Shown in pieces: positions 1-64,000 of a DNA stretch of 64,000 nt (position 1 is its first letter; each line of letters opens with the position of its first letter). A program made the position numbers and the translations under genes. A model generated the notes under the pieces. The model did no database searches, had not been told where the DNA came from, and worked only from the letters and a program-made list of their open reading frames with translations. Source of the stretch: Callorhinchus milii (lineage: Eukaryota); NCBI RefSeq assembly GCF_018977255.1, contig NW_024704742.1:3288001-3352000 (forward strand), given 5' to 3'.

Positions 1-3000
1 TCAAAAACACAGCATCAAACCAGTCAGCAAGAACTCTCTCTTGTTATCGTGTAAGAGTCTCCAATGATTTCTGCTGGAGAAGGCAAATAGGTCATCAGAT
101 GTCAAGTGTTGGGAGTGTTACTCTACTCTCTGCAGGGGTTTGAGGTTGCGTATGTTGAAATAAATATTCCAGCATGTGATGTGATCACATCGTAAGACCC
201 TGCATGAGGAGAGCTATATAAATGCAAGTTGTTGTTGTTATCGTGCACAAATATGAAACTGTTTTGAACTCACAGGCTCCTGCTTGCTGTAGGGAAGTGC
301 CTTGACTTTGGCGCAGAAGCAGGGATCAAACAGCTGTGATTAAATGCTAATGTGGTTGTTAAAAAAAAACTCATTCCTGTCCTCATCGGTTTGGAGGAAA
401 AGCATAATTAATTTATGAAGTCAAAATCTCTGGCCCTGAAGTGGGACTGGAGTCTTCACATCCTCCCACTCTCACTGACACTTTGTGTGCTATCGTGTGT
501 TTTGCTGGCAGTCTCTGGAGATTAGAGCCAGGTCATGTAAAGGTTTGAATTGAGTGGGGAGTGAAGGGGTTGGGGGTGGGGGGTGGGGGCAATTTACTAA
601 TTGTTTTAACCATTAAAACAGAGGCTTTTAACACTCTTGCTGCCTGGGGTCAAAAGTGTACAATCTCGGGACGCACTCAAAAGGATCTGACAACCTCTGG
701 CAGGCAAGAATATAGGTTTATGCTGGGCCTCAAGAGTGCGATACCCACCCAGCTCCCTGTAGCTTTTCAGTTTTCATCGCCGCTGCAAGTAACTGAGCGT
801 TGTTCAGTGCGAGGTGGCATGTTCAGTGTAAGCAGCGTTTATCAAATCAGTGGCAACACATGAGCCACGTGCTTCCCATCTGAACGTTCAAAAGGTCTGA
901 GCTGCCCTCGTCGTTTAACGCTGGCCCGAGACTAAAAGTGTAATAATCCTCATAATTGGTGGGCCATCTTTCACATGAGGCGGGCGTCCCAAAGTGCTTC
1001 ACAAGATACACCCTAAAGGGCAGTGACTGTCTTATTGCGGATTGCGGCAGCCAATTTGTGCTCAGCGACACCCTAAAAACAGCCACGAGGTGGAAAGAGA
1101 ATGGAACGTTACCCCGACCGCATCCGTACCATCACTTATGTCCGAGCTGCCTTATTTGTCAACGGCACGCACATTGTTTCACGAGACCGTTGATGAATTG
1201 ACGAGAATAAACAACGTGGTTGTACTGTTTGTGCAGGAACTTTTTGTGCCATTTTGCAGTCACGGGAACCGCTATCAGATTACGGTCTAAAGCTGCGAGC
1301 CGGGTGTCGAGAGCGGGCGAGTAAGCTGAAGAGATACTGCCTCGGCAGCAGATGACTCACTAAACTAGTGTTATTACTTTTAATAAATTGGAATTTTTCT
1401 CCCAACATACTGTTCCCTCCTACGCCCGGCCTACTGAATCAAATTCAAATCAGTAAGTAGCTCCAATTTAAATGGAATGAAGCCAGCATCTCCTGGTTGT
1501 TAGGCAACATCAAGGCAGTCGGTAAAATTGAGGCTATAGTGTTGATCGGAGTCATTACGAAGGAGCTACTCTGACCGTGTCTTGCAGAGCTCTGAACTGG
1601 TCAAGAGTCTTCCCGTGCTTTATACTACAATTATCGGTGTGGCTCACTTGTAGCTCTGGCCTTTGGTTCAGAAGGCTGCAGGGATCAAGCTCCACATTGG
1701 AACTCGTATTTGCGTTCCATCCCGTGGCTCTCTCCAACTCACTTCCTCTCTCCCCTCTTTCAAAGCGCACCTCAGAAGGTACCTCGTGTCTCATTAAAAG
1801 AGCAGCATCACCGACGATGCCGGCCCTATCTCCAGCATTGCACTGGAGCATCTGCCTAGGCCATAAGTCAAAATCCCTGACATGGGACATGAGCAACCAA
1901 CCCAGAGGCCAGAGTACCCACCAGCTGGTGCTGGGTGGCATCCCCACCTCATCTGTCCTGGCATTCCAGCACTGAGGTTCCCTACATTCCCCAAAGCATC
2001 GCTGTTTGTCTTTGTGAAATTCCGGCAGAGTTTCGGTGGTGAAGGAGGAGGGCTGCAGTCTGCTCCACTGCCCCAGCGCCAGCAATGAGCTATTGATCAG
2101 CCAGTATGAACTGAGGAAAAATGGGAGCAGCGTTCCTGCCTGAGAATGTCACATGTAATCTTCACCGACTGAATTAGAATAAGACTGTGTAGCCCCTCGT
2201 GAATCTGTACCCGCTTCTCTCGCTCTCCACGCTTTAGTTCTTCCAATGAGGGCAGTGGAATAGCTGGAAATTCTTGAGCACATTTCACCACCTGGATCTC
2301 TCTCAGATCAGTCATAAAAAGATGGCTTTGATATTTTCTTATAAATGTTGTGCGTCATTAATCCAATGCCACCTAAGTAGCTTGGAAACGCATCAGTTTC
2401 CAAACAAAAAATCTGCCTGTCTTGTCTGCGGCAGACTCAGAAGGCTCCAGGTTGAAATTTACTCAACAGACCACTGCTTGATGTTAAACTACAATTTCTG
2501 TTGTCAATGTTATTTAGGGCTTGCAAACAACCCGCAAACCAAAGTAGGACATAGTTGTTCCCTTGACAATTCTCCACAACAATTCCACAGTTTAGTTGAG
2601 GTTATTTCTGCTATCTACCCTCAGCCGTCACATCTCCTGGTGTCCTATATAATAATAATCCTTGCATTTGATGGAGCACTTTTCACGTCTTCTAGACGTC
2701 TCAAAGCGCTTCACAGAATACGCTGTAAAGTGAATTGACTTTACAGTCAATTGGGCACAGCAGTTGGTGGGATTACCCTGGCAAACAATCCCACCAAATA
2801 AAATTGGTAATTTACTTCATGGGATGTGTGTGTGTGTGTGACATTGTGTGTGTGTGTGACATTGACATGTGTGTGGGACATTGCTGTGTGCAATTGGCTG
2901 CTGCGTTCGTTAACAAAACACACAAGAGTCACACCACTTTACTGTATATGCAGTGAAGCGCTTTGAGATGTCCTCCTGAGATGAAAGGCACTCTACCAAA

Positions 3001-4057
3001 TGTAAGGATTATTATAGTTGACCTCATCTCTCCACACCTCTCACCCTGACCATCAGCCAAGCTGGAGGTGATGGGCAGGTTGGAAAGACTCCAACCTATG
3101 GTACTGTTTGCACATTGAATCAAATGTTCAGTGCTCCTCGTTAACTCTGGACCCATCCTAAGAGCACTCATCCTCCCCAGGGAAGTAGAGTGGTGTACAC
3201 TGGAACTTGTGACTCTTCCATGATGAAACCAGTTGAAGGGGGGGGTGTGCCTGAGACATCTAGCGCCAACAAGATGCACAGTCAATACAATGTATTCTGT
3301 GCAGCATAATTTCAGCGAAGCGTTTTGAGACATCTCAGCGACGTGATGAAGTGCTTGATCAAATATTATTATTATTTTATTATTATTATACTGCTTTTAA
3401 CGTTGCAGTTCTCAGGGGCTCAGAAATCACAAGTCTGGAGTGATACAGCTCTGTACAGCCTCTGGAGCTGTGAGAACACCTGAGCCAAGTGGCTTTCCAT
3501 GTCTCGGGATTGCTGACTTCGCATTCCGAGTGGAATCTCTGGTGTGCAGAAGTAATTGGAAATCTGACTTCCGCGTCTGGGGCCGGGAAAATCACCCGTT
3601 GTACAACCCTAAGTGCTCTGAGACGTAATCCCACACGAAGGTCACTATATAAACGCATGTTGTCGTTGTGGTTGTTGTTCCAGTTGCCTCTGACGTCTTG
3701 CCTCAGGTGACAAGCTAGTCGTGTATAAATGGTATTCAACACCTCAATTGTATTGTATCTGAGATCATCCGGGGGCAGTAGATCCCGAACCTTTGCGTGA
3801 AGAAAGATTTTTTCTGGATTCGCTTTTTATCAGATTAGTTCTATTGTTCACCTTCTGCCCCTTTATGATTGGATTTGCTTATTAAGAGAGATTAGTTGTT
3901 TTCTGCCTGCCTTGCCTATTCCCTTTATTATTTTAAGTGACTCTGTGGGGCGAGGGTTGATGCATTTGGAATTCAAGCAAACTTTACTGATGCCGAAAGG
4001 TACGTTTGTTTCAAACTCAACACGCAATTAGCTTAACACGGTTTTATAACCTCAGCA

Positions 4058-4192
4058 TTATAATAATAATAATATTAATAATAATAATAATAATCCTTGC
4101 ATTTGATATAGCGCCTTATCACGTCTTCGAGACGTCTCAAAGCGCTTCACAGGATACACTGTAAAGTGAAGTGACTGTGTGTTTTGTGGGTA
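4058..4192 (-). repeat. SINE 3' tail fragment, representative of roughly 30 further short copies on both strands (e.g. near 945, 2650, 2860, 8240, 16730, 20700, 25030, 30700, 33925, 39930, 46390, 52640, 59150, 60030, 63470)
   Basis: Recurrent consensus (aat)n ccttgcatttgatatagcgccttatcacgtcttcgagacgtctcaaagcgcttcacag. Confidence 0.85.
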
Positions 4193-4749
4193 AACTGTGG
4201 GGTACTGTTTGAAGATCTTTGAGTTAACATAAAAACCTTGCACATTAAGTCTAGCCGAGGCTGCGTACTGGAACATTGCATCAGTTTAGCACAAAGAGCT
4301 GATGCAAATCTCCTGTGGATTTGAACTTAAACTCAACTCTCCTTGCGGTGTCAGCAGGTCATTTCATTGAACTGATAGGCCGGTGGGAGGGCAAGGTTAG
4401 GCCAGGTTTCACGGAAACCCCTGGCAACTTGCATTATGCTCAATTCGCGCCTTTCTGACCCAAAATGAACGCATAACTGAAAGAACGGTATGGAGGTGCA
4501 AATTGCACTTTTAGCAGCTTCTGTGATTTTAACCAGGAATCAAAGGAAGTTAAACCAACACTAAACTGCTGTGCTGAACAATGTGAGCTGTGAACCCGAC
4601 AACAACTTGCACCTGCATGAAGCATGGCTGTCTCGAAAGGCTTCACAAATGTGGTAGGGAGAACCTAGCGGGCAGAATGACGCGTGTCAAAGAATTTTGA
4701 AGGCAAAGAAAGAAGGAGCAAAGGAAAGTTTTTTTTTGTAAGACGGTTT

Positions 4750-5230
4750 CAGGGGCAGTAGATGAAGGCTCAACCACTAAAGGAGGAGTAAGGAATGAGC
4801 AACGGATGGGAAACATAAGAGGGGAGCCCACAGGCAAGAGAAGGTTAGAAGAGACTGAAAGGATAGGGAGCAGTAAGACTTGGAAGAGTCGGGGTGACAG
4901 CTTTGAAGTTGACCTGCTGGTTTCGTGGAGGCTGGTAAAGGATGGAGTCATGGGTGCGTGGAGCCTGGCGTTGGAGAGAATTACAGGCAGTGGAATTTTG
5001 GACGAGTTTGTGGAGCAAGGAAAGCTGGTGAGGAGAGGACTGGAGAAGTCTATCATCGAAGTGAGAAAGTTGTACGAATGAGGGTTTTACCAGTCAAGAC
5101 ATGAGATTTTCACGTATGAGGATAATGTTTCGAAATAAAAAAAGCTGATGGACATTTAGCAGTCTGTGTGGAAGTTGTCCGTCAGACTGCTGATGAGGGT
5201 AGGGAGTGGAATCTCAATCGCTGCCTCAAG
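4750..5230 (-). mobile_element. Degenerate L2-like LINE internal fragment; a similar piece lies at about 11300-11750
   Basis: Strongly purine-rich + strand and a Ser/Leu/Pro-rich minus translation typical of decayed L2 ORF2; no diagnostic RT motif seen. Confidence 0.5.
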
Positions 5231-6089
5231 TTACCTGACAGAAACAGGCACTGACAATTCTCTCCAGCAATAATGATTAGCAAATCTAGGCTAGCTGATG
5301 AACTTAAAAAGGTTGGCTCTCGGCTTTTTTTCCTACTCCATTTCTCAGGCACCAGTGAAAGGAATGCTCTAGGATTCGGGGTCTTCGCTGGTGCAAGTGA
5401 CTACACAAATAAGTCACTACACTTGTTATAAGAGCACTTTAAGTTGGTCATTTCAACTTGATTTGCAGGTTCCTACCAGACTTTCTGACTATAATTCCGA
5501 CCTCTTAATTGAACCGGTATTACGATGCAGTATTTTTGGTATGACTATTAGTTTAATCCTGCATAGAGAGGTGGTGAGGCACTGCGGATTAAAGAGAGAA
5601 CAAACGAGAGGGATTTTCAACTGTCCTATCGATTGTAAATCAGCTTCTTAGCTAACAAAATAACTGCTGTCCTGCTTTGATAAAGAATTAAATGCCACTG
5701 TATGCATCACAGGTCGCTACACCTGAGAGCAGGATTTGGTACCTTTCTAAGACTGATGGTAAGTAAACCAGTAAATTGTTTCTTGGCAGGAAATCTACAG
5801 TAGCTGTATAATTTGCACAATGGAGCATTTGACAGCTAAACCATCAACGGCACTGCACCCTGGGGAAGTGACAGACTCGGCGTGATACAGCCAGCCAAGC
5901 ATTGATAAAACGGGATCTAAATAGGTGCATCATTTTCCTATCAAATAGCTGAGCAGCTATTTATCCGATCGAGAAAGAATAGACTCAGGCGAACCTGCGT
6001 CTCAACACACACATTACCACATTCATTGAAGGAAGGGGAAGGAGTCTTGTCAGTCAGTTAGTTTTTACTTGCGTGCTTCTCTCATGATA

Positions 6090-6476
6090 ATAATGATTAA
6101 TAATGCTTAGGTTTGATATAGCAATTTGATGTCGGGAGGATGCCGCAAAGTATTTCACCGGATTTTACTGTCTTTTGTGGGTGAACCCGGCAGCCAATTT
6201 GCGCACAGTAACGTCCCCCAAACAGCCATGGAATGAATGATCCAATTTTTGGTCAGGAAGCAGGGAGAAATTCCCTTTTCTCTTTGAATACTGGCATGGG
6301 ATCTTTAACATCCCCCTGAACAGGCAGACAGGGCCTCAGTTTAATCTATCATCTGATGGACAGCACTGGATTGGATTTTATGTCGATTTTAGACAATATG
6401 AGTTTCAAGTCCCATCGTGGGGCTCCAACCCACAACCTAATGACTCGGAGGAGAGATTACGACCGTCTGAGCCAGC
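6090..6476 (-). mobile_element. tRNA-derived Deu-type SINE (family A), near full length
   Basis: Same tail, body and head order as 38549-38976 (catgggatctttaacatccccctgaacaggcagacagggcctcagtttaa). Confidence 0.75.
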
Positions 6477-6689
6477 TCCTGAAGGTGCTGAACTTGCTGG
6501 GTCAAAGTGTGTGGGTGCCTGGCGTCAATATGCCTGGAATATCTAGGCTCATTTTCTCTCTCTCTGAATTTTCGAACATTTGCTGCCCTTTAATCCCCAA
6601 GTGCAGGTTCAGTGATATGTGTGTGTGAGGGTGGGGAGAGTGGGGTGGGGGGTAAAAACTACTCTTCAGTAAAGTGATAGATATGAAAC

Positions 6690-6890
6690 CTACACCTTTA
6701 GGAAGGACATCAGGCCATTGGAGAGGGTGCAAAGGAGATTTACCAGGATGGCACCAGGGATGAGGGACTTCAGTTATCAGGAGAGGCGAGAGAAGCCGGG
6801 ATTATTCTCCTTGGTGCAGAGAAGGTTAAGAGGAGACTCAATGGAAGTTTTCAAAATTATGAGGGGATTCGATAGGGTGAACAAGGAAAA
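6690..6890 (+). mobile_element. CR1 LINE ORF2 C-terminal fragment
   Basis: Translates LERVQRRFTRMAPGMRDFSYQERREKPGLFSLVQRRLRGDSMEVFKIMRGFDRV, the typical CR1 ORF2 C-terminus. Confidence 0.9.
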
Positions 6891-9800
6891 GCGATGTGGA
6901 AGGAAAAGCAGCCAGTGTGTGGTGGCGTGGCTCAGAATGTGGTTAGCGGTCACAAGTTCAACGTGAAAAATGGAATGAAGTACTCCTCAAACCGCTGCTC
7001 TCCTTTCTGAAAGCCCACTACCTGAGAAATCCTTGCCAACGTCACACTAAGACTGCCAGAGCCCAGTATAAGAAGGATGAGTTTTACAACTGAGCTGGGA
7101 CCAAAATATTTATTTCTGCAGGCAAGGACTAGCCCTGTGATCTTTGATTCACTAGGCAGCAATGGCAGACTGGTGTTAAAAGGTTATTGGTAACATTTAA
7201 CACATGAAAGCTGAGTAATCAGCCTTTAATCATTCAATTAACACCACAGATCATTGAAAGTGCTTTGATGGGACTGGAGTTGAATTAGTTCCTGCTCAGT
7301 TGCAGTGACGTATAAGGATTGTAGGTGGTTATGAAGATGGTGGAGGTGCTTCTAAGAAGAGCAAATTACACAGGTCCCGCGCCCCTAGAATTAGTCTGAA
7401 ATGTTAACATTATTCGCACAGAATACAATCAGGTCTGAAACGCAATGAAGGAGCATTGAAATAAATATCGTACGTTTGCACTCAATGGCAACCATGAATT
7501 ATTTTGCCAAAATATATTTAATATATTAGAGGGACTGTGCTTTAAATATCTGATTAACAAATCTATAGTCACAGTGTAATTTGGGCAATCACAGCTAACC
7601 CATCAACAGCACCACACCCCAGGGAGGTGATTGACTAACCGTGTTGTATTCAGCCAACCATTGATGAACAGAGGCTAAATAGGTGCATCATTCCCAACAA
7701 AATAATTGAGGAGAATGTCATCAGGTGCAACTGGATGTTTGATTTTTGCTGTGTTTATTCAAGGAAATAAAGGGTTATGAGTGAGTTTGTTTCCCTCTTG
7801 ATCTGCTACTCAGGATAATGGATTCAAGAAGGCGCACAGATATACTTTGGACAAGTAACAAGGGAACCAAGCTTAGACAGCTCAGGTTTAGTTTGTACTG
7901 ATTAAGACTTTCATTAAAAATACTATGTTTTGCAGTGTTCTTATGGGAACGTAAAGCACAGCCGTCCAAGGTTCCACAGTAATAACTATTGGTAAAACAA
8001 ATGATCGCAGGAATGAATAGGGCTGAAAGAAGCTTTTGAGGTCCATTTTGTACATCTCGAAACAAAACAAATCGGAAATCCTACACTGCTATATCTCACA
8101 CTTCTTCAACAAATAACTAACTAATTCCCTCTTGAGTGTACGTGCTGCAAATTAATGTAAGGCAACTTGCTGTGGTTCAGTGCTTTGTTACGGTAACCAC
8201 GGTACAAGATGTATGATAAACAACAATTCTTGCATTTGATAATAATAATAATAACCCTTGCATTTGATATATAGCATTATCATGTCATCGAGATGTCTCA
8301 AGGCGCTTGACAGGATATGCCGTAAAGTGTAGTAACTGCGTATTTTGTGGGCGAATACAGCAGCCAACTTACATGTCCCACAAACAGCCACGGAGTGAGT
8401 GACCAATTTTATTTTGGGGGTTTGTTGGCCAGGACACCAGGAGAGAGAAACTCCCTTCTCTTTTCGAATAATGCCTTAGGACCTTTAACGTCCACTTGCA
8501 CAGGCAGATGGGACCTCAGTTTATCGACTCATCTGACGGTTGCGTTGCCACATCACAGAAATGTCTCAAAGCAATTCCCAGGATTAACTGTAAAGTTCAA
8601 TGGCTGCACTTGTAGGTGAATGCAGCAGCCAATTTGTGAACAGCAGTAATGCCTCATGTAAATGATTCTTCACGTCGCACATGTCAGCCTCACAAGCACT
8701 GAAACAATGTGTGACTTCATTCCACCAACTTCATGTCATGCCAAATTTTACAGAGCCCCAAACACTGTTATAACACTGCTCCACTCTATTAAGACATGAC
8801 GTCCTGAAATTTCTTGGGCCATCTTTTTAGATTTAGAAATAACTTTCAAGGGCTCATAGTGAAGCGAGGCTTGTGAATCGAAGTCAAATGAGCCAGAACC
8901 ATCTTCTGAAGGCAAATCGAGCTGCTCTGGTCACCCCTCACCCAGTTGTTCCTGCAGCACAAACACTCTATTATGGTTCAAACTGTTGCATCTCACTCAG
9001 GAAACCAATCTTTTCTCTAGCAAATTGAAATTGATCTTAAGCCGACTCAAACTGAGATGGAGGCAGTGCCAAGTTGCTTCAGTGGCCAGCCGAGACTCAG
9101 TTGAAAACCCACCCGCTGAGGGGAATAAATGGAAAGGCCCTTGTGTTTCAGACTTGGGCTCTCAATAGGAATCCACTGAACAACTAGCCAACGCAGCATT
9201 GTCTAACTGTGAAGCGTCAATTTTTGTCAAAGCGACTGGTTAACCAATGCAGAAAGAAAAATCGATGGTGTGTCCTTATCAATATGTACTGCCGTACTGT
9301 GAGGGGAATGTATGGTACCATCTGTCTCCTGCTTCGTGAATACATCAAAATGAATTGATTTGATCCAAAGGCAGGAGACCACAGAGCATTGATCAGAAAC
9401 TGATTTTCAGGTTGTAAGCTACATTTCTAGTTCAATGATTTGAAGAATATCAGAATATCTGATTGCCCTGTGCTTCTCAGGATGTTTCAGCAGTGACTAA
9501 TCCTTTAGGCAGCAGACTCCGTGAGTAACGAGGTCTTTGACTGAATCGGATACGAAAAAGTAGAAGTTGAATCATAAGTGTAAACTACCTACTCTGGGCT
9601 GAAAATCAGTCATTTTCGGTCTGTCATGAAGACCCATTACTGATCTTATAATAATAGTAGTAATTAATTCTTGCATTTGATGTTGCGCATTTCATGTAGG
9701 GACAATGATGGCAAACATGCAGCCAGTTTGCACACCGCAATGTCCCAAAACAGCTATGAAGTGAAGGACCAATCTCTTTTCCCTTCTCTTTTCGAATCGT

Positions 9801-12800
9801 GCTATAGGATCTGAACAGGCAGAAGGGAATCTCAATAAAGAATATCCAGAACAGTTGGATTAAATAAATAATAATTTACTATTCCCAGGTGAGACTGCCT
9901 AAAGTATAAGTTAGATAAGCCGAGCAACCTGTTCTTATTATATTTGTAAAGAAATTAGAATTCTATATTGCAGCAGAGGATACGTGAAGGTTTTGATCAG
10001 AGTGTTAAAGTTCGATAACATCTCCTGAAGCATAGTTGCCAGTTGTTCTTGGTCATTACATTGAGAGGTTCACGCCTGCTGGAAAGCAGAAGTGTGTCAT
10101 ACTGACCTGCAGGATCAAACGAGGACTTCAGATGAAAAAGGCCTGTCGGCCCATTTGATGTCATCCTTCCAGAACACCCACCCTACTGTCTACTTATCAC
10201 AACATCAAACTGTATATTTAAATGAGTCTAGTGTCTGGCCTTCACCAGTCTTACTGGTAACCTGTCCCAGATGTTAATTACCCTCCGGGATAGAGAAATA
10301 CTTCCTGATGTCTGTCCTGAAATTGCCTTTGCAACTCTAAACCTGTTCATTCCTCATGCCTTCTTGTGCAATGTTCTCTTAAACCATTACAGCTTTCTTT
10401 TACTCAATGAGGCTGCTTGCAACTCAGAGTCTGGTAACCTTGTGCACAAGAAACTGCAGTGCGATCAAGAAGTGTGGAATGGTTTGTATGTAAATTTAAT
10501 ACTAAATCGTTCAGTTTCAGAATCTATGGTTTGCTTCTTTAGACTCATTCCAATTTTGGTCTTTGGATGTAAAGCTCCAACCCTCTTTTTTCCAGAAGAG
10601 AAACTGCCTGGAGATTGTATTGCATGTGGGAAAAAGTGCAACATGTACTTTCCTTACCTGAAGATAATGAGGAGCTAAGATATAAGTTACTCTATTACAC
10701 AGAGGCACCAGTGGAGACTCCATTCTTCCTGTTGCCCCTGTACAAATAGGTCCATTTCAAGCATACAGGATACTAACCTTGGTTTGATGTTGAGCTAAAA
10801 CCAATAGAAATTCACACACAATGCAATGGGCATTTGCAAAGAAAAAGTCAGGAATGTAAAGGCAAATTGAGGGACATTCCCAGTAATTCAGAGCACGTTG
10901 GAACATCCCATCTCCTTTAGAATTGAATAAAAGACATAATAATGAAATGCAGGGGAGCTGCTCTGATATTCTTAACGTGTGTGACCAGAGCATAGATGTG
11001 TTTTAACTCTTGTACTACTTGTTGTAATTTGAGTCATGTATTTGGACTTCTAACTGGGGGCTCAGCACATTGTCAGGAAAGGACTAGACTTGTTCCCCAA
11101 TAGCCTGAGGCCACATTTATGAATGAGCCTCACAAAAGATTTATGAATCAAAGCTTTATCCACCTTAATTAGTAATCCGGGTTAAAGGCTGGTTAAAAGG
11201 CCTCTGGCTATCTTGCTGACTGATAAGTCAAAGAAGAGGGAGGTTCATACTGACAGAGAGAGACTGGGCTTTCTTTTTAAGGTACAATAATTCTGCGACC
11301 TTGAGTCAACCATTAAATCAACAAATGACCTTAGCAAATGCCTNAAAAAAATTGAGAGAGGTGGGGGATGAGATAGAAGGATTTCGGAAAGAGTTTCAGT
11401 GCGTTGGGACAAAGCTTGCCCATGGTTGGGTGGGGCGAGAGGGCAGAGGGCATGAAGTAGGTCGACGGAGAGAGTTAGGGGAAGTTGGGTTGCTGAAGAT
11501 AGATTGGGGCAAGGCTGTCGAGGCATCCGAGGCTATAGACGAGGTTAAGGCTACCAGACAAAAATGTAAAAGAGAATGCTGGTCGTTTGGGGCAGAAATA
11601 CAAAGTGGTTTTGAGAGAAGGTTGTGTGAAAGTAATTGACGGAGGTTGGGAGGGGGTGGGGGGCGTGTGGGTGAAGGGGTGAGGAACAGCATTTGAAAAT
11701 ATAGACTTTGTGTTATCTTACAGGATTAGACATGAGGCAAACGAGGGATGAGGAGATTCATGTGAAGCACCACTTAAGTGGGGATATAAGAGTCAATCTG
11801 TATTGATTTAGACTGTATGGATTTACTCGGGATTAACCCATGTCAGTCCCATTGCTTTGCTTATTTACAAACCTGTCAGTGATTCGGAATGGGCCTGTTT
11901 TAATTTTTAAACTGAAGCTTAAAGTCTGAGGATAATGTCTATGTCATGACCCATATGTTGCCGAGTAATTCACACAAGGGACCAGCACTGTGTAAAACGC
12001 CTGGGGAGCCACATCTAAGGGTCAGAGTGGGTTAGCTCATTTTAAATGTAGAGTGAATCTAGTTTTACAGCAGGATCCTCCCTAGAGTTGGGCATAGGAA
12101 TTTCTCAAACGGGAATAATCTCCTTGTCATTGTTTGAGACGCCAAATTTCTTTCTCTTGGTTTCTGCCTTCTGTTTAGGTGTCAACCTGGATCAGTTGGT
12201 AGTACTCTTGCCTCTAAATCAGAGGGCGACGTGGCTGGCTACAAACCCCATTTTGGTCTTTAACCCTCCCACCACCCCTCCCATTCCCCCCCCACCTTCC
12301 CTCCCGCACCCCCCGCCAGTCCAGGCTGACACTCCATCGCAGCGCGAGGGACGTGCTGCGGTTGTTGGAGGTGCTGTCCTTCGGGTGGCGTGTTAAACCG
12401 AAGTCCAGCTGCCTGTTCCGGTGGACGTTAAAGATCCCACTGGATTATTTCTTTCAAACGTGGGGCAGGTGTTCTTTTGAATGGTGCAGTGTGTCATTGT
12501 CACCCCTAGGATAAAGAAATGGCAGATGAGCTGCGGTGTTTGATCTGAAATGCGAAGGCACATCTTGACATGGATCCCTCAGCGCCGTCTGTAATTACCT
12601 CGGAGGATTGCAAAAACACACATCATGTTTCACTGAGCCCCTGAAATCTTTGCTCGCTAATTCCATTGGGTCACACAGGCGGGTTTGTAAGTGCCCTGCA
12701 AGGCCAACGGGTTTGTCAAATTCAAATACGAAACTTTCAATCTGTACAGGATGTACAAGGAACGGAGGTTGTGTAAAGGGCACGAGGCTTTGTAAAGTTA

Positions 12801-13558
12801 TATATGTGAATGTGAGGACAAAATCTTCTTACTCACCTGTGAACCAGTGGAGATTCTCACAAGTGCAATACGTTTATATTGCAGTGGAGGGAAATAGCAC
12901 CACAACCGAGATTCAATCCATTTTAGAACATCTGGAATTTGACAAACTGTTCAGTCTTAAAGTCGAAGTTAGTTTTGTTTGTGGTTGTAATAAGAACTTA
13001 CGGAAAAACACGTGTAAAAATTTAGGCTGTAATTAAGAATTTGCCGCGTTTGAAAGAGTGCACACATTGCCGGAGAGCAGTTTAGGTAAACAGAGTACAG
13101 ACTCGATAAGCAGTCTAGGATGAAATGCGTATGCTCTCCCTGGAGGGAGGCATCCTGCTCTCGTAATTCCAGAGAGTATTAGGCACAGGTTGGCAAGAGC
13201 AAAGCTCGGGGACGCCAGAGTGTGCTGGAGTTTAATCAGCTAAAATCGCATGGCACAGCTTGTCATTGAATGCATTGTTTAGAAAGATATTCCACAGCTT
13301 GGACCACCCGACTCATTAGGACTTTGGCTTGCATGGTTAACAGGAGCCGAGTGGGAAGAATTCCTGCTCCCAGTGACCAGTCTGCCTCTCCCAAGTTCTC
13401 CAAGATAGATAATAGTATCCTAAACAACAGGGAGGAAATTCAAGTGTTTTCATCAGCATTAGCAGAGCACCTAGATGTGTTCAGTCCTTCATATTGTTAT
13501 CGCTGTCTGTCGGTACAATTGAGTCCTCTTAACAGCCCATGAGGAATTTTGCAGGTTG

Positions 13559-13559
<1 letters not shown>

Positions 13560-13594
<35 letters not shown>

Positions 13595-13939
13595 TAATAA
13601 TAATAATGATAATAATAAACATCTTTGCATTTGATATAGCACCTTATCATGTTTCAAAACATTTCACAGACTGTACTGTAAAGTGAATTGACTATACATT
13701 TTGTGGACGAAACGCAGCAGCCAATTGCACACAGCAGCGTCTCACAAACCTTCGTGGATTGAGTGACCAAATACTTATTATTTTTGAAGGGGATTAGTAC
13801 CCCCGGAAAAGCGATCTGCCAATCGACTAACAACCAGGTATCCACTTACTGCTAGGTAAGTGTTTCGTCCTGCCAGGAATCGAACCCAGGTCCTCTCGCT
13901 CATGAGCTGAGTGCTCAAACCACTGAACTGCAGGACTCC
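13560..13939 (-). mobile_element. Family B SINE with long (TAA)n tail
   Basis: (TAA)n at 13561-13617, shared tail, core cccccggaaaagcgatctgccaatcgactaacaacc, head aggaatcgaacccaggtcctctcgct...caggactcc. Confidence 0.85.
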
Positions 13940-14989
13940 ACTGCATGTAAGCGCGTGCGTGCAGAGGAAAGTGACTTGCCTCATCAGGTTTGAAAAATAT
14001 GATTTAAACTGCGCTGACAATAGATTATACAGCAGTTCACAGGATATTACAGCGTATAATCTACAATGGGTTATACAGCAGTTCCCTGTGAATATTCCAA
14101 TGTAGTATCAGTGATCAAAATTTATACCAAGATTCCCAAGCCACTGCCCAAAACTGTAGTCATCCTCACAGCCCAAGAGCATTGATGTCCAGCACTCCAC
14201 ATGCCTTTTGGTCATACGTGTGTGACCAATGGGACCCATTGCAATTTGGAAGATGGCCGGCTTAGTAACGGCCAATCATGATGGACCTTTTTGAAGTCGT
14301 TTGCAGATGCGAATGATTCAAGACATAAGGAGCGGTGTGGATTGGAATTTGAATGCCACTCTTGGTGCTGGAGGAGAGCTAAAATTGTTAACTGTGGTGT
14401 ATTTGTATTGTCAGTGATGTGCTGAATGATTTATGAACTCCCAGAATTTCATTTTACCGTTGTTCAGTCGTGATTGCAAACAAGCATTTTCTCCTACACA
14501 CTGCTGGATCGCTTCACATGTCTTTTTAAGTGGCACCCATCACTGCAGATTGATATTTTGTACTTAGGCCCTAACGTGATTGATTGACATCCGTAAATGC
14601 AGAGGACATGCAGATAAAATATTGTTTGCAAATGAGATCTCTCCAGGATACCTAACTCAGTTTTCGAATAAACTGAGCCTTTTGGAGTATTGAATCGAAT
14701 CACTGGTGTTGCTGTCGACAGCGTCTGCAGTTTAACAATGAATTTTGAACATCAGTTGTGAAACTTGTTAAATGTGAGCTTTTACTCCGTAGTATCTTGC
14801 TTGACTCCTCATATAGTATTGCTTCGTGGGTCAGTTGCATGGCGAGTGGCTGATTGTGGCCATTAACACACCGATCAGTGCATCTGGTGAGGCTTAGGGC
14901 AGACCCTGCAAGGCTGGTAAGGAGAGAAGCACACCCTTGACTTCATGATACTTGCCGTAACATTGTAAGCAATGCGAGCTTGCCCCAAT

Positions 14990-15470
14990 GCCAGCTTTGG
15001 CTCAGTTGGTAGCACTCTTGCCTCTGAGCCAGAAGGTTGTGGGTTCAAGCCTCATGTTGGAATTTTGCACCCAAATGGCTCAGCTGACACTCCAATGCAG
15101 TGCTGGAGCTGCCGTGCTTCGGATGAGATGTTAACCCGAGGTCCCATCCGATTTTTCATGTTAAGATGTTAAGGATCCCATGACAACAACAACTTGCATG
15201 TATATAGCGCCCTTCACAAGAGGGTGGTGTTTCCGAGTGCTTATACGACACTATTCAAAAAAGAGAAAGGAGTTTCTCTCTGTGTTCTGACCAACAATCG
15301 CTCAAGTAAAATTGATCATGTTTTTCATGACTGATGTGGGGACGTTACTGCATGCAAATTCGCTGCCTCTTTCTTCTAAAAAGAATCATTACACTTCGCA
15401 GTAAATCCTTTGAAGCGCTGGAGACGTCCTCCCAGTGTGAAAGATGCTATATCAAATGTAAGGATTATTG
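14990..15470 (+). mobile_element. Full-length tRNA-derived Deu-type SINE (family A) with an internal inverted L2-type tail insert
   Basis: Head ggctcagttggtagcactcttgcctctgagccagaaggttgtgggttcaagc with A/B boxes, Deu-like body (gatgttaaggatcccatg...), tail gctatatcaaatgtaaggattatt. Confidence 0.8.
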
Positions 15471-17649
15471 TAGTTTAGCACTGAAATGTGTGGTGGACTG
15501 AGTCAGATGGTGAGTTTCATTCAGCAGAGTTCTCGGTGAATCACAATCCTTCTTTATGACCTAACGGCATAACCTAGGGATTTCTAGCCATTATTTACAG
15601 TGTTTAGAAAGTTATTATTGAAAGTCCCAGCTCTCGGTTTCATTAATGATTTGCTCATTATTGTTAAAGATGCAAAGTGTTTGTCTCTCTGGTGTGGGAG
15701 TAGAATATAATACTTCAGCTGTTAGTGAGAAACTATATACTATCGTGGAACCCCGTCACTGGCTGATGGTGACAGACTTCAGGAAATACGTCCCCTGATA
15801 ATTAGCCAGAAAAAATGCAGGTGACAAAGAGTCAAGGAATGGTTGTCATATTAGTTGAACACAATGCCTTTTTATCTCTAAGACTCAGGTCTGATCCTGT
15901 CTGTTTGCTATAAAATTTCTATGTGAAACGAATCTCATTTTCGTTGCACAAAGCTGCCTCGCGCAAACGCCTTTCCAAGCCGCACCTCTGGACCCTGACG
16001 CATTCAGCTTTCTCTCACCTCTGCAGCTGTGTCACTAACGCTCTCTTTGTCCGATTTTCTCCCTGTTTCTAAACCCTCCCTGTGACAAATTGTTAAAAGC
16101 TTAAGACGGTGCTCGTCACCTGCCGTGTCGGCTGGCTCGGGCCTTCTGCACGTCCCCTGACTCTCTTCCTGCCTCTGCTTCACCATCGCAGGCCGTGCCT
16201 TCAGTCACAACCCCCTGACCTTCTGTCACTCACACCTTCCACCCCTCAGGATGAGAGCTGCTGTGGATAGTTGCCATGAGAATATGCAGCATGCTACTGT
16301 ACCTGAAGCCTGAATTATGGTCTCAACATCAGTGAGACAATGAACAGGAGCCTTTAGCCATATAATAATAATAATGATAATAATAATTTAGCCATATCAT
16401 GGAAGCATAGAAATTTGCAACACAGAAGGAGGCTCTCCAGCCCATCCATTCTGCACCGGCTCTCAAAGCCAACTGTGTTTTTAAATCACTTCCTCGCCTT
16501 ATCACAATGCCTCTTCTCGCCTCTACCTTTCATATACCTGTCTACTCCCCTCTTGAAGCTCACACGGCACTCTGCCTCTACCACCTTACTTGGTCGGACA
16601 TTCCACATCCCAACAACTCGAGTAAAACAATTTGTAGCTCATCTTATCTTGATTTCTGAAAGGACAATCTTTTCGTTACATCTTTAGAATGGAATGAAGG
16701 CTTTGTGGAAAGAGTGACCCCTGTTGTTGCTTCTCTTTTCCAACGGTGCCACTGGATCTTTAATGTCCACCTGAACAGATAAGACGGTACCTTGGTATAA
16801 TGTATCACGAAAGGGCAGAGTCTTGAACATGTGCGCAATTGGCCGCCGCGTTTCGCCCACAAAATATACATTCAATTCACTTTACAGTATATTCTGTGAA
16901 GCGCTTTGAAACGTCTCAAAGATGTAATAAGGCGCTATATCAAATGTAAGGATTATTATAATCCTGAGCTCTGAGTGGCAACAAACACTAAACTTGAGGT
17001 CCTCATTCGCTACCCGATTCAGCACTCCTAAGACCCCAAATCTGCATGAAGAATGCTATATAAATGCGAGTCGTCATTGTTGTTTATGGGGTGAGCTGTG
17101 AGCAAGGTTACGGAAGTTAGCAGTTCACTGCCGTTGACTTACTTTCCTGTGTTTTTTATTCCATTTAGATTTTGTCGACCTGTTTCGAACCATAGGATTT
17201 TAGCAATACTTCCCAACAGAAAAAGTGCACTGGTTCTTCTCCCGCAGAGAGCTGGGCGTGACAGTTTTTTGGGATTCAAATGATTGTGTAGTTAAAGATT
17301 CACTGTAACAGTCAATGGCAATGATGCCCTGAGTTGGGCAATTGGGAAAACAATGGCTAACATCAGTTCTGCTGCTGTATCTGCTCTCATCTCTTCACCG
17401 TGTCTTGTCTTGACCGCTTCGCACAATTTATCACGGCTTGACTGAAGTAGACTTGGGCTTTCTGTGTATTAGTGTGAAATGTCAACTGGAATAAATGAGG
17501 CACCAGAGGACTAGACATCAAAACGAATATGTCTGTCTTTTGATCCTACAAGGCAATAAATCTCGTAGCAACGATTGAAACCGAGTTTGACACTGAACTT
17601 TCCGTAGAAGGGTAGTGTTATTGCAAAGGTAAAGCACCTGACACCAGTT

Positions 17650-17965
17650 GCAGGTTCAAAGCCTGGTCTGTGCTGTGTCTCAGCCGGAACATAAATTGGA
17701 GTCCTGCAATTGGTCTCAGTGCCCCTCTGTTATAGAGGAAAATTAGCCGGGATTCCTGCTCTTGACTGCTGTCCTCAGATACTCTACTGGAAGAAAAGTG
17801 TGTGTGTTTGTGTGTATGTGGACATCCAGTGAGAACAGGATTACATTAGCTGTGATGCCCCAAGCAACGTGGAAATGCTTGACGACACACACTGCCACTC
17901 ACTACCAAGGCTAATTTATAAATGACTTGGGGAGGTAGCGGAGAGCGGAACGATATCCCAGAAAA
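17650..17965 (+). mobile_element. Old tRNA-derived SINE, AmnSINE2-like
   Basis: ggttcaaagcctggtctgtgctg...caattggtctcagtgcccct...aaaattagccgggattcctgctcttga...gtggacatccagtgagaacaggatt...gctgtgatgcccc. Related copies at about 21545-21760 (-), 44690-44835 (-), 50940-51150 (+) and 54370-54570 (-). Family name is from recall. Confidence 0.6.
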
Positions 17966-19051
17966 AAGGATGGGAAGAATTCAAGTGCTTCTTTCAGGAG
18001 GGGAAGGGAAAAATAGGCAAAGGGGAAAAACATAGATCTTCATTCACATTGCTGCGACAAGCAAGAAATCCAAATGAGGATGTCAAGGCCAATTTACAAT
18101 GTAATCTCAATATGATAGCTTTGAACTTTATTTCCAGGTGAATATTTCAATAGGAATGGGGAAGAGGAAGGAAGAACAATCAAGTCCAACTTCCTTGCTG
18201 TCCAATGTCTATATACGTTCACGATTCCAGCAGGTATCACTGGAGGAAGAGAAAAAAGCCCAGGAACCCGGCACGCCTTTGTATTTCTCCATCCTCTTCC
18301 CCATAGCCCAATGACACCCAGTAACGCTAGGTTGGGCTTTCAGTGTATCTGCCCACCCCCACCCCCCCCACTCTGGTACTCCATCCTGGGATCCCTAGAA
18401 TTTGCCCCTTCCCTACCACCACACCTCGGCTCCCACCTGCAGCTCGGGTGTAAACCCTGGACTGAGCCATGCGTCGTTCACCAAACGGGAAAGGTGCTGC
18501 GTAAATGTAAATTTATTCTTGTAACATTTCCTTCCCATAGTCAGAAAAAAAAAGGTCATGGATTTGATTCTTATTCCAGTTAATTACCCGGCTCACGTGA
18601 GCTTCACCGTTTATAATAATAACAATATTTTTATAATATAACATAGTATACCATTCACATTGCGAGGATGTCTCAATGTGTATCACAGGATCCACTGTAA
18701 ACAACAACAACAACAACAAAGCGACATTTGTATCGCGCCTTTCACGTCAGGAGGACGTCCCAGAGCGCTGGACAGACAGAGTTTCGGACCCGAGCTGGGG
18801 GTTGAGGTCGGGGAGTGTGGAAGGCCGGGGAGCTGGTGGGGGGCGGGGGGAAGCAGGGCGATCGTAAAGTGTTGTGACTGTAGTTTTGTAGGAATATGTG
18901 TGATAAGGTGCAGTGTAAGTGCAGGTTCCTTTTTTTCCTCATTCAACTTGTAACGTACATTCTGAAATGTGACGATTATCGCGTGAAATGTGTGGATAAT
19001 CGCGTTGGCCGCTTTTTGTTGACTCCCGGCTTCCTCTGTTTTCGTCTGCAG

Positions 19052-19273
19052 AGGACGACCTCTTCGGGGAGCTTCCCGAAATCTTCCCCTCCGACCCTCC
19101 CGAGCCCCTGCCATATTTCCTGAATGAGCCTGAAGACGCCTACATTGTGAAGAACAAGCCAGTGAACCTCTACTGCAGAGCTTCCCCTGCTACCCAGATC
19201 TACTTCAAGTGTAACAGCGAATGGGTTCATCAGAAGGAGCACGTGACAGAAGAGCATATCGATGAAAACACTG
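19052..19273 (+). CDS. UNC5C: UNC5C exon 2 (222 nt), N-terminal half of Ig1
   Basis: Acceptor ttttcgtctgcag|, donor |gtgagt. Translates (E)[73 protein letters not shown](G). Confidence 0.97.
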
Positions 19274-22200
19274 GTGAGTGTCGAATAATACCCTGGTCCT
19301 TTTATCATCGTTAATGCTTCTACTCTGTTCAACAGGCTGTCCGGTGGTGTGGTGCCACCGTTAGACCTGCACTAATGGTGAAAGACTTCCGAGCGAAAGA
19401 TGCTCCCTAGACTGGTGAAAAAGGGGGCAAATTAACAGGACGCTTCATTTTCATGAGGAGAAAGCAAACTACAAAACCTGTACCTGATAATAATTGGAGT
19501 GGGTCCGTGAGTTTGTGTCTCTGGAGATATGGGGGTGGAGGGAGCGGTTCAGGGTAATATTGGAGATGAGTCTGTGGTCATTTTTGTTGGGTGAGTCAGG
19601 TGTCTTGATACTTAAGGAAACCTGTCACTACATTGGTAATAATCAGGTTGAGGAGATAAAATGCAATCTTACAAAAATGCTATTATTGTAGGTGGAGATA
19701 GGGTTTAGCATTTTAAAGAGAAAATCGCTGACGAGCTTCCCTTCCCTTTTCGTTGTTTGGACACTCAAATTCTGCGTCCGTCCGTTGTCTTCTCTCATCA
19801 TCAATGTCGCTGCACCTCAAGCTGTATCTTGTTGACTTTCTGCTTTCCAAATTAGAAATGTGTGAGAGTTTTCATCCATTGAAAGCCTAGATTTTGTTTC
19901 CTCTAACCACAGAGATCTCCAGACAGATCACTGACATGATGTGGTCAGAAATAATGCCAGACATGTTGGGTGTCATCTGCATTAGATAGATAGATCCTCA
20001 CGGTCAGAAAGGAAAGTGTGAGATAGGCTGTGAGCGGAATGGGGTCGTCTGGGAGTGAATAGCATAGAATTTGTACAGAGAATCTTTAAATTTCATGTCC
20101 ACCAAATAGACGGATTATTATTATTATTATTTATACCTCAATGCGGCCGTTTGCTTTGTTACACGTCTCAGTGAAAGGAAAAGAGTTCTGAAGGATCGGA
20201 CCTTGACGAATATATCAGGTTTCATCAAAATCTAAAAGAGACTCTTATACACATTGCTCGATGGAGCAGCATTAGGATTAGCAAAACAAGGATGAATTCT
20301 TACAGTTTCACTCTTGCTGCCTTTTAAATATTGGTTATTCAACACAGAAAGTGTCCTCCCAGCATCTATTCAGAGAGCGCTAATCTGAACCACTTGCCGT
20401 CATCAGCTATATTCTCTCTTGTCACAAGTAGTTGGCGGTCTCTAATTGCTTTTCAGGACTAAATCCATACCAGTTCGAGAAAAACATTTGCAGCACCAGT
20501 AGTCGCAGTTCTCGGGCACAGTTCTGTTACTAAGAGGTCAATACGTTCAACGTGTTTATTTGTAGTGGGTGGATATTGTTTCGGGTGGGGGTGGGGGAGT
20601 TTATTCAGTCAAAGTAAACAGGAATACCAAGCTTCCTTTTTAAATGTTATTTACTCTCTCCCCTTCTCCTGTCTTGAGTTCCCTTACACCACCAGCTTAA
20701 TAATAATAATAATAAGCATTGCAATTTCGATATAGTGCGTAGTTGAAACATCTCAAAGTGCTTCACAGGATATACTGTAAACAACAACGACGACAACTAC
20801 TTGCATTTATATAGCGCCCTTCGCTCAGAGCAGTGTCTCAGAGCGCTTAACAGTGGCGGAGCCCGGGGAGGGAGGAGGTGACCATAAGCACGGTCGAAGA
20901 GGAAGTTCTTCAGATCTAAATAAGGGGAAAGAGGGGAAGGTAGATTGACTGTGTGTTTTGTGGGCAAAACAGCTGGATGGGTACGCTGTTGTGTTCTTGC
21001 AGCTGGGAAACTTATCAATGGGAGGAGAGTGGCCCTAGCTGGGTTTCCTCCGCTACCTCAAACGCAAGGATTATTATTACCTGCGAGAAAAGGTCTGACC
21101 TCTGCTCAGCTTCTCACCGCAGCAACCAGAACTGAGCGTAGAAAGAATTAAGAGCTCAGGCCCTTACATAAGCCTTATCATTGCACAGCGCAGAACCTCT
21201 GCAGCAGGTTTAAAGTCTCAGCCAGGGCTCAATCGGATCTTAAACATTGCTCCACATTCTCTCTGGAGCTTGTCTTCACCAAACAATCATTATGTTATCC
21301 ACCGCGAACTTCTTTTCTTAACATTTCTAATTCTTGCCTTTTTTCTTCGTTGCTTTAACCTGCGTGAAGCTGAAAAAGTTAAGTATGGGCACGTTAAAGT
21401 CATTTCTCACAAAATAGGAGCGTTTTACGCCCCTCGGGAGTATGGCGTCGCAAATGCCTTACAGCACCTTCTTCGAGTGTGTTATTTAGGTGTGTGATAG
21501 TGAGTGCTATTAGGCTATTTAATTGCAGGAGTTGGGCCAAACAGCAGAGACCATTCCTGGTCAAGCCATCACCTGATGTAAATGCGAATAGCAGGAGTCA
21601 ATGGACACTTCTGTTTTGTTCCTCTCTAACTTAAGGCCTTGAGACCAAATCTATTGCCACTAATGCACCTCTGGGTGAGTTCAACCGACTCTGCACAGAA
21701 CAGGTTTCAAACCTGAGGCCTTCCACATCTATAATGACTGAATAACCTCAGTGAGCCAAATAAGGAGCGCTTAATCAGCACTCCACCTAACCGCGAAATG
21801 TTGGCCCAGTGGAGGCGCTGAATAAAAAGTGGGCAGTAAAAGTTTTATTCTCCTGCAAGGCCATCTTTTACTTTAACGAGCACCAGAAGGGAGCAGCTTT
21901 AACCGTGCAGGAAGGAAACTTCCAGAATTATCACAAGGGGGATACGGTACAATCTGTTCACGTGACATGGTTAAACAATGCTCATTTTCCAGTTAAAATA
22001 TTTCGGGGGTTTTCAGTCTTTTTCTCATGTCTGTTACGTGTATCGGAGAGCTTCCTCGATTACTTCAACCCCCCACATGCGTTCCAATTCCCTCCACTCC
22101 GCCAACTCAGATCTGCTGCACGTCTCCTGCCCCCTCCGCTTCACTATTGGGGGCCGAGGTTTCGGCTCCTGTGTCCCTCACCTTAGAACTGCCTCTCAAA

Positions 22201-24654
22201 ATCCTCCTCGCTCACCCGCACACCCATTTGTTTCAAAATCCTTCCCAAAACTTATCTCTCTCCTGCCCTCCAATGCCTCTCTCCTATATCCCCCTATTTC
22301 CCGTCTTGCCTGGGTTTTCACAGCATCTCTGTGAAGTGCTTCGAGACCCTATCCCGTGTCTCAAAAGTACAATGCAAATACAAATTACATTCGTGTAGCG
22401 AGCTGGCAAAGTGCAGGTGGGCGTTGTAGTCAAGAGAAACTTTGTCATTGGTTGACGAAGATACGTGGCAATGTCAACCCTTGTCGGGTTCTGTTAATGA
22501 TTAATGTGGGGTGTGTGTGGGCGCGGGGGTGGGGGGGGGAGCAGAACAGTGGTGTAGGGAAGTTCACAGAGAAAGACCAGCAGTGCCAAGCTCTTTGAGA
22601 CGTTTTCCTGGGGTGAACGGCACAATGTAAGTTGTACTGTATAGGAAGGTGATGGAGGACGAGGACCTTGAGATCATTCTGTTGACAGCCGCAACCGCTG
22701 ATCAGTTCCACATTTCGTCAAGCTCTTGAGAGGTACTCAGCAGTTTCTTTTACCACGTTCGCTCACGGCCTGGCTGAGACCTAGAGCTCACCGGGTGAGA
22801 TCTTTCCGGAGCAAGCTTGCATCCTGCTATAATATGCTGGAGCCAGACACGCGCTGCCTGGCGCTAGTCAGAGGTGAGAACAACACGCCGACATTTTTTC
22901 TTTGGTCAGCCGCATGTCCGTCTGGCACGTGCGGAACCCCATCGCCTGACTTAAGAGTATCCAAACCAACTGAGAGTTTCACATGTAAATGCCCCGACAC
23001 ATGGAAATGTCCCTGCGTCTAGAATGGATTGCACGCTCCCTCCCTGGATGGACACACCCTGTTTACTGAATTCTCGGGAGCGTTGGGTGCAAGTTGGAAA
23101 CCGTCAAGACTTGGACTGTCTCGGAGTGTGTTGGGGACAGCTGGAGCTTAACTAATTGAAACACTGCTGCTTGTCAAGCTAGGACCACCCTACTTTTGAA
23201 GGCTTTGGTGTGTGGGTTTAACTGGAGCTGAGCGGGAAAAATCCCCGCTCCCAGTGACTGATCTGCCCTACCAACTTCTGCCGATGAACCAGGCTGACTG
23301 GGCTGTGATCAGCCACGCCTAAAACACTGAGATTTAACAAGTAGCTCGACATTAATGAGATTTCCCCATTAAAAAGACAGAAAACAAGTAGGTTGCTGCG
23401 TTTAGTGATCAGCATTATATAGGACCCGATGTCTCAGATATACCCTCAGGTTGCTAAATAAATAGTTCCATCAATATTGTTTGTTTTGCTGTAACTGTGC
23501 TTCTCCTGCCGCCACCACCTGCCCTGCAAACTAAACTACTGTCACTTGGTATCCAAGCGAGTTGACGTGTTTTGGTTAGTTCACCAGGTTGGAATTATTA
23601 CGAATAAAAAGGAAAAAATAGTATTTACATGTTATTGTTCGGTGTGCTACCTGCAAGGATGAACCAAGTGAGCTTGTTTGGTACAGAAGCTTGCCCCACG
23701 TCTTTCCACTTCCTTTATGATGCTTCGTAATAGTCGTGTGCCAGAAGATTTGTATTTGCGTTCGAAAAGCCTTGGAATCATATGAATCAGACCTACTTTA
23801 AAAGCACCATTTCAGCTATTAACAAATGCTGCTAGTCTTCGAGATGTCAGTCCTACTATATATGTACATGAATCTGACTATGTAGAGTGTGTCAGTGCGA
23901 CTGCATATTTCACCAGCGGGAAGGATGTTGTGTGGCTAAATTTGATGTATCTATGAAACTAGATATTGTATAACTGTATGACTACAAAACAGAATGCAAC
24001 TGGCTGTTTAGCCCTTATGTCTTTGTGTGTGTGCGTTAGTGCATCTGTCTCTTTGTATGTGTGGTGCGTCAGTCGGACTCTAGATTACATTCGTAAAGTG
24101 TATTGTATCTGGTTGTTTCTGACTATTATATTATTGTTTTAAGTTGATCCTTCTACCTATAAAGTGAGCATGACTGACTGATGTTGCGTTGTCTTCTTAT
24201 GCAGTGTACCTGATTACTTTAGCACAACTGTAAAGTGCTATTGATTGGATAGCGTTGCTACTTTTACACATTTATCCCAAACTGTTAAAAGGTGCCTTAT
24301 CACGTGGGCAAAAAAAACAAAGGATAATTTATCATTTTCAACTCGTCCAAATACTCAGAAGCGTGTTGTTATGAAAGGAGGGGAGAGGAGGGATTTAGAG
24401 GGGAGAGTGTGCGATAAACAAACAGGAATTTTTTTTTAAAAAAATCTGGGAAGGATTTTCTGATTTGCAATTCAAAAAAACAAAACAATTAATATGTAAT
24501 GAGAAGCCATAGGCATTTTTCTGACAGTTGGGTGGGTCATGCGAGAATAAATAGGAAATGTTGAGCGTACTCAAAACGAACCTAGAAAATCTGTTTACCA
24601 GAATAAACGTGCACATTCCACCAACCTGGATTCGTTGCAGCTTTAATGTCTGTC

Positions 24655-25010
24655 TGGCTCAGTCAGAATACTCTCACCGAGGGGTTGTTTGAAGGTTGTC
24701 GGTTCCAACCCTTCAAGACTCGAATTCACAGTCCAGGTTGACATTCCAGTTCGCAGGTTTGGGAGCATTGCCTTCAGACGAGGTGGTAAATGAAAGTCCT
24801 GTCTGTGTGACCCTCCGGTAGATGTTAAAGGTCGACTCGCACTTTTGGAGAAGAGAAAGGAGTTTCTCCCAGTTTCCTGGCCAGCAGTGCTCCAGTTGAA
24901 TTGGGATTCACTTCAAGGCTAATTGTGGGACTTTTCTATGTGCACGTTGGCTATCAAATTGGAACCTTTCCACATTATAGGAGCTAAACCAAATGCAAGG
25001 ATTTATTATT
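24655..25010 (+). mobile_element. Diverged family A SINE
   Basis: tggctcagtcag head, gtagatgttaaagg body, aaatgcaaggattt tail. Confidence 0.65.
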
Positions 25011-25257
25011 TATAATTTGATCTAATGTATATAATAATAATAATAATAATCATTGCATTTGATATAGTTCCTTATCATGTCTTCGAGACGTCTCAAAGCG
25101 CTTCACAGAATATACTGTAAAGCGAATTGACTGTATATTTTGTGGGCGAAACTGTATAAGATGTAAAACTCTCATTGTCTTGGTCAAATCACAATTTCTG
25201 TACTTCTTCCAACTAAAGCAACTCCATTCACAACATGCCCTGTGGCTGATAGAGAGT

Positions 25258-25590
25258 GACAACAACAACAACAACAAAATTACATTTGGATCGCGCCTTT
25301 CACGCCAGGAGGATGTCCCAAGGGATCGGAGAGGGTGGAGGGCAGGGAAGGGAAGAAGGGTGACCGGAGGCACTGTCGAAGAGGAGGGTCTTACGACGGA
25401 GTTTGAAGGAGGCAAGGGATGGGGCGAGGCGGAGGGATTACGGGATGAAGTTCCAGAGCGTAGGGGCAGAGTGGCAGAAGCCCCTGCCCGCCAATTTTGG
25501 GGCGGGCGAGGCGGGGGACGTGAAGCAGGCCGGAGCCCACTGAGCGGAGTGAGCGGGCAGGTTAGGAGGGGTTTAGAAGGTCGAGGAGTT
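25258..25590 (-). mobile_element. L2 LINE 3' end; related pieces at about 18700-18860, 22050-22390 (+), 30230-30460, 49555-49885, 54195-54320 and 55270-55500 (+)
   Basis: (AAC)n tail, acatttggatcgcgcctttcacgccaggaggatgtccca, purine-rich 3' UTR. Confidence 0.7.
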
Positions 25591-28484
25591 TAATGATCTG
25601 TGTTAAATCAACGGCTGTAATCTCTCCAAAAACGCTGAGGGTGCTGGAGGGGGAATCATAGGATAAATAAAATCTGCTGAAGAATTCCACCTTCCTGTGG
25701 AACAAACGCACCCTTGAACCCTTTCATGAACCGAATCGAAAGGAAACCAGCAAGCCGAAGATTGTTTTGAAACCTGGATATTTTATTGGTCATTGTTGGT
25801 CAGTTGCAATGTCCGTGAACCTTCTGGGGTGTTATTTGAAGGACTGACCGGTTATTTTCAACACGCACGCACCACAGTTTTAACAGCAGGAGCCAAAGTT
25901 AGCAGTGCTCACGATTCAAGGGGATGGAATTTCAAAAGGGTTGACTTGGTCTTTCGAAGCCTGTGGTAAAAATCCCTGAAATACAATTGGAAACATTCGC
26001 ACAACACCTATCACTTTGTAATCCCATTTCTCTGGGCTGCGTCTCAGTTTCCTGTTTTGCCCAGCAATGATGACAGTGCTTGCTGGGAACTGAGTTGATA
26101 AAGTCACATTAGCTGCCAGGCTAATGCCCTGCTAATCTTCTCTCAGCAACGTCGAACGCAAATGGCTCTGCTGCGAATAATCCCGCAACCCTGGGGAGGC
26201 CTCGCTGTAAAATCCTTTCCCTTTCACTTGTGTAATCTGCTTGAGGTGCAATGTCACATATTCCTTTTCAGCAAGACCGGGTCCTTGTACTTTCAGCGGC
26301 AACAAGGATTCCGTATTTAGACAAAACAAATGCTCGGCTCTGTACAGTTGTGTTACACCAAATGCTCGGACTGTTTTCAAGTCAAATGCTCGTACGACTG
26401 TGAAGGCACAGCTGCGCAAACATTAACTAGAGTGGTTCGAATGGCCTTCGGCCCATTTTATCTCATCCTTCCAGAATTCTCATTGCAAGGTCGAGCTATG
26501 GCTTCAATGAACCCCTGGCTGCCAAGACCTGTTCCTGGCAACCTGTCGTAGCTACTTTTACACCCTGTAAACAAATACTTCCTGGTGGCTGTCCTAAACA
26601 TGCGCTTCACCACACGGAACGTTAAATGTAAGTGTGCGCAGTTTTTTTCCGAGATAGCGGAGTGTCACGTGTGAGTATTTAAGCTGACACTCCAGTATCG
26701 AGCTCACAGTCTAGTTGCTGGTAATGTTTCACATTGTTGGAGGCGCCATCTTTCAGATAAGACATTTATCCGAGGTGCTCTCTTCCTGTTAAGGTGGACA
26801 GTAAAGATCCCATGGGCAGTATATGAAAAGAGAAGAGAGTTTCTCTTTGTGTCCTGACCAACAGTCCTCAATATAAAATGACAGTGTTGCATCAGCATAA
26901 AGGAGAAGCACATACACAGATCAGCACCTGAACCAGTAAGCAGTTTCACAGCAGGAATTAATGTTTACTTTATGATTCCTGTAAACCCTGAACACAATTA
27001 ATATTTGATTGTGTCTATTAAATGGCACATTCCCCACCCCCAAACGTTTAACCTTTTTATAAATAATGGAGGCACTTTAGGTACAGTAAGTCCTTATTGC
27101 AATGATGTTATCCGTAGTTCAGCGATAGCGCAGCAATTATAATTGCAGTAGCTGTAACACGGGCACGGCTTTTTTATTGTAGGCGTAATATCAAAAGGAT
27201 TTAACATAATAAGAGAAGTATTTAAGTATACACCGGCAGCAGAATGGTTCTCAAAGCCACCGCTTTGGGTGACATTTAGAAACTCGCCAACAAAATACCA
27301 ATGAAGGTCACGAGTAGACAGACAATTGCGCCCGGCTTTGTGTATGTTCATGAAAAGCTGTGATGTAAAGGAAAAAGAGAGAAAACACAGATCACACTTA
27401 ATATTCGACGGTCCGACGCAGAATGAAACTTGCTCATTGTCACTGATGCCCTTGATACACAGTACCCAGACAACAAGTGGTCTCAGCATAGAGCAGCCCG
27501 GCAGGGTTTTCGTTGGGCAAAGTGGTATGGCAGTACACGCGCATTATAGTACTGTGCTTTGGTTACGAAGAGAAGATGCCTAGCGGCTTGGATTCCTGGT
27601 TTCCACCCAGGTGGCCAGGTTCAAGGAATCGCATGGGCCAAACCGTTCTCCACCTGAACCAATCTTGTGACGGTCCGACCTCTTACCACGAAAGAAGCAG
27701 ATGACACGGATGCATTCCCGGCTCTGCTGCTGCTCTCTGACACTATGATGCCGGATCCTGAGGTCAAGATTCACATCAAACACAGGCCATGCCCTTCCTT
27801 TTAGTACATGGTACTGAAAAGCTTGCAGCTGCTCGTTTCAAAGAATCATAGCCTGTGTCAAACACACACAGCGTCAGTCTCAGTGGCTTTCCATGACAAA
27901 GCAACAGATCTTCTCTATCTGGACGTTTTGGTGCAGCGCACATTCTCAATGTCGAGTTGTTTGCTTTTTGGTCAGTTGGGTATCGTGATGCGCGTGGAAA
28001 CTCAATACCGTATTTAAGAGTCTCCAAACCACCTGGAGTTCTGTAGCGAATTGGTTAGGAGCGTTGCCCCACAAGCGACAGGAACCCAGGTCCGATTCTC
28101 AGGCAGAGCGAGACGTTAGTCAAGTTTCATAAACTTTTCATGAACCTTAGGCAAATCCTCCGTGTGATTGTGTCTTCGAGACGCCTCAAAGCACTTCACT
28201 TGGAGCCGAGCGCACTGATCAATACCCTACAGGACTCTACGTAGAGCCCCTCGGATGATCATGGAGTAAAAATGTTCCTTTAGCTCGAAGCAACGTTTTT
28301 GAAAGCGGATAACTAGCAACGCATAATATTCAACTAAGTCTCTTCATGTCATAGAAATGTTTTGAGCGCAGGATATGTTTTCCAAGTAAGATTGAGCTGT
28401 TTAAGTAACAGCTTATGCTGTAGTGGGAAGATGTAAGGATGGGTGTTCTGGAAGAATGAGATCAAAGTGATGTTCTCAGTTGTT

Positions 28485-28635
28485 AATAATCATAATCCGA
28501 ATCTTTAAAAAACCTTGCATTTGGTATATAGTGCTTTCACATCAGGAGGTTGTCTCAAAACGCTTCACAGTGTTTACTGTGAAGTGGTGTGGCTGTGTAT
28601 TTGAGGGCAAACGCACCAGCCCAATTGCACAGGGC

Positions 28636-28667
<32 letters not shown>

Positions 28668-29258
28668 GTGCTTCACAGAATATACTTCAAAGTGAATTGG
28701 CTGTATATTTTGTGGGCGAAATGCGGCAGCCAATTGGGCACATCAGTGTCCCACAAACAGTCATGGATTGAGTGACCACATTTTTTTTAAGGGATTATTA
28801 CCCCCGGAAAAGCGATCCGCCAATCGACTAACAACCGGGTTCCTACTTACTGTTGGATAAACAGAGGCGTGTGGAGTAAGGCAACTTGCCCAACATTTCC
28901 CGCTGCTGGGAATCGAACCCAGGTTCTCCAGGCGAGTGTTCTAACCACTAAGCTACAAGATTCCTCATGCCCACACACAGCCATGAAACAAATGATCAGT
29001 TTTATTTGGGGGCCTGTTGGCCAGGAGGACATCAGTAGAAACTCTCTTCTCTTTTTGAGTGGTGCTATGGGATCTGAACGGGCAGAGGGAACTCGGACTA
29101 ACTTCTCATCTGAAGGACGGCACCTCCAACAATGCAACGTCCCCAGCACTGCACTGGAGTGTCGGCCTAGACTAGGTGGGTTCCAAGTCCTGACGTGGGG
29201 CTTGAACCAACAGCCTTCTGACACAAGAAGCGAGAGTGCTATCAACTGAGCCAGGCTA
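28485..29258 (-). mobile_element. Family A SINE interrupted by a nested family B SINE
   Basis: Tail segment 28485-28635 stops at ...ccaattgcacagggca and resumes at about 28967 (atgcccacacacagccatg...) through to the tRNA head ending about 29258. Confidence 0.8.
28636..28965 (-). mobile_element. Family B SINE (tRNA-Val-like head, ttgggcaag central segment, shared Deu-type 3' tail), nested copy
   Basis: Colinear with copies at 13560, 33274, 42757 and 45656. Shared core gatccgccaatcgactaacaacc...ggttcctacttac...gtggagtaagg.aacttgccca. Confidence 0.85.
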
Positions 29259-29408
29259 ACACGCTTAAAAAGTCGGTGCAAGTTATTGCATACAGTGAGA
29301 GAGATTTACGTATCATTGGTTGTGTTACTCCGCAGCACAGTTCCTCTCGTGTACTGATTGCAGGACCTTCCGCAGCAGAATGACTGATTCCCTTCTTGTG
29401 ATTAACAG

Positions 29409-29552
29409 GCCTCGTGGTGCGTGAGGTGAGCATCGAGATTTCCCGGCAGCAGGTGGAGGAGCTCTTTGGGCCAGAGGACTACTGGTGTCAGTGTGTCGCT
29501 TGGAGCTCCGCTGGGACCACAAAGAGTCACAAGTCTTACGTTCGAAATGCAT
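29409..29552 (+). CDS. UNC5C: UNC5C exon 3 (144 nt), C-terminal half of Ig1
   Basis: Acceptor tgtgattaacag|, donor |gtgagt, phase 1-1. Translates [48 protein letters not shown](Y). Confidence 0.97.
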
Positions 29553-29590
29553 GTGAGTGTCGAAAGAGGTCGATTTATAACAATTCCTGA

Positions 29591-29824
29591 GTAATAATAA
29601 TAATAATACCAAAATTAACCCTTGGATTTGATATAGCACTTTTTACGTCTTTTAGACGTCTCAAAGCGCTTCACAGAATATACCGTAAAGTGTACATTTT
29701 TTATGGGCAAAATGCGGCAGCCGACCGCCGTGGGTTGAAGTGACCATATTTATTGTTGGGTTTTATATTTTCTTGAGGGATTATTATCAGGTGTGTGGAG
29801 TAAGGAAACTTGTCCAAGGTTTCA
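29591..29824 (-). mobile_element. Family B SINE, internally deleted variant
   Basis: Tail followed by gggattattatcaggtgtgtggagtaaggaaacttgtccaaggtttc. Confidence 0.75.
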
Positions 29825-32586
29825 ATGGTCTTCCCAGGGAGGCTGTTGTGGGTGGACGTACTCATCTTTTGTCGGTTCTGCATATGATGGAAAGTTCATA
29901 CTGACTACGCTTTAACCATATAACGCAGCCAGGGGGTGACACTCCCTGTTACCATGGCAGATAGATTCTCCGTTAGTGGGTATAGCGCACACTAAGCACT
30001 TACAGCTTATATCATACATAGCGTATACAACACACCTACTTGCTTTATACCAGATCATCACAGCACAGAGACCCAATTTCTCCCTCCTCCCCGACCATTC
30101 CCCCCCCCCCACCCCAGGGCTGGTGACAGATGTCCAAATAGTAGCAATCGCCTTCTCCCGACAGGGATGCTTGATAGGCTCATTACTGTGTCAGTTCCCA
30201 TTTATCCCAACTGGCGAAGGGGCTGGACGCTGAGCAAGAGAGGAGGGGAGGGGAGGGGAGGTCGGCATAGCTGTGGTCGAAGAGGTACATTTTAAGGTGG
30301 GAATCAGAGAAAGATAAAGAGAGTGCCAAGGCGGAGGGACCAAGGGAGGGAATTCCAGTAGAGACGGCAAATAGCGGCTAAGGCACGGACACTGATGGTG
30401 CAGCACAGCTGAGTGATGTGGCAGGCAGTGGAATGGGGGTGTGAGCAGGTCAGAGACTGTACCAGATCGTGTTCCGGGAGCGGGATTACGACCGTCGGGT
30501 GGGAAGTGTCACACTGAGTGTCGGAATTGTTACTGATAAGAACATCTCTCGGGACAAGCATCCACTGGCTGTAATTTGCAATCCAAACTGGTCTAACTGG
30601 TCCAAACAGGTGGTTAGCTTAGGGAGTGAATCCACTGCCCCCACCCAGGCTCGGAAATCTACCAACAGTTGAATGTTTGGATCCCAACTTTCGGCCTGTT
30701 AATAATAAGAATCCTTGCAATTGATATAACCTGATCACGTCGTTGAGACGTCTCATAGCGCTTCACAGAATATATTGTAAAGTGACTGTGTATTTTCTGG
30801 GCCAAACGCGGCAGCCAATTCCGCACAGGAGTTATAGCTAGCTGTTATAATTAGTTCATTATAATTATAACGGGTGCCAATAATTAGTGAACGTCGAACG
30901 TCTCCTTCTTGTTTAAAGCCATGATGTCAAATCGTGTTTATTTTTAATTACGGCTTTCAAATTGTCTTTAAAATCTGTACTTTCCATAAAAGATGTTCCT
31001 GTTTAATAAGAAAAAAATGCAAGTCAAAGGGACTCTTAATACATGTTTGTGAATGTCTAGTCTGGTATAGCTCTGCATATTCTTCTTCCCCCAAACTTTC
31101 TGTCAAAACAAGTCATATACTGGAATGAAAGTAACATACACCCGAGACTGAAATGGGAAAATGAATTTATCTTTATGACAGCAATACTACTTTGTTCTGT
31201 GTATCTGGTTTGCATCCAATTTCTCCCTATTCATTACTCCACGTGCCCATAGCTCTGCCTTTAAGGCTTCCAATGTCTCTCAACAGATCTTTCAGACACG
31301 ACACAGGATATCCCTGAGGTTCTGGCTGAACTGTCTGTGAAACCTGATTCATATCATCCGAATGAAACTCACTGGCAAGGCCACCGTCTGTAATTGTACC
31401 AGTTAATGTCAGCAATGTCTAAAGGCAGAGGAAAGGTTCAACTAATGATTTGACTCGAGTAAGCAATCTGACAGCACTCGGCTAATTGACGAGGCTTTAA
31501 AAGAGCCTTGTGCTATAACTAAAATAATCTGACATCCAGAACCAGACTGAACGATCTGTGACACTTTCTCTTGGAATAAAAAAAAAGTAATAGTAATTAT
31601 TTTGTAATTTCAATTGCATCGACCTGATCATTTCCTTAGGTTGCCAGCGCTGTCCTTTCTGAATTGGACCTCCACTTCCTCGGTAGCATTGGTGTTGTAA
31701 TACTATAACCTATGTTTTTATGTGTTTGTGTGTGCGTGCGTGCGTGTGTGTAAATAATAAAATAATTTACAAAATTGCTTAAAATGGATCAACTGGTAAG
31801 TCCGCTGCCAGCAGGAAATTGTTGAAAGAGTCACCCTCCAAGCACACAAAAAAAAATGGCCTTGGAAAAAATACTTTTGATTGCTTTGGAAGAGGGAAGA
31901 GAACCATCTTCATCACAGCGGCCTCACATCTCAGCTCTGTGTTGGGAAATTCACGCCCATGAGTTTCATCTCTTAAGGAAATAGAGGGCTTTAGGTGAGG
32001 GGATCAGGAGAGGTGGGGAGCAGGGAGTAGGAACACCAGCACGGACTAGACTATTCATCCACAGCTTCGGGCAGTGAGTTTCACATTCTCCCTACCCTCT
32101 GTGCGAAATATTCCTCCTAAATTCTCTTTTTAAGTCCCCGAGCCCTGATCTTATACTTGTGTCTCCTGCTTGTGGACTTCCCAACAAGGTTTATCGCAAA
32201 GAGCATCTCAGCTGTAAGGAAAGAAAAGGAAACCGTTGAGGCAGTGGGGGTTCCAGAGGCAAAAGGGATCGCGGTTTAAGGCACAACCACTGCCGGTGGT
32301 CCGGAGGGGTCTGGGGAATGTGCTGCAGGCCAGCGGCAGCTGAGTGAAGGGGTGGGCAGAAGAGCTTGCGATTTTTAGTGAAGGAGCGTGTGACATTCAG
32401 CAGTCCAGCTCCGAGAGGAATGTGTTGTTTTTGTAAGTAAACATTTCACATTTTTTCTTGGTGGGCCAGTGGGAACCCCATCTACCTTGCAGACAGCAGT
32501 CAGATACATCGCACAGCCGCTGTGGTAAATGTTTCAAATTCTCACTCCTGCGCAGACAGTGTATGGAAGTCGGGTTGAAAATTCAG

Positions 32587-32797
32587 ATAATAATAATAAT
32601 AATAATAATAATCCTTGCAATTGATATAGCGCTTTTCACGTCGGGAGGACGTCCCAAAGCGCTTCACAGAACACACTGTAAAGTGAATTGACTGTATATT
32701 TGTGGGCGAACGCGGCAGCCAATTGCGCACAGCAATGTCCCACAAACAGTCGTAGATTGAAAATGACCAATTTATTATTGTTTTTGGTTTTGGAGGG
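32587..32797 (-). mobile_element. Young SINE 3' fragment (left arm of inverted pair)
   Basis: Near-exact reverse complement of 34402-34610, with CpGs intact. Confidence 0.9.
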
Positions 32798-33273
32798 TTG
32801 TTCGCAACCAGGATATCGCGGTGCTAGGTTGGGATTTCTGGTTTGCAGATTAAACTGCACGATTCGCTTCTGGGTTTACGGAGTAACGACAATTTCCCAA
32901 AGCGCATTTAGCCACTGGTGTTTGCCTCTCCCTGTCGGTTGTCGGAATTTAGAGGCCCTTTTTTCCCACCCAAGAAAGAGCCTGAAAAGCAAAACAAGGC
33001 GACTTTCCAAGATTTTCAACCTTGGAGTAAACTGACATTGGAGCCTAGCACTCAAGTCCATCTGTTCCTTTCCTCTCTGCCACTCTCACCCACTTCCATC
33101 CCACCGTCCAGTGCAACAGCTGGACACGTTAAAGTAACACAGAAAATCTATTGGTTCATGTGTGCGCTGACCCAACATGACACAAATAACACAAGTGTTT
33201 TTTTGGCTGCCTAACAGAATAAACAGGGACAGCTTTACCACATCCCGCTGTGTACATTGCTAGTGCTAAGCTT

Positions 33274-33651
33274 TAATAATAATAATAATCCTTGCATTTG
33301 ATATAGCACCTCATCACGTCATTGAGATATCTCAAAGCGCTTCACGGAGTGTATTGCAAAGTTAATTCAATTCACTGTGGATTTTTGGGGTGAAACGAGG
33401 CAGCCAATTGCACACAGCAATGTCCCACAAACAGTCATGAAGTGAATGACCAAATATTTTTTGGGGGGGAGAATTATTACCCTGGAACAGTGATCCGCCA
33501 ATCGACTAGCAAGCGGGTTCCTACTTGCTGCTAGGTTAACACAGGCGTATGGAATAAGGAAACTTGCCCAAGGTTTCGCACCGCCCAGGAATCAAACCCT
33601 GGTCCTCTGGCCTGCGAGGCGAGCGTGCTAACCACTACACTATGGGACTCC
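33274..33651 (-). mobile_element. Family B SINE, full length
   Basis: The reverse-complement head tagtgtagtggttagcacgctcgcctcgcaggccagaggaccagggtttgattcc is tRNA-Val-like; core and tail as in other copies. Confidence 0.85.
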
Positions 33652-34349
33652 TTCATGAATCCGAACACTGTACCGTCCCAGTGATACTTGATATGTGGGA
33701 AGGAAGAGGTAGGAGTGAAGGCAGGCGATGTTTCGGAGGCAAGGGAAATCTGAGTGGGTGAGAGCACGGTGTGGAGTTTCCTCCAAGGTCAGAGTCGACC
33801 CTCTCGGTCAATGGATCAAGGTATTCAGAGCTCTCTTCAACCTTAATGTCGGGGAAGGCTGGCTGCTATTTACAGTATATCTTGCATACTGGTGTTGGGA
33901 CATCTTCCTGATGTGAAAGGCAGTAATAATAATAATAATAATAATACTTCCATTTAATATAGCACCTTAGCACGTCTTTGAGGCATCTCAAAGTGCTTCA
34001 CAGGAATATACTGTTGTGAATTGACTGTATATTTTGTGTGCGAAAACAGTACACCAAATGCAAGGATTATTATTATCACCATTATTATTATTATTATGAT
34101 GATTATTATACCCAACGCTCTGTGACTCTATCCTTCCTGGATGGCACTGCGTAAATGAAAGTTGTTGTTATCGTTTTTGCTGCTATTGTGAAGTCAGCAG
34201 TTTTGTGACATTGATCGTGTGATCAGTGGAGAATCTTATTCTCACTAAAATGACAGAAAAATCGTGTGCCGACACGCATTCTAAAGCAGCGTGGCTCGCT
34301 TTTCAGCTCCGAGCGAGGCTGTGGCACTTACTTGCACCTGCTTGCAGGC

Positions 34350-34610
34350 AGGGCGAAACCTTGGGCAAGTTTCCTTACTCCACACAGAGCCTAATAATAA
34401 TCCCTCCAAAAAACAAAAACAGTAATAAATTGGTCATTTTCAATCTACGACTGTTTGTGGGACATTGCTGTGCGCAATTGGCTGCCGCGTTCGCCCACAA
34501 ATATACAGTCAATTCACTTTACAGTGTGTTCTGTGAAGCGCTTTGGGACGTCCTCCCGACGTGAAAAGCGCTATATCAAATGCAAGGATTATTATTATTA
34601 TTATTATTAT
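34350..34610 (+). mobile_element. Young family B SINE, internally deleted and 5'-truncated (right arm of inverted pair)
   Basis: gaaaccttgggcaagtttccttactccacac joined directly to ataataatccctcc and the shared tail with (TTA)n. Confidence 0.9.
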
Positions 34611-34635
34611 CATTCCTAGACGCTTGAGAGGTTAA

Positions 34636-34857
<222 letters not shown>

Positions 34858-35599
34858 TAGTGTGATTAATGGGTTGTAATAAGACGGTGCTTTTGGTCGA
34901 AGGAGGTTGATTGGGAAAAACGAGTGGCTCTGCATCCCTTTAAAACATGCTGCTGAGCTGTTCTTCAACCACCATGTTTCTCCCATCTAACAAATTTAAC
35001 GACTGGGCTCTACACGTTCCGTTTCAGCGGTGGTGACCGAAGGCAATGCTAACAGCGCTCCTGCTAAAACTGCTCGTGAATCAATGGCCGATGAGTGTAG
35101 GGTTGCTCCAGCATCGTTAAGGCGCTGCGGAAGGTATGCAGAAGTCACCTGACAAGTGGCAATTGATTAGGATTAGGAAATTGTAAAAGTCCAATCCAGA
35201 GTTTGAATGCAACGAGGCGAGTGTGCCATTAGCGAGGAGTGTCCCAACAATCCTCCAGAGACTTAGACACATACCCATTACCAGCCCTCCAGGAATCAAA
35301 TGCATTTACACGCTTTCCCCTCAAGACCACCAGAAATTGGCCGCAAAATAGCCTTTCATTAGGCTATTGTGGCTGCAATCCCTGTGCACCCATTACACCT
35401 TCATCCGAGGTCATAAATAAGTGCTGAGCTGACTCCATAATTTTCTTAATTCTACACGAAGACGCAGATTTGGGCAATTGTACACAAAGGATATTAATTC
35501 TTTGACTGTTGAAATCCTGGAATTGCATCTAGACACTGCTGTACATTAGCGGTTACAAACTAAAACAGTAAATATGCTTTATTACAGGCAGTCTGTCCC

Positions 35600-36100
35600 A
35601 TCAGCAGAGAGACAAGAGAAATTGGACCTACTTTAACTGGAACAGAAAAGGAAGAGAGGTGACCTAGTAGAGGTCATTTAAAATGATGAGGGGTTTTGAT
35701 AGAGTCGATAGGAAGATTTTTTTCTACCGGTCAGTGATTTATGGGCCGGAGAATATCAATGCAAGAGAGCAAGAAAGCAGAGAGAACTTTAGGAGGAATT
35801 GTTCTACACAGAGGGTTGTCAGAATGTCCTGATGGGTGTGGTGGATCTGTAGTAGCTTTAAAGAGGGAACTGGATAGACATTTAAAAGGGAATATATTGC
35901 CCACAAAATAGACAGTAATATCCTGTGCAGCGCTTTGAGAAGTTTAGGCGACGTGATAAGGTGCTGTACCGAATGCAAGGATTATCATTGATTTGCAGGA
36001 GGAAAGGCAAATAAATGGGACTGAATGGATTGTTCTTTCAGAGATCCAGCAAGGACATGATGGGCCAAATGAATTTCTTCAGAGCTGAAAATATCTATGG
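35600..36100 (+). mobile_element. Degenerate CR1 LINE 3' end, interrupted by a SINE tail (about 35895-35990)
   Basis: agaggtgacctagtagaggtc...aaaatgatgaggggttttgatagagt, tttaggaggaattgttctacacagagggttgtcaga, 3' UTR acatgatgggccaaatg. Confidence 0.7.
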
Positions 36101-38548
36101 TTTTCTGGTCTAATATCCTATTGGGATAGTCTTACCTTAACAGTTTGTAATGAAGTGAGCTGGAATTTATGAAATGAGCTGTTTGTAATCTGAAGTTCTG
36201 TTGCGTAATAATAAAAAGATATCTTTTTGATTATAACACCTTATCACACATTGTTGAAAGGTCTCAAAGTGCTTCACAGGATTCTTACTTATTCTGTGAA
36301 GTGCAGTGACCGTGTATTTGTAGGCGAATGTCCAAAACGCTCCTTTTCTCTAGATTGGTTTGATGTTGGGGGTCTAACTTGTGGTCTAAATTGTATTCCC
36401 ATTGGAAACCCATTACCATGTTTAAAAGTATCCAAACCAAACAGAGAGTTCCATGCAAAAATGCATGGGAACTTCCACATGTGTAGATGGGATGAATGGA
36501 ACTCTGTCTGGTTTAGACACTCATAAGCATAGTGATGAGTTTCTGCATGTGAAGGACACTCGGCTGACCAAAAAAAATGATCTCCTAGGATTCTCTTAGA
36601 GTACACGTTGACATCCTCTCGTGTATATTCAGTAATTCCTGTATAGGCGTGTTAATCTGATGGTGGACCTCTGCCAGAGATTCCAAAGGAGTAGAGTGAT
36701 CCCAGCAAGCATGCAACAAAAGATCAGAGCAATGACATGTAGAATTGTTGGTGCAATAGTTGGTCGAGTGTCAGTAGTTCAGGTCAAGCATTGAGCTGAC
36801 AGGTTGCGTTACCTCAACATAGGCATCACTTTCCGTTTTCAAAAATATACAAAAAAGGCTTTCTGTTAGCTTTCCTGTGGTAATTGTTCAACTTGATCTG
36901 CCATTAGCATATAATAAATATTGAAATCTACATCCTAACCCTAAACCTATCAATCTTTGGCGCATGGGTACAGTATGGGCTCCGCGAGCGCATATTACTA
37001 AAATATGAAGACCATTATCTTTTCCCTATTGAATGAACAAATTATATTTATTCATCACCCAGTTCATTAAGTGTTCGTGGATACGGAATTCAAAAACGGA
37101 ACAGGGGTTTGAATGATTAATAATTTAGAATATCACTCTATCCATATATTTTCCTTCCACCAATCGGAACCGCTCTGCTGCGGTGGATGGCCAGATGATC
37201 CTGGTCGAAAAAATACACCTGGGAATGTTTACACTTAACTTTTGAGGATAATCGGACAATTTGCTGTGCATTGCTGGCAGTAAATCATCTCGCGCGGTGT
37301 ATCAACTTAGTGCACTTAAAGAGGTGCCTGCCACATTTTTCCATGTGCGTGGGTTTTACTTGGAGAAATGAATGTTCGATACCCGTCAGCCAAGTTTACC
37401 CAATTGGGCGAGTGCAGGGCAGCCCTGTTATAACTCGACGATCAAGTCCGTAAGCTGCGAAAGAACGAAGCATGAAAACACGGCCACCTTCCAGGTCATC
37501 AAGTGGCATCACCTCCTGGTGTTATGGGCACGCGCACGACGTGCAGGAAGCCCTACTGACATCACTTGCTTCACACAGTGACATCAACGGTGCTTCCTAT
37601 TCATCTCGTACCGGCGTAGCCCACAGGAAGTGAAATCTTTTGACAGCCTGACGATCCGGGAGACGGCACTTTTTAGCGCAGAAAAGCAGGCAGCAAATTG
37701 GCGAGCCCGAGCTCTACCAGGTCGCGTTGTAATGAGGTCACCTTGTTACTATGGCGTGCAACACAGATCGAGGCAGACCTCTGCCTGAAGATTTGGAAGT
37801 AGAAGACGATATGAGGCGCAGATTATTCATGCCTTTCAAATGCAGTGCATCATTCAAATTTAAACAAGATAATAACTGAACAAGGCAGTTTCTTCTTAAG
37901 CATCAGGGGTTTGATGTATCGCCATATGCATCGTTGTCTGAATCAGTCTGAATCTCAGTCTGAATGATCGCAAGTGGATATCCACGAACTGGATGCATGT
38001 TCCCGTAACATATTGACTCAGTCGCATATCCATCATTCTGGTGTGAGGGACTGGAGGCATATCGTCCTTCTCCTCTCTCAGACTGCAAATTCTACAAATT
38101 CAGCGCTCCGAGATGCTGTCCGAGTGAAAGGTGCCATATAACTGTAAGGTGGTCTTGCTAAGCAGACTGAGGCTTATTTGATGCTGATCAATAATGCCAC
38201 TTTGGAGCTGCTCATTAGTTAGCTCTGCCTGACACTGAGGACTTCCTCTCACTTTTACTGGAGAAAGTGAAACAATTCAGTGAGAAGCATTGAGGTACAT
38301 TGGATCATCAATGTCTTGTGCCACAGTGTTATGAGGAGCTCACGCTCATCATCTCCCACGTTATGAGATTCCTCTGTCCATCATGCTATATTGAACAGGT
38401 ACCAGAAAGGGACCTCTCTGGGCAGCAACAGGGGAGTGTGTCAAAGAGGCACATCTCACACGACGGTGACAGTTAGGAGCAGGTTCCTCATGTAGTGGAA
38501 CTCAATCCAATGAACACTGGGAATACTTAAGGCATCATGTAGGACAAT

Positions 38549-38976
38549 ACTAATAAATCTTGCATTTGGTTTAGTGCATTTCACATTGGGAGGATGTGCC
38601 AAAGCTCTTCATAGGATTTATTTGTGAAATAGAGTGTAATGGAGTATTTGTAAGTGAATTTGGCAGTCCAATCGCACACAGCGATGTCCCACAAACAGCC
38701 ATGAAGTGAATGACTAATTTTATTTGGGGGATGAGTGGCCAGGACACTGGGAAAAATTCTTTTTTATGAGCAGCACCATGGGATGTTTAACGTCCACCTG
38801 AACAGGCAGCGGAGACCTCGATTTAACGTTTCATCTGAAGGATGACACCTCTGACAACGCGACGCACCCCCATTGGAGTGTCAGCCTAAGCTATGGGAGT
38901 TCAAGTCCCGATGTGGGGCATGAACCCACGACCTTCTGACTCAGAGGCAAGAGTGAAACCAAATGAACCAAGCTGA
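38549..38976 (-). mobile_element. Full-length tRNA-derived Deu-type SINE (family A)
   Basis: The reverse complement reads tRNA head (cagcttggttcatttgg...ctctgagtcagaaggtcgtgggttca), Deu body (gttcaggtggacgttaaacatcccatgg), then tail (aaatgcaagatttatt). Confidence 0.85.
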
Positions 38977-41900
38977 TGCCTTGGGAGGAAGTCGGTCAGG
39001 TGACTAGCATGATGTCTATTTAAACTAGGTACAAGGCAAGGTCTTGAATTTTCTCCATGGTAACCGATTCCAATTGAATGCTTTATTAGAGCTGATGACA
39101 ATTAGCACTTTTCTTTTGAAATTCACTCTACATATTACATCCAATTTCTTACTTTTGAAGTCACAGAGGAGATCAAAGACAAGAACCTGGTAAAAGCATC
39201 ATAGCTCTCCTCTACGGCCATAATCATTACATGTGATAATGTAAAATCCTTAATAACTATAAATATCCTAAGTGACAATTATTGGTTCAATTTGCACAAG
39301 TTGGAAGATCCATTGAAGATTACACAGAAAATGGAAAAACGTAATACCAACATCTGCCTCCAACATCTGAAGATCTGAAGCTCAATGTAATGAAGTCGAC
39401 TTCCCCATATTATTTTGCCTTGTCTGAAAAAGGGTATTCCAAATCATCATTCTCATTACGGTTGCTCCGAACATGGCTGTAAAAAGTGCCGCTGTGTGTT
39501 CCAGTTAACTGTTGCAGTTTCGTTTTAGTTTCGTGCCTCTGACATTTCGCTGGAGATAAACAGAGGTCCGAAATAATCCGCCACCCCACCCCAGCTCCAA
39601 AATACAGTCAGTTAAAGTCAAACAGAACCTGAACCTGCAATGGAATAAGAAAAGACTGTTTAACCTATTAAACCAGTTCAATCCACAAAGCCGCCCAAAG
39701 CCTTCCCCACTCTCCCATTCCTGTATCTCAGGGAAATGTTACTCCCTGATTCCTGAAAGAAGTATAACCACAATATTCATACTTCTTTCACCGGCAATAG
39801 CTTCACCCCTCTTCACTTGCCCCATCAATTATTTTTTTGGCTGGGAATGTGTTCAACATACAAATGAATCTGCAGTGAAACATTCACTTCCAAAGTAATA
39901 AGAGGCCAGGACTCTGAAGCTGTTACCAATAATAATCCTTGCATTTGACATAGCGCCTTATCATGTCTTTGAGACGCCTCAAAGCGCTTCACGGAATGTA
40001 CTGTAAGGTGAATTGACTGTATGTTTTGTGGGCGAAACGCGGCAGCCAATTGCGCACAGTAGTGTCCCACAAACAGTCGTGGATTGAGCGACCAAATTAT
40101 TATCATCATTTATTATTTTTTGAAGGGATTTTTACCCTAGGAGAAGTGAAATATTTAAGAAGCAGTGAAATATTTAGTGTAGTGAGCATTCTGAAAGGGT
40201 GAGATCGAATGAGCCACAAGACCTTTTTCATCCAAATCTCTCTTGTGATCTGGTGACCTCCTCTGAGTGCGTTCAAGTCTTACCAGTTTCAAATCCTTGC
40301 CCGCAAGGTACAAGTCAAATTGTCCGCTTGTCCAATTTTCTCATCATTTTAAAGAGTTGTTTCACGCGACTCTCGATTTTTTACAGCACATGGAAAAAAA
40401 ACAATTTCAGTTCTTCTGCAAATCTCGCTTCATAGTTTGGAGCCCAGAGGCCAAGAATCATCTCTTGGCCTTGAAAATATAGGGTAAATATAGGGTAAAT
40501 CTCTGGAACTACCTTCTTCACCCTCTCTGCCTTGACCTTTCAATGCCCATCTTCAACTCGCACCTTCTTCTTCAATTGTGCCTCCAGTCAACTCCCCTTT
40601 TCTGGCCATTGCTCCACTTACGCTGCGCTTTTCACATCTCAACGCTTTTCAACTCCACAGTAGAATACTCCGTGGTTCAGGATCCCGTCCGTTGTTTGAT
40701 TTGCTTTGTTGGCCACTTGGGCCGAGTGCCACCGAGATTGGAAGGTCCTGTATCATCAATCTTGAAATGCTATGCATTAGCTTAACCAACCCCGAAACAG
40801 CGAGAAAGCAGAACTTTAAGTGCAACATAATTCAAAGAGCAATAGACCGACTGAGGTAGTCCAAATTCTCTTTAAACAAAGGGTTTTGCCAAACACAATT
40901 TTGTGTGTGTGTGTGTGTGGGAGGGTGTGGTGTTTGGGGGGGTGGTGGAGGGAGGAGGGTAGGATCTACAATAAAGAGCTGTATATCCCACTAATTCGGA
41001 CAAATCTCATTGTGGATATTCAAATTACCTGGTTATCAGGTCATCATGCAAAATACAAGGTGGCTGCATTGCTAACGAAACACTTCTTCTATCAGAAAAT
41101 CTGGAGTTATTCTGTCTTTATAGCGCCACACTCTTCCAGAGCTTTCCTCTTTCTCTCTCTCTCTCTCTCTCTCTGTAAAATTCTTTCTCTCTCCGAGTCT
41201 GTTCCTCTGAGCTAACTAAATAGTAAACTACCTTAACTCAGAGGTTAAGTGCAACATCACTGAAAACGTACTAATCAACTAAAATTATGAAACAAAATGC
41301 TGTGAACAACTTATACAGATAAACGTTAGTGTTGTGTTCCGTGGCAGCCACCCTTTGATTCTAGCACTTGATTTTTTTTAGAGAGGATTGCGGTGTTTTC
41401 TGACAGACCCCGTTACATTCTGGGCATCCCTTTACTTGTAGGTTGAAAACTGTGGCTCCCAAATACTGGTTTATCATTCAGAATACAGTACATGGAGCCT
41501 TCTAAGCCACACGAGGACTTACAGGAGGATAAAAGTGAGCCATTTGCTTGTAGAGCTGGTAGTTGCTGATTGATATTAGCCCATGTACATTGTATAATTC
41601 AAATAGGAGTGATGTTCAGCTTTGTTTTACTTCCTGGGATCAATAAATACAGCCTTGTATGTATTGAGCACGAGCACCAATATGAAGTGCCCAAGCTCCT
41701 CATGTACAAGGGAATCTTAGTGCTGCTACAAAACTAGGGGCATGCACGTTTACAATGCTAAGTTTCAATTACAACTGAGCGCGATGGCATTGCGAGGCTC
41801 TGAAATCCATCTGCCTTTCAGCACAGATTGTCAGGAATACGACAAAGCACATATGGTCATTTATGATAACCCGGGAGAGCGAGTTATGGACAGCTTCACT

Positions 41901-42756
41901 CACCGAGATATCGTACCGCATGACTAGTCGAGATACATTCTATATCTGGAATTGGTTCACTTCACGGCTGTTCATGGGACATTGCTGTGCGCAATTTGGC
42001 TGCTGAGTTCAACTACAAAGTATACAGTCACTGCACTTTAAACCCTGTGAAGCACTTTGAGGCATTTTGGCAATGATCGGCACCAAATCTCATGGCCTTA
42101 AGTGAAAGAGAAGAGCTTGTCCTTGTTTCTTGTCCAGCAAATCACCCCACTTTACATTATATCATGCGAAGGCACTGAAGGTGCTGAGGGCTTATTATGA
42201 TTGTTATTATTGCTCACAGATTTCACCAAAATTATTATACGGTAAATAAAATTAAACATAAATAACCTCCATCGATGCTTCTAAGAGGAAAATCAATACA
42301 AACGCGAGGGAGGAGGGTATAAGCGTGATATCACGGGAGGCTAGGAAAGAGGCACGTGGGCTCGTGGAGCGTAAACACTGGCTTAGACTAGTTGGGTCTG
42401 TCTCTGCGATGTAAATTCTGTGTAAAACATGGCCCCCAAAAATTTGTGCGTGCGTTACATGGAATTTATAGCACAGAAAAAGCACAGCATCGTCAAAGTA
42501 AAACATGCACAAAAAAACATTTTTCTTGCAGTATTTCATTTAGTGCCCACCCCCCCCCCACCAAAAATACTCTTAAAGGGAAATTTAAGACGCATTGCTT
42601 AGAATTGCACCGATTCGAAGGGAAAGAGTTGTGAGCAGACTGCAAACCAGCTATGTTTCTGCGCCAGGCTGGCTCGCCAGAGCCCTTTACTGGCCAATGT
42701 GCTAACTGCACGCATTATCGTCTTATATTGTTGAGTTTCCAAACACACAACTTAAA

Positions 42757-43129
42757 ATAATAATAATCGTTACGTTTGACATAGCGCCTGATCACGTCTT
42801 CGAGACATCTGAAAGCGCTTCACGGAATACACTGCAAAATGACTTGACTGTGTATTTTGTGTGCGCGGCAGCGTCCCCGCGATCAGTTTGAGTGTGACCT
42901 AATTATTATTATTTTTTAAAAATTTATTTATTGTTTTGAAGGGATTATTGCCCTTGGAAAAGTGATCCGCCAATCGGTTAATGACTGAGTTCCTACTTAC
43001 TGCCAGGTAAACAGCGGCGCGTGTGTGGAGTAAGGCAACTTGCCCAAAGTTTCGCCCCCTGCCCGGGAATCGAACCCAGGTCCTCTCGCTCGCGAGACGA
43101 ATGCTCTAACCACTGAGCGACAGGACACC
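42757..43129 (-). mobile_element. Family B SINE, full length, intact B box
   Basis: Reverse-complement head gtcgctcagtggttagagcattcgtctcgcgagcgagaggacctgggttcgattcccggg. Confidence 0.85.
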
Positions 43130-45003
43130 AAACTGATATGCATCAGAATGTCCAACCTCCTAGAATATTCCACCTAACAACGGCTTATTTTCCTCACATT
43201 TTCCCCCGGTGAGGGACAGGTGGGTTTTGCCTAATTATCTGCTGATCGGAATTCTGAGAGGTGTTAACATAAGCGGCACATTTGTCCGAATTAACTGAAG
43301 GAAATTGCCACACGTCTTCAAACAGTCAGGGTGAAAGTGCAATTGTCAGTGTGAAAAAAATAAACCAAACACTGACCCCCATCCCCCTCCCCTCCAAAAA
43401 CCAATCTAAGTAACCTGCAATGGGCCGTGCCTTCAAGGGCTTATGGTTGTCTGATTCTTTTGAACGAGCACGAGACCGGAATCATTACGTAAATAAACAA
43501 AAGATTCGAGTGGTTTGATCAAGCCAGTAATTATTTAACTCGGTGATGCTATTACATGCCAATTAAAGAGCCGGGAACCTCAGGCCTGGGCAAGAGCGTT
43601 GTAGAGAAGGTAACTCCGTTGGGGATAATAGAGACAAACCGTCGAGAGGAGAGAGGCATGAGGCTTGCGTAAATGTCAGGCGGTTTGGAATAAACAGCAT
43701 CCAACACTGTCAACGGTAACTAACTTGAGTCAAGCTATGAGGCAATAGGATGTGTTGAGCTGCGTTGTTCACCAGGAAACTCGTAGGGAGTTCCTGGTAC
43801 CCATCATCCACCCGGTGAGGGCTCAAACGCAGGCTTGTCGGAAGCCAAAAGACCAACTAGCGACTGTCGTCCTGGAGGTGGGTGGGGGTGGTGGGTGGGG
43901 GGAGAGGTAAAGGTGGGGGGCTTCTCATTGGAGCTGAACTGTATTATTTTTATTATTTTAATATATTATTATTTTAATACGTTAAAAATCAACAGTTATT
44001 TTTAAAAAATCAATGTATTACAAATCAAAGCATAGTTAAAAGTAGGGATGGAACTAAGCGGGATATACGAAAGCAGGATGCAGTAACAAATTAAATGTGT
44101 CTTGCGGACAATAAAGAAGATGATAAAAGGTTTCAACAAACCTACTGTCCCCGATACAACTATAAGAAAATGTCTCAGAGGTGCCCTCGTGGAGGTGTAT
44201 GAAATTTTCAATGGGATTGAAAAAGTAAACCCAGAAAAATACTCTCGGATGCACCAATAACCCGCAAACAGCCAGTGAGCGAGTGACCAATTTTACCACT
44301 TGGAGGACTATAAAGAGAAGTCGCTGGGAACGCGCAGCAGATCAGGCAGCATCTATGGAGAGAGAGAAATGAGTTAGCGTTTCAGGTCGATAACCTTTCG
44401 CCTCCACAGCTGCTGCCTGACGTTGCTCTGCTGTGTGTTCCCAGCGACTTCTGTTTTTATTTCAGATTCCCGGCACTAAGCAAAACTCCCTTCTCTTTTC
44501 AAATTGTGCCAAGGAATCTTGACTCCTGAACAGTCAGACAGGGGCCTTGGTCTAAAACCTCACGCAAAGGATGAGACCTCTAACACTACCGAGTCTCCTG
44601 GGACATTACCCTGCGTGAGGGGCACTCTGTAAATGCAAGTTGTTATTGTTGTTGCTATGTTCTTGACGTACAATCACACCTTAAATCAGGGCTGACCAGA
44701 TAGTGATCAGGGGCAATAAACCAGCTGGTTATTTCCTCTCCCCAGCCTGGGAAACTGAGACTAATCGTGGCCATCATGACAGCCTGAGATCAGATAACTC
44801 AGCACTGACTTTCACTCAAACTCGGGACCTTCCCGGTGTCGACGTTTTTTTATTCCCGTTTACCCAAACCTGTTGCGCCCGAGAACGTTCGCTGGCGAGT
44901 CGAGTTGCGCCTGCGGGCGGCCGCAAACCAGCCAGTCCTTTTACGAGCAATCACAGCGGGAATCGTGTCCCTTTTCTTGTGTTTTTTTTAAAAACCGACG
45001 AAG

Positions 45004-45184
45004 GTGGAGTGGTTAAAAAATGAAGACGTGATCAACCCAATGGAGGACCGTAACTTCTACATCACCATAGACCACAACCTGATTATCAAGCAGGCTCGCC
45101 TCTCCGACACCTCCAACTACACGTGTATTGCCAAGAACATAGTGGCCAGGAGGAGAAGCACTACAGCCACTGTCATTGTGTACG
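45004..45184 (+). CDS. UNC5C: UNC5C exon 5 (181 nt), rest of Ig2
   Basis: Acceptor ccgacgaag|, donor |gtaagc, phase 0-1. Translates [60 protein letters not shown](V), matching ORF 45004..45231. Confidence 0.97.
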
Positions 45185-45242
45185 GTAAGCTGACACCTGA
45201 CTGCGCATCGGTGGGTAAACTAGCACCTTGACGCATAAGAAG

Positions 45243-45909
45243 AATAATAATCCTTGCATTGGATAAACACAGCGCCTTATCACGTCTTCGAGACATCTCA
45301 AAGCGCTCATCGCGGAACACACTGTAGAGTGAATTGACTGTATGTTCTCGTTGCAAAAAAAATTATAATCCGATGCTTTATTGTACGCCCGGGACATTTT
45401 ATCGTACAGTGACGTAGCACTTTATTACGCTGTGATGCAGGACTTTATTCTGACTGACACTTATGCTGTACGTTGATGCATTGAAATGCTTAAATCATAA
45501 TCATAATGTTGTCGCTCAATCCGCGACTGTTTTGTGGGACTCTGCTGTGCGCAATTGGCTGTATTTCTTATATTACAGTATATTCTGTGAAGTGCTTTGA
45601 GACGTCTCGGAAGACCTGGTAAGGCGCTGTATCAAATGCAAGGATTATTATTATTATAATAATTCCTTATCACATCTTCGAGACGTCCCAAAGCGCTCAA
45701 AGCAGTGACCCAATTCTTTTTTTAATTTTATTTTTGAAGGGATTATTACCCCCAGAAAAGTGATCCGCCAATCGACTAACAACCAGGTTCCTACTTACAG
45801 AGGCCTGTGGAGTGAGGAAACTCGCCTAACGTTTTGCCCTGCCCGGTAATCTAACCCAGGTCCTCTCGCTGGTGAAGAGAGCGCTTTAACCAATACACTA
45901 CAGGACTCC
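45243..45909. mobile_element. Cluster of three SINE pieces (minus 45243-45350, plus about 45505-45658, minus family B about 45656-45909)
   Basis: The shared tail consensus is read on alternating strands, with a tail-to-tail junction aggattattattattataataattccttatcac. Confidence 0.8.
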
Positions 45910-48205
45910 ATTTTCTACTCAGAAACTAACGGGCAAGAGGGAGCAAGTGCTAATAAAATAATCTGCGGCTCCAAATGAAAACAAAAACCTCTCAAGCAGT
46001 TTATGAAACTCGCTGAACTGCTCAATGAATCTTTTTTTCTTTTCTTGTACCGTAATTAATGTTTTTCCATCAACTGCTTCTCACTAAGCAGCTATGCGAT
46101 TGCCAATTTCCTTCTAACTTCACCGGGTGAAATCATTCCTTGTTACCAACTACTCTCTGTGTAATTGACTCTGAACTCCCTGTTGCTCTTCATGCAGCCA
46201 TTCTCTTGGTGTCTTATTGCCATCCAGGGAGATTGCGCCGGCAGATTGTGGCCGCACACCCAAGCAGGGATCAGATAACTATCTGGCCGAGAAATTGATT
46301 GAATTGTATGTGAAATAAAGTTGCGTAGCGTGATATAATACCTATTTAACTTCCAGGCCTGATAGATCCTCAAGGCTTTCATCGCTTTCTAGGTTTCGCC
46401 CACAAAATACACAGTGGATTCACTTTACAGTATATCCTGTGAAGCCCTTTGACACGTCTCGAGGACGTGATCAGGCGCCATAGCACATGCAAGGATTATT
46501 ATTATTATTAATATATATATATAAATAAAAAAAATTAGGAGGACAAAAGGCAGCTTGAAGCATCAAAGCCTCATCTCTCTGTGGCTTTAAGTCTCCCATC
46601 ATATCATTTAATCACATTTAACCCCAATGGTTTTTCTTATGTTACTTTGTTTGATAGATTACCTCAAACATTTATCACTATTTCATTAAAAATATCCCTT
46701 CTGGTATCCTTTCCACTCCAGATAATCAAATATGAGTCATTACGCTTGACAGCCATTCTCTGTGAAGCACTTTGAGATGTTTCAACAATTTTAGTGCTAT
46801 ATCAAATGCAAGAATTATCATTAATCACTTCCATATAGAAATTTACATTACAGACTCACTGTGTCCAATGTCTTCATTATTCTCTGGCTAATCATTCCTT
46901 TTGTCTTCATTACTCTCAAGGTAATCACTTCCATTCCATTTTCCAGTGCCTTGGGATGTCCTTCCCATGTGAAAGATTCTATATAAATGCAATTTGTTAT
47001 TTGTTGTTGTATTTTCTCTCGAGGTAATTGCTCCCATGCTTTCATTGCTCCGTACAATACAACACAAATTTATATTTATACAGTGTTATTTTACATTCGG
47101 AAGATATACGAAGCTACTTAATAATCTTGGTTTGGCACCCGAGCTGGCCGTGGGAGCCAAGGGGGCATTGAGGAGGAGAAAGCTGACCGAAAGTACAGTC
47201 AAACAGATAGTTCTTGAGGTAGATCTTGAACAAGGTGAGGAAGGGAACAAGTCCCAAGGATTCTGAGATGGAGTTCCAGAGAGCGATAACAGCCGATAAT
47301 TCCACTCACAACCATTTCACTCCCAGAAAGATAATTTACCGCAAAAAGTATCGTGGATTACGACAGGAACCATCTGGATTCTCAACCTGTTGAAAATGAT
47401 AAATTGACATCCTATCTTCCCGCACCTCATCTCTGACTGTTTATTCCACTCGTCTTTGTTTTGATTAAAAACTGACATGAATTGAATGTTTAAAAATGCT
47501 TTAAACTGCATCAGAGCACTGTCTAAAGCCGAGGCTATTACAATTCTCTTTGACTTGTGCCGTTTATTTTCTAAGTCAGCTGGTGAGTCGATCATTGTGG
47601 TGCTGTCTCAGCGTCTCTCATTTGGACCCTTGGTAAAATGATCACTCAACCCAGAATGACTTTAATGTTTGACTCATATGACAACGACGACCTGTTAAAA
47701 TGTGCAGCCGAGAACAAGAGTCCTCTCACAACTCTGCTAGTGTTCCCTGTTGGTGTGGCTGCGTATTCCCAGGCAATGAAGAAACACGTTGGTTCATCAG
47801 CCCAGGTTGACCTTGAGCTAGTGACCAACCGTCCAATTCACAGTGAATCTTAACACTGTAAAATGATCAACTTTCTTTCAAATGAATAAAACAAGTTGTG
47901 GCATGGGATTTGCTGCCGCAAGTCGATGTCCAGTACTGGTCGAAGGTTTCACGAGTCGCTGCAGAAGTGCTCTGGGATGCCACCGTGAGTGAGGGGGCTT
48001 TAGGTAAATGCAAGTTGTCGGTGCTGTTGTTGAGTCAACTGTGTGGACGCTCCTGTAAGGCAACATCGAAAGAAATTGCGACTCTGAATTGGGCTTTCAT
48101 TTGGTTCCAAATCATCCATTTCCTGAATTAATTCTGAATGTCTTATCTTCACGTTTCTCCCTCTCCCTCTCCCCCCCCCCCCCCCCCCCCACCCTCCCCA
48201 CCCAG

Positions 48206-48373
48206 TTAACGGTGGCTGGTCAACTTGGACCGAGTGGTCGGTCTGCAACAATCGCTGTGGAAGAGGCTACCAGAAACGAACACGGACTTGCACCAATCCT
48301 GCACCGCTCAATGGAGGAGCCTTTTGCGATGGTCAGAGCGTCCAGAGAATTGCCTGCACCACCATGTGTCCTG
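48206..48373 (+). CDS. UNC5C: UNC5C exon 6 (168 nt), TSP1 repeat 1
   Basis: Acceptor poly-C...cccag|, donor |gtaaat. Translates [56 protein letters not shown](V), with the WxxWxxW motif. Confidence 0.97.
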
Positions 48374-50205
48374 GTAAATGAGAAATCTCAACAGTTAGCC
48401 GGATTTAACTTGATTTATTGCAAAAATCCTTTAACCTCTTGAAGCATTCTCTCCCAGCTTCTTGACCTAAAAACTATCTTGTAGTTCAATAAACCATAGA
48501 ATAGTACACTCATTGCCACTTCATGCCTCTGCTTTGTTTTACGTGAATGGTTCATGACAATTTAATGTTATGGGATCTTTCTCTCTGAGAACTGGGCTGA
48601 TACTGTTCCCAAATCATTTTACTTTAGTCCTGACAGTCAGCAGAGTGAGAAAAGGTTTTTATCCCGACATTTTGGACTTGGGTTCCAGAGACCAAAGGAC
48701 ATTGCGTTAATCATCAGCACAGCCTCCTTGTCCACTCATCATTCATTTAGATAGTATCAACCCAGTTCCAAGCGGGCGCAGGCACTTAGCACAGAACTGC
48801 TGCCAAATCCAGCGAAACAAATAGCACCAAATATCCCCTCAAGTTCAGACAGTCCTGAGGGAAGGTTGGTGTAGCACGTGGAAATATCACATTGATTCAG
48901 TAGGTGCTCATCTTCTGAGTTTGGGGTTTGAGACACAATGCTGAGAATCAATAGAAAGGAGCAAATAGGATGAATGCAAAGGTCTGCTCAATATTTAGCA
49001 GATTGAGTGAACCAAGTGATGTAGATCGTGGACTCACACCAGTTATGGGAATGACTGCAAGCCTGGTATTAGATCTCTAGCTCGTGTGTCCACTGCTGTA
49101 GTAAGATTCGTTGTTTTTTTAAATCAAAATGCAGATAATCCTGCCAACCAGTAGTGGAAAGCAATGAGGTCAGATCAGTTGCTCCAAGGCTGGCTTTGCA
49201 GACTTCCCTATTGAGAATGGTTAGCGGCGGTGATTTTAACACACATGTCGGAGGCCCATTTGTTGTGCTAAACTTTGAACGGGCAACTAACATGACCCCA
49301 ATAGAAAACACTCCAGAAAAAATGAAATTAACAGGAATTATATGTGTTTGCCTAATAGGTAAATTTCGTAAATTGCTAAGGCTATTCGCTTCTCAAGGGG
49401 ATTAAAGGGACAAGCTCAATGGATTTGCGCTTAAATCATTTCACGTAACAAAATTATTTGCTTAATAGAAAACCCAAAGTCCTAAATAATTGAGATCTGA
49501 GGTGCAGTTAACTCTAGTGCTGAATTGTGTTTCTATCTTTTAATCGAAACTGAAACAACAACAAATTACATTTGTATAGGGTCTTTCACATCGGGAGGAA
49601 GTCCCAAGACGCTGGACAGTCAAGATTTTGGAGTTGAGATCAGTAGGGGGGGGGGGCGCAGGGGAGGCCAGGGAGGGTGGTCGTAGGAAGGTAATTGAGG
49701 ACACGGTGGAAGAGGAGTATCTTGAGATGGGTCTTGGAGGATTGGAGGAGACAAGGGAGGGGAGGAGGTCAAGGGAGCGTGCGATGGAGTTCCAAAGGGT
49801 GAGTGCAGAGAGGCTGAAGGCCCAGCTGCCAACGCAAGGCTGTGGAGGGCTATGAAAGCGAGGACGAGGATTTTGAACTCGATCTTTTCAAAGAAAGATC
49901 TGCTTCAAGGGGATGTTTCATACTTCCAGGCTTTGCTAATTTATTGGAAAAACAGGTGACCAGAGCACTTCTGGGTTGAAATTCCAGTCGGTCTTATACA
50001 GAGCTCCTTGGTGATGCCTAATTATAATGGGGGAATATCCCATTAGTGTCTGACATTGTCAAAGGAGCTATCCATTAACTCCAACTGGATTTTCTTTCCA
50101 ACGGTGCATATGGAAACATGTAGGGTGGGATGGGGAGGCATTTATGCGTCCCTGGACCACATGCTACCCTTAGTTGAGGCTACAGACATCATCACTGAAG
50201 CTCCC

Positions 50206-50408
50206 AATAATAATAATAATAATCCTTGCATTTGATATAGCGCTTTTCATGTTGGGAGGACTTCCCAAAGCGCTTCACACAACACATTATAAAGTGAATT
50301 GACTGCATATTTGTGGGTGAACGCGGCAGCCAATTGCGCTCAGCAATGTCCCACTGTCCCACAAACAGTCGTAGATTGAAAATGACCAATTTATTATTGT
50401 TTTTGGTT
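50206..50408 (-). mobile_element. Young SINE 3' fragment, same subfamily as 32587 and 34402
   Basis: Shares the diagnostic cagtcgtagattgaaaatgaccaatttattattgtttttggtt; has a 7-bp internal duplication tgtcccactgtcccac. Confidence 0.85.
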
Positions 50409-51699
50409 CAATAACACGGCTCAGTTGACAGGATTCTCACCTCAGGGTCAAAACATTATGGTAAAGCCCCATGTTGGGGCTTGAGCTTATAGAGCAGGCG
50501 ATACTGGCAGTGTGCTGCATTGTCAGAGGTGCTATCCACTAATGATGAGAGTCTCTCCCAGGATCCTAGCCATCAAATCCTCCAAATAAGTTGGCCACGT
50601 GCTGTTGTTAGATCTCGCTCTGCACGAATTGATTTGGGTACAAATGCACAGTCACTGACCTCGACACCAATTACCCGTGAAACACTTGGAGACATTTCAA
50701 CGTTATAGGCGCTATGTGGAATGCTAGGACTGTTATTAGTGAAATTCGATTGCCCTGACTGCTGGGGACAAGTTAGTTAGAGATCTGATTTCCTTGCTTC
50801 CTCGACTCCCGGCAGTGTTTCCCTACAGTGATCCTGCCGGAATCAAGAGAACTGAGGAAATCAAACGTGTGAGCCATCAATCCGTACTGTGAGCACTGCT
50901 ACACTGAGCCCTCACACAGCCTCTGGGGAAGATTCAGTCAGGTTTGGGGTCAGTGATTTGTCAGAACTAACAGCTGTCCTGGTCAAGTGCACAGAGCCCC
51001 TAGATATCAAGATATTAAGCACTTGGCTGCAAAGCCCCTGTGTTGAGTAGACGAATAACACTCACTGCGAAGGCTCATTCCTAAATAATAGATCGTTTGT
51101 TAAGGAGCCAGAGTAGAGGCCCGGTTCCCCTGGAACCGTGGCTCAGTCGAAGGAAGAAAAAGAGCTCAAAGCAGAGTTCGTGAAAGGACCAATAGAGAAA
51201 CAAAATTAAAGGAGAGAAAGTGACCGAGTTGGAAGGCTGTACTGTTTGGAATATGTTGGATTGGATGGTGCAGGTGACACTGTACCTGCTGAGTGTTGGA
51301 GATTGTAGTTTGTAACTTTGGGTTGATAGCCATTAACGTTGCTAGCTTCCCTTGAGGGTCAGGCAGAAATGTCACACCGATTCTCATCTTGGTTATTCCG
51401 CTCATGATTCACCACCTCCCTCAAGATATTAAACGAGTTGGGGATTTGTTACTGCTATTTGCTGCAAACAAAAGTGCCTTGATGATATACAATCCCGTTA
51501 GAGCGATGTCAGGAAAAGCTGGCTATTTTTAGCGATTGGAAATATGATAGATTCCTTTTTGAGTAGAGCACAGCAGGTTGTATCTGGTTTGCTGAAGGAA
51601 TGAATTTGAGGGCTGAATGGCCTTTTCTTGTCATAGTTTCTAATGTTCTTACATACAAAGCTGTTTCAAACCTAGAGGGTTCTTTAAGGTAGTATTGGG

Positions 51700-51960
51700 G
51701 AAATCATAGGAACATCATGAACGGGAACAGGAAGAGGTCATTTAATCCACTAAGTCAGTTCCATTAGTTTGTTAGGTTTTAGCAGATCTTCTAAACCTAA
51801 CGTCTCACCCTTTTACCATACCCCTTAATACCTCTGCTCTCCAAGTATCTGTCTCTCTCACTTTTACGCCTCCCTATTGGTTCCGCCTCCACAGTTTTCT
51901 GGGCCAGAGCATTCCACATCATCACAACCCTCTGTGTGAAGAGATGTTGCCTGACCTCAG
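51700..51960 (-). mobile_element. CR1 LINE 3' fragment
   Basis: cataggaac...ggaacaggaagaggtcattt and gcattccacatcatcacaaccctctgtgtgaaga. Similar minus-strand pieces lie near 10120-10400, 16400-16630, 26430-26600 and 32040-32180. Confidence 0.7.
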
Positions 51961-52954
51961 TTGTGTTTGCTTGGCTCTGCTTTTAAAAGAAATCTGCAAT
52001 CTCCCTAAACTGCGGCTGTTGCATTAATCACAACTTGAGATTTGTGACCTATTTTCATGCGACGTTGGCGGTGAAATTCGCCTTTCGGTATCCCCAAGTT
52101 GGCTTGATCCATAACAGATCCTCTGGATTCCAATGGGAATGACTGTAACAGATAGTCTTCTGTTCCGCTGCCCTCCTCTTTCTCTGCTGCTGTCAGATAT
52201 GTGCGGATAGGTGAGGGAAGAAAACAGAGCAAGGATAGAGAGAATATCTCCTTAGGATGCTATTTTAAGAAAACACAAGTTGGTATAGTTTTTACTCTCC
52301 AAAATTGGTATAGTTTTTTTAACTTTACAAAATTGGTTTGTGAATATCATAAATTAGATCTCAACTTCTGCATTGAACCTATTATGGTCCGCAAAGGCTT
52401 CAGGTCTCTTTTCTCGTTTGAATCCTGATTTACGCTGGCTCCTGAAGGCTGGCTTGTTTTCCGATGTGGAGTTTGCCCTGTTTACATTTACGCCCTCATA
52501 AAGAGTTTTTTGAGGAACACACACTCAATTAGATTTTTTTTTCGTCATGGTACTGAGTCACAGAGTCATGGCGCTAAAACTTCCCTCCCTCTCTGGAATT
52601 CAGCTGTTCCGAATTTCAGTTTTAATCAGCGCTGTAGGGATGTTTTCCGCCCACAAAATGCACAGTCAATTCACTTTAAAGTATATTCTGTGAAGAGCTT
52701 TGAGACATCTCGAAGAAGTGATAAGGCGCTGTATCAAACGCAAGGATTATTATTATTTTCGGTGCTTCTGTTGAAAAATTTACTTTTTGCGTTTTAATCC
52801 GCAGCACATTAGAATTTATTTCCAAGATTCGAGCATCATTAAATCCTAAATGCTTTATAATAATCCTAAATGCTCTTTAATCTCCATTAAAGCATAGGAA
52901 CTAAAGCTGGTATGAAAGCTTTTATCAGCAGAAAAAAAAGGGGCTTCCCTCCAG

Positions 52955-53035
52955 TGTGTGAGTGTGTGTGTGTGTGTGTGCGTGTTCGTTTGTGTGCGCG
53001 TGTGTGCGAGCGACTGTGTGTGTGCGTGTGTGTGT
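52955..53035. repeat. (TG)n/(CG)n compound microsatellite upstream of exon 7
   Basis: Direct reading: gtgtgtgagtgtgtgtgtgtgtgtgtgcgtg... Confidence 0.9.
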
Positions 53036-53132
53036 TCGTCCGTGGTGCTGGGCTCCAGGAGGCTTTACATCCGCGATTGGTGCAGCTGTTGCCTGACCTG
53101 TCTATTGATGCTGTTCTCTTGTCAAACCTTAG

Positions 53133-53297
53133 TTGATGGTGGGTGGACGGCATGGAGCAAATGGTCTACGTGTGGGACGGAATGCATGCACTGGCGGAGG
53201 AGGGAATGCACGGCTCCTGCCCCCAAAAACGGCGGGAAGGACTGCCCTGGACCCGTGTTAAACTCCAAAAACTGCACCGATGGCTTATGCATGCAAA
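53133..53297 (+). CDS. UNC5C: UNC5C exon 7 (165 nt), TSP1 repeat 2
   Basis: Acceptor tcaaaccttag|, donor |gtaagt. Translates [55 protein letters not shown]. Confidence 0.97.
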
Positions 53298-56200
53298 GTA
53301 AGTGAGGACACGGGCAAATCCGACTTGAGTTCACCAGCTAAAAACGGTTCTTCAGTGTGACCTTTTCGGTTTCTAAAGGAGGAGTAGAGCCCTGAAGGTT
53401 TTTTTTATTCCAATCTTATTTCGGTGTTATGTATTATTGCAATGAACCCTCCTGTGACTTACTGTGTATGACTATTCTGGTGAACACTAGCAGACTGTCT
53501 GTCATTTATTTACTTATTCTGAGCTGACAAGCAGTTCACATGAAGGTCTCCCAAACCTTTTTCCGGGCACTGGAAAGCATAAATATTCACACTTCGCGGA
53601 ATAAGAAAGGAAAAGCAGGCCAGTCCTGCCCCCCAGTGTGGTAGGAGACAGACTCCTGACTGATTTTTTCCCCCTTCGCCACATTAGTCAGTGAATAGAC
53701 TCAGAATGTGCCTGGCCTGCTGTTTACTGGTTTACTCAATCCCATGGGCTATTTGCAAAGTGCCCATTAGCCAAGACTGAAAGAGCAGGTCCCCTTCCTA
53801 ATTTTTTATCTGGGGAACCATACATCCCAGGGGAAAGATGGGATCTTAGGGATGGGAGAGGGAAATGTGTTTGTAGAAACGAAAGTCAATGTTTTGGGAT
53901 ATGTGCTCTGCTTGTGTGCATTTTAACGTGCATCTACTGTGAAGCAATTTTTATCGCAACAGGTGTGCGAAGGTTTTTGAGGTAGATGCTCTGGGTATGC
54001 CGGTGGGAAGTTGTGTCGGAGGAAAGGTTCAGTGTATTTGGGGGATGGATACCTCTGATTGTTTAAAGCTCCTGTTCCAGAATGACTTCCAGTCACTTCA
54101 CTCCCGAGCACCTCCTCCTACCTCTCCAACCTGCTAACACCCCGCTCTGCTACCCACCTTCTCCGCCCCACCATCGGCAGCTGTTCTTTCAGCCGCCACG
54201 TCGGGAGGACGTCCCAAGGCGCTGGACGGACAGAGTTACGGATCCGAGCTGGGGGTCGGGGTGGGGGGGGGGGGTGGGGTGTGGAGGGCGGGGGGAGGGT
54301 GGGGGGGGGGAGCAGGGAGATTGAAAGAATGGCAGCAGGTCATACAACAGAGGGGATGGGAAAACCTCAAAGCCACGCCTGATTCTGTCCCTGGCCAATG
54401 TTTAGACACCCGCACTTTCCATCAGGGGTCTCTGAATAACAGTCAGAATCAGGGACTCGAGCTGATTCAATCCCACCCCCCCACCACACACATCCCTAGG
54501 GACAAGGATTATCATCGTTGCCTCCAAATGCGTCCGACTCAGATGAGCTAACGCGACACAAACCTGTGACCATCCAATCCGTGTGGAGCAGCAAAATAAT
54601 TGCTGAATAAACTCTCCGTGCCATTCAGAAAGCCAGCCAGAGACAAGCGTTTAATCCTCAGGTTATCTCGTTTACTGCGAGTCCCTGGATTTTTATAGCT
54701 ACTAAACTGCACATTTCTGTAACCAAAATGTTGTGTGGCGGAGTTGAATTCAGTTCAAAAAAAAAAGCGAATCCTCCTTCTAAGTGCTGAGCGTTCTGAA
54801 CTTCTTTCGGCTCCTGTAAGGGGTTCAAATTGGTCCAACCTTGTCAGTTCACACGCAGCGGGAGATTGCGTTTGTGCCTCTGTGCGCGAATTGGGCGGCC
54901 GCCTTTCCCAACAAAGTGCACAGTCACTACGCTTTACAGTGAAATCCTGTGACGTCCTCCTCCTCCTCCTCCTCCTGGCGCGAAAGGCGCTGTATCAAAT
55001 GCGAGGGTTATTTTTTTGTTGAGATAGCAACCGCCTTACAAACAGCTCCAGTACTGGTATATGCCTGATGGTGGGGCTGCTAAACCGTTTGCACCCATTC
55101 CCCACTGTGATTTTAACGCCACCACCAGGAATCTAGAGGTACCGATGTCCCGAGAAAAAGTTCTCTGCTGTGAAGAGATTGAATGCTAAATAATTTTATG
55201 AAACGCAAACCTAATCAGAGATTTGAGCACATGAAATGTACTAATGAATAATGACTAAACGGATTCACCGCCCCGCTCTAGCACCTCCCTACCTCTACCC
55301 GAACTGCTTACATCTCACTTCAGGACCCACCCCCTTTACTCAGTTGTACGGCTTTCTCCACGTCTCTCGGCCCTTCTGCTCCACCATCGGTGGCTGTGCT
55401 TTCAGCCGCTACACCCAGAACTCTCTGCTTCAATCCATCCGCCTTGCCTCCTCCTTGCCTGTCTTCAGATCGTGCCATGAAAACCTTCTGCTGTGAACCT
55501 GCCCCCTCTCCCTGGCTCGGCATCAGGCCAAGCCACACATGTGTGTCACCTACACGTGGAAATTTCTCTGTGTCTGGCAAGAAATGCACACTGTCCCCCT
55601 GGAGGGATGCATTCTGTTTACCTAATTCTGGAGAGTATTAGGCGCAGATTGGTAAGAGCCAAGGCTTGGGAACCCCAGAGTGTGTGTTGGGGTACTGAGG
55701 GAGTCTAACCGGATAAAACCGCGTAGCTTGCCATTGGGAGTGCTGTCTGGCAAGCTTTCTTGCTGCTTGTCCAGCGAGGACCACCCTGTCTTTCAGAGCT
55801 TTGGTTTGCAGGGTTAACAGGAGCTGAGTGAGAAGAATCCGAGCCCCCAGCGACCAGTCTGCCCCTTTACTTCCTGCCAAGCTCAGGAACTGGAAAACCG
55901 AGAGTGCCACACAGTGGTGACTCGATTCCAATGTCACTTGGCCAAGCCTGTCATCTCGGAGCCAGTTTGGTTCCAAGGAGACCGCGATGAAGTCACCTCG
56001 TACCAGCTGCCTCATTGCTGGCGTTAGGAGAGGGTGAGAAGCAGATTAAATCCCATTCCTGCAGCCTGCCCTACAAGCTGAGCCATGTAAAACTCCATAC
56101 CATTGCAACAACAACAACATTACATTTATATTAGCGCCGTTCACGTCATCGGGCCACTCCAGACATTTTCGTTTGCGTTCTTTGAAAACAAAAGGACGAA

Positions 56201-56749
56201 ATATGTAATTTTTCCAAGGAAATCACTTTGGGACCTGTTCAGCTCCATTAAAGCCGAACTGTATTCAATTATCCTCACGTGCAGTCCTCTTGGAGTTGAA
56301 CGGGGTCCGAGAGAAAATAAATCAAGAGGATCTACGAGCAGAAGCAAACTTTCTTTGAGCTGTTTGTTTTTTTCTCACTGCTGGAGATGGCCACTGAATG
56401 TGGAACAACTCGACTGGTGTCTGTGGTACCTGTGTCTGAACAATGAGTTTCGGCAGATTTTTTGACTGTGGGGAGAAGGCCTTGGGAGGCAGTAGAAATC
56501 AGAATGCCCGATATTTATCCCACTGAGCCAATAATGCTATCATCTCAATAATCATCTCGGGGTTAGCTGAGCAGACAATGAAACCTCCACTGGCTTTGCA
56601 GGCTCCATACCCATTTCTGCTCCATACCTACCAAAGGAAGAGGATGAGAATTAAGAAGGTGTGGCTTTGGATGAGGGAGGGCAGTCGGGGTGGCTGCTCT
56701 GGAACAACAAGCGGCAAGTGCCGAGACGAGCCAAGATGTGCCCTTACCC

Positions 56750-57173
56750 ACACATTTGTCACCCCACACTCCCCCGCCTCGATTCTTCCGATGCCCTCCT
56801 CACCGGTCTCCCCAGCTCGGTCATTCATAAACCCAATTGATACAACACTCCACCGCCCAGATCTTCACCTGCACCAAACTCCACCCTGGCATCACCCCAT
56901 TTCCTTGCCAGGCTCCCTGGCTGCCACCTGCGAAACGGTTCGATTTCAGGATTGTCACGCTCATATATGTACAAATCACTTCACGCCCCTGACCGACCTG
57001 CTTACACCCCCCCACTCCACTACCTGCCGCCTGCGCTCAGCTGGCTCCGGCCTCCTACACATCCCTGCCCTCCACTCCACCGCCACCGCCTGGCTCAGTG
57101 TCGAGCTCCGCCACTCTTAAGTGTTCCCCCTGTGGAGCGCGTGGTATAAATGTAAGTAGTTGTTGTTGTTGTT
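56750..57173 (+). mobile_element. L2 LINE 3' fragment
   Basis: C-rich; ccctggctgcca...ttcgatttcaggatt (WLP..RFDFRI); ends gtataaatgtaagtagttgttgttgttgttg. Confidence 0.7.
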
Positions 57174-57380
57174 GTAGATGCACTAGTGATTGCCTCATGT
57201 TAATCGGCCAAACAGCTAGCAACACAATGTGACCTGGACCGTATGACCCAGTAAACCCCCACCTCCTGCCCCAGCACCCACGCTCGCACCATTCACGGCG
57301 ATAGGAAAAGCGGACCGTTCCCCGGGCTGCTCCCAGAGGTCGGCAATAAGCTTGAGAGCGATTGAGCGTCTGATTTCCGC

Positions 57381-57388
57381 TGACGTCA
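57381..57388. promoter_or_regulatory. Palindromic CRE motif TGACGTCA in a CpG-retaining intronic stretch
   Basis: Exact 8-mer. Function unsupported; about one such 8-mer is expected by chance in 64 kb. Confidence 0.2.
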
Positions 57389-58469
57389 ATACCAGCTGAG
57401 CTTGATCCTCACGGTATATGAAGTGATCCGGAGATCCTCAATTGAACCAGGGCTTCGTGACTCACTGCCTGACCATTTATAATTCAGCCCAGTAATAATA
57501 ATTGTAGAATTCACTGCAGCGGCGTGGAGCATGCTGCTTTGGCTACGAGCGTGACTTTAGGGAGGTTTCCCAGCGATTTATAGACTCCGGCATTTCTGTC
57601 TCGTGATCCAAACGGAATCTCATTAAACTCTGGTATCTGTCTCCCAGGTTACCTCGAAGCCCGTGGGAGGCTTTCGTTCTTGCCTTATTTTCTTCCAACA
57701 GACACGCTCAACCCGAACCAGAAGCTCTCTTCCTAATATATTTTCTTAATAGCTGCGGTCCTTTAACAGCGGCGTTGCAATTGCATCGCGTGCTTCGGAA
57801 GGAATTAAAAAAGATTAATTTTTTTTTCTCTCTCGAGTACAAATTGTCAGAAATTTCACGTAATGGATTAAACCTTGCGTTCTTTGCGAAATCCTATTAG
57901 ATAGCCATTAAACGTAAAAGGGAAGTAGTCCCACAGGAGCTATGCAAGAGGGTTCTTGTTGATGACGGGCATTTAACCTGTGCCCAGAGCCATCAGCCTT
58001 CTGCCTGCCCTCAGCACTAAGTACAGGCCAGTGTCAAGCGTGGTGATTACATTGAATCTGCCAGGATTATTCCAAAATGTACTCAGGGACGTGGAGCATA
58101 TGGTTGCATTTGGGGCCTGAAAAAGCTTCTGCGTATGATAATGTGCATCAACATTTATAGCCTCTCCATCCATTAAGGTTCTCCATAAAATGACAATGGG
58201 CCTGAGCTGTCTCCTGGTGTTGGGAGTGCGATGGTGTTGCATTTCAAGCTGTAATACAATCAGTCTGGCCATTATTTCTTAATGGAACACACTAAAATTC
58301 AATCAGCGGCCTCCGTATCTCTGCAATCTGCTGCAGCGGAGATCGGTAATCCTGCATTTGAAGCTTATTGTCGTTTCTAGTGGTGGTATTTTTTCTTCTT
58401 TGTTTATGAACCTTTTTTTTTAAACTTTTATTTCCAACCTCTTTTTCTTTTGTGTTCGTTTTCTTGAAG

Positions 58470-58526
58470 GTTTATTTTATCAAATTTCCACAGAACAGAA
58501 AGCTCGCAGCGACTTTGGATATTCCT
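58470..58526 (+). CDS. UNC5C: UNC5C alternative cassette exon (57 nt, 19 codons) between TSP1-2 and the transmembrane helix
   Basis: Long U-rich tract then ttcttgaag|, consensus donor |gtaagt, phase 1-1, no stop. Inclusion changes ...CMQ-T-APG... to ...CMQ-SLFYQISTEQKARSDFGYSS-APG..., resembling the insert I recall from the long mammalian isoform (SFIYPISTEQRTQNEYGFSS). Confidence 0.88.
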
Positions 58527-58576
58527 GTAAGTTTTGTTTTCTTCCTTTTTGTTTGGAGTTTATGTGCGGATTATAA

Positions 58577-58928
58577 TAGGGTGACCATAAGTCCTGATTC
58601 CCAGGGACAGTCTCCGGACGAGGTATTGCGTCCCTGGGACCAAATTTGCCCCGTCTTGAGTTCAGCCACAAACTGAGCGGGATCAATAAAATTCTAAAAC
58701 ACGTTCGCTCATCAGAGAAACACAGCCACACGGCCGTTAATCCCACACGCCAGCTAACCTGCGCCGAGAGCCATCAGCCTTCTGGGCAGGCAGAACGCTC
58801 ATGCCCCCGGACACAGGTTAAGTACCATTCGTCAACAAGATCCCTCTCACACCATCAGCAGTTGTGGGTGAGTTAAATTGTTTTATATACACGTCCCCGG
58901 ATTTGGTTTACAGACCATGGTCACCCTA
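58577..58928. mobile_element. Non-autonomous hAT DNA transposon (MITE, Blackjack/MER94-like ends), 352 bp
   Basis: Perfect 12-bp terminal inverted repeats TAGGGTGACCAT (58577-58588) and ATGGTCACCCTA (58917-58928). Exact 8-bp target-site duplication GATTATAA (58569-58576 and 58929-58936). Subterminal GGGAC/GTCCC motifs. Confidence 0.92.
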
Positions 58929-60742
58929 GATTATAACCCTTTCAGTTTGCCTTTATTTTTATTTTGAGTTTGGTTTCTTCGTTTCGCAATGTAAGTGCTT
59001 AGAGGACACCTCACTGCCTGCAACTAGTTGATACAGGACACACGGTAAGAGGTCTCATAAGCACTGAAGGGGTCTTACAGCCTTCTACCATGTGAAGATG
59101 TAGAACCTCTCAGCCTTCGTTCTAGCTTTCATACTAATAATTGGGGGTCACTCAATCCACGGCTGTCTGTGGGGGACGCTGCTGTGCGCAATTAGCTGCC
59201 GCGTTTCACCCACAAAATACACAGTCGATTCGCTTTACAGTAATATCCCCTGAAGCGCTTGGAGACGTCTCGAAGACGTGATAAGGCGCTGCATCAAATG
59301 CAAGGATAATTATTATTATTTTTACATTATTCTGAGGCAAACGTCTCCTTAAAGCGGAACCGCTGTCTGTCTGTTCAAACAGCGTCATGAGATCTTTAAC
59401 TCCACCTGACCCTGCAGATTGGACACAACTTTAACGTCTCGTCCTAAGGACGGCACTTCTGACGATGCAACCCTCACCCCCCCAACCCACCCCAGCACTG
59501 TGTTGGAGTATCAACCTAAGACTAATTGAGTTCAATACGGACACGGGGATTAGCGCAGTCAACACGCACTCAACTCAGCGTAGACTGGGAGTAGAACATT
59601 CCAATCTGTGAGGTCCAGGACTGCACCAGATGATGCCCCTATCAGGACGCACTCTGTACCCGATCCTTGGTTCCCATTTGAAGGATCTGTGAAGGGTTTA
59701 ACTGAGAGCTTGACGGGTGTGGAATTTTAAAATTGGTAAATTGCGCGAAAGAACGCTCACGTCGTTTAGACCGCACCAAAATCTAACCAACCCCCCCCCC
59801 AGTGCTAAACTAGCATAGCAAACGTAATGTTCTGCCGAAATGGTTTGTAAACGTTGGGTTTTGGGCCTTGTTGTCTGAGTTAGTTGAAGGACGCGACAGA
59901 GACATCAGTAAAAAGGGAATGGGAGATCATTCCTCTGTGACTGAGGAAATTGGTGCAATCCCACAGACTATTTATACGGGGAAAATATTATTCTGGGATG
60001 CTTAGGCTTGAGGTAAGAGCAACAGTGCCTATAAAACATACAGTCACCACACTTTACAGTATATCCTGTGAAGTCCTTTGAGGTGTTTTCCTGACGCAAA
60101 AGCCACTATACCAAATGCAAAGATTATTATTATTATTGTCATTGAGGCATCATCACATTTCATGCCCCAACAGATACATTTTTATGCATCAAAATTAATG
60201 GGTAATATATTCCACACTCGAAATAACTGCCTGCACTTTGTAATTAAGAAATATTGTGGTGTGATTTGATGCATCTCTTAACAAATTCTTTAACGGAACT
60301 TGTCGGTATTAATTTCCAGAGCATCTGATTTTAAACTCACCTCACGCACGTTTGGTGCTTCAGAAAATCCGATAATTGCACATTTCTTGCTGAGAAATAC
60401 AGCAAATAGGATTCCAGTGCGAGGTGGAGCGTAGGAATCTGTCGTTGATAAATGTTCGCAGTCAGGACTGAGGACACAATGGGGCCCAAGTACAGTGCAG
60501 TTCAGCTCCAGGGAAACTTTACGTCCTTCCCTTGGAGAGGAGGGAAGGAGTAGACCCACTGATATAAAAAATAAGTAAGGAATAATATTTGAACAAAGTA
60601 TAGCTGGTCCCAAGTCCAGGGTTCAACCAATTGAGCAACTGCCGCGATGCATTTCCTTCGCTCCAGTTCTCAGAAGTAGGGGTGTCCAGAGGTCCCATCG
60701 GCTTTTGTGGTTCCAATTTAGGACCCTTTCCTGTCTCCGCAG

Positions 60743-60934
60743 CTGCGCCAGGGTCAGATGACGTGGCTCTTTATGTGGGCGTGGTGGTGGCGGTGATCGT
60801 CTGCCTGGCCATCCTGATGGTCGTGGTGATGTTCGTTTACCGAAAGAACCACCGAGACTTCAATTCCGACATCCGTGACTCCGCAGCTCTCAACGGGGGC
60901 TTCCAGCCCGTGAGCATCAAGACGTCCAGGCAAG
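60743..60934 (+). CDS. UNC5C: UNC5C exon 8 (192 nt), transmembrane helix and juxtamembrane region
   Basis: Acceptor tttcctgtctccgcag|, donor |gtgggt. Translates (T)[63 protein letters not shown](D). Confidence 0.97.
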
Positions 60935-61162
60935 GTGGGTGGTTGGGTGGGTGGATTGGTTGGTTGATTGGTTGGTCGTGGTTTTATTCGTAGCGTTCGG
61001 TTTGATAAGGTGGCCTTCTGACATCTCCTTGTGTTTGAGAGAATCACACGTTACATGCTGAGCTGTGCTGCGGATGCTATCATTCTGGGGCATTGGCGTA
61101 TTTTCTCCCTTTGACGTGGATTTCCTTAAGTGCCTTAAGAAAGCATTGCTGCCAGTTCAACA

Positions 61163-61690
61163 CAACAACAAGAACAGCAAATTGAACTCATAGGGCGTCT
61201 TGCAAGTCGGGAGGATGTCCTGAGGCGCTGGACTTTCCAGGGTTTGCACCAGCCCGGGCTGGTGGTTGGATTCTGGGTGGGGAGCAAGCGGGGGTGGGAA
61301 GATGTCTGAAAGTGTGGTCAAAGGGGAAAGTCATGAGACAGACCTTGAAGGAGATGAGGGAAAGGGAGAGGCAAAGGGACTCTTAGGATTCCTAGGATGG
61401 ATTTCTAGGAAGTGGGGACAGAAGGGGCTGAAGGCCCAACTGCCAATAGTGGGGCAGGCAGGGTGTGGAGTATGAAGGTCAGAGAGGTGGGGGGGAAGAG
61501 GTCGGGGGGGGCAAGATTGTGGAGAGTGTTTAAATTGAGAATGAGGGTCTTGAACTCGATCTTCTGAGGCATAGGGAGCCAGTTGAGCCGGACAACGATG
61601 GGGTAGATTGGCGGGCAATATTGCAGAGTTGTGGGAGAAGCTGGATGGGTCAAGGCATGGACGTGGGGTTTAAAGGACAGTTGAGAACAG
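61163..61690 (-). mobile_element. L2 LINE 3' fragment (ORF2 C-terminus, 3' UTR, (GTT)n tail)
   Basis: The minus frame contains LNWLPMPQKIEFKTLILNLNTLHNLAPPDL, matching the L2 motif LHWLP..RI.FK......LH.LAP.YL. Confidence 0.85.
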
Positions 61691-62649
61691 AACAAGACAC
61701 TGGTTTTGTGAAGGGGAATGCACTTCCATGTAGATTGATGCTGTCAAGCCAAGTAGGAGAGGCCTCTGTCTTGTCAACATTCAACTGGAGAACGCTAGCT
61801 CTCATCCAGGACTTGGTGACCGATCGGCAATCCGTCAGGACAGCGGCGGTCCTGGAATCGAGGGAGGCAACAGGACAACTGTGGAGCAAAGTTCCATTTG
61901 GGTCTCGATTTACTCTGTTTATGTGACATTTTAACCTGAAGAATGTGGCAAGTAAGTTGAATTCAGTCTGAACGTTGATGCTGGTTTTCTGTATAGTTTT
62001 TAAAGAAACCAGCAGAAGATTAGCTTCAAAACTGAGGCTGTGTTTAACAATTTGATAAATTCTGGAAGACCTAACATGCCACATTAGAATTGACCCAGGA
62101 GGAATTCCTACCAATTGGAGCCCAATATTTACAGTGTGGAATTAGTAACAAATGGAAAACTGCGTTCACGTGAAGGAGAGATCCCTGGCTACACGTGATA
62201 GGATCGAGACGTTTAAAATATTAAAGGGGATTCACAATCAAAAAAAGGCAGAAAAAAAAGGGCTCTTCGCTCCAGTAGGGGAATTAAGAACATGGAAACA
62301 TAAGGTTAACATGAACAACAATTTGCATTTACTTAGCGGCCTTCACACGAGCTCACGTCTCAGAGCGCTCGAACGAAAGGGAAGACGGTTAGAAAGAAAG
62401 CCAGAGAAACAATACACACAGAATCAATGTCAGTTCTTGGGTTGATCGACAGACACTCTTGAAGGCAGGGAATTAGGGGCAACGGAGAAAAGGCAGGAAA
62501 CGGGATTAGAGCCAAAAAGAGCTACGATCTAATAAAAGGGTGGGACAGGCACAAAGGGATAAATGCTCTTTTCCCACAAGCGCAGTAAGTGCCGCTTGAG
62601 TGGAGAAGGCCTCTTTATAAAATGATGGTCTTATTGTTTCTCCGTCCAG

Positions 62650-63003
62650 ATAACTCTCACCTGCTCGGAGTCCAGCCTGACCTCACAGCTGCTGCCGCCT
62701 TGTACCGGGGTCCGGTCTACGCATTGCACGACATCGCAGACAAGATCCCGATGACCAACTCGCCGCTGCTCGACCCGCTGCCCAACCTTAAGATAAAGGT
62801 CTACAATTCTTCCTGCGGCATCACGCCGCAAGAGGAGACGGTGGACCTGGCGGCCAAACTCTCCCCACGCAACACCGAGTCGCTGCTCGACAGTGAGACC
62901 CAGAACCTCAAGAACCAAAGAGTGGTCGAGCAGAAGGACCCAACCTGCAGTGCGTTCGGGAGTTTCAACATCCTGGGCGGCCATCTTATAGTGCCCAACT
63001 CTG
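62650..63003 (+). CDS. UNC5C: UNC5C exon 9 (354 nt), cytoplasmic linker and start of ZU5
   Basis: Acceptor gtttctccgtccag|, donor |gtaaat. Translates [55 protein letters not shown]...[17 protein letters not shown](G). Confidence 0.96.
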
Positions 63004-63727
63004 GTAAATCTCCCTGTGGTTTTATAAATCTAGGTAAATCTACCTACCCGTGATCGTACAGCTCCGGTAAATTGGTTCCACTCTACCGCAACTCGATTGC
63101 CGTGATAAAGCACCAGACAATCGGCACACGGATAGCATTTATCCCACAAACAGCCACACAGCGAGTGACCTAGCTTTATCTGGGAGATCGGTTGGCCAAG
63201 ACACCGGGAGAAACTCCCTTCTCTTCTAGAAACACGCAGACTGGATCTCAGCTTAACGTCTTATCTCCGACGAATACAGCACGTACGGCAATGCAACCCA
63301 ACTGTGTTGGAGTCTCAGGCTAGGCTTTTGTATCATTGCACCATGCAACAGGGTTAGGGTTAGGGTTGGGATTTAGGCACCGCTGTCAGTTCAAGATAGT
63401 GGGATCGTACGTACGTATTGTATTTCTTCACAAAAAATATTCCCCCGCGTAGAAATTCAAGGATAATAATAATAATAATAATAATAATCCTTGCATTTAT
63501 ATAGTGCTTTTCACGTCTTCTAGATTTACACATTTACTATTAAATAATCTGTTAAGAAATACAATAAATAAGATCAAAATTCCCCCCCACACCCCCCCCC
63601 CCCCCAACCCCTTCCCTTTGCCCATCCCTGGTTGATGATCACATGGTTGATATCCGGTGCCGATGTCAGCCTCAGCTCCTTCGCTACGCTGGATTTGCTT
63701 AGAACGTTCTTCTGTGATTGTTCCTAG

Positions 63728-63815
63728 GAATAAGCTTACTGGTGCCAGCAGGAGCCATTCCCCAGGGCAGAGTGTACGAGATGTATCTGACTGTACATCG
63801 GAAGGAGAACCTGAG
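63728..63815 (+). CDS. UNC5C: UNC5C exon 10 (88 nt), ZU5 domain
   Basis: Acceptor attgttcctag|, donor |gtaacg. Translates [29 protein letters not shown](R). Confidence 0.96.
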
Positions 63816-64000
63816 GTAACGGCGCTCGTTTATCCGGAGGCGTTTTACAAATTTACCTGTCCGTGTTCGAGATGTTTGTGTGTGCGTGTGCGTGCGCGCG
63901 TGCGCTGGTGCCTGTGTCTGTTGGTTGCAGTGCCTACCCTATTCAAGATTTGTCAAGAAATGCAAATGCATCTTTTTCACTGTGTTGCGTGTTGTAAGGG

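What the first reader, a model, noticed from the sequence alone, without database searches (positions are those of the whole stretch)
58381..58560. Hidden 57-nt UNC5C cassette exon, apparently conserved from cartilaginous fish to mammals
Seen: a frame-preserving phase 1-1 exon (58470-58526) with a perfect GTAAGT donor, an AG-free U-rich upstream tract of about 87 nt (58381-58467) and a U-rich downstream flank. It encodes SLFYQISTEQKARSDFGYS. The ORF track misses it because it reports another frame. Knowledge (recalled): the long mammalian UNC5C isoform has a 19-aa insert of similar sequence here, and UNC5B has a regulated small exon at the equivalent position that modulates netrin dependence. 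Inference: alternative splicing of the stalk between TSP1-2 and the membrane dates to the jawed-vertebrate ancestor.
Basis: partly seen in the sequence, partly recalled or inferred. Interest (0 to 1): 0.72.

Follow-up and report, generated by a model that had tools for sequence, protein, structure and literature searches.

The report
Known optional UNC5C stalk exon
This is a real, already annotated 57-base optional exon of the elephant shark netrin receptor gene UNC5C that lengthens the stalk just outside the membrane; sharks, rays, birds and mammals share it, but what it does in UNC5C appears untested.

Summary
The exon is real: 58470-58526, 57 nt, AG/GTAAGT, phase 1-1, between the second TSP1 exon and the transmembrane exon. 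The gene is Callorhinchus milii UNC5C. The exon is not hidden: RefSeq isoform X1 (942 aa) contains the inclusion form exactly and X2 (923 aa) the skip form. Both forms are annotated in 15 of the 23 cartilaginous-fish species seen, and in several mammals and a duck. The mammalian insert has the same length and matches at 8 of 18 residues. The mouse 57-nt insertion was cloned from retinal cDNA (PMC4737655) and is listed as a human/mouse skipped exon (PMC12480741). An origin no later than the jawed-vertebrate ancestor follows by parsimony. Junction reads in this species could not be shown. Best mechanism, inferred from UNC5B: a stalk-length switch (10 versus 29 residues) that controls ectodomain shedding and coupling to netrin. 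No test of this in UNC5C turned up in my searches. Open point: UNC5B and UNC5D carry 33-nt cassettes at the same place, so the switch may predate the vertebrate genome duplications. The scan's earlier notes had nothing on this exon.

The parts
58470..58526 (+). 57-nt cassette exon (exon 8 of the long isoform), phase 1-1, adds 19 residues to the extracellular stalk
   Evidence: inclusion translation matches RefSeq XP_007900713.1 exactly; tblastn of a sawshark long isoform hits 58463-58525, E 1e-4
58381..58469 (+). AG-free, U-rich polypyrimidine tract and AAG acceptor; six YTCTY words and one YCAY in the 250 nt upstream
58527..58562 (+). GTAAGT donor followed by a U-rich flank (67% T over 58533-58562)
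53133..53297 (+). Upstream exon, 165 nt, second TSP1 repeat; itself skipped in many annotated isoforms of other species
60743..60934 (+). Downstream exon, 192 nt, end of stalk plus transmembrane helix (human and mouse TM exons are also 192 nt)
48206..48373 (+). First TSP1 exon, 168 nt, same phase; donor partner when the second TSP1 exon is skipped
19051..63816 (+). Approximate span of the UNC5C coding exons matched in the window (residues 31-589 of the 942-aa isoform)

Best explanation
This is the elephant shark orthologue of mammalian UNC5C exon 8, a frame-preserving cassette present in both states since the last common ancestor of jawed vertebrates. Shown here: exon anatomy, orthology, and annotation of both forms. 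Inferred from UNC5B: inclusion lengthens the unstructured stalk between the last TSP1 cysteine and the membrane from about 10 to about 29 residues. That opens a juxtamembrane site to sheddases (ADAM or BACE type, then gamma-secretase) and/or loosens mechanical coupling between the netrin-bound ectodomain and the ZU5-UPA-death-domain module, without changing ligand binding. The identity is about 95% likely; the functional step about 50%.
For: Exact match to RefSeq X1/X2. UNC5C clade at 99% SH-aLRT in a quick tree. Both forms annotated in 15 of 23 chondrichthyan species. A 3,217-nt Logan contig encodes the whole 921-aa skip form in the skate cluster, so it must be a spliced transcript (P0164). 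8 of 18 identities to the mammal/bird insert, with 0 of 20,000 shuffles reaching the score. Mouse cDNA with the 57-nt insertion. UNC5B long form is shed and the short form is not, cut 16 residues from the membrane (PMC12480741); the same distance falls inside this insert in the long form and inside TSP1 in the short form (inference). UNC5B skip form binds netrin normally but ignores it (PMC8358048). UNC5C is listed as a candidate BACE1 substrate, isoform unstated (PMC2793532). AlphaFold gives coil with pLDDT under 50 for the insert.
Against: No functional test of the UNC5C cassette appeared in my searches; a 2024 preprint says UNC5C shedding is not known. The Swiss-Prot canonical human and mouse UNC5C has its TM at 381-401, i.e. 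the short form, and UNC5C is generally treated as netrin-responsive (recalled), which argues against simply copying the UNC5B ligand-insensitivity model. The insert is more conserved than a plain spacer needs (14-17 of 18 identical among sharks and rays). Stalk length did not alter shedding for AXL in the same study. The upstream NOVA-type YCAY cluster of UNC5B is absent here. Low pLDDT also covers part of the folded TSP1 domain (337-350), so it is weak evidence of disorder.
Confidence: 0.55

Rival explanations
1. The insert is a sequence-specific binding or modification site (co-receptor contact in cis, O-glycosylation, or tyrosine sulfation near the acidic residues), not mainly a spacer.
For: Length fixed at 19 residues from chimaera to mammals, with a conserved aromatic start, central Glu and a late Gly; near-invariance across mammals, birds and a turtle; 7 Ser/Thr in the 29-residue long stalk.
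Against: Teleost versions diverge (7 and 10 of 18 identical); the late Tyr is His in two sharks; conservation could instead reflect exonic splicing elements. No partner is known from the papers read.
Confidence: 0.25
2. The exon is real and old, but the two isoforms are nearly equivalent; the exon persists as a remnant of the ancestral long stalk and its sequence is held by splicing constraints.
For: Invertebrate UNC5 stalks are long and vary freely; ray-finned fish UNC5A has only the short stalk in 110 of 119 hits and in all RefSeq-named members listed, so a paralogue does without it.
Against: Both states appear to be kept in lineages separated by over 400 million years (divergence time recalled); the equivalent UNC5B event has measured effects.
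Confidence: 0.15
3. In elephant shark the exon is an annotation projection or is constitutive, so alternative splicing is not really shared with mammals.
For: Most evidence is predicted (XP_) models; several UniProt models of this gene carry other, mutually inconsistent stalk peptides, showing that annotation here can be wrong.
Against: Intact splice sites and frame; the same paired isoforms in 15 separately annotated species; a transcript-like contig of the skip form in a skate.
Confidence: 0.05

Closest known systems
Human/mouse UNC5C exon 8 (57 nt; mouse NM_001293561 / cDNA Unc5c.y; human XM_005263321)
   Same: Same gene, position, length (57 nt), flanking TM exon length (192 nt), 19-residue gain; 8 of 18 residues identical; listed as skipped exon in both species.
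   Different: Only sequence divergence; the mouse inclusion form has cloned-cDNA support that I could not match with reads for elephant shark.
RefSeq C. milii UNC5C isoforms X1 (XP_007900713.1) and X2 (XP_007900714.1)
   Same: Identical to the inclusion and skip translations of the window over the three exons.
   Different: None; this is the same object.
UNC5B exon 8 (33 nt, NOVA2-repressed; PMC8358048, PMC12480741) and UNC5D exon 8 (33 nt)
   Same: Frame-preserving skipped exon between the last TSP1 exon and the TM exon; UNC5B also has both forms annotated in a sawfish and a zebra shark cluster.
   Different: 11 versus 19 residues; only weak sequence similarity (p 0.022 global, 0.12 local); no upstream YCAY cluster here; function tested for UNC5B only.
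Juxtamembrane skipped exons that set shedding (CADM1, ALCAM; screen in PMC12480741)
   Same: Small exon directly upstream of the TM exon of a type I protein; UNC5C is one of the screen's human/mouse candidates.
   Different: UNC5C was not tested in that study (over its 40-nt cut-off); AXL shows that such exons need not change shedding.

Membership tests
UNC5C (vertebrate netrin receptor paralogue C) | Ig-Ig-TSP1-TSP1-TM-ZU5-UPA-death domain architecture | tested here: met
   Pfam domains listed for the 100%-identical hit; exons for residues 31-589 map to the window; the rest lies outside it
UNC5C (vertebrate netrin receptor paralogue C) | Groups with bony-vertebrate UNC5C rather than A, B or D | tested here: met
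   99% SH-aLRT, quick IQ-TREE on 23 rows; no chondrichthyan A or D and no cyclostome included
UNC5C (vertebrate netrin receptor paralogue C) | Conserved synteny | not testable with these tools
   No genome is held for this window
UNC5C exon 8 cassette | 57 nt, phase 1-1, between TSP1-2 and TM exons, homologous peptide | tested here: met
UNC5C exon 8 cassette | Both inclusion and skipping annotated in this species | tested here: met
   RefSeq X1 and X2
UNC5C exon 8 cassette | Both junction types seen in RNA reads of this species | tested here: inconclusive
   Four contig runs laid; the joints shown are all repeat-derived
UNC5B-type NOVA2-repressed stalk exon | YCAY cluster (more than 3 in 45 nt) upstream of the exon | tested here: not met
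   One YCAY in 250 nt upstream; six scattered downstream, at most three within 45 nt (definition)
UNC5B-type NOVA2-repressed stalk exon | Common descent of the B and C cassettes (sequence homology) | tested here: inconclusive
   Profile match p 0.022 (global), 0.12 (local)
UNC5B-type NOVA2-repressed stalk exon | Skipping removes netrin rescue and shedding | not testable with these tools
   Needs cell assays
Neural microexons (SRRM3/4 type) | Length up to 27 nt (some use 51) and UGC motif close upstream of the acceptor (definition recalled) | tested here: not met
   57 nt; nearest upstream TGC is at 58353, over 110 nt away

The most novel reading that the evidence does not exclude
One optional stalk exon already existed in the single UNC5 gene before the vertebrate genome duplications. 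It survives as the 57-nt exon of UNC5C and the 33-nt exons of UNC5B and UNC5D and was lost from UNC5A. The long stalk would be ancestral (invertebrate stalks are long) and skipping the vertebrate innovation, giving three netrin receptors a shared, splicing-set switch for shedding and ligand dependence, with different regulators per paralogue. The tree ((A,C),(B,D)) needs one loss under this reading against two gains at the same intron otherwise.
Probability: 0.4. Interest if true: 0.4.

Novelty: already known. Interest (0 to 1): 0.13.

Why it matters
As a discovery it matters little: the exon is annotated in this genome and cloned in mouse. Its use is as a pointer. A cassette kept in both states from chimaeras to mammals, in a receptor tied to axon guidance and cell death, has no functional test that I could find, while the matching UNC5B exon changes shedding and netrin dependence. 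Experiments on UNC5C that use only the canonical short form may miss isoform-specific behaviour.

Tried and rejected
RNA evidence: no RNA holder listed for 53100-61000. Four of the 12 listed runs were laid (X1, X6, X8, X9; all contigs, RNA status guessed). High-copy intronic repeats dominated; 15 of 102 joints were shown and none was at 53297, 58470, 58526 or 60743; the TM exon had almost no cover (human-like contigs are filtered by the tool). One X1 contig starts 30 nt before the donor at 53297 and one X8 contig enters the exon at 53132 with 29 letters from elsewhere, both compatible with splicing but not informative on the cassette. No verdict either way. Whole-genome and synteny check: no genome held. 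UNC5A cassette: 8 of 119 hits had longer stalks, all different from each other and from UniRef-only models, and RefSeq-named members lack them; one that resembled the UNC5C insert (P0517) begins with what looks like donor read-through and was rejected. The query lacked an insert, which biases this search, and it reached only ray-finned fish. Invertebrate isoform sets (starfish, snail, horseshoe crab) showed no stalk-length isoforms in 12 proteins. No lamprey or hagfish sequence was identified among the 20 proteins named from later look-ups, so the cassette could not be dated further back. AG-free zone as a distinguishing signal: rejected. NOVA and SRRM4-type regulation: motifs not met. In the B-versus-C profile test one of 31 'B' rows was a mis-captured UNC5C model and was left in. 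Literature searches with no study of this exon's function; subscription papers are mostly outside the library. Earlier scan notes: none on this exon.

Full report
Observation. Positions 58470-58526 form a 57-nt exon with AG at 58468-58469 and GTAAGT after it. Joined to the upstream exon (53133-53297) and the transmembrane exon (from 60743) it keeps the frame and adds 19 residues. The tract 58381-58467 has no AG and is 61% T; the flank 58533-58562 is 67% T. These signals do not single the exon out: at least 20 longer AG-free gaps occur in the window, two other exons of the gene have longer ones, and a simple splice-site filter gives 6 candidates in the window.

Identity. The TM exon's translation is 100% identical to a Callorhinchus milii UNC5 protein. 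A quick maximum-likelihood tree of 23 proteins places it with bony-vertebrate UNC5C at 99% SH-aLRT, with topology ((A,C),(B,D)) at 89 and 95; the careful search did not finish, and no cyclostome or chondrichthyan A/D row was included. Of the 11 C. milii proteins in that cluster, 2 contain the inclusion translation exactly (RefSeq XP_007900713.1 isoform X1, 942 aa, and one UniProt model), 3 contain the skip translation exactly (including XP_007900714.1 isoform X2, 923 aa), and 6 match neither. So the exon is annotated, not hidden.

Conservation. Counting by eye over cartilaginous-fish species appear: 15 have both forms annotated, 7 only the inclusion form and 1 only the skip form among the records listed. 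A 3,217-nt Logan contig in the skate cluster encodes the entire 921-aa skip form, which implies a spliced transcript. Among the 120 listed hits, a pattern count gave 58 inclusion, 38 skip and 24 other (fragments, odd models, two catshark rows the pattern missed, and a 20-residue coelacanth variant). Paired forms occur in blue whale, horses, a cat, a bat and duck; inclusion forms in human, a turtle and two teleosts. The window's 18 exon-internal residues, LFYQISTEQKARSDFGYS, match the mammal/bird version FIYPISTEQRTQNEYGFS at 8 of 18 positions without gaps; 0 of 20,000 shuffles reached the score. Presence of both states in chondrichthyans and osteichthyans puts the cassette in their common ancestor by parsimony. 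This rests mostly on predicted gene models, which are usually RNA-supported (my knowledge of the RefSeq pipeline) but were not checked read by read. My own RNA check was inconclusive.

What is in print. [quoted passage not shown] PMC12480741 (parts 1-3 of 5 and Table S1 rows read) lists the 57-nt UNC5C skipped exon in human and mouse, and 33-nt skipped exons at the same place in UNC5B and UNC5D, none for UNC5A; it tested only UNC5B and AXL. Long UNC5B was shed, cut 16 residues from the membrane; short UNC5B was not; AXL isoforms did not differ. PMC8358048 (section 9 and passages read) shows NOVA2-driven skipping of UNC5B exon 8 in human, mouse and zebrafish; the skip form binds netrin-1 and dimerises but no longer responds to it, and the paper does not mention UNC5C. 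PMC2793532 (one table passage) lists UNC5C as a candidate BACE1 substrate. A bioRxiv preprint (10.1101/2024.05.08.593135, passages) states that UNC5C shedding is not known. PMC10084454 (passages) gives four gnathostome paralogues and three lamprey genes. PMC4734150 and PMC8906809 (passages) had nothing on this exon. Six searches found no functional study of the UNC5C cassette; most subscription journals are outside the library.

How it most likely works. Shown: inclusion lengthens the stretch between the last TSP1 cysteine and the membrane helix from 10 to 29 residues; long mouse UNC5B has 21. AlphaFold models the insert as low-confidence coil, but part of the neighbouring TSP1 domain is also low, so this is weak. 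Inferred: the distance at which UNC5B is cut falls inside the insert in long UNC5C and inside the TSP1 domain in short UNC5C, so the exon probably gates shedding and/or the mechanical link between ligand binding and the ZU5-UPA-death-domain module. Against a direct copy of the UNC5B model: the Swiss-Prot canonical UNC5C is the short form (TM 381-401) and is generally regarded as netrin-responsive (recalled); the insert is more conserved than a spacer needs; and the upstream YCAY cluster is absent (1 in 250 nt). The U-rich flanks with six YTCTY words fit PTB-, TIA1- or ELAVL-type control better, which is a guess from motifs.

Relation to the paralogues. UNC5B has both forms annotated in a sawfish and a zebra shark cluster too, so that cassette is equally old. 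Profiles of 16 C inserts and 31 B inserts (one B row mis-captured) align best with the central Glu-Gln/Pro-Lys in register, but weakly: p 0.022 end to end, 0.12 local. Ray-finned fish UNC5A shows the short stalk in 110 of 119 hits. Invertebrate stalks are mostly long and showed no stalk isoforms in 12 proteins. A single pre-duplication cassette lost in UNC5A is the simplest reading of the tree but is not established; cyclostome data are missing.

Verdict. Interest 0.13. The remaining value is the untested function and the possible shared origin of the B, C and D stalk cassettes.

Noticed in passing
window 48206-48373 and 53133-53297: The two TSP1 exons and the cassette are all same-phase modules; annotated shark, ray and mammal isoforms skip the second TSP1 exon or both, with or without the cassette, giving a combinatorial ectodomain.
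   Followed up: partly
window 58494-58526: An internal AG could give a 33-nt in-frame version of the exon, the same length as the UNC5B/D cassettes; no annotated shark protein listed showed it.
   Followed up: partly
window 60685-60742: Several UniProt models of C. milii UNC5C (P0001, P0123, P0127) take stalk residues from intron sequence just upstream of the TM-exon acceptor; they disagree with each other and look like model artefacts.
   Followed up: yes
P0567, P0610 (gar UNC5A models): Two gar UNC5A models share a short stalk piece resembling the UNC5B cassette, absent from RefSeq gar X1; could be a relic exon or a projection artefact.
   Followed up: partly
P0188 (Saccoglossus UNC5): The hemichordate stalk contains a five-residue word like the core of the UNC5B cassette at a similar distance from the membrane; untested.
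   Followed up: no
window about 54190-54320, 55470-56130, 59140-59320, 60040-60140: High-copy interspersed repeats in the introns around the cassette, with very high contig depth in all four runs laid; not classified.
   Followed up: no
window 58946-58990: A second exon-like candidate (45 nt, GTAAGT donor, open frame) lies 420 nt downstream of the cassette, at the edge of repeat sequence; no annotated protein showed it, probably chance.
   Followed up: no
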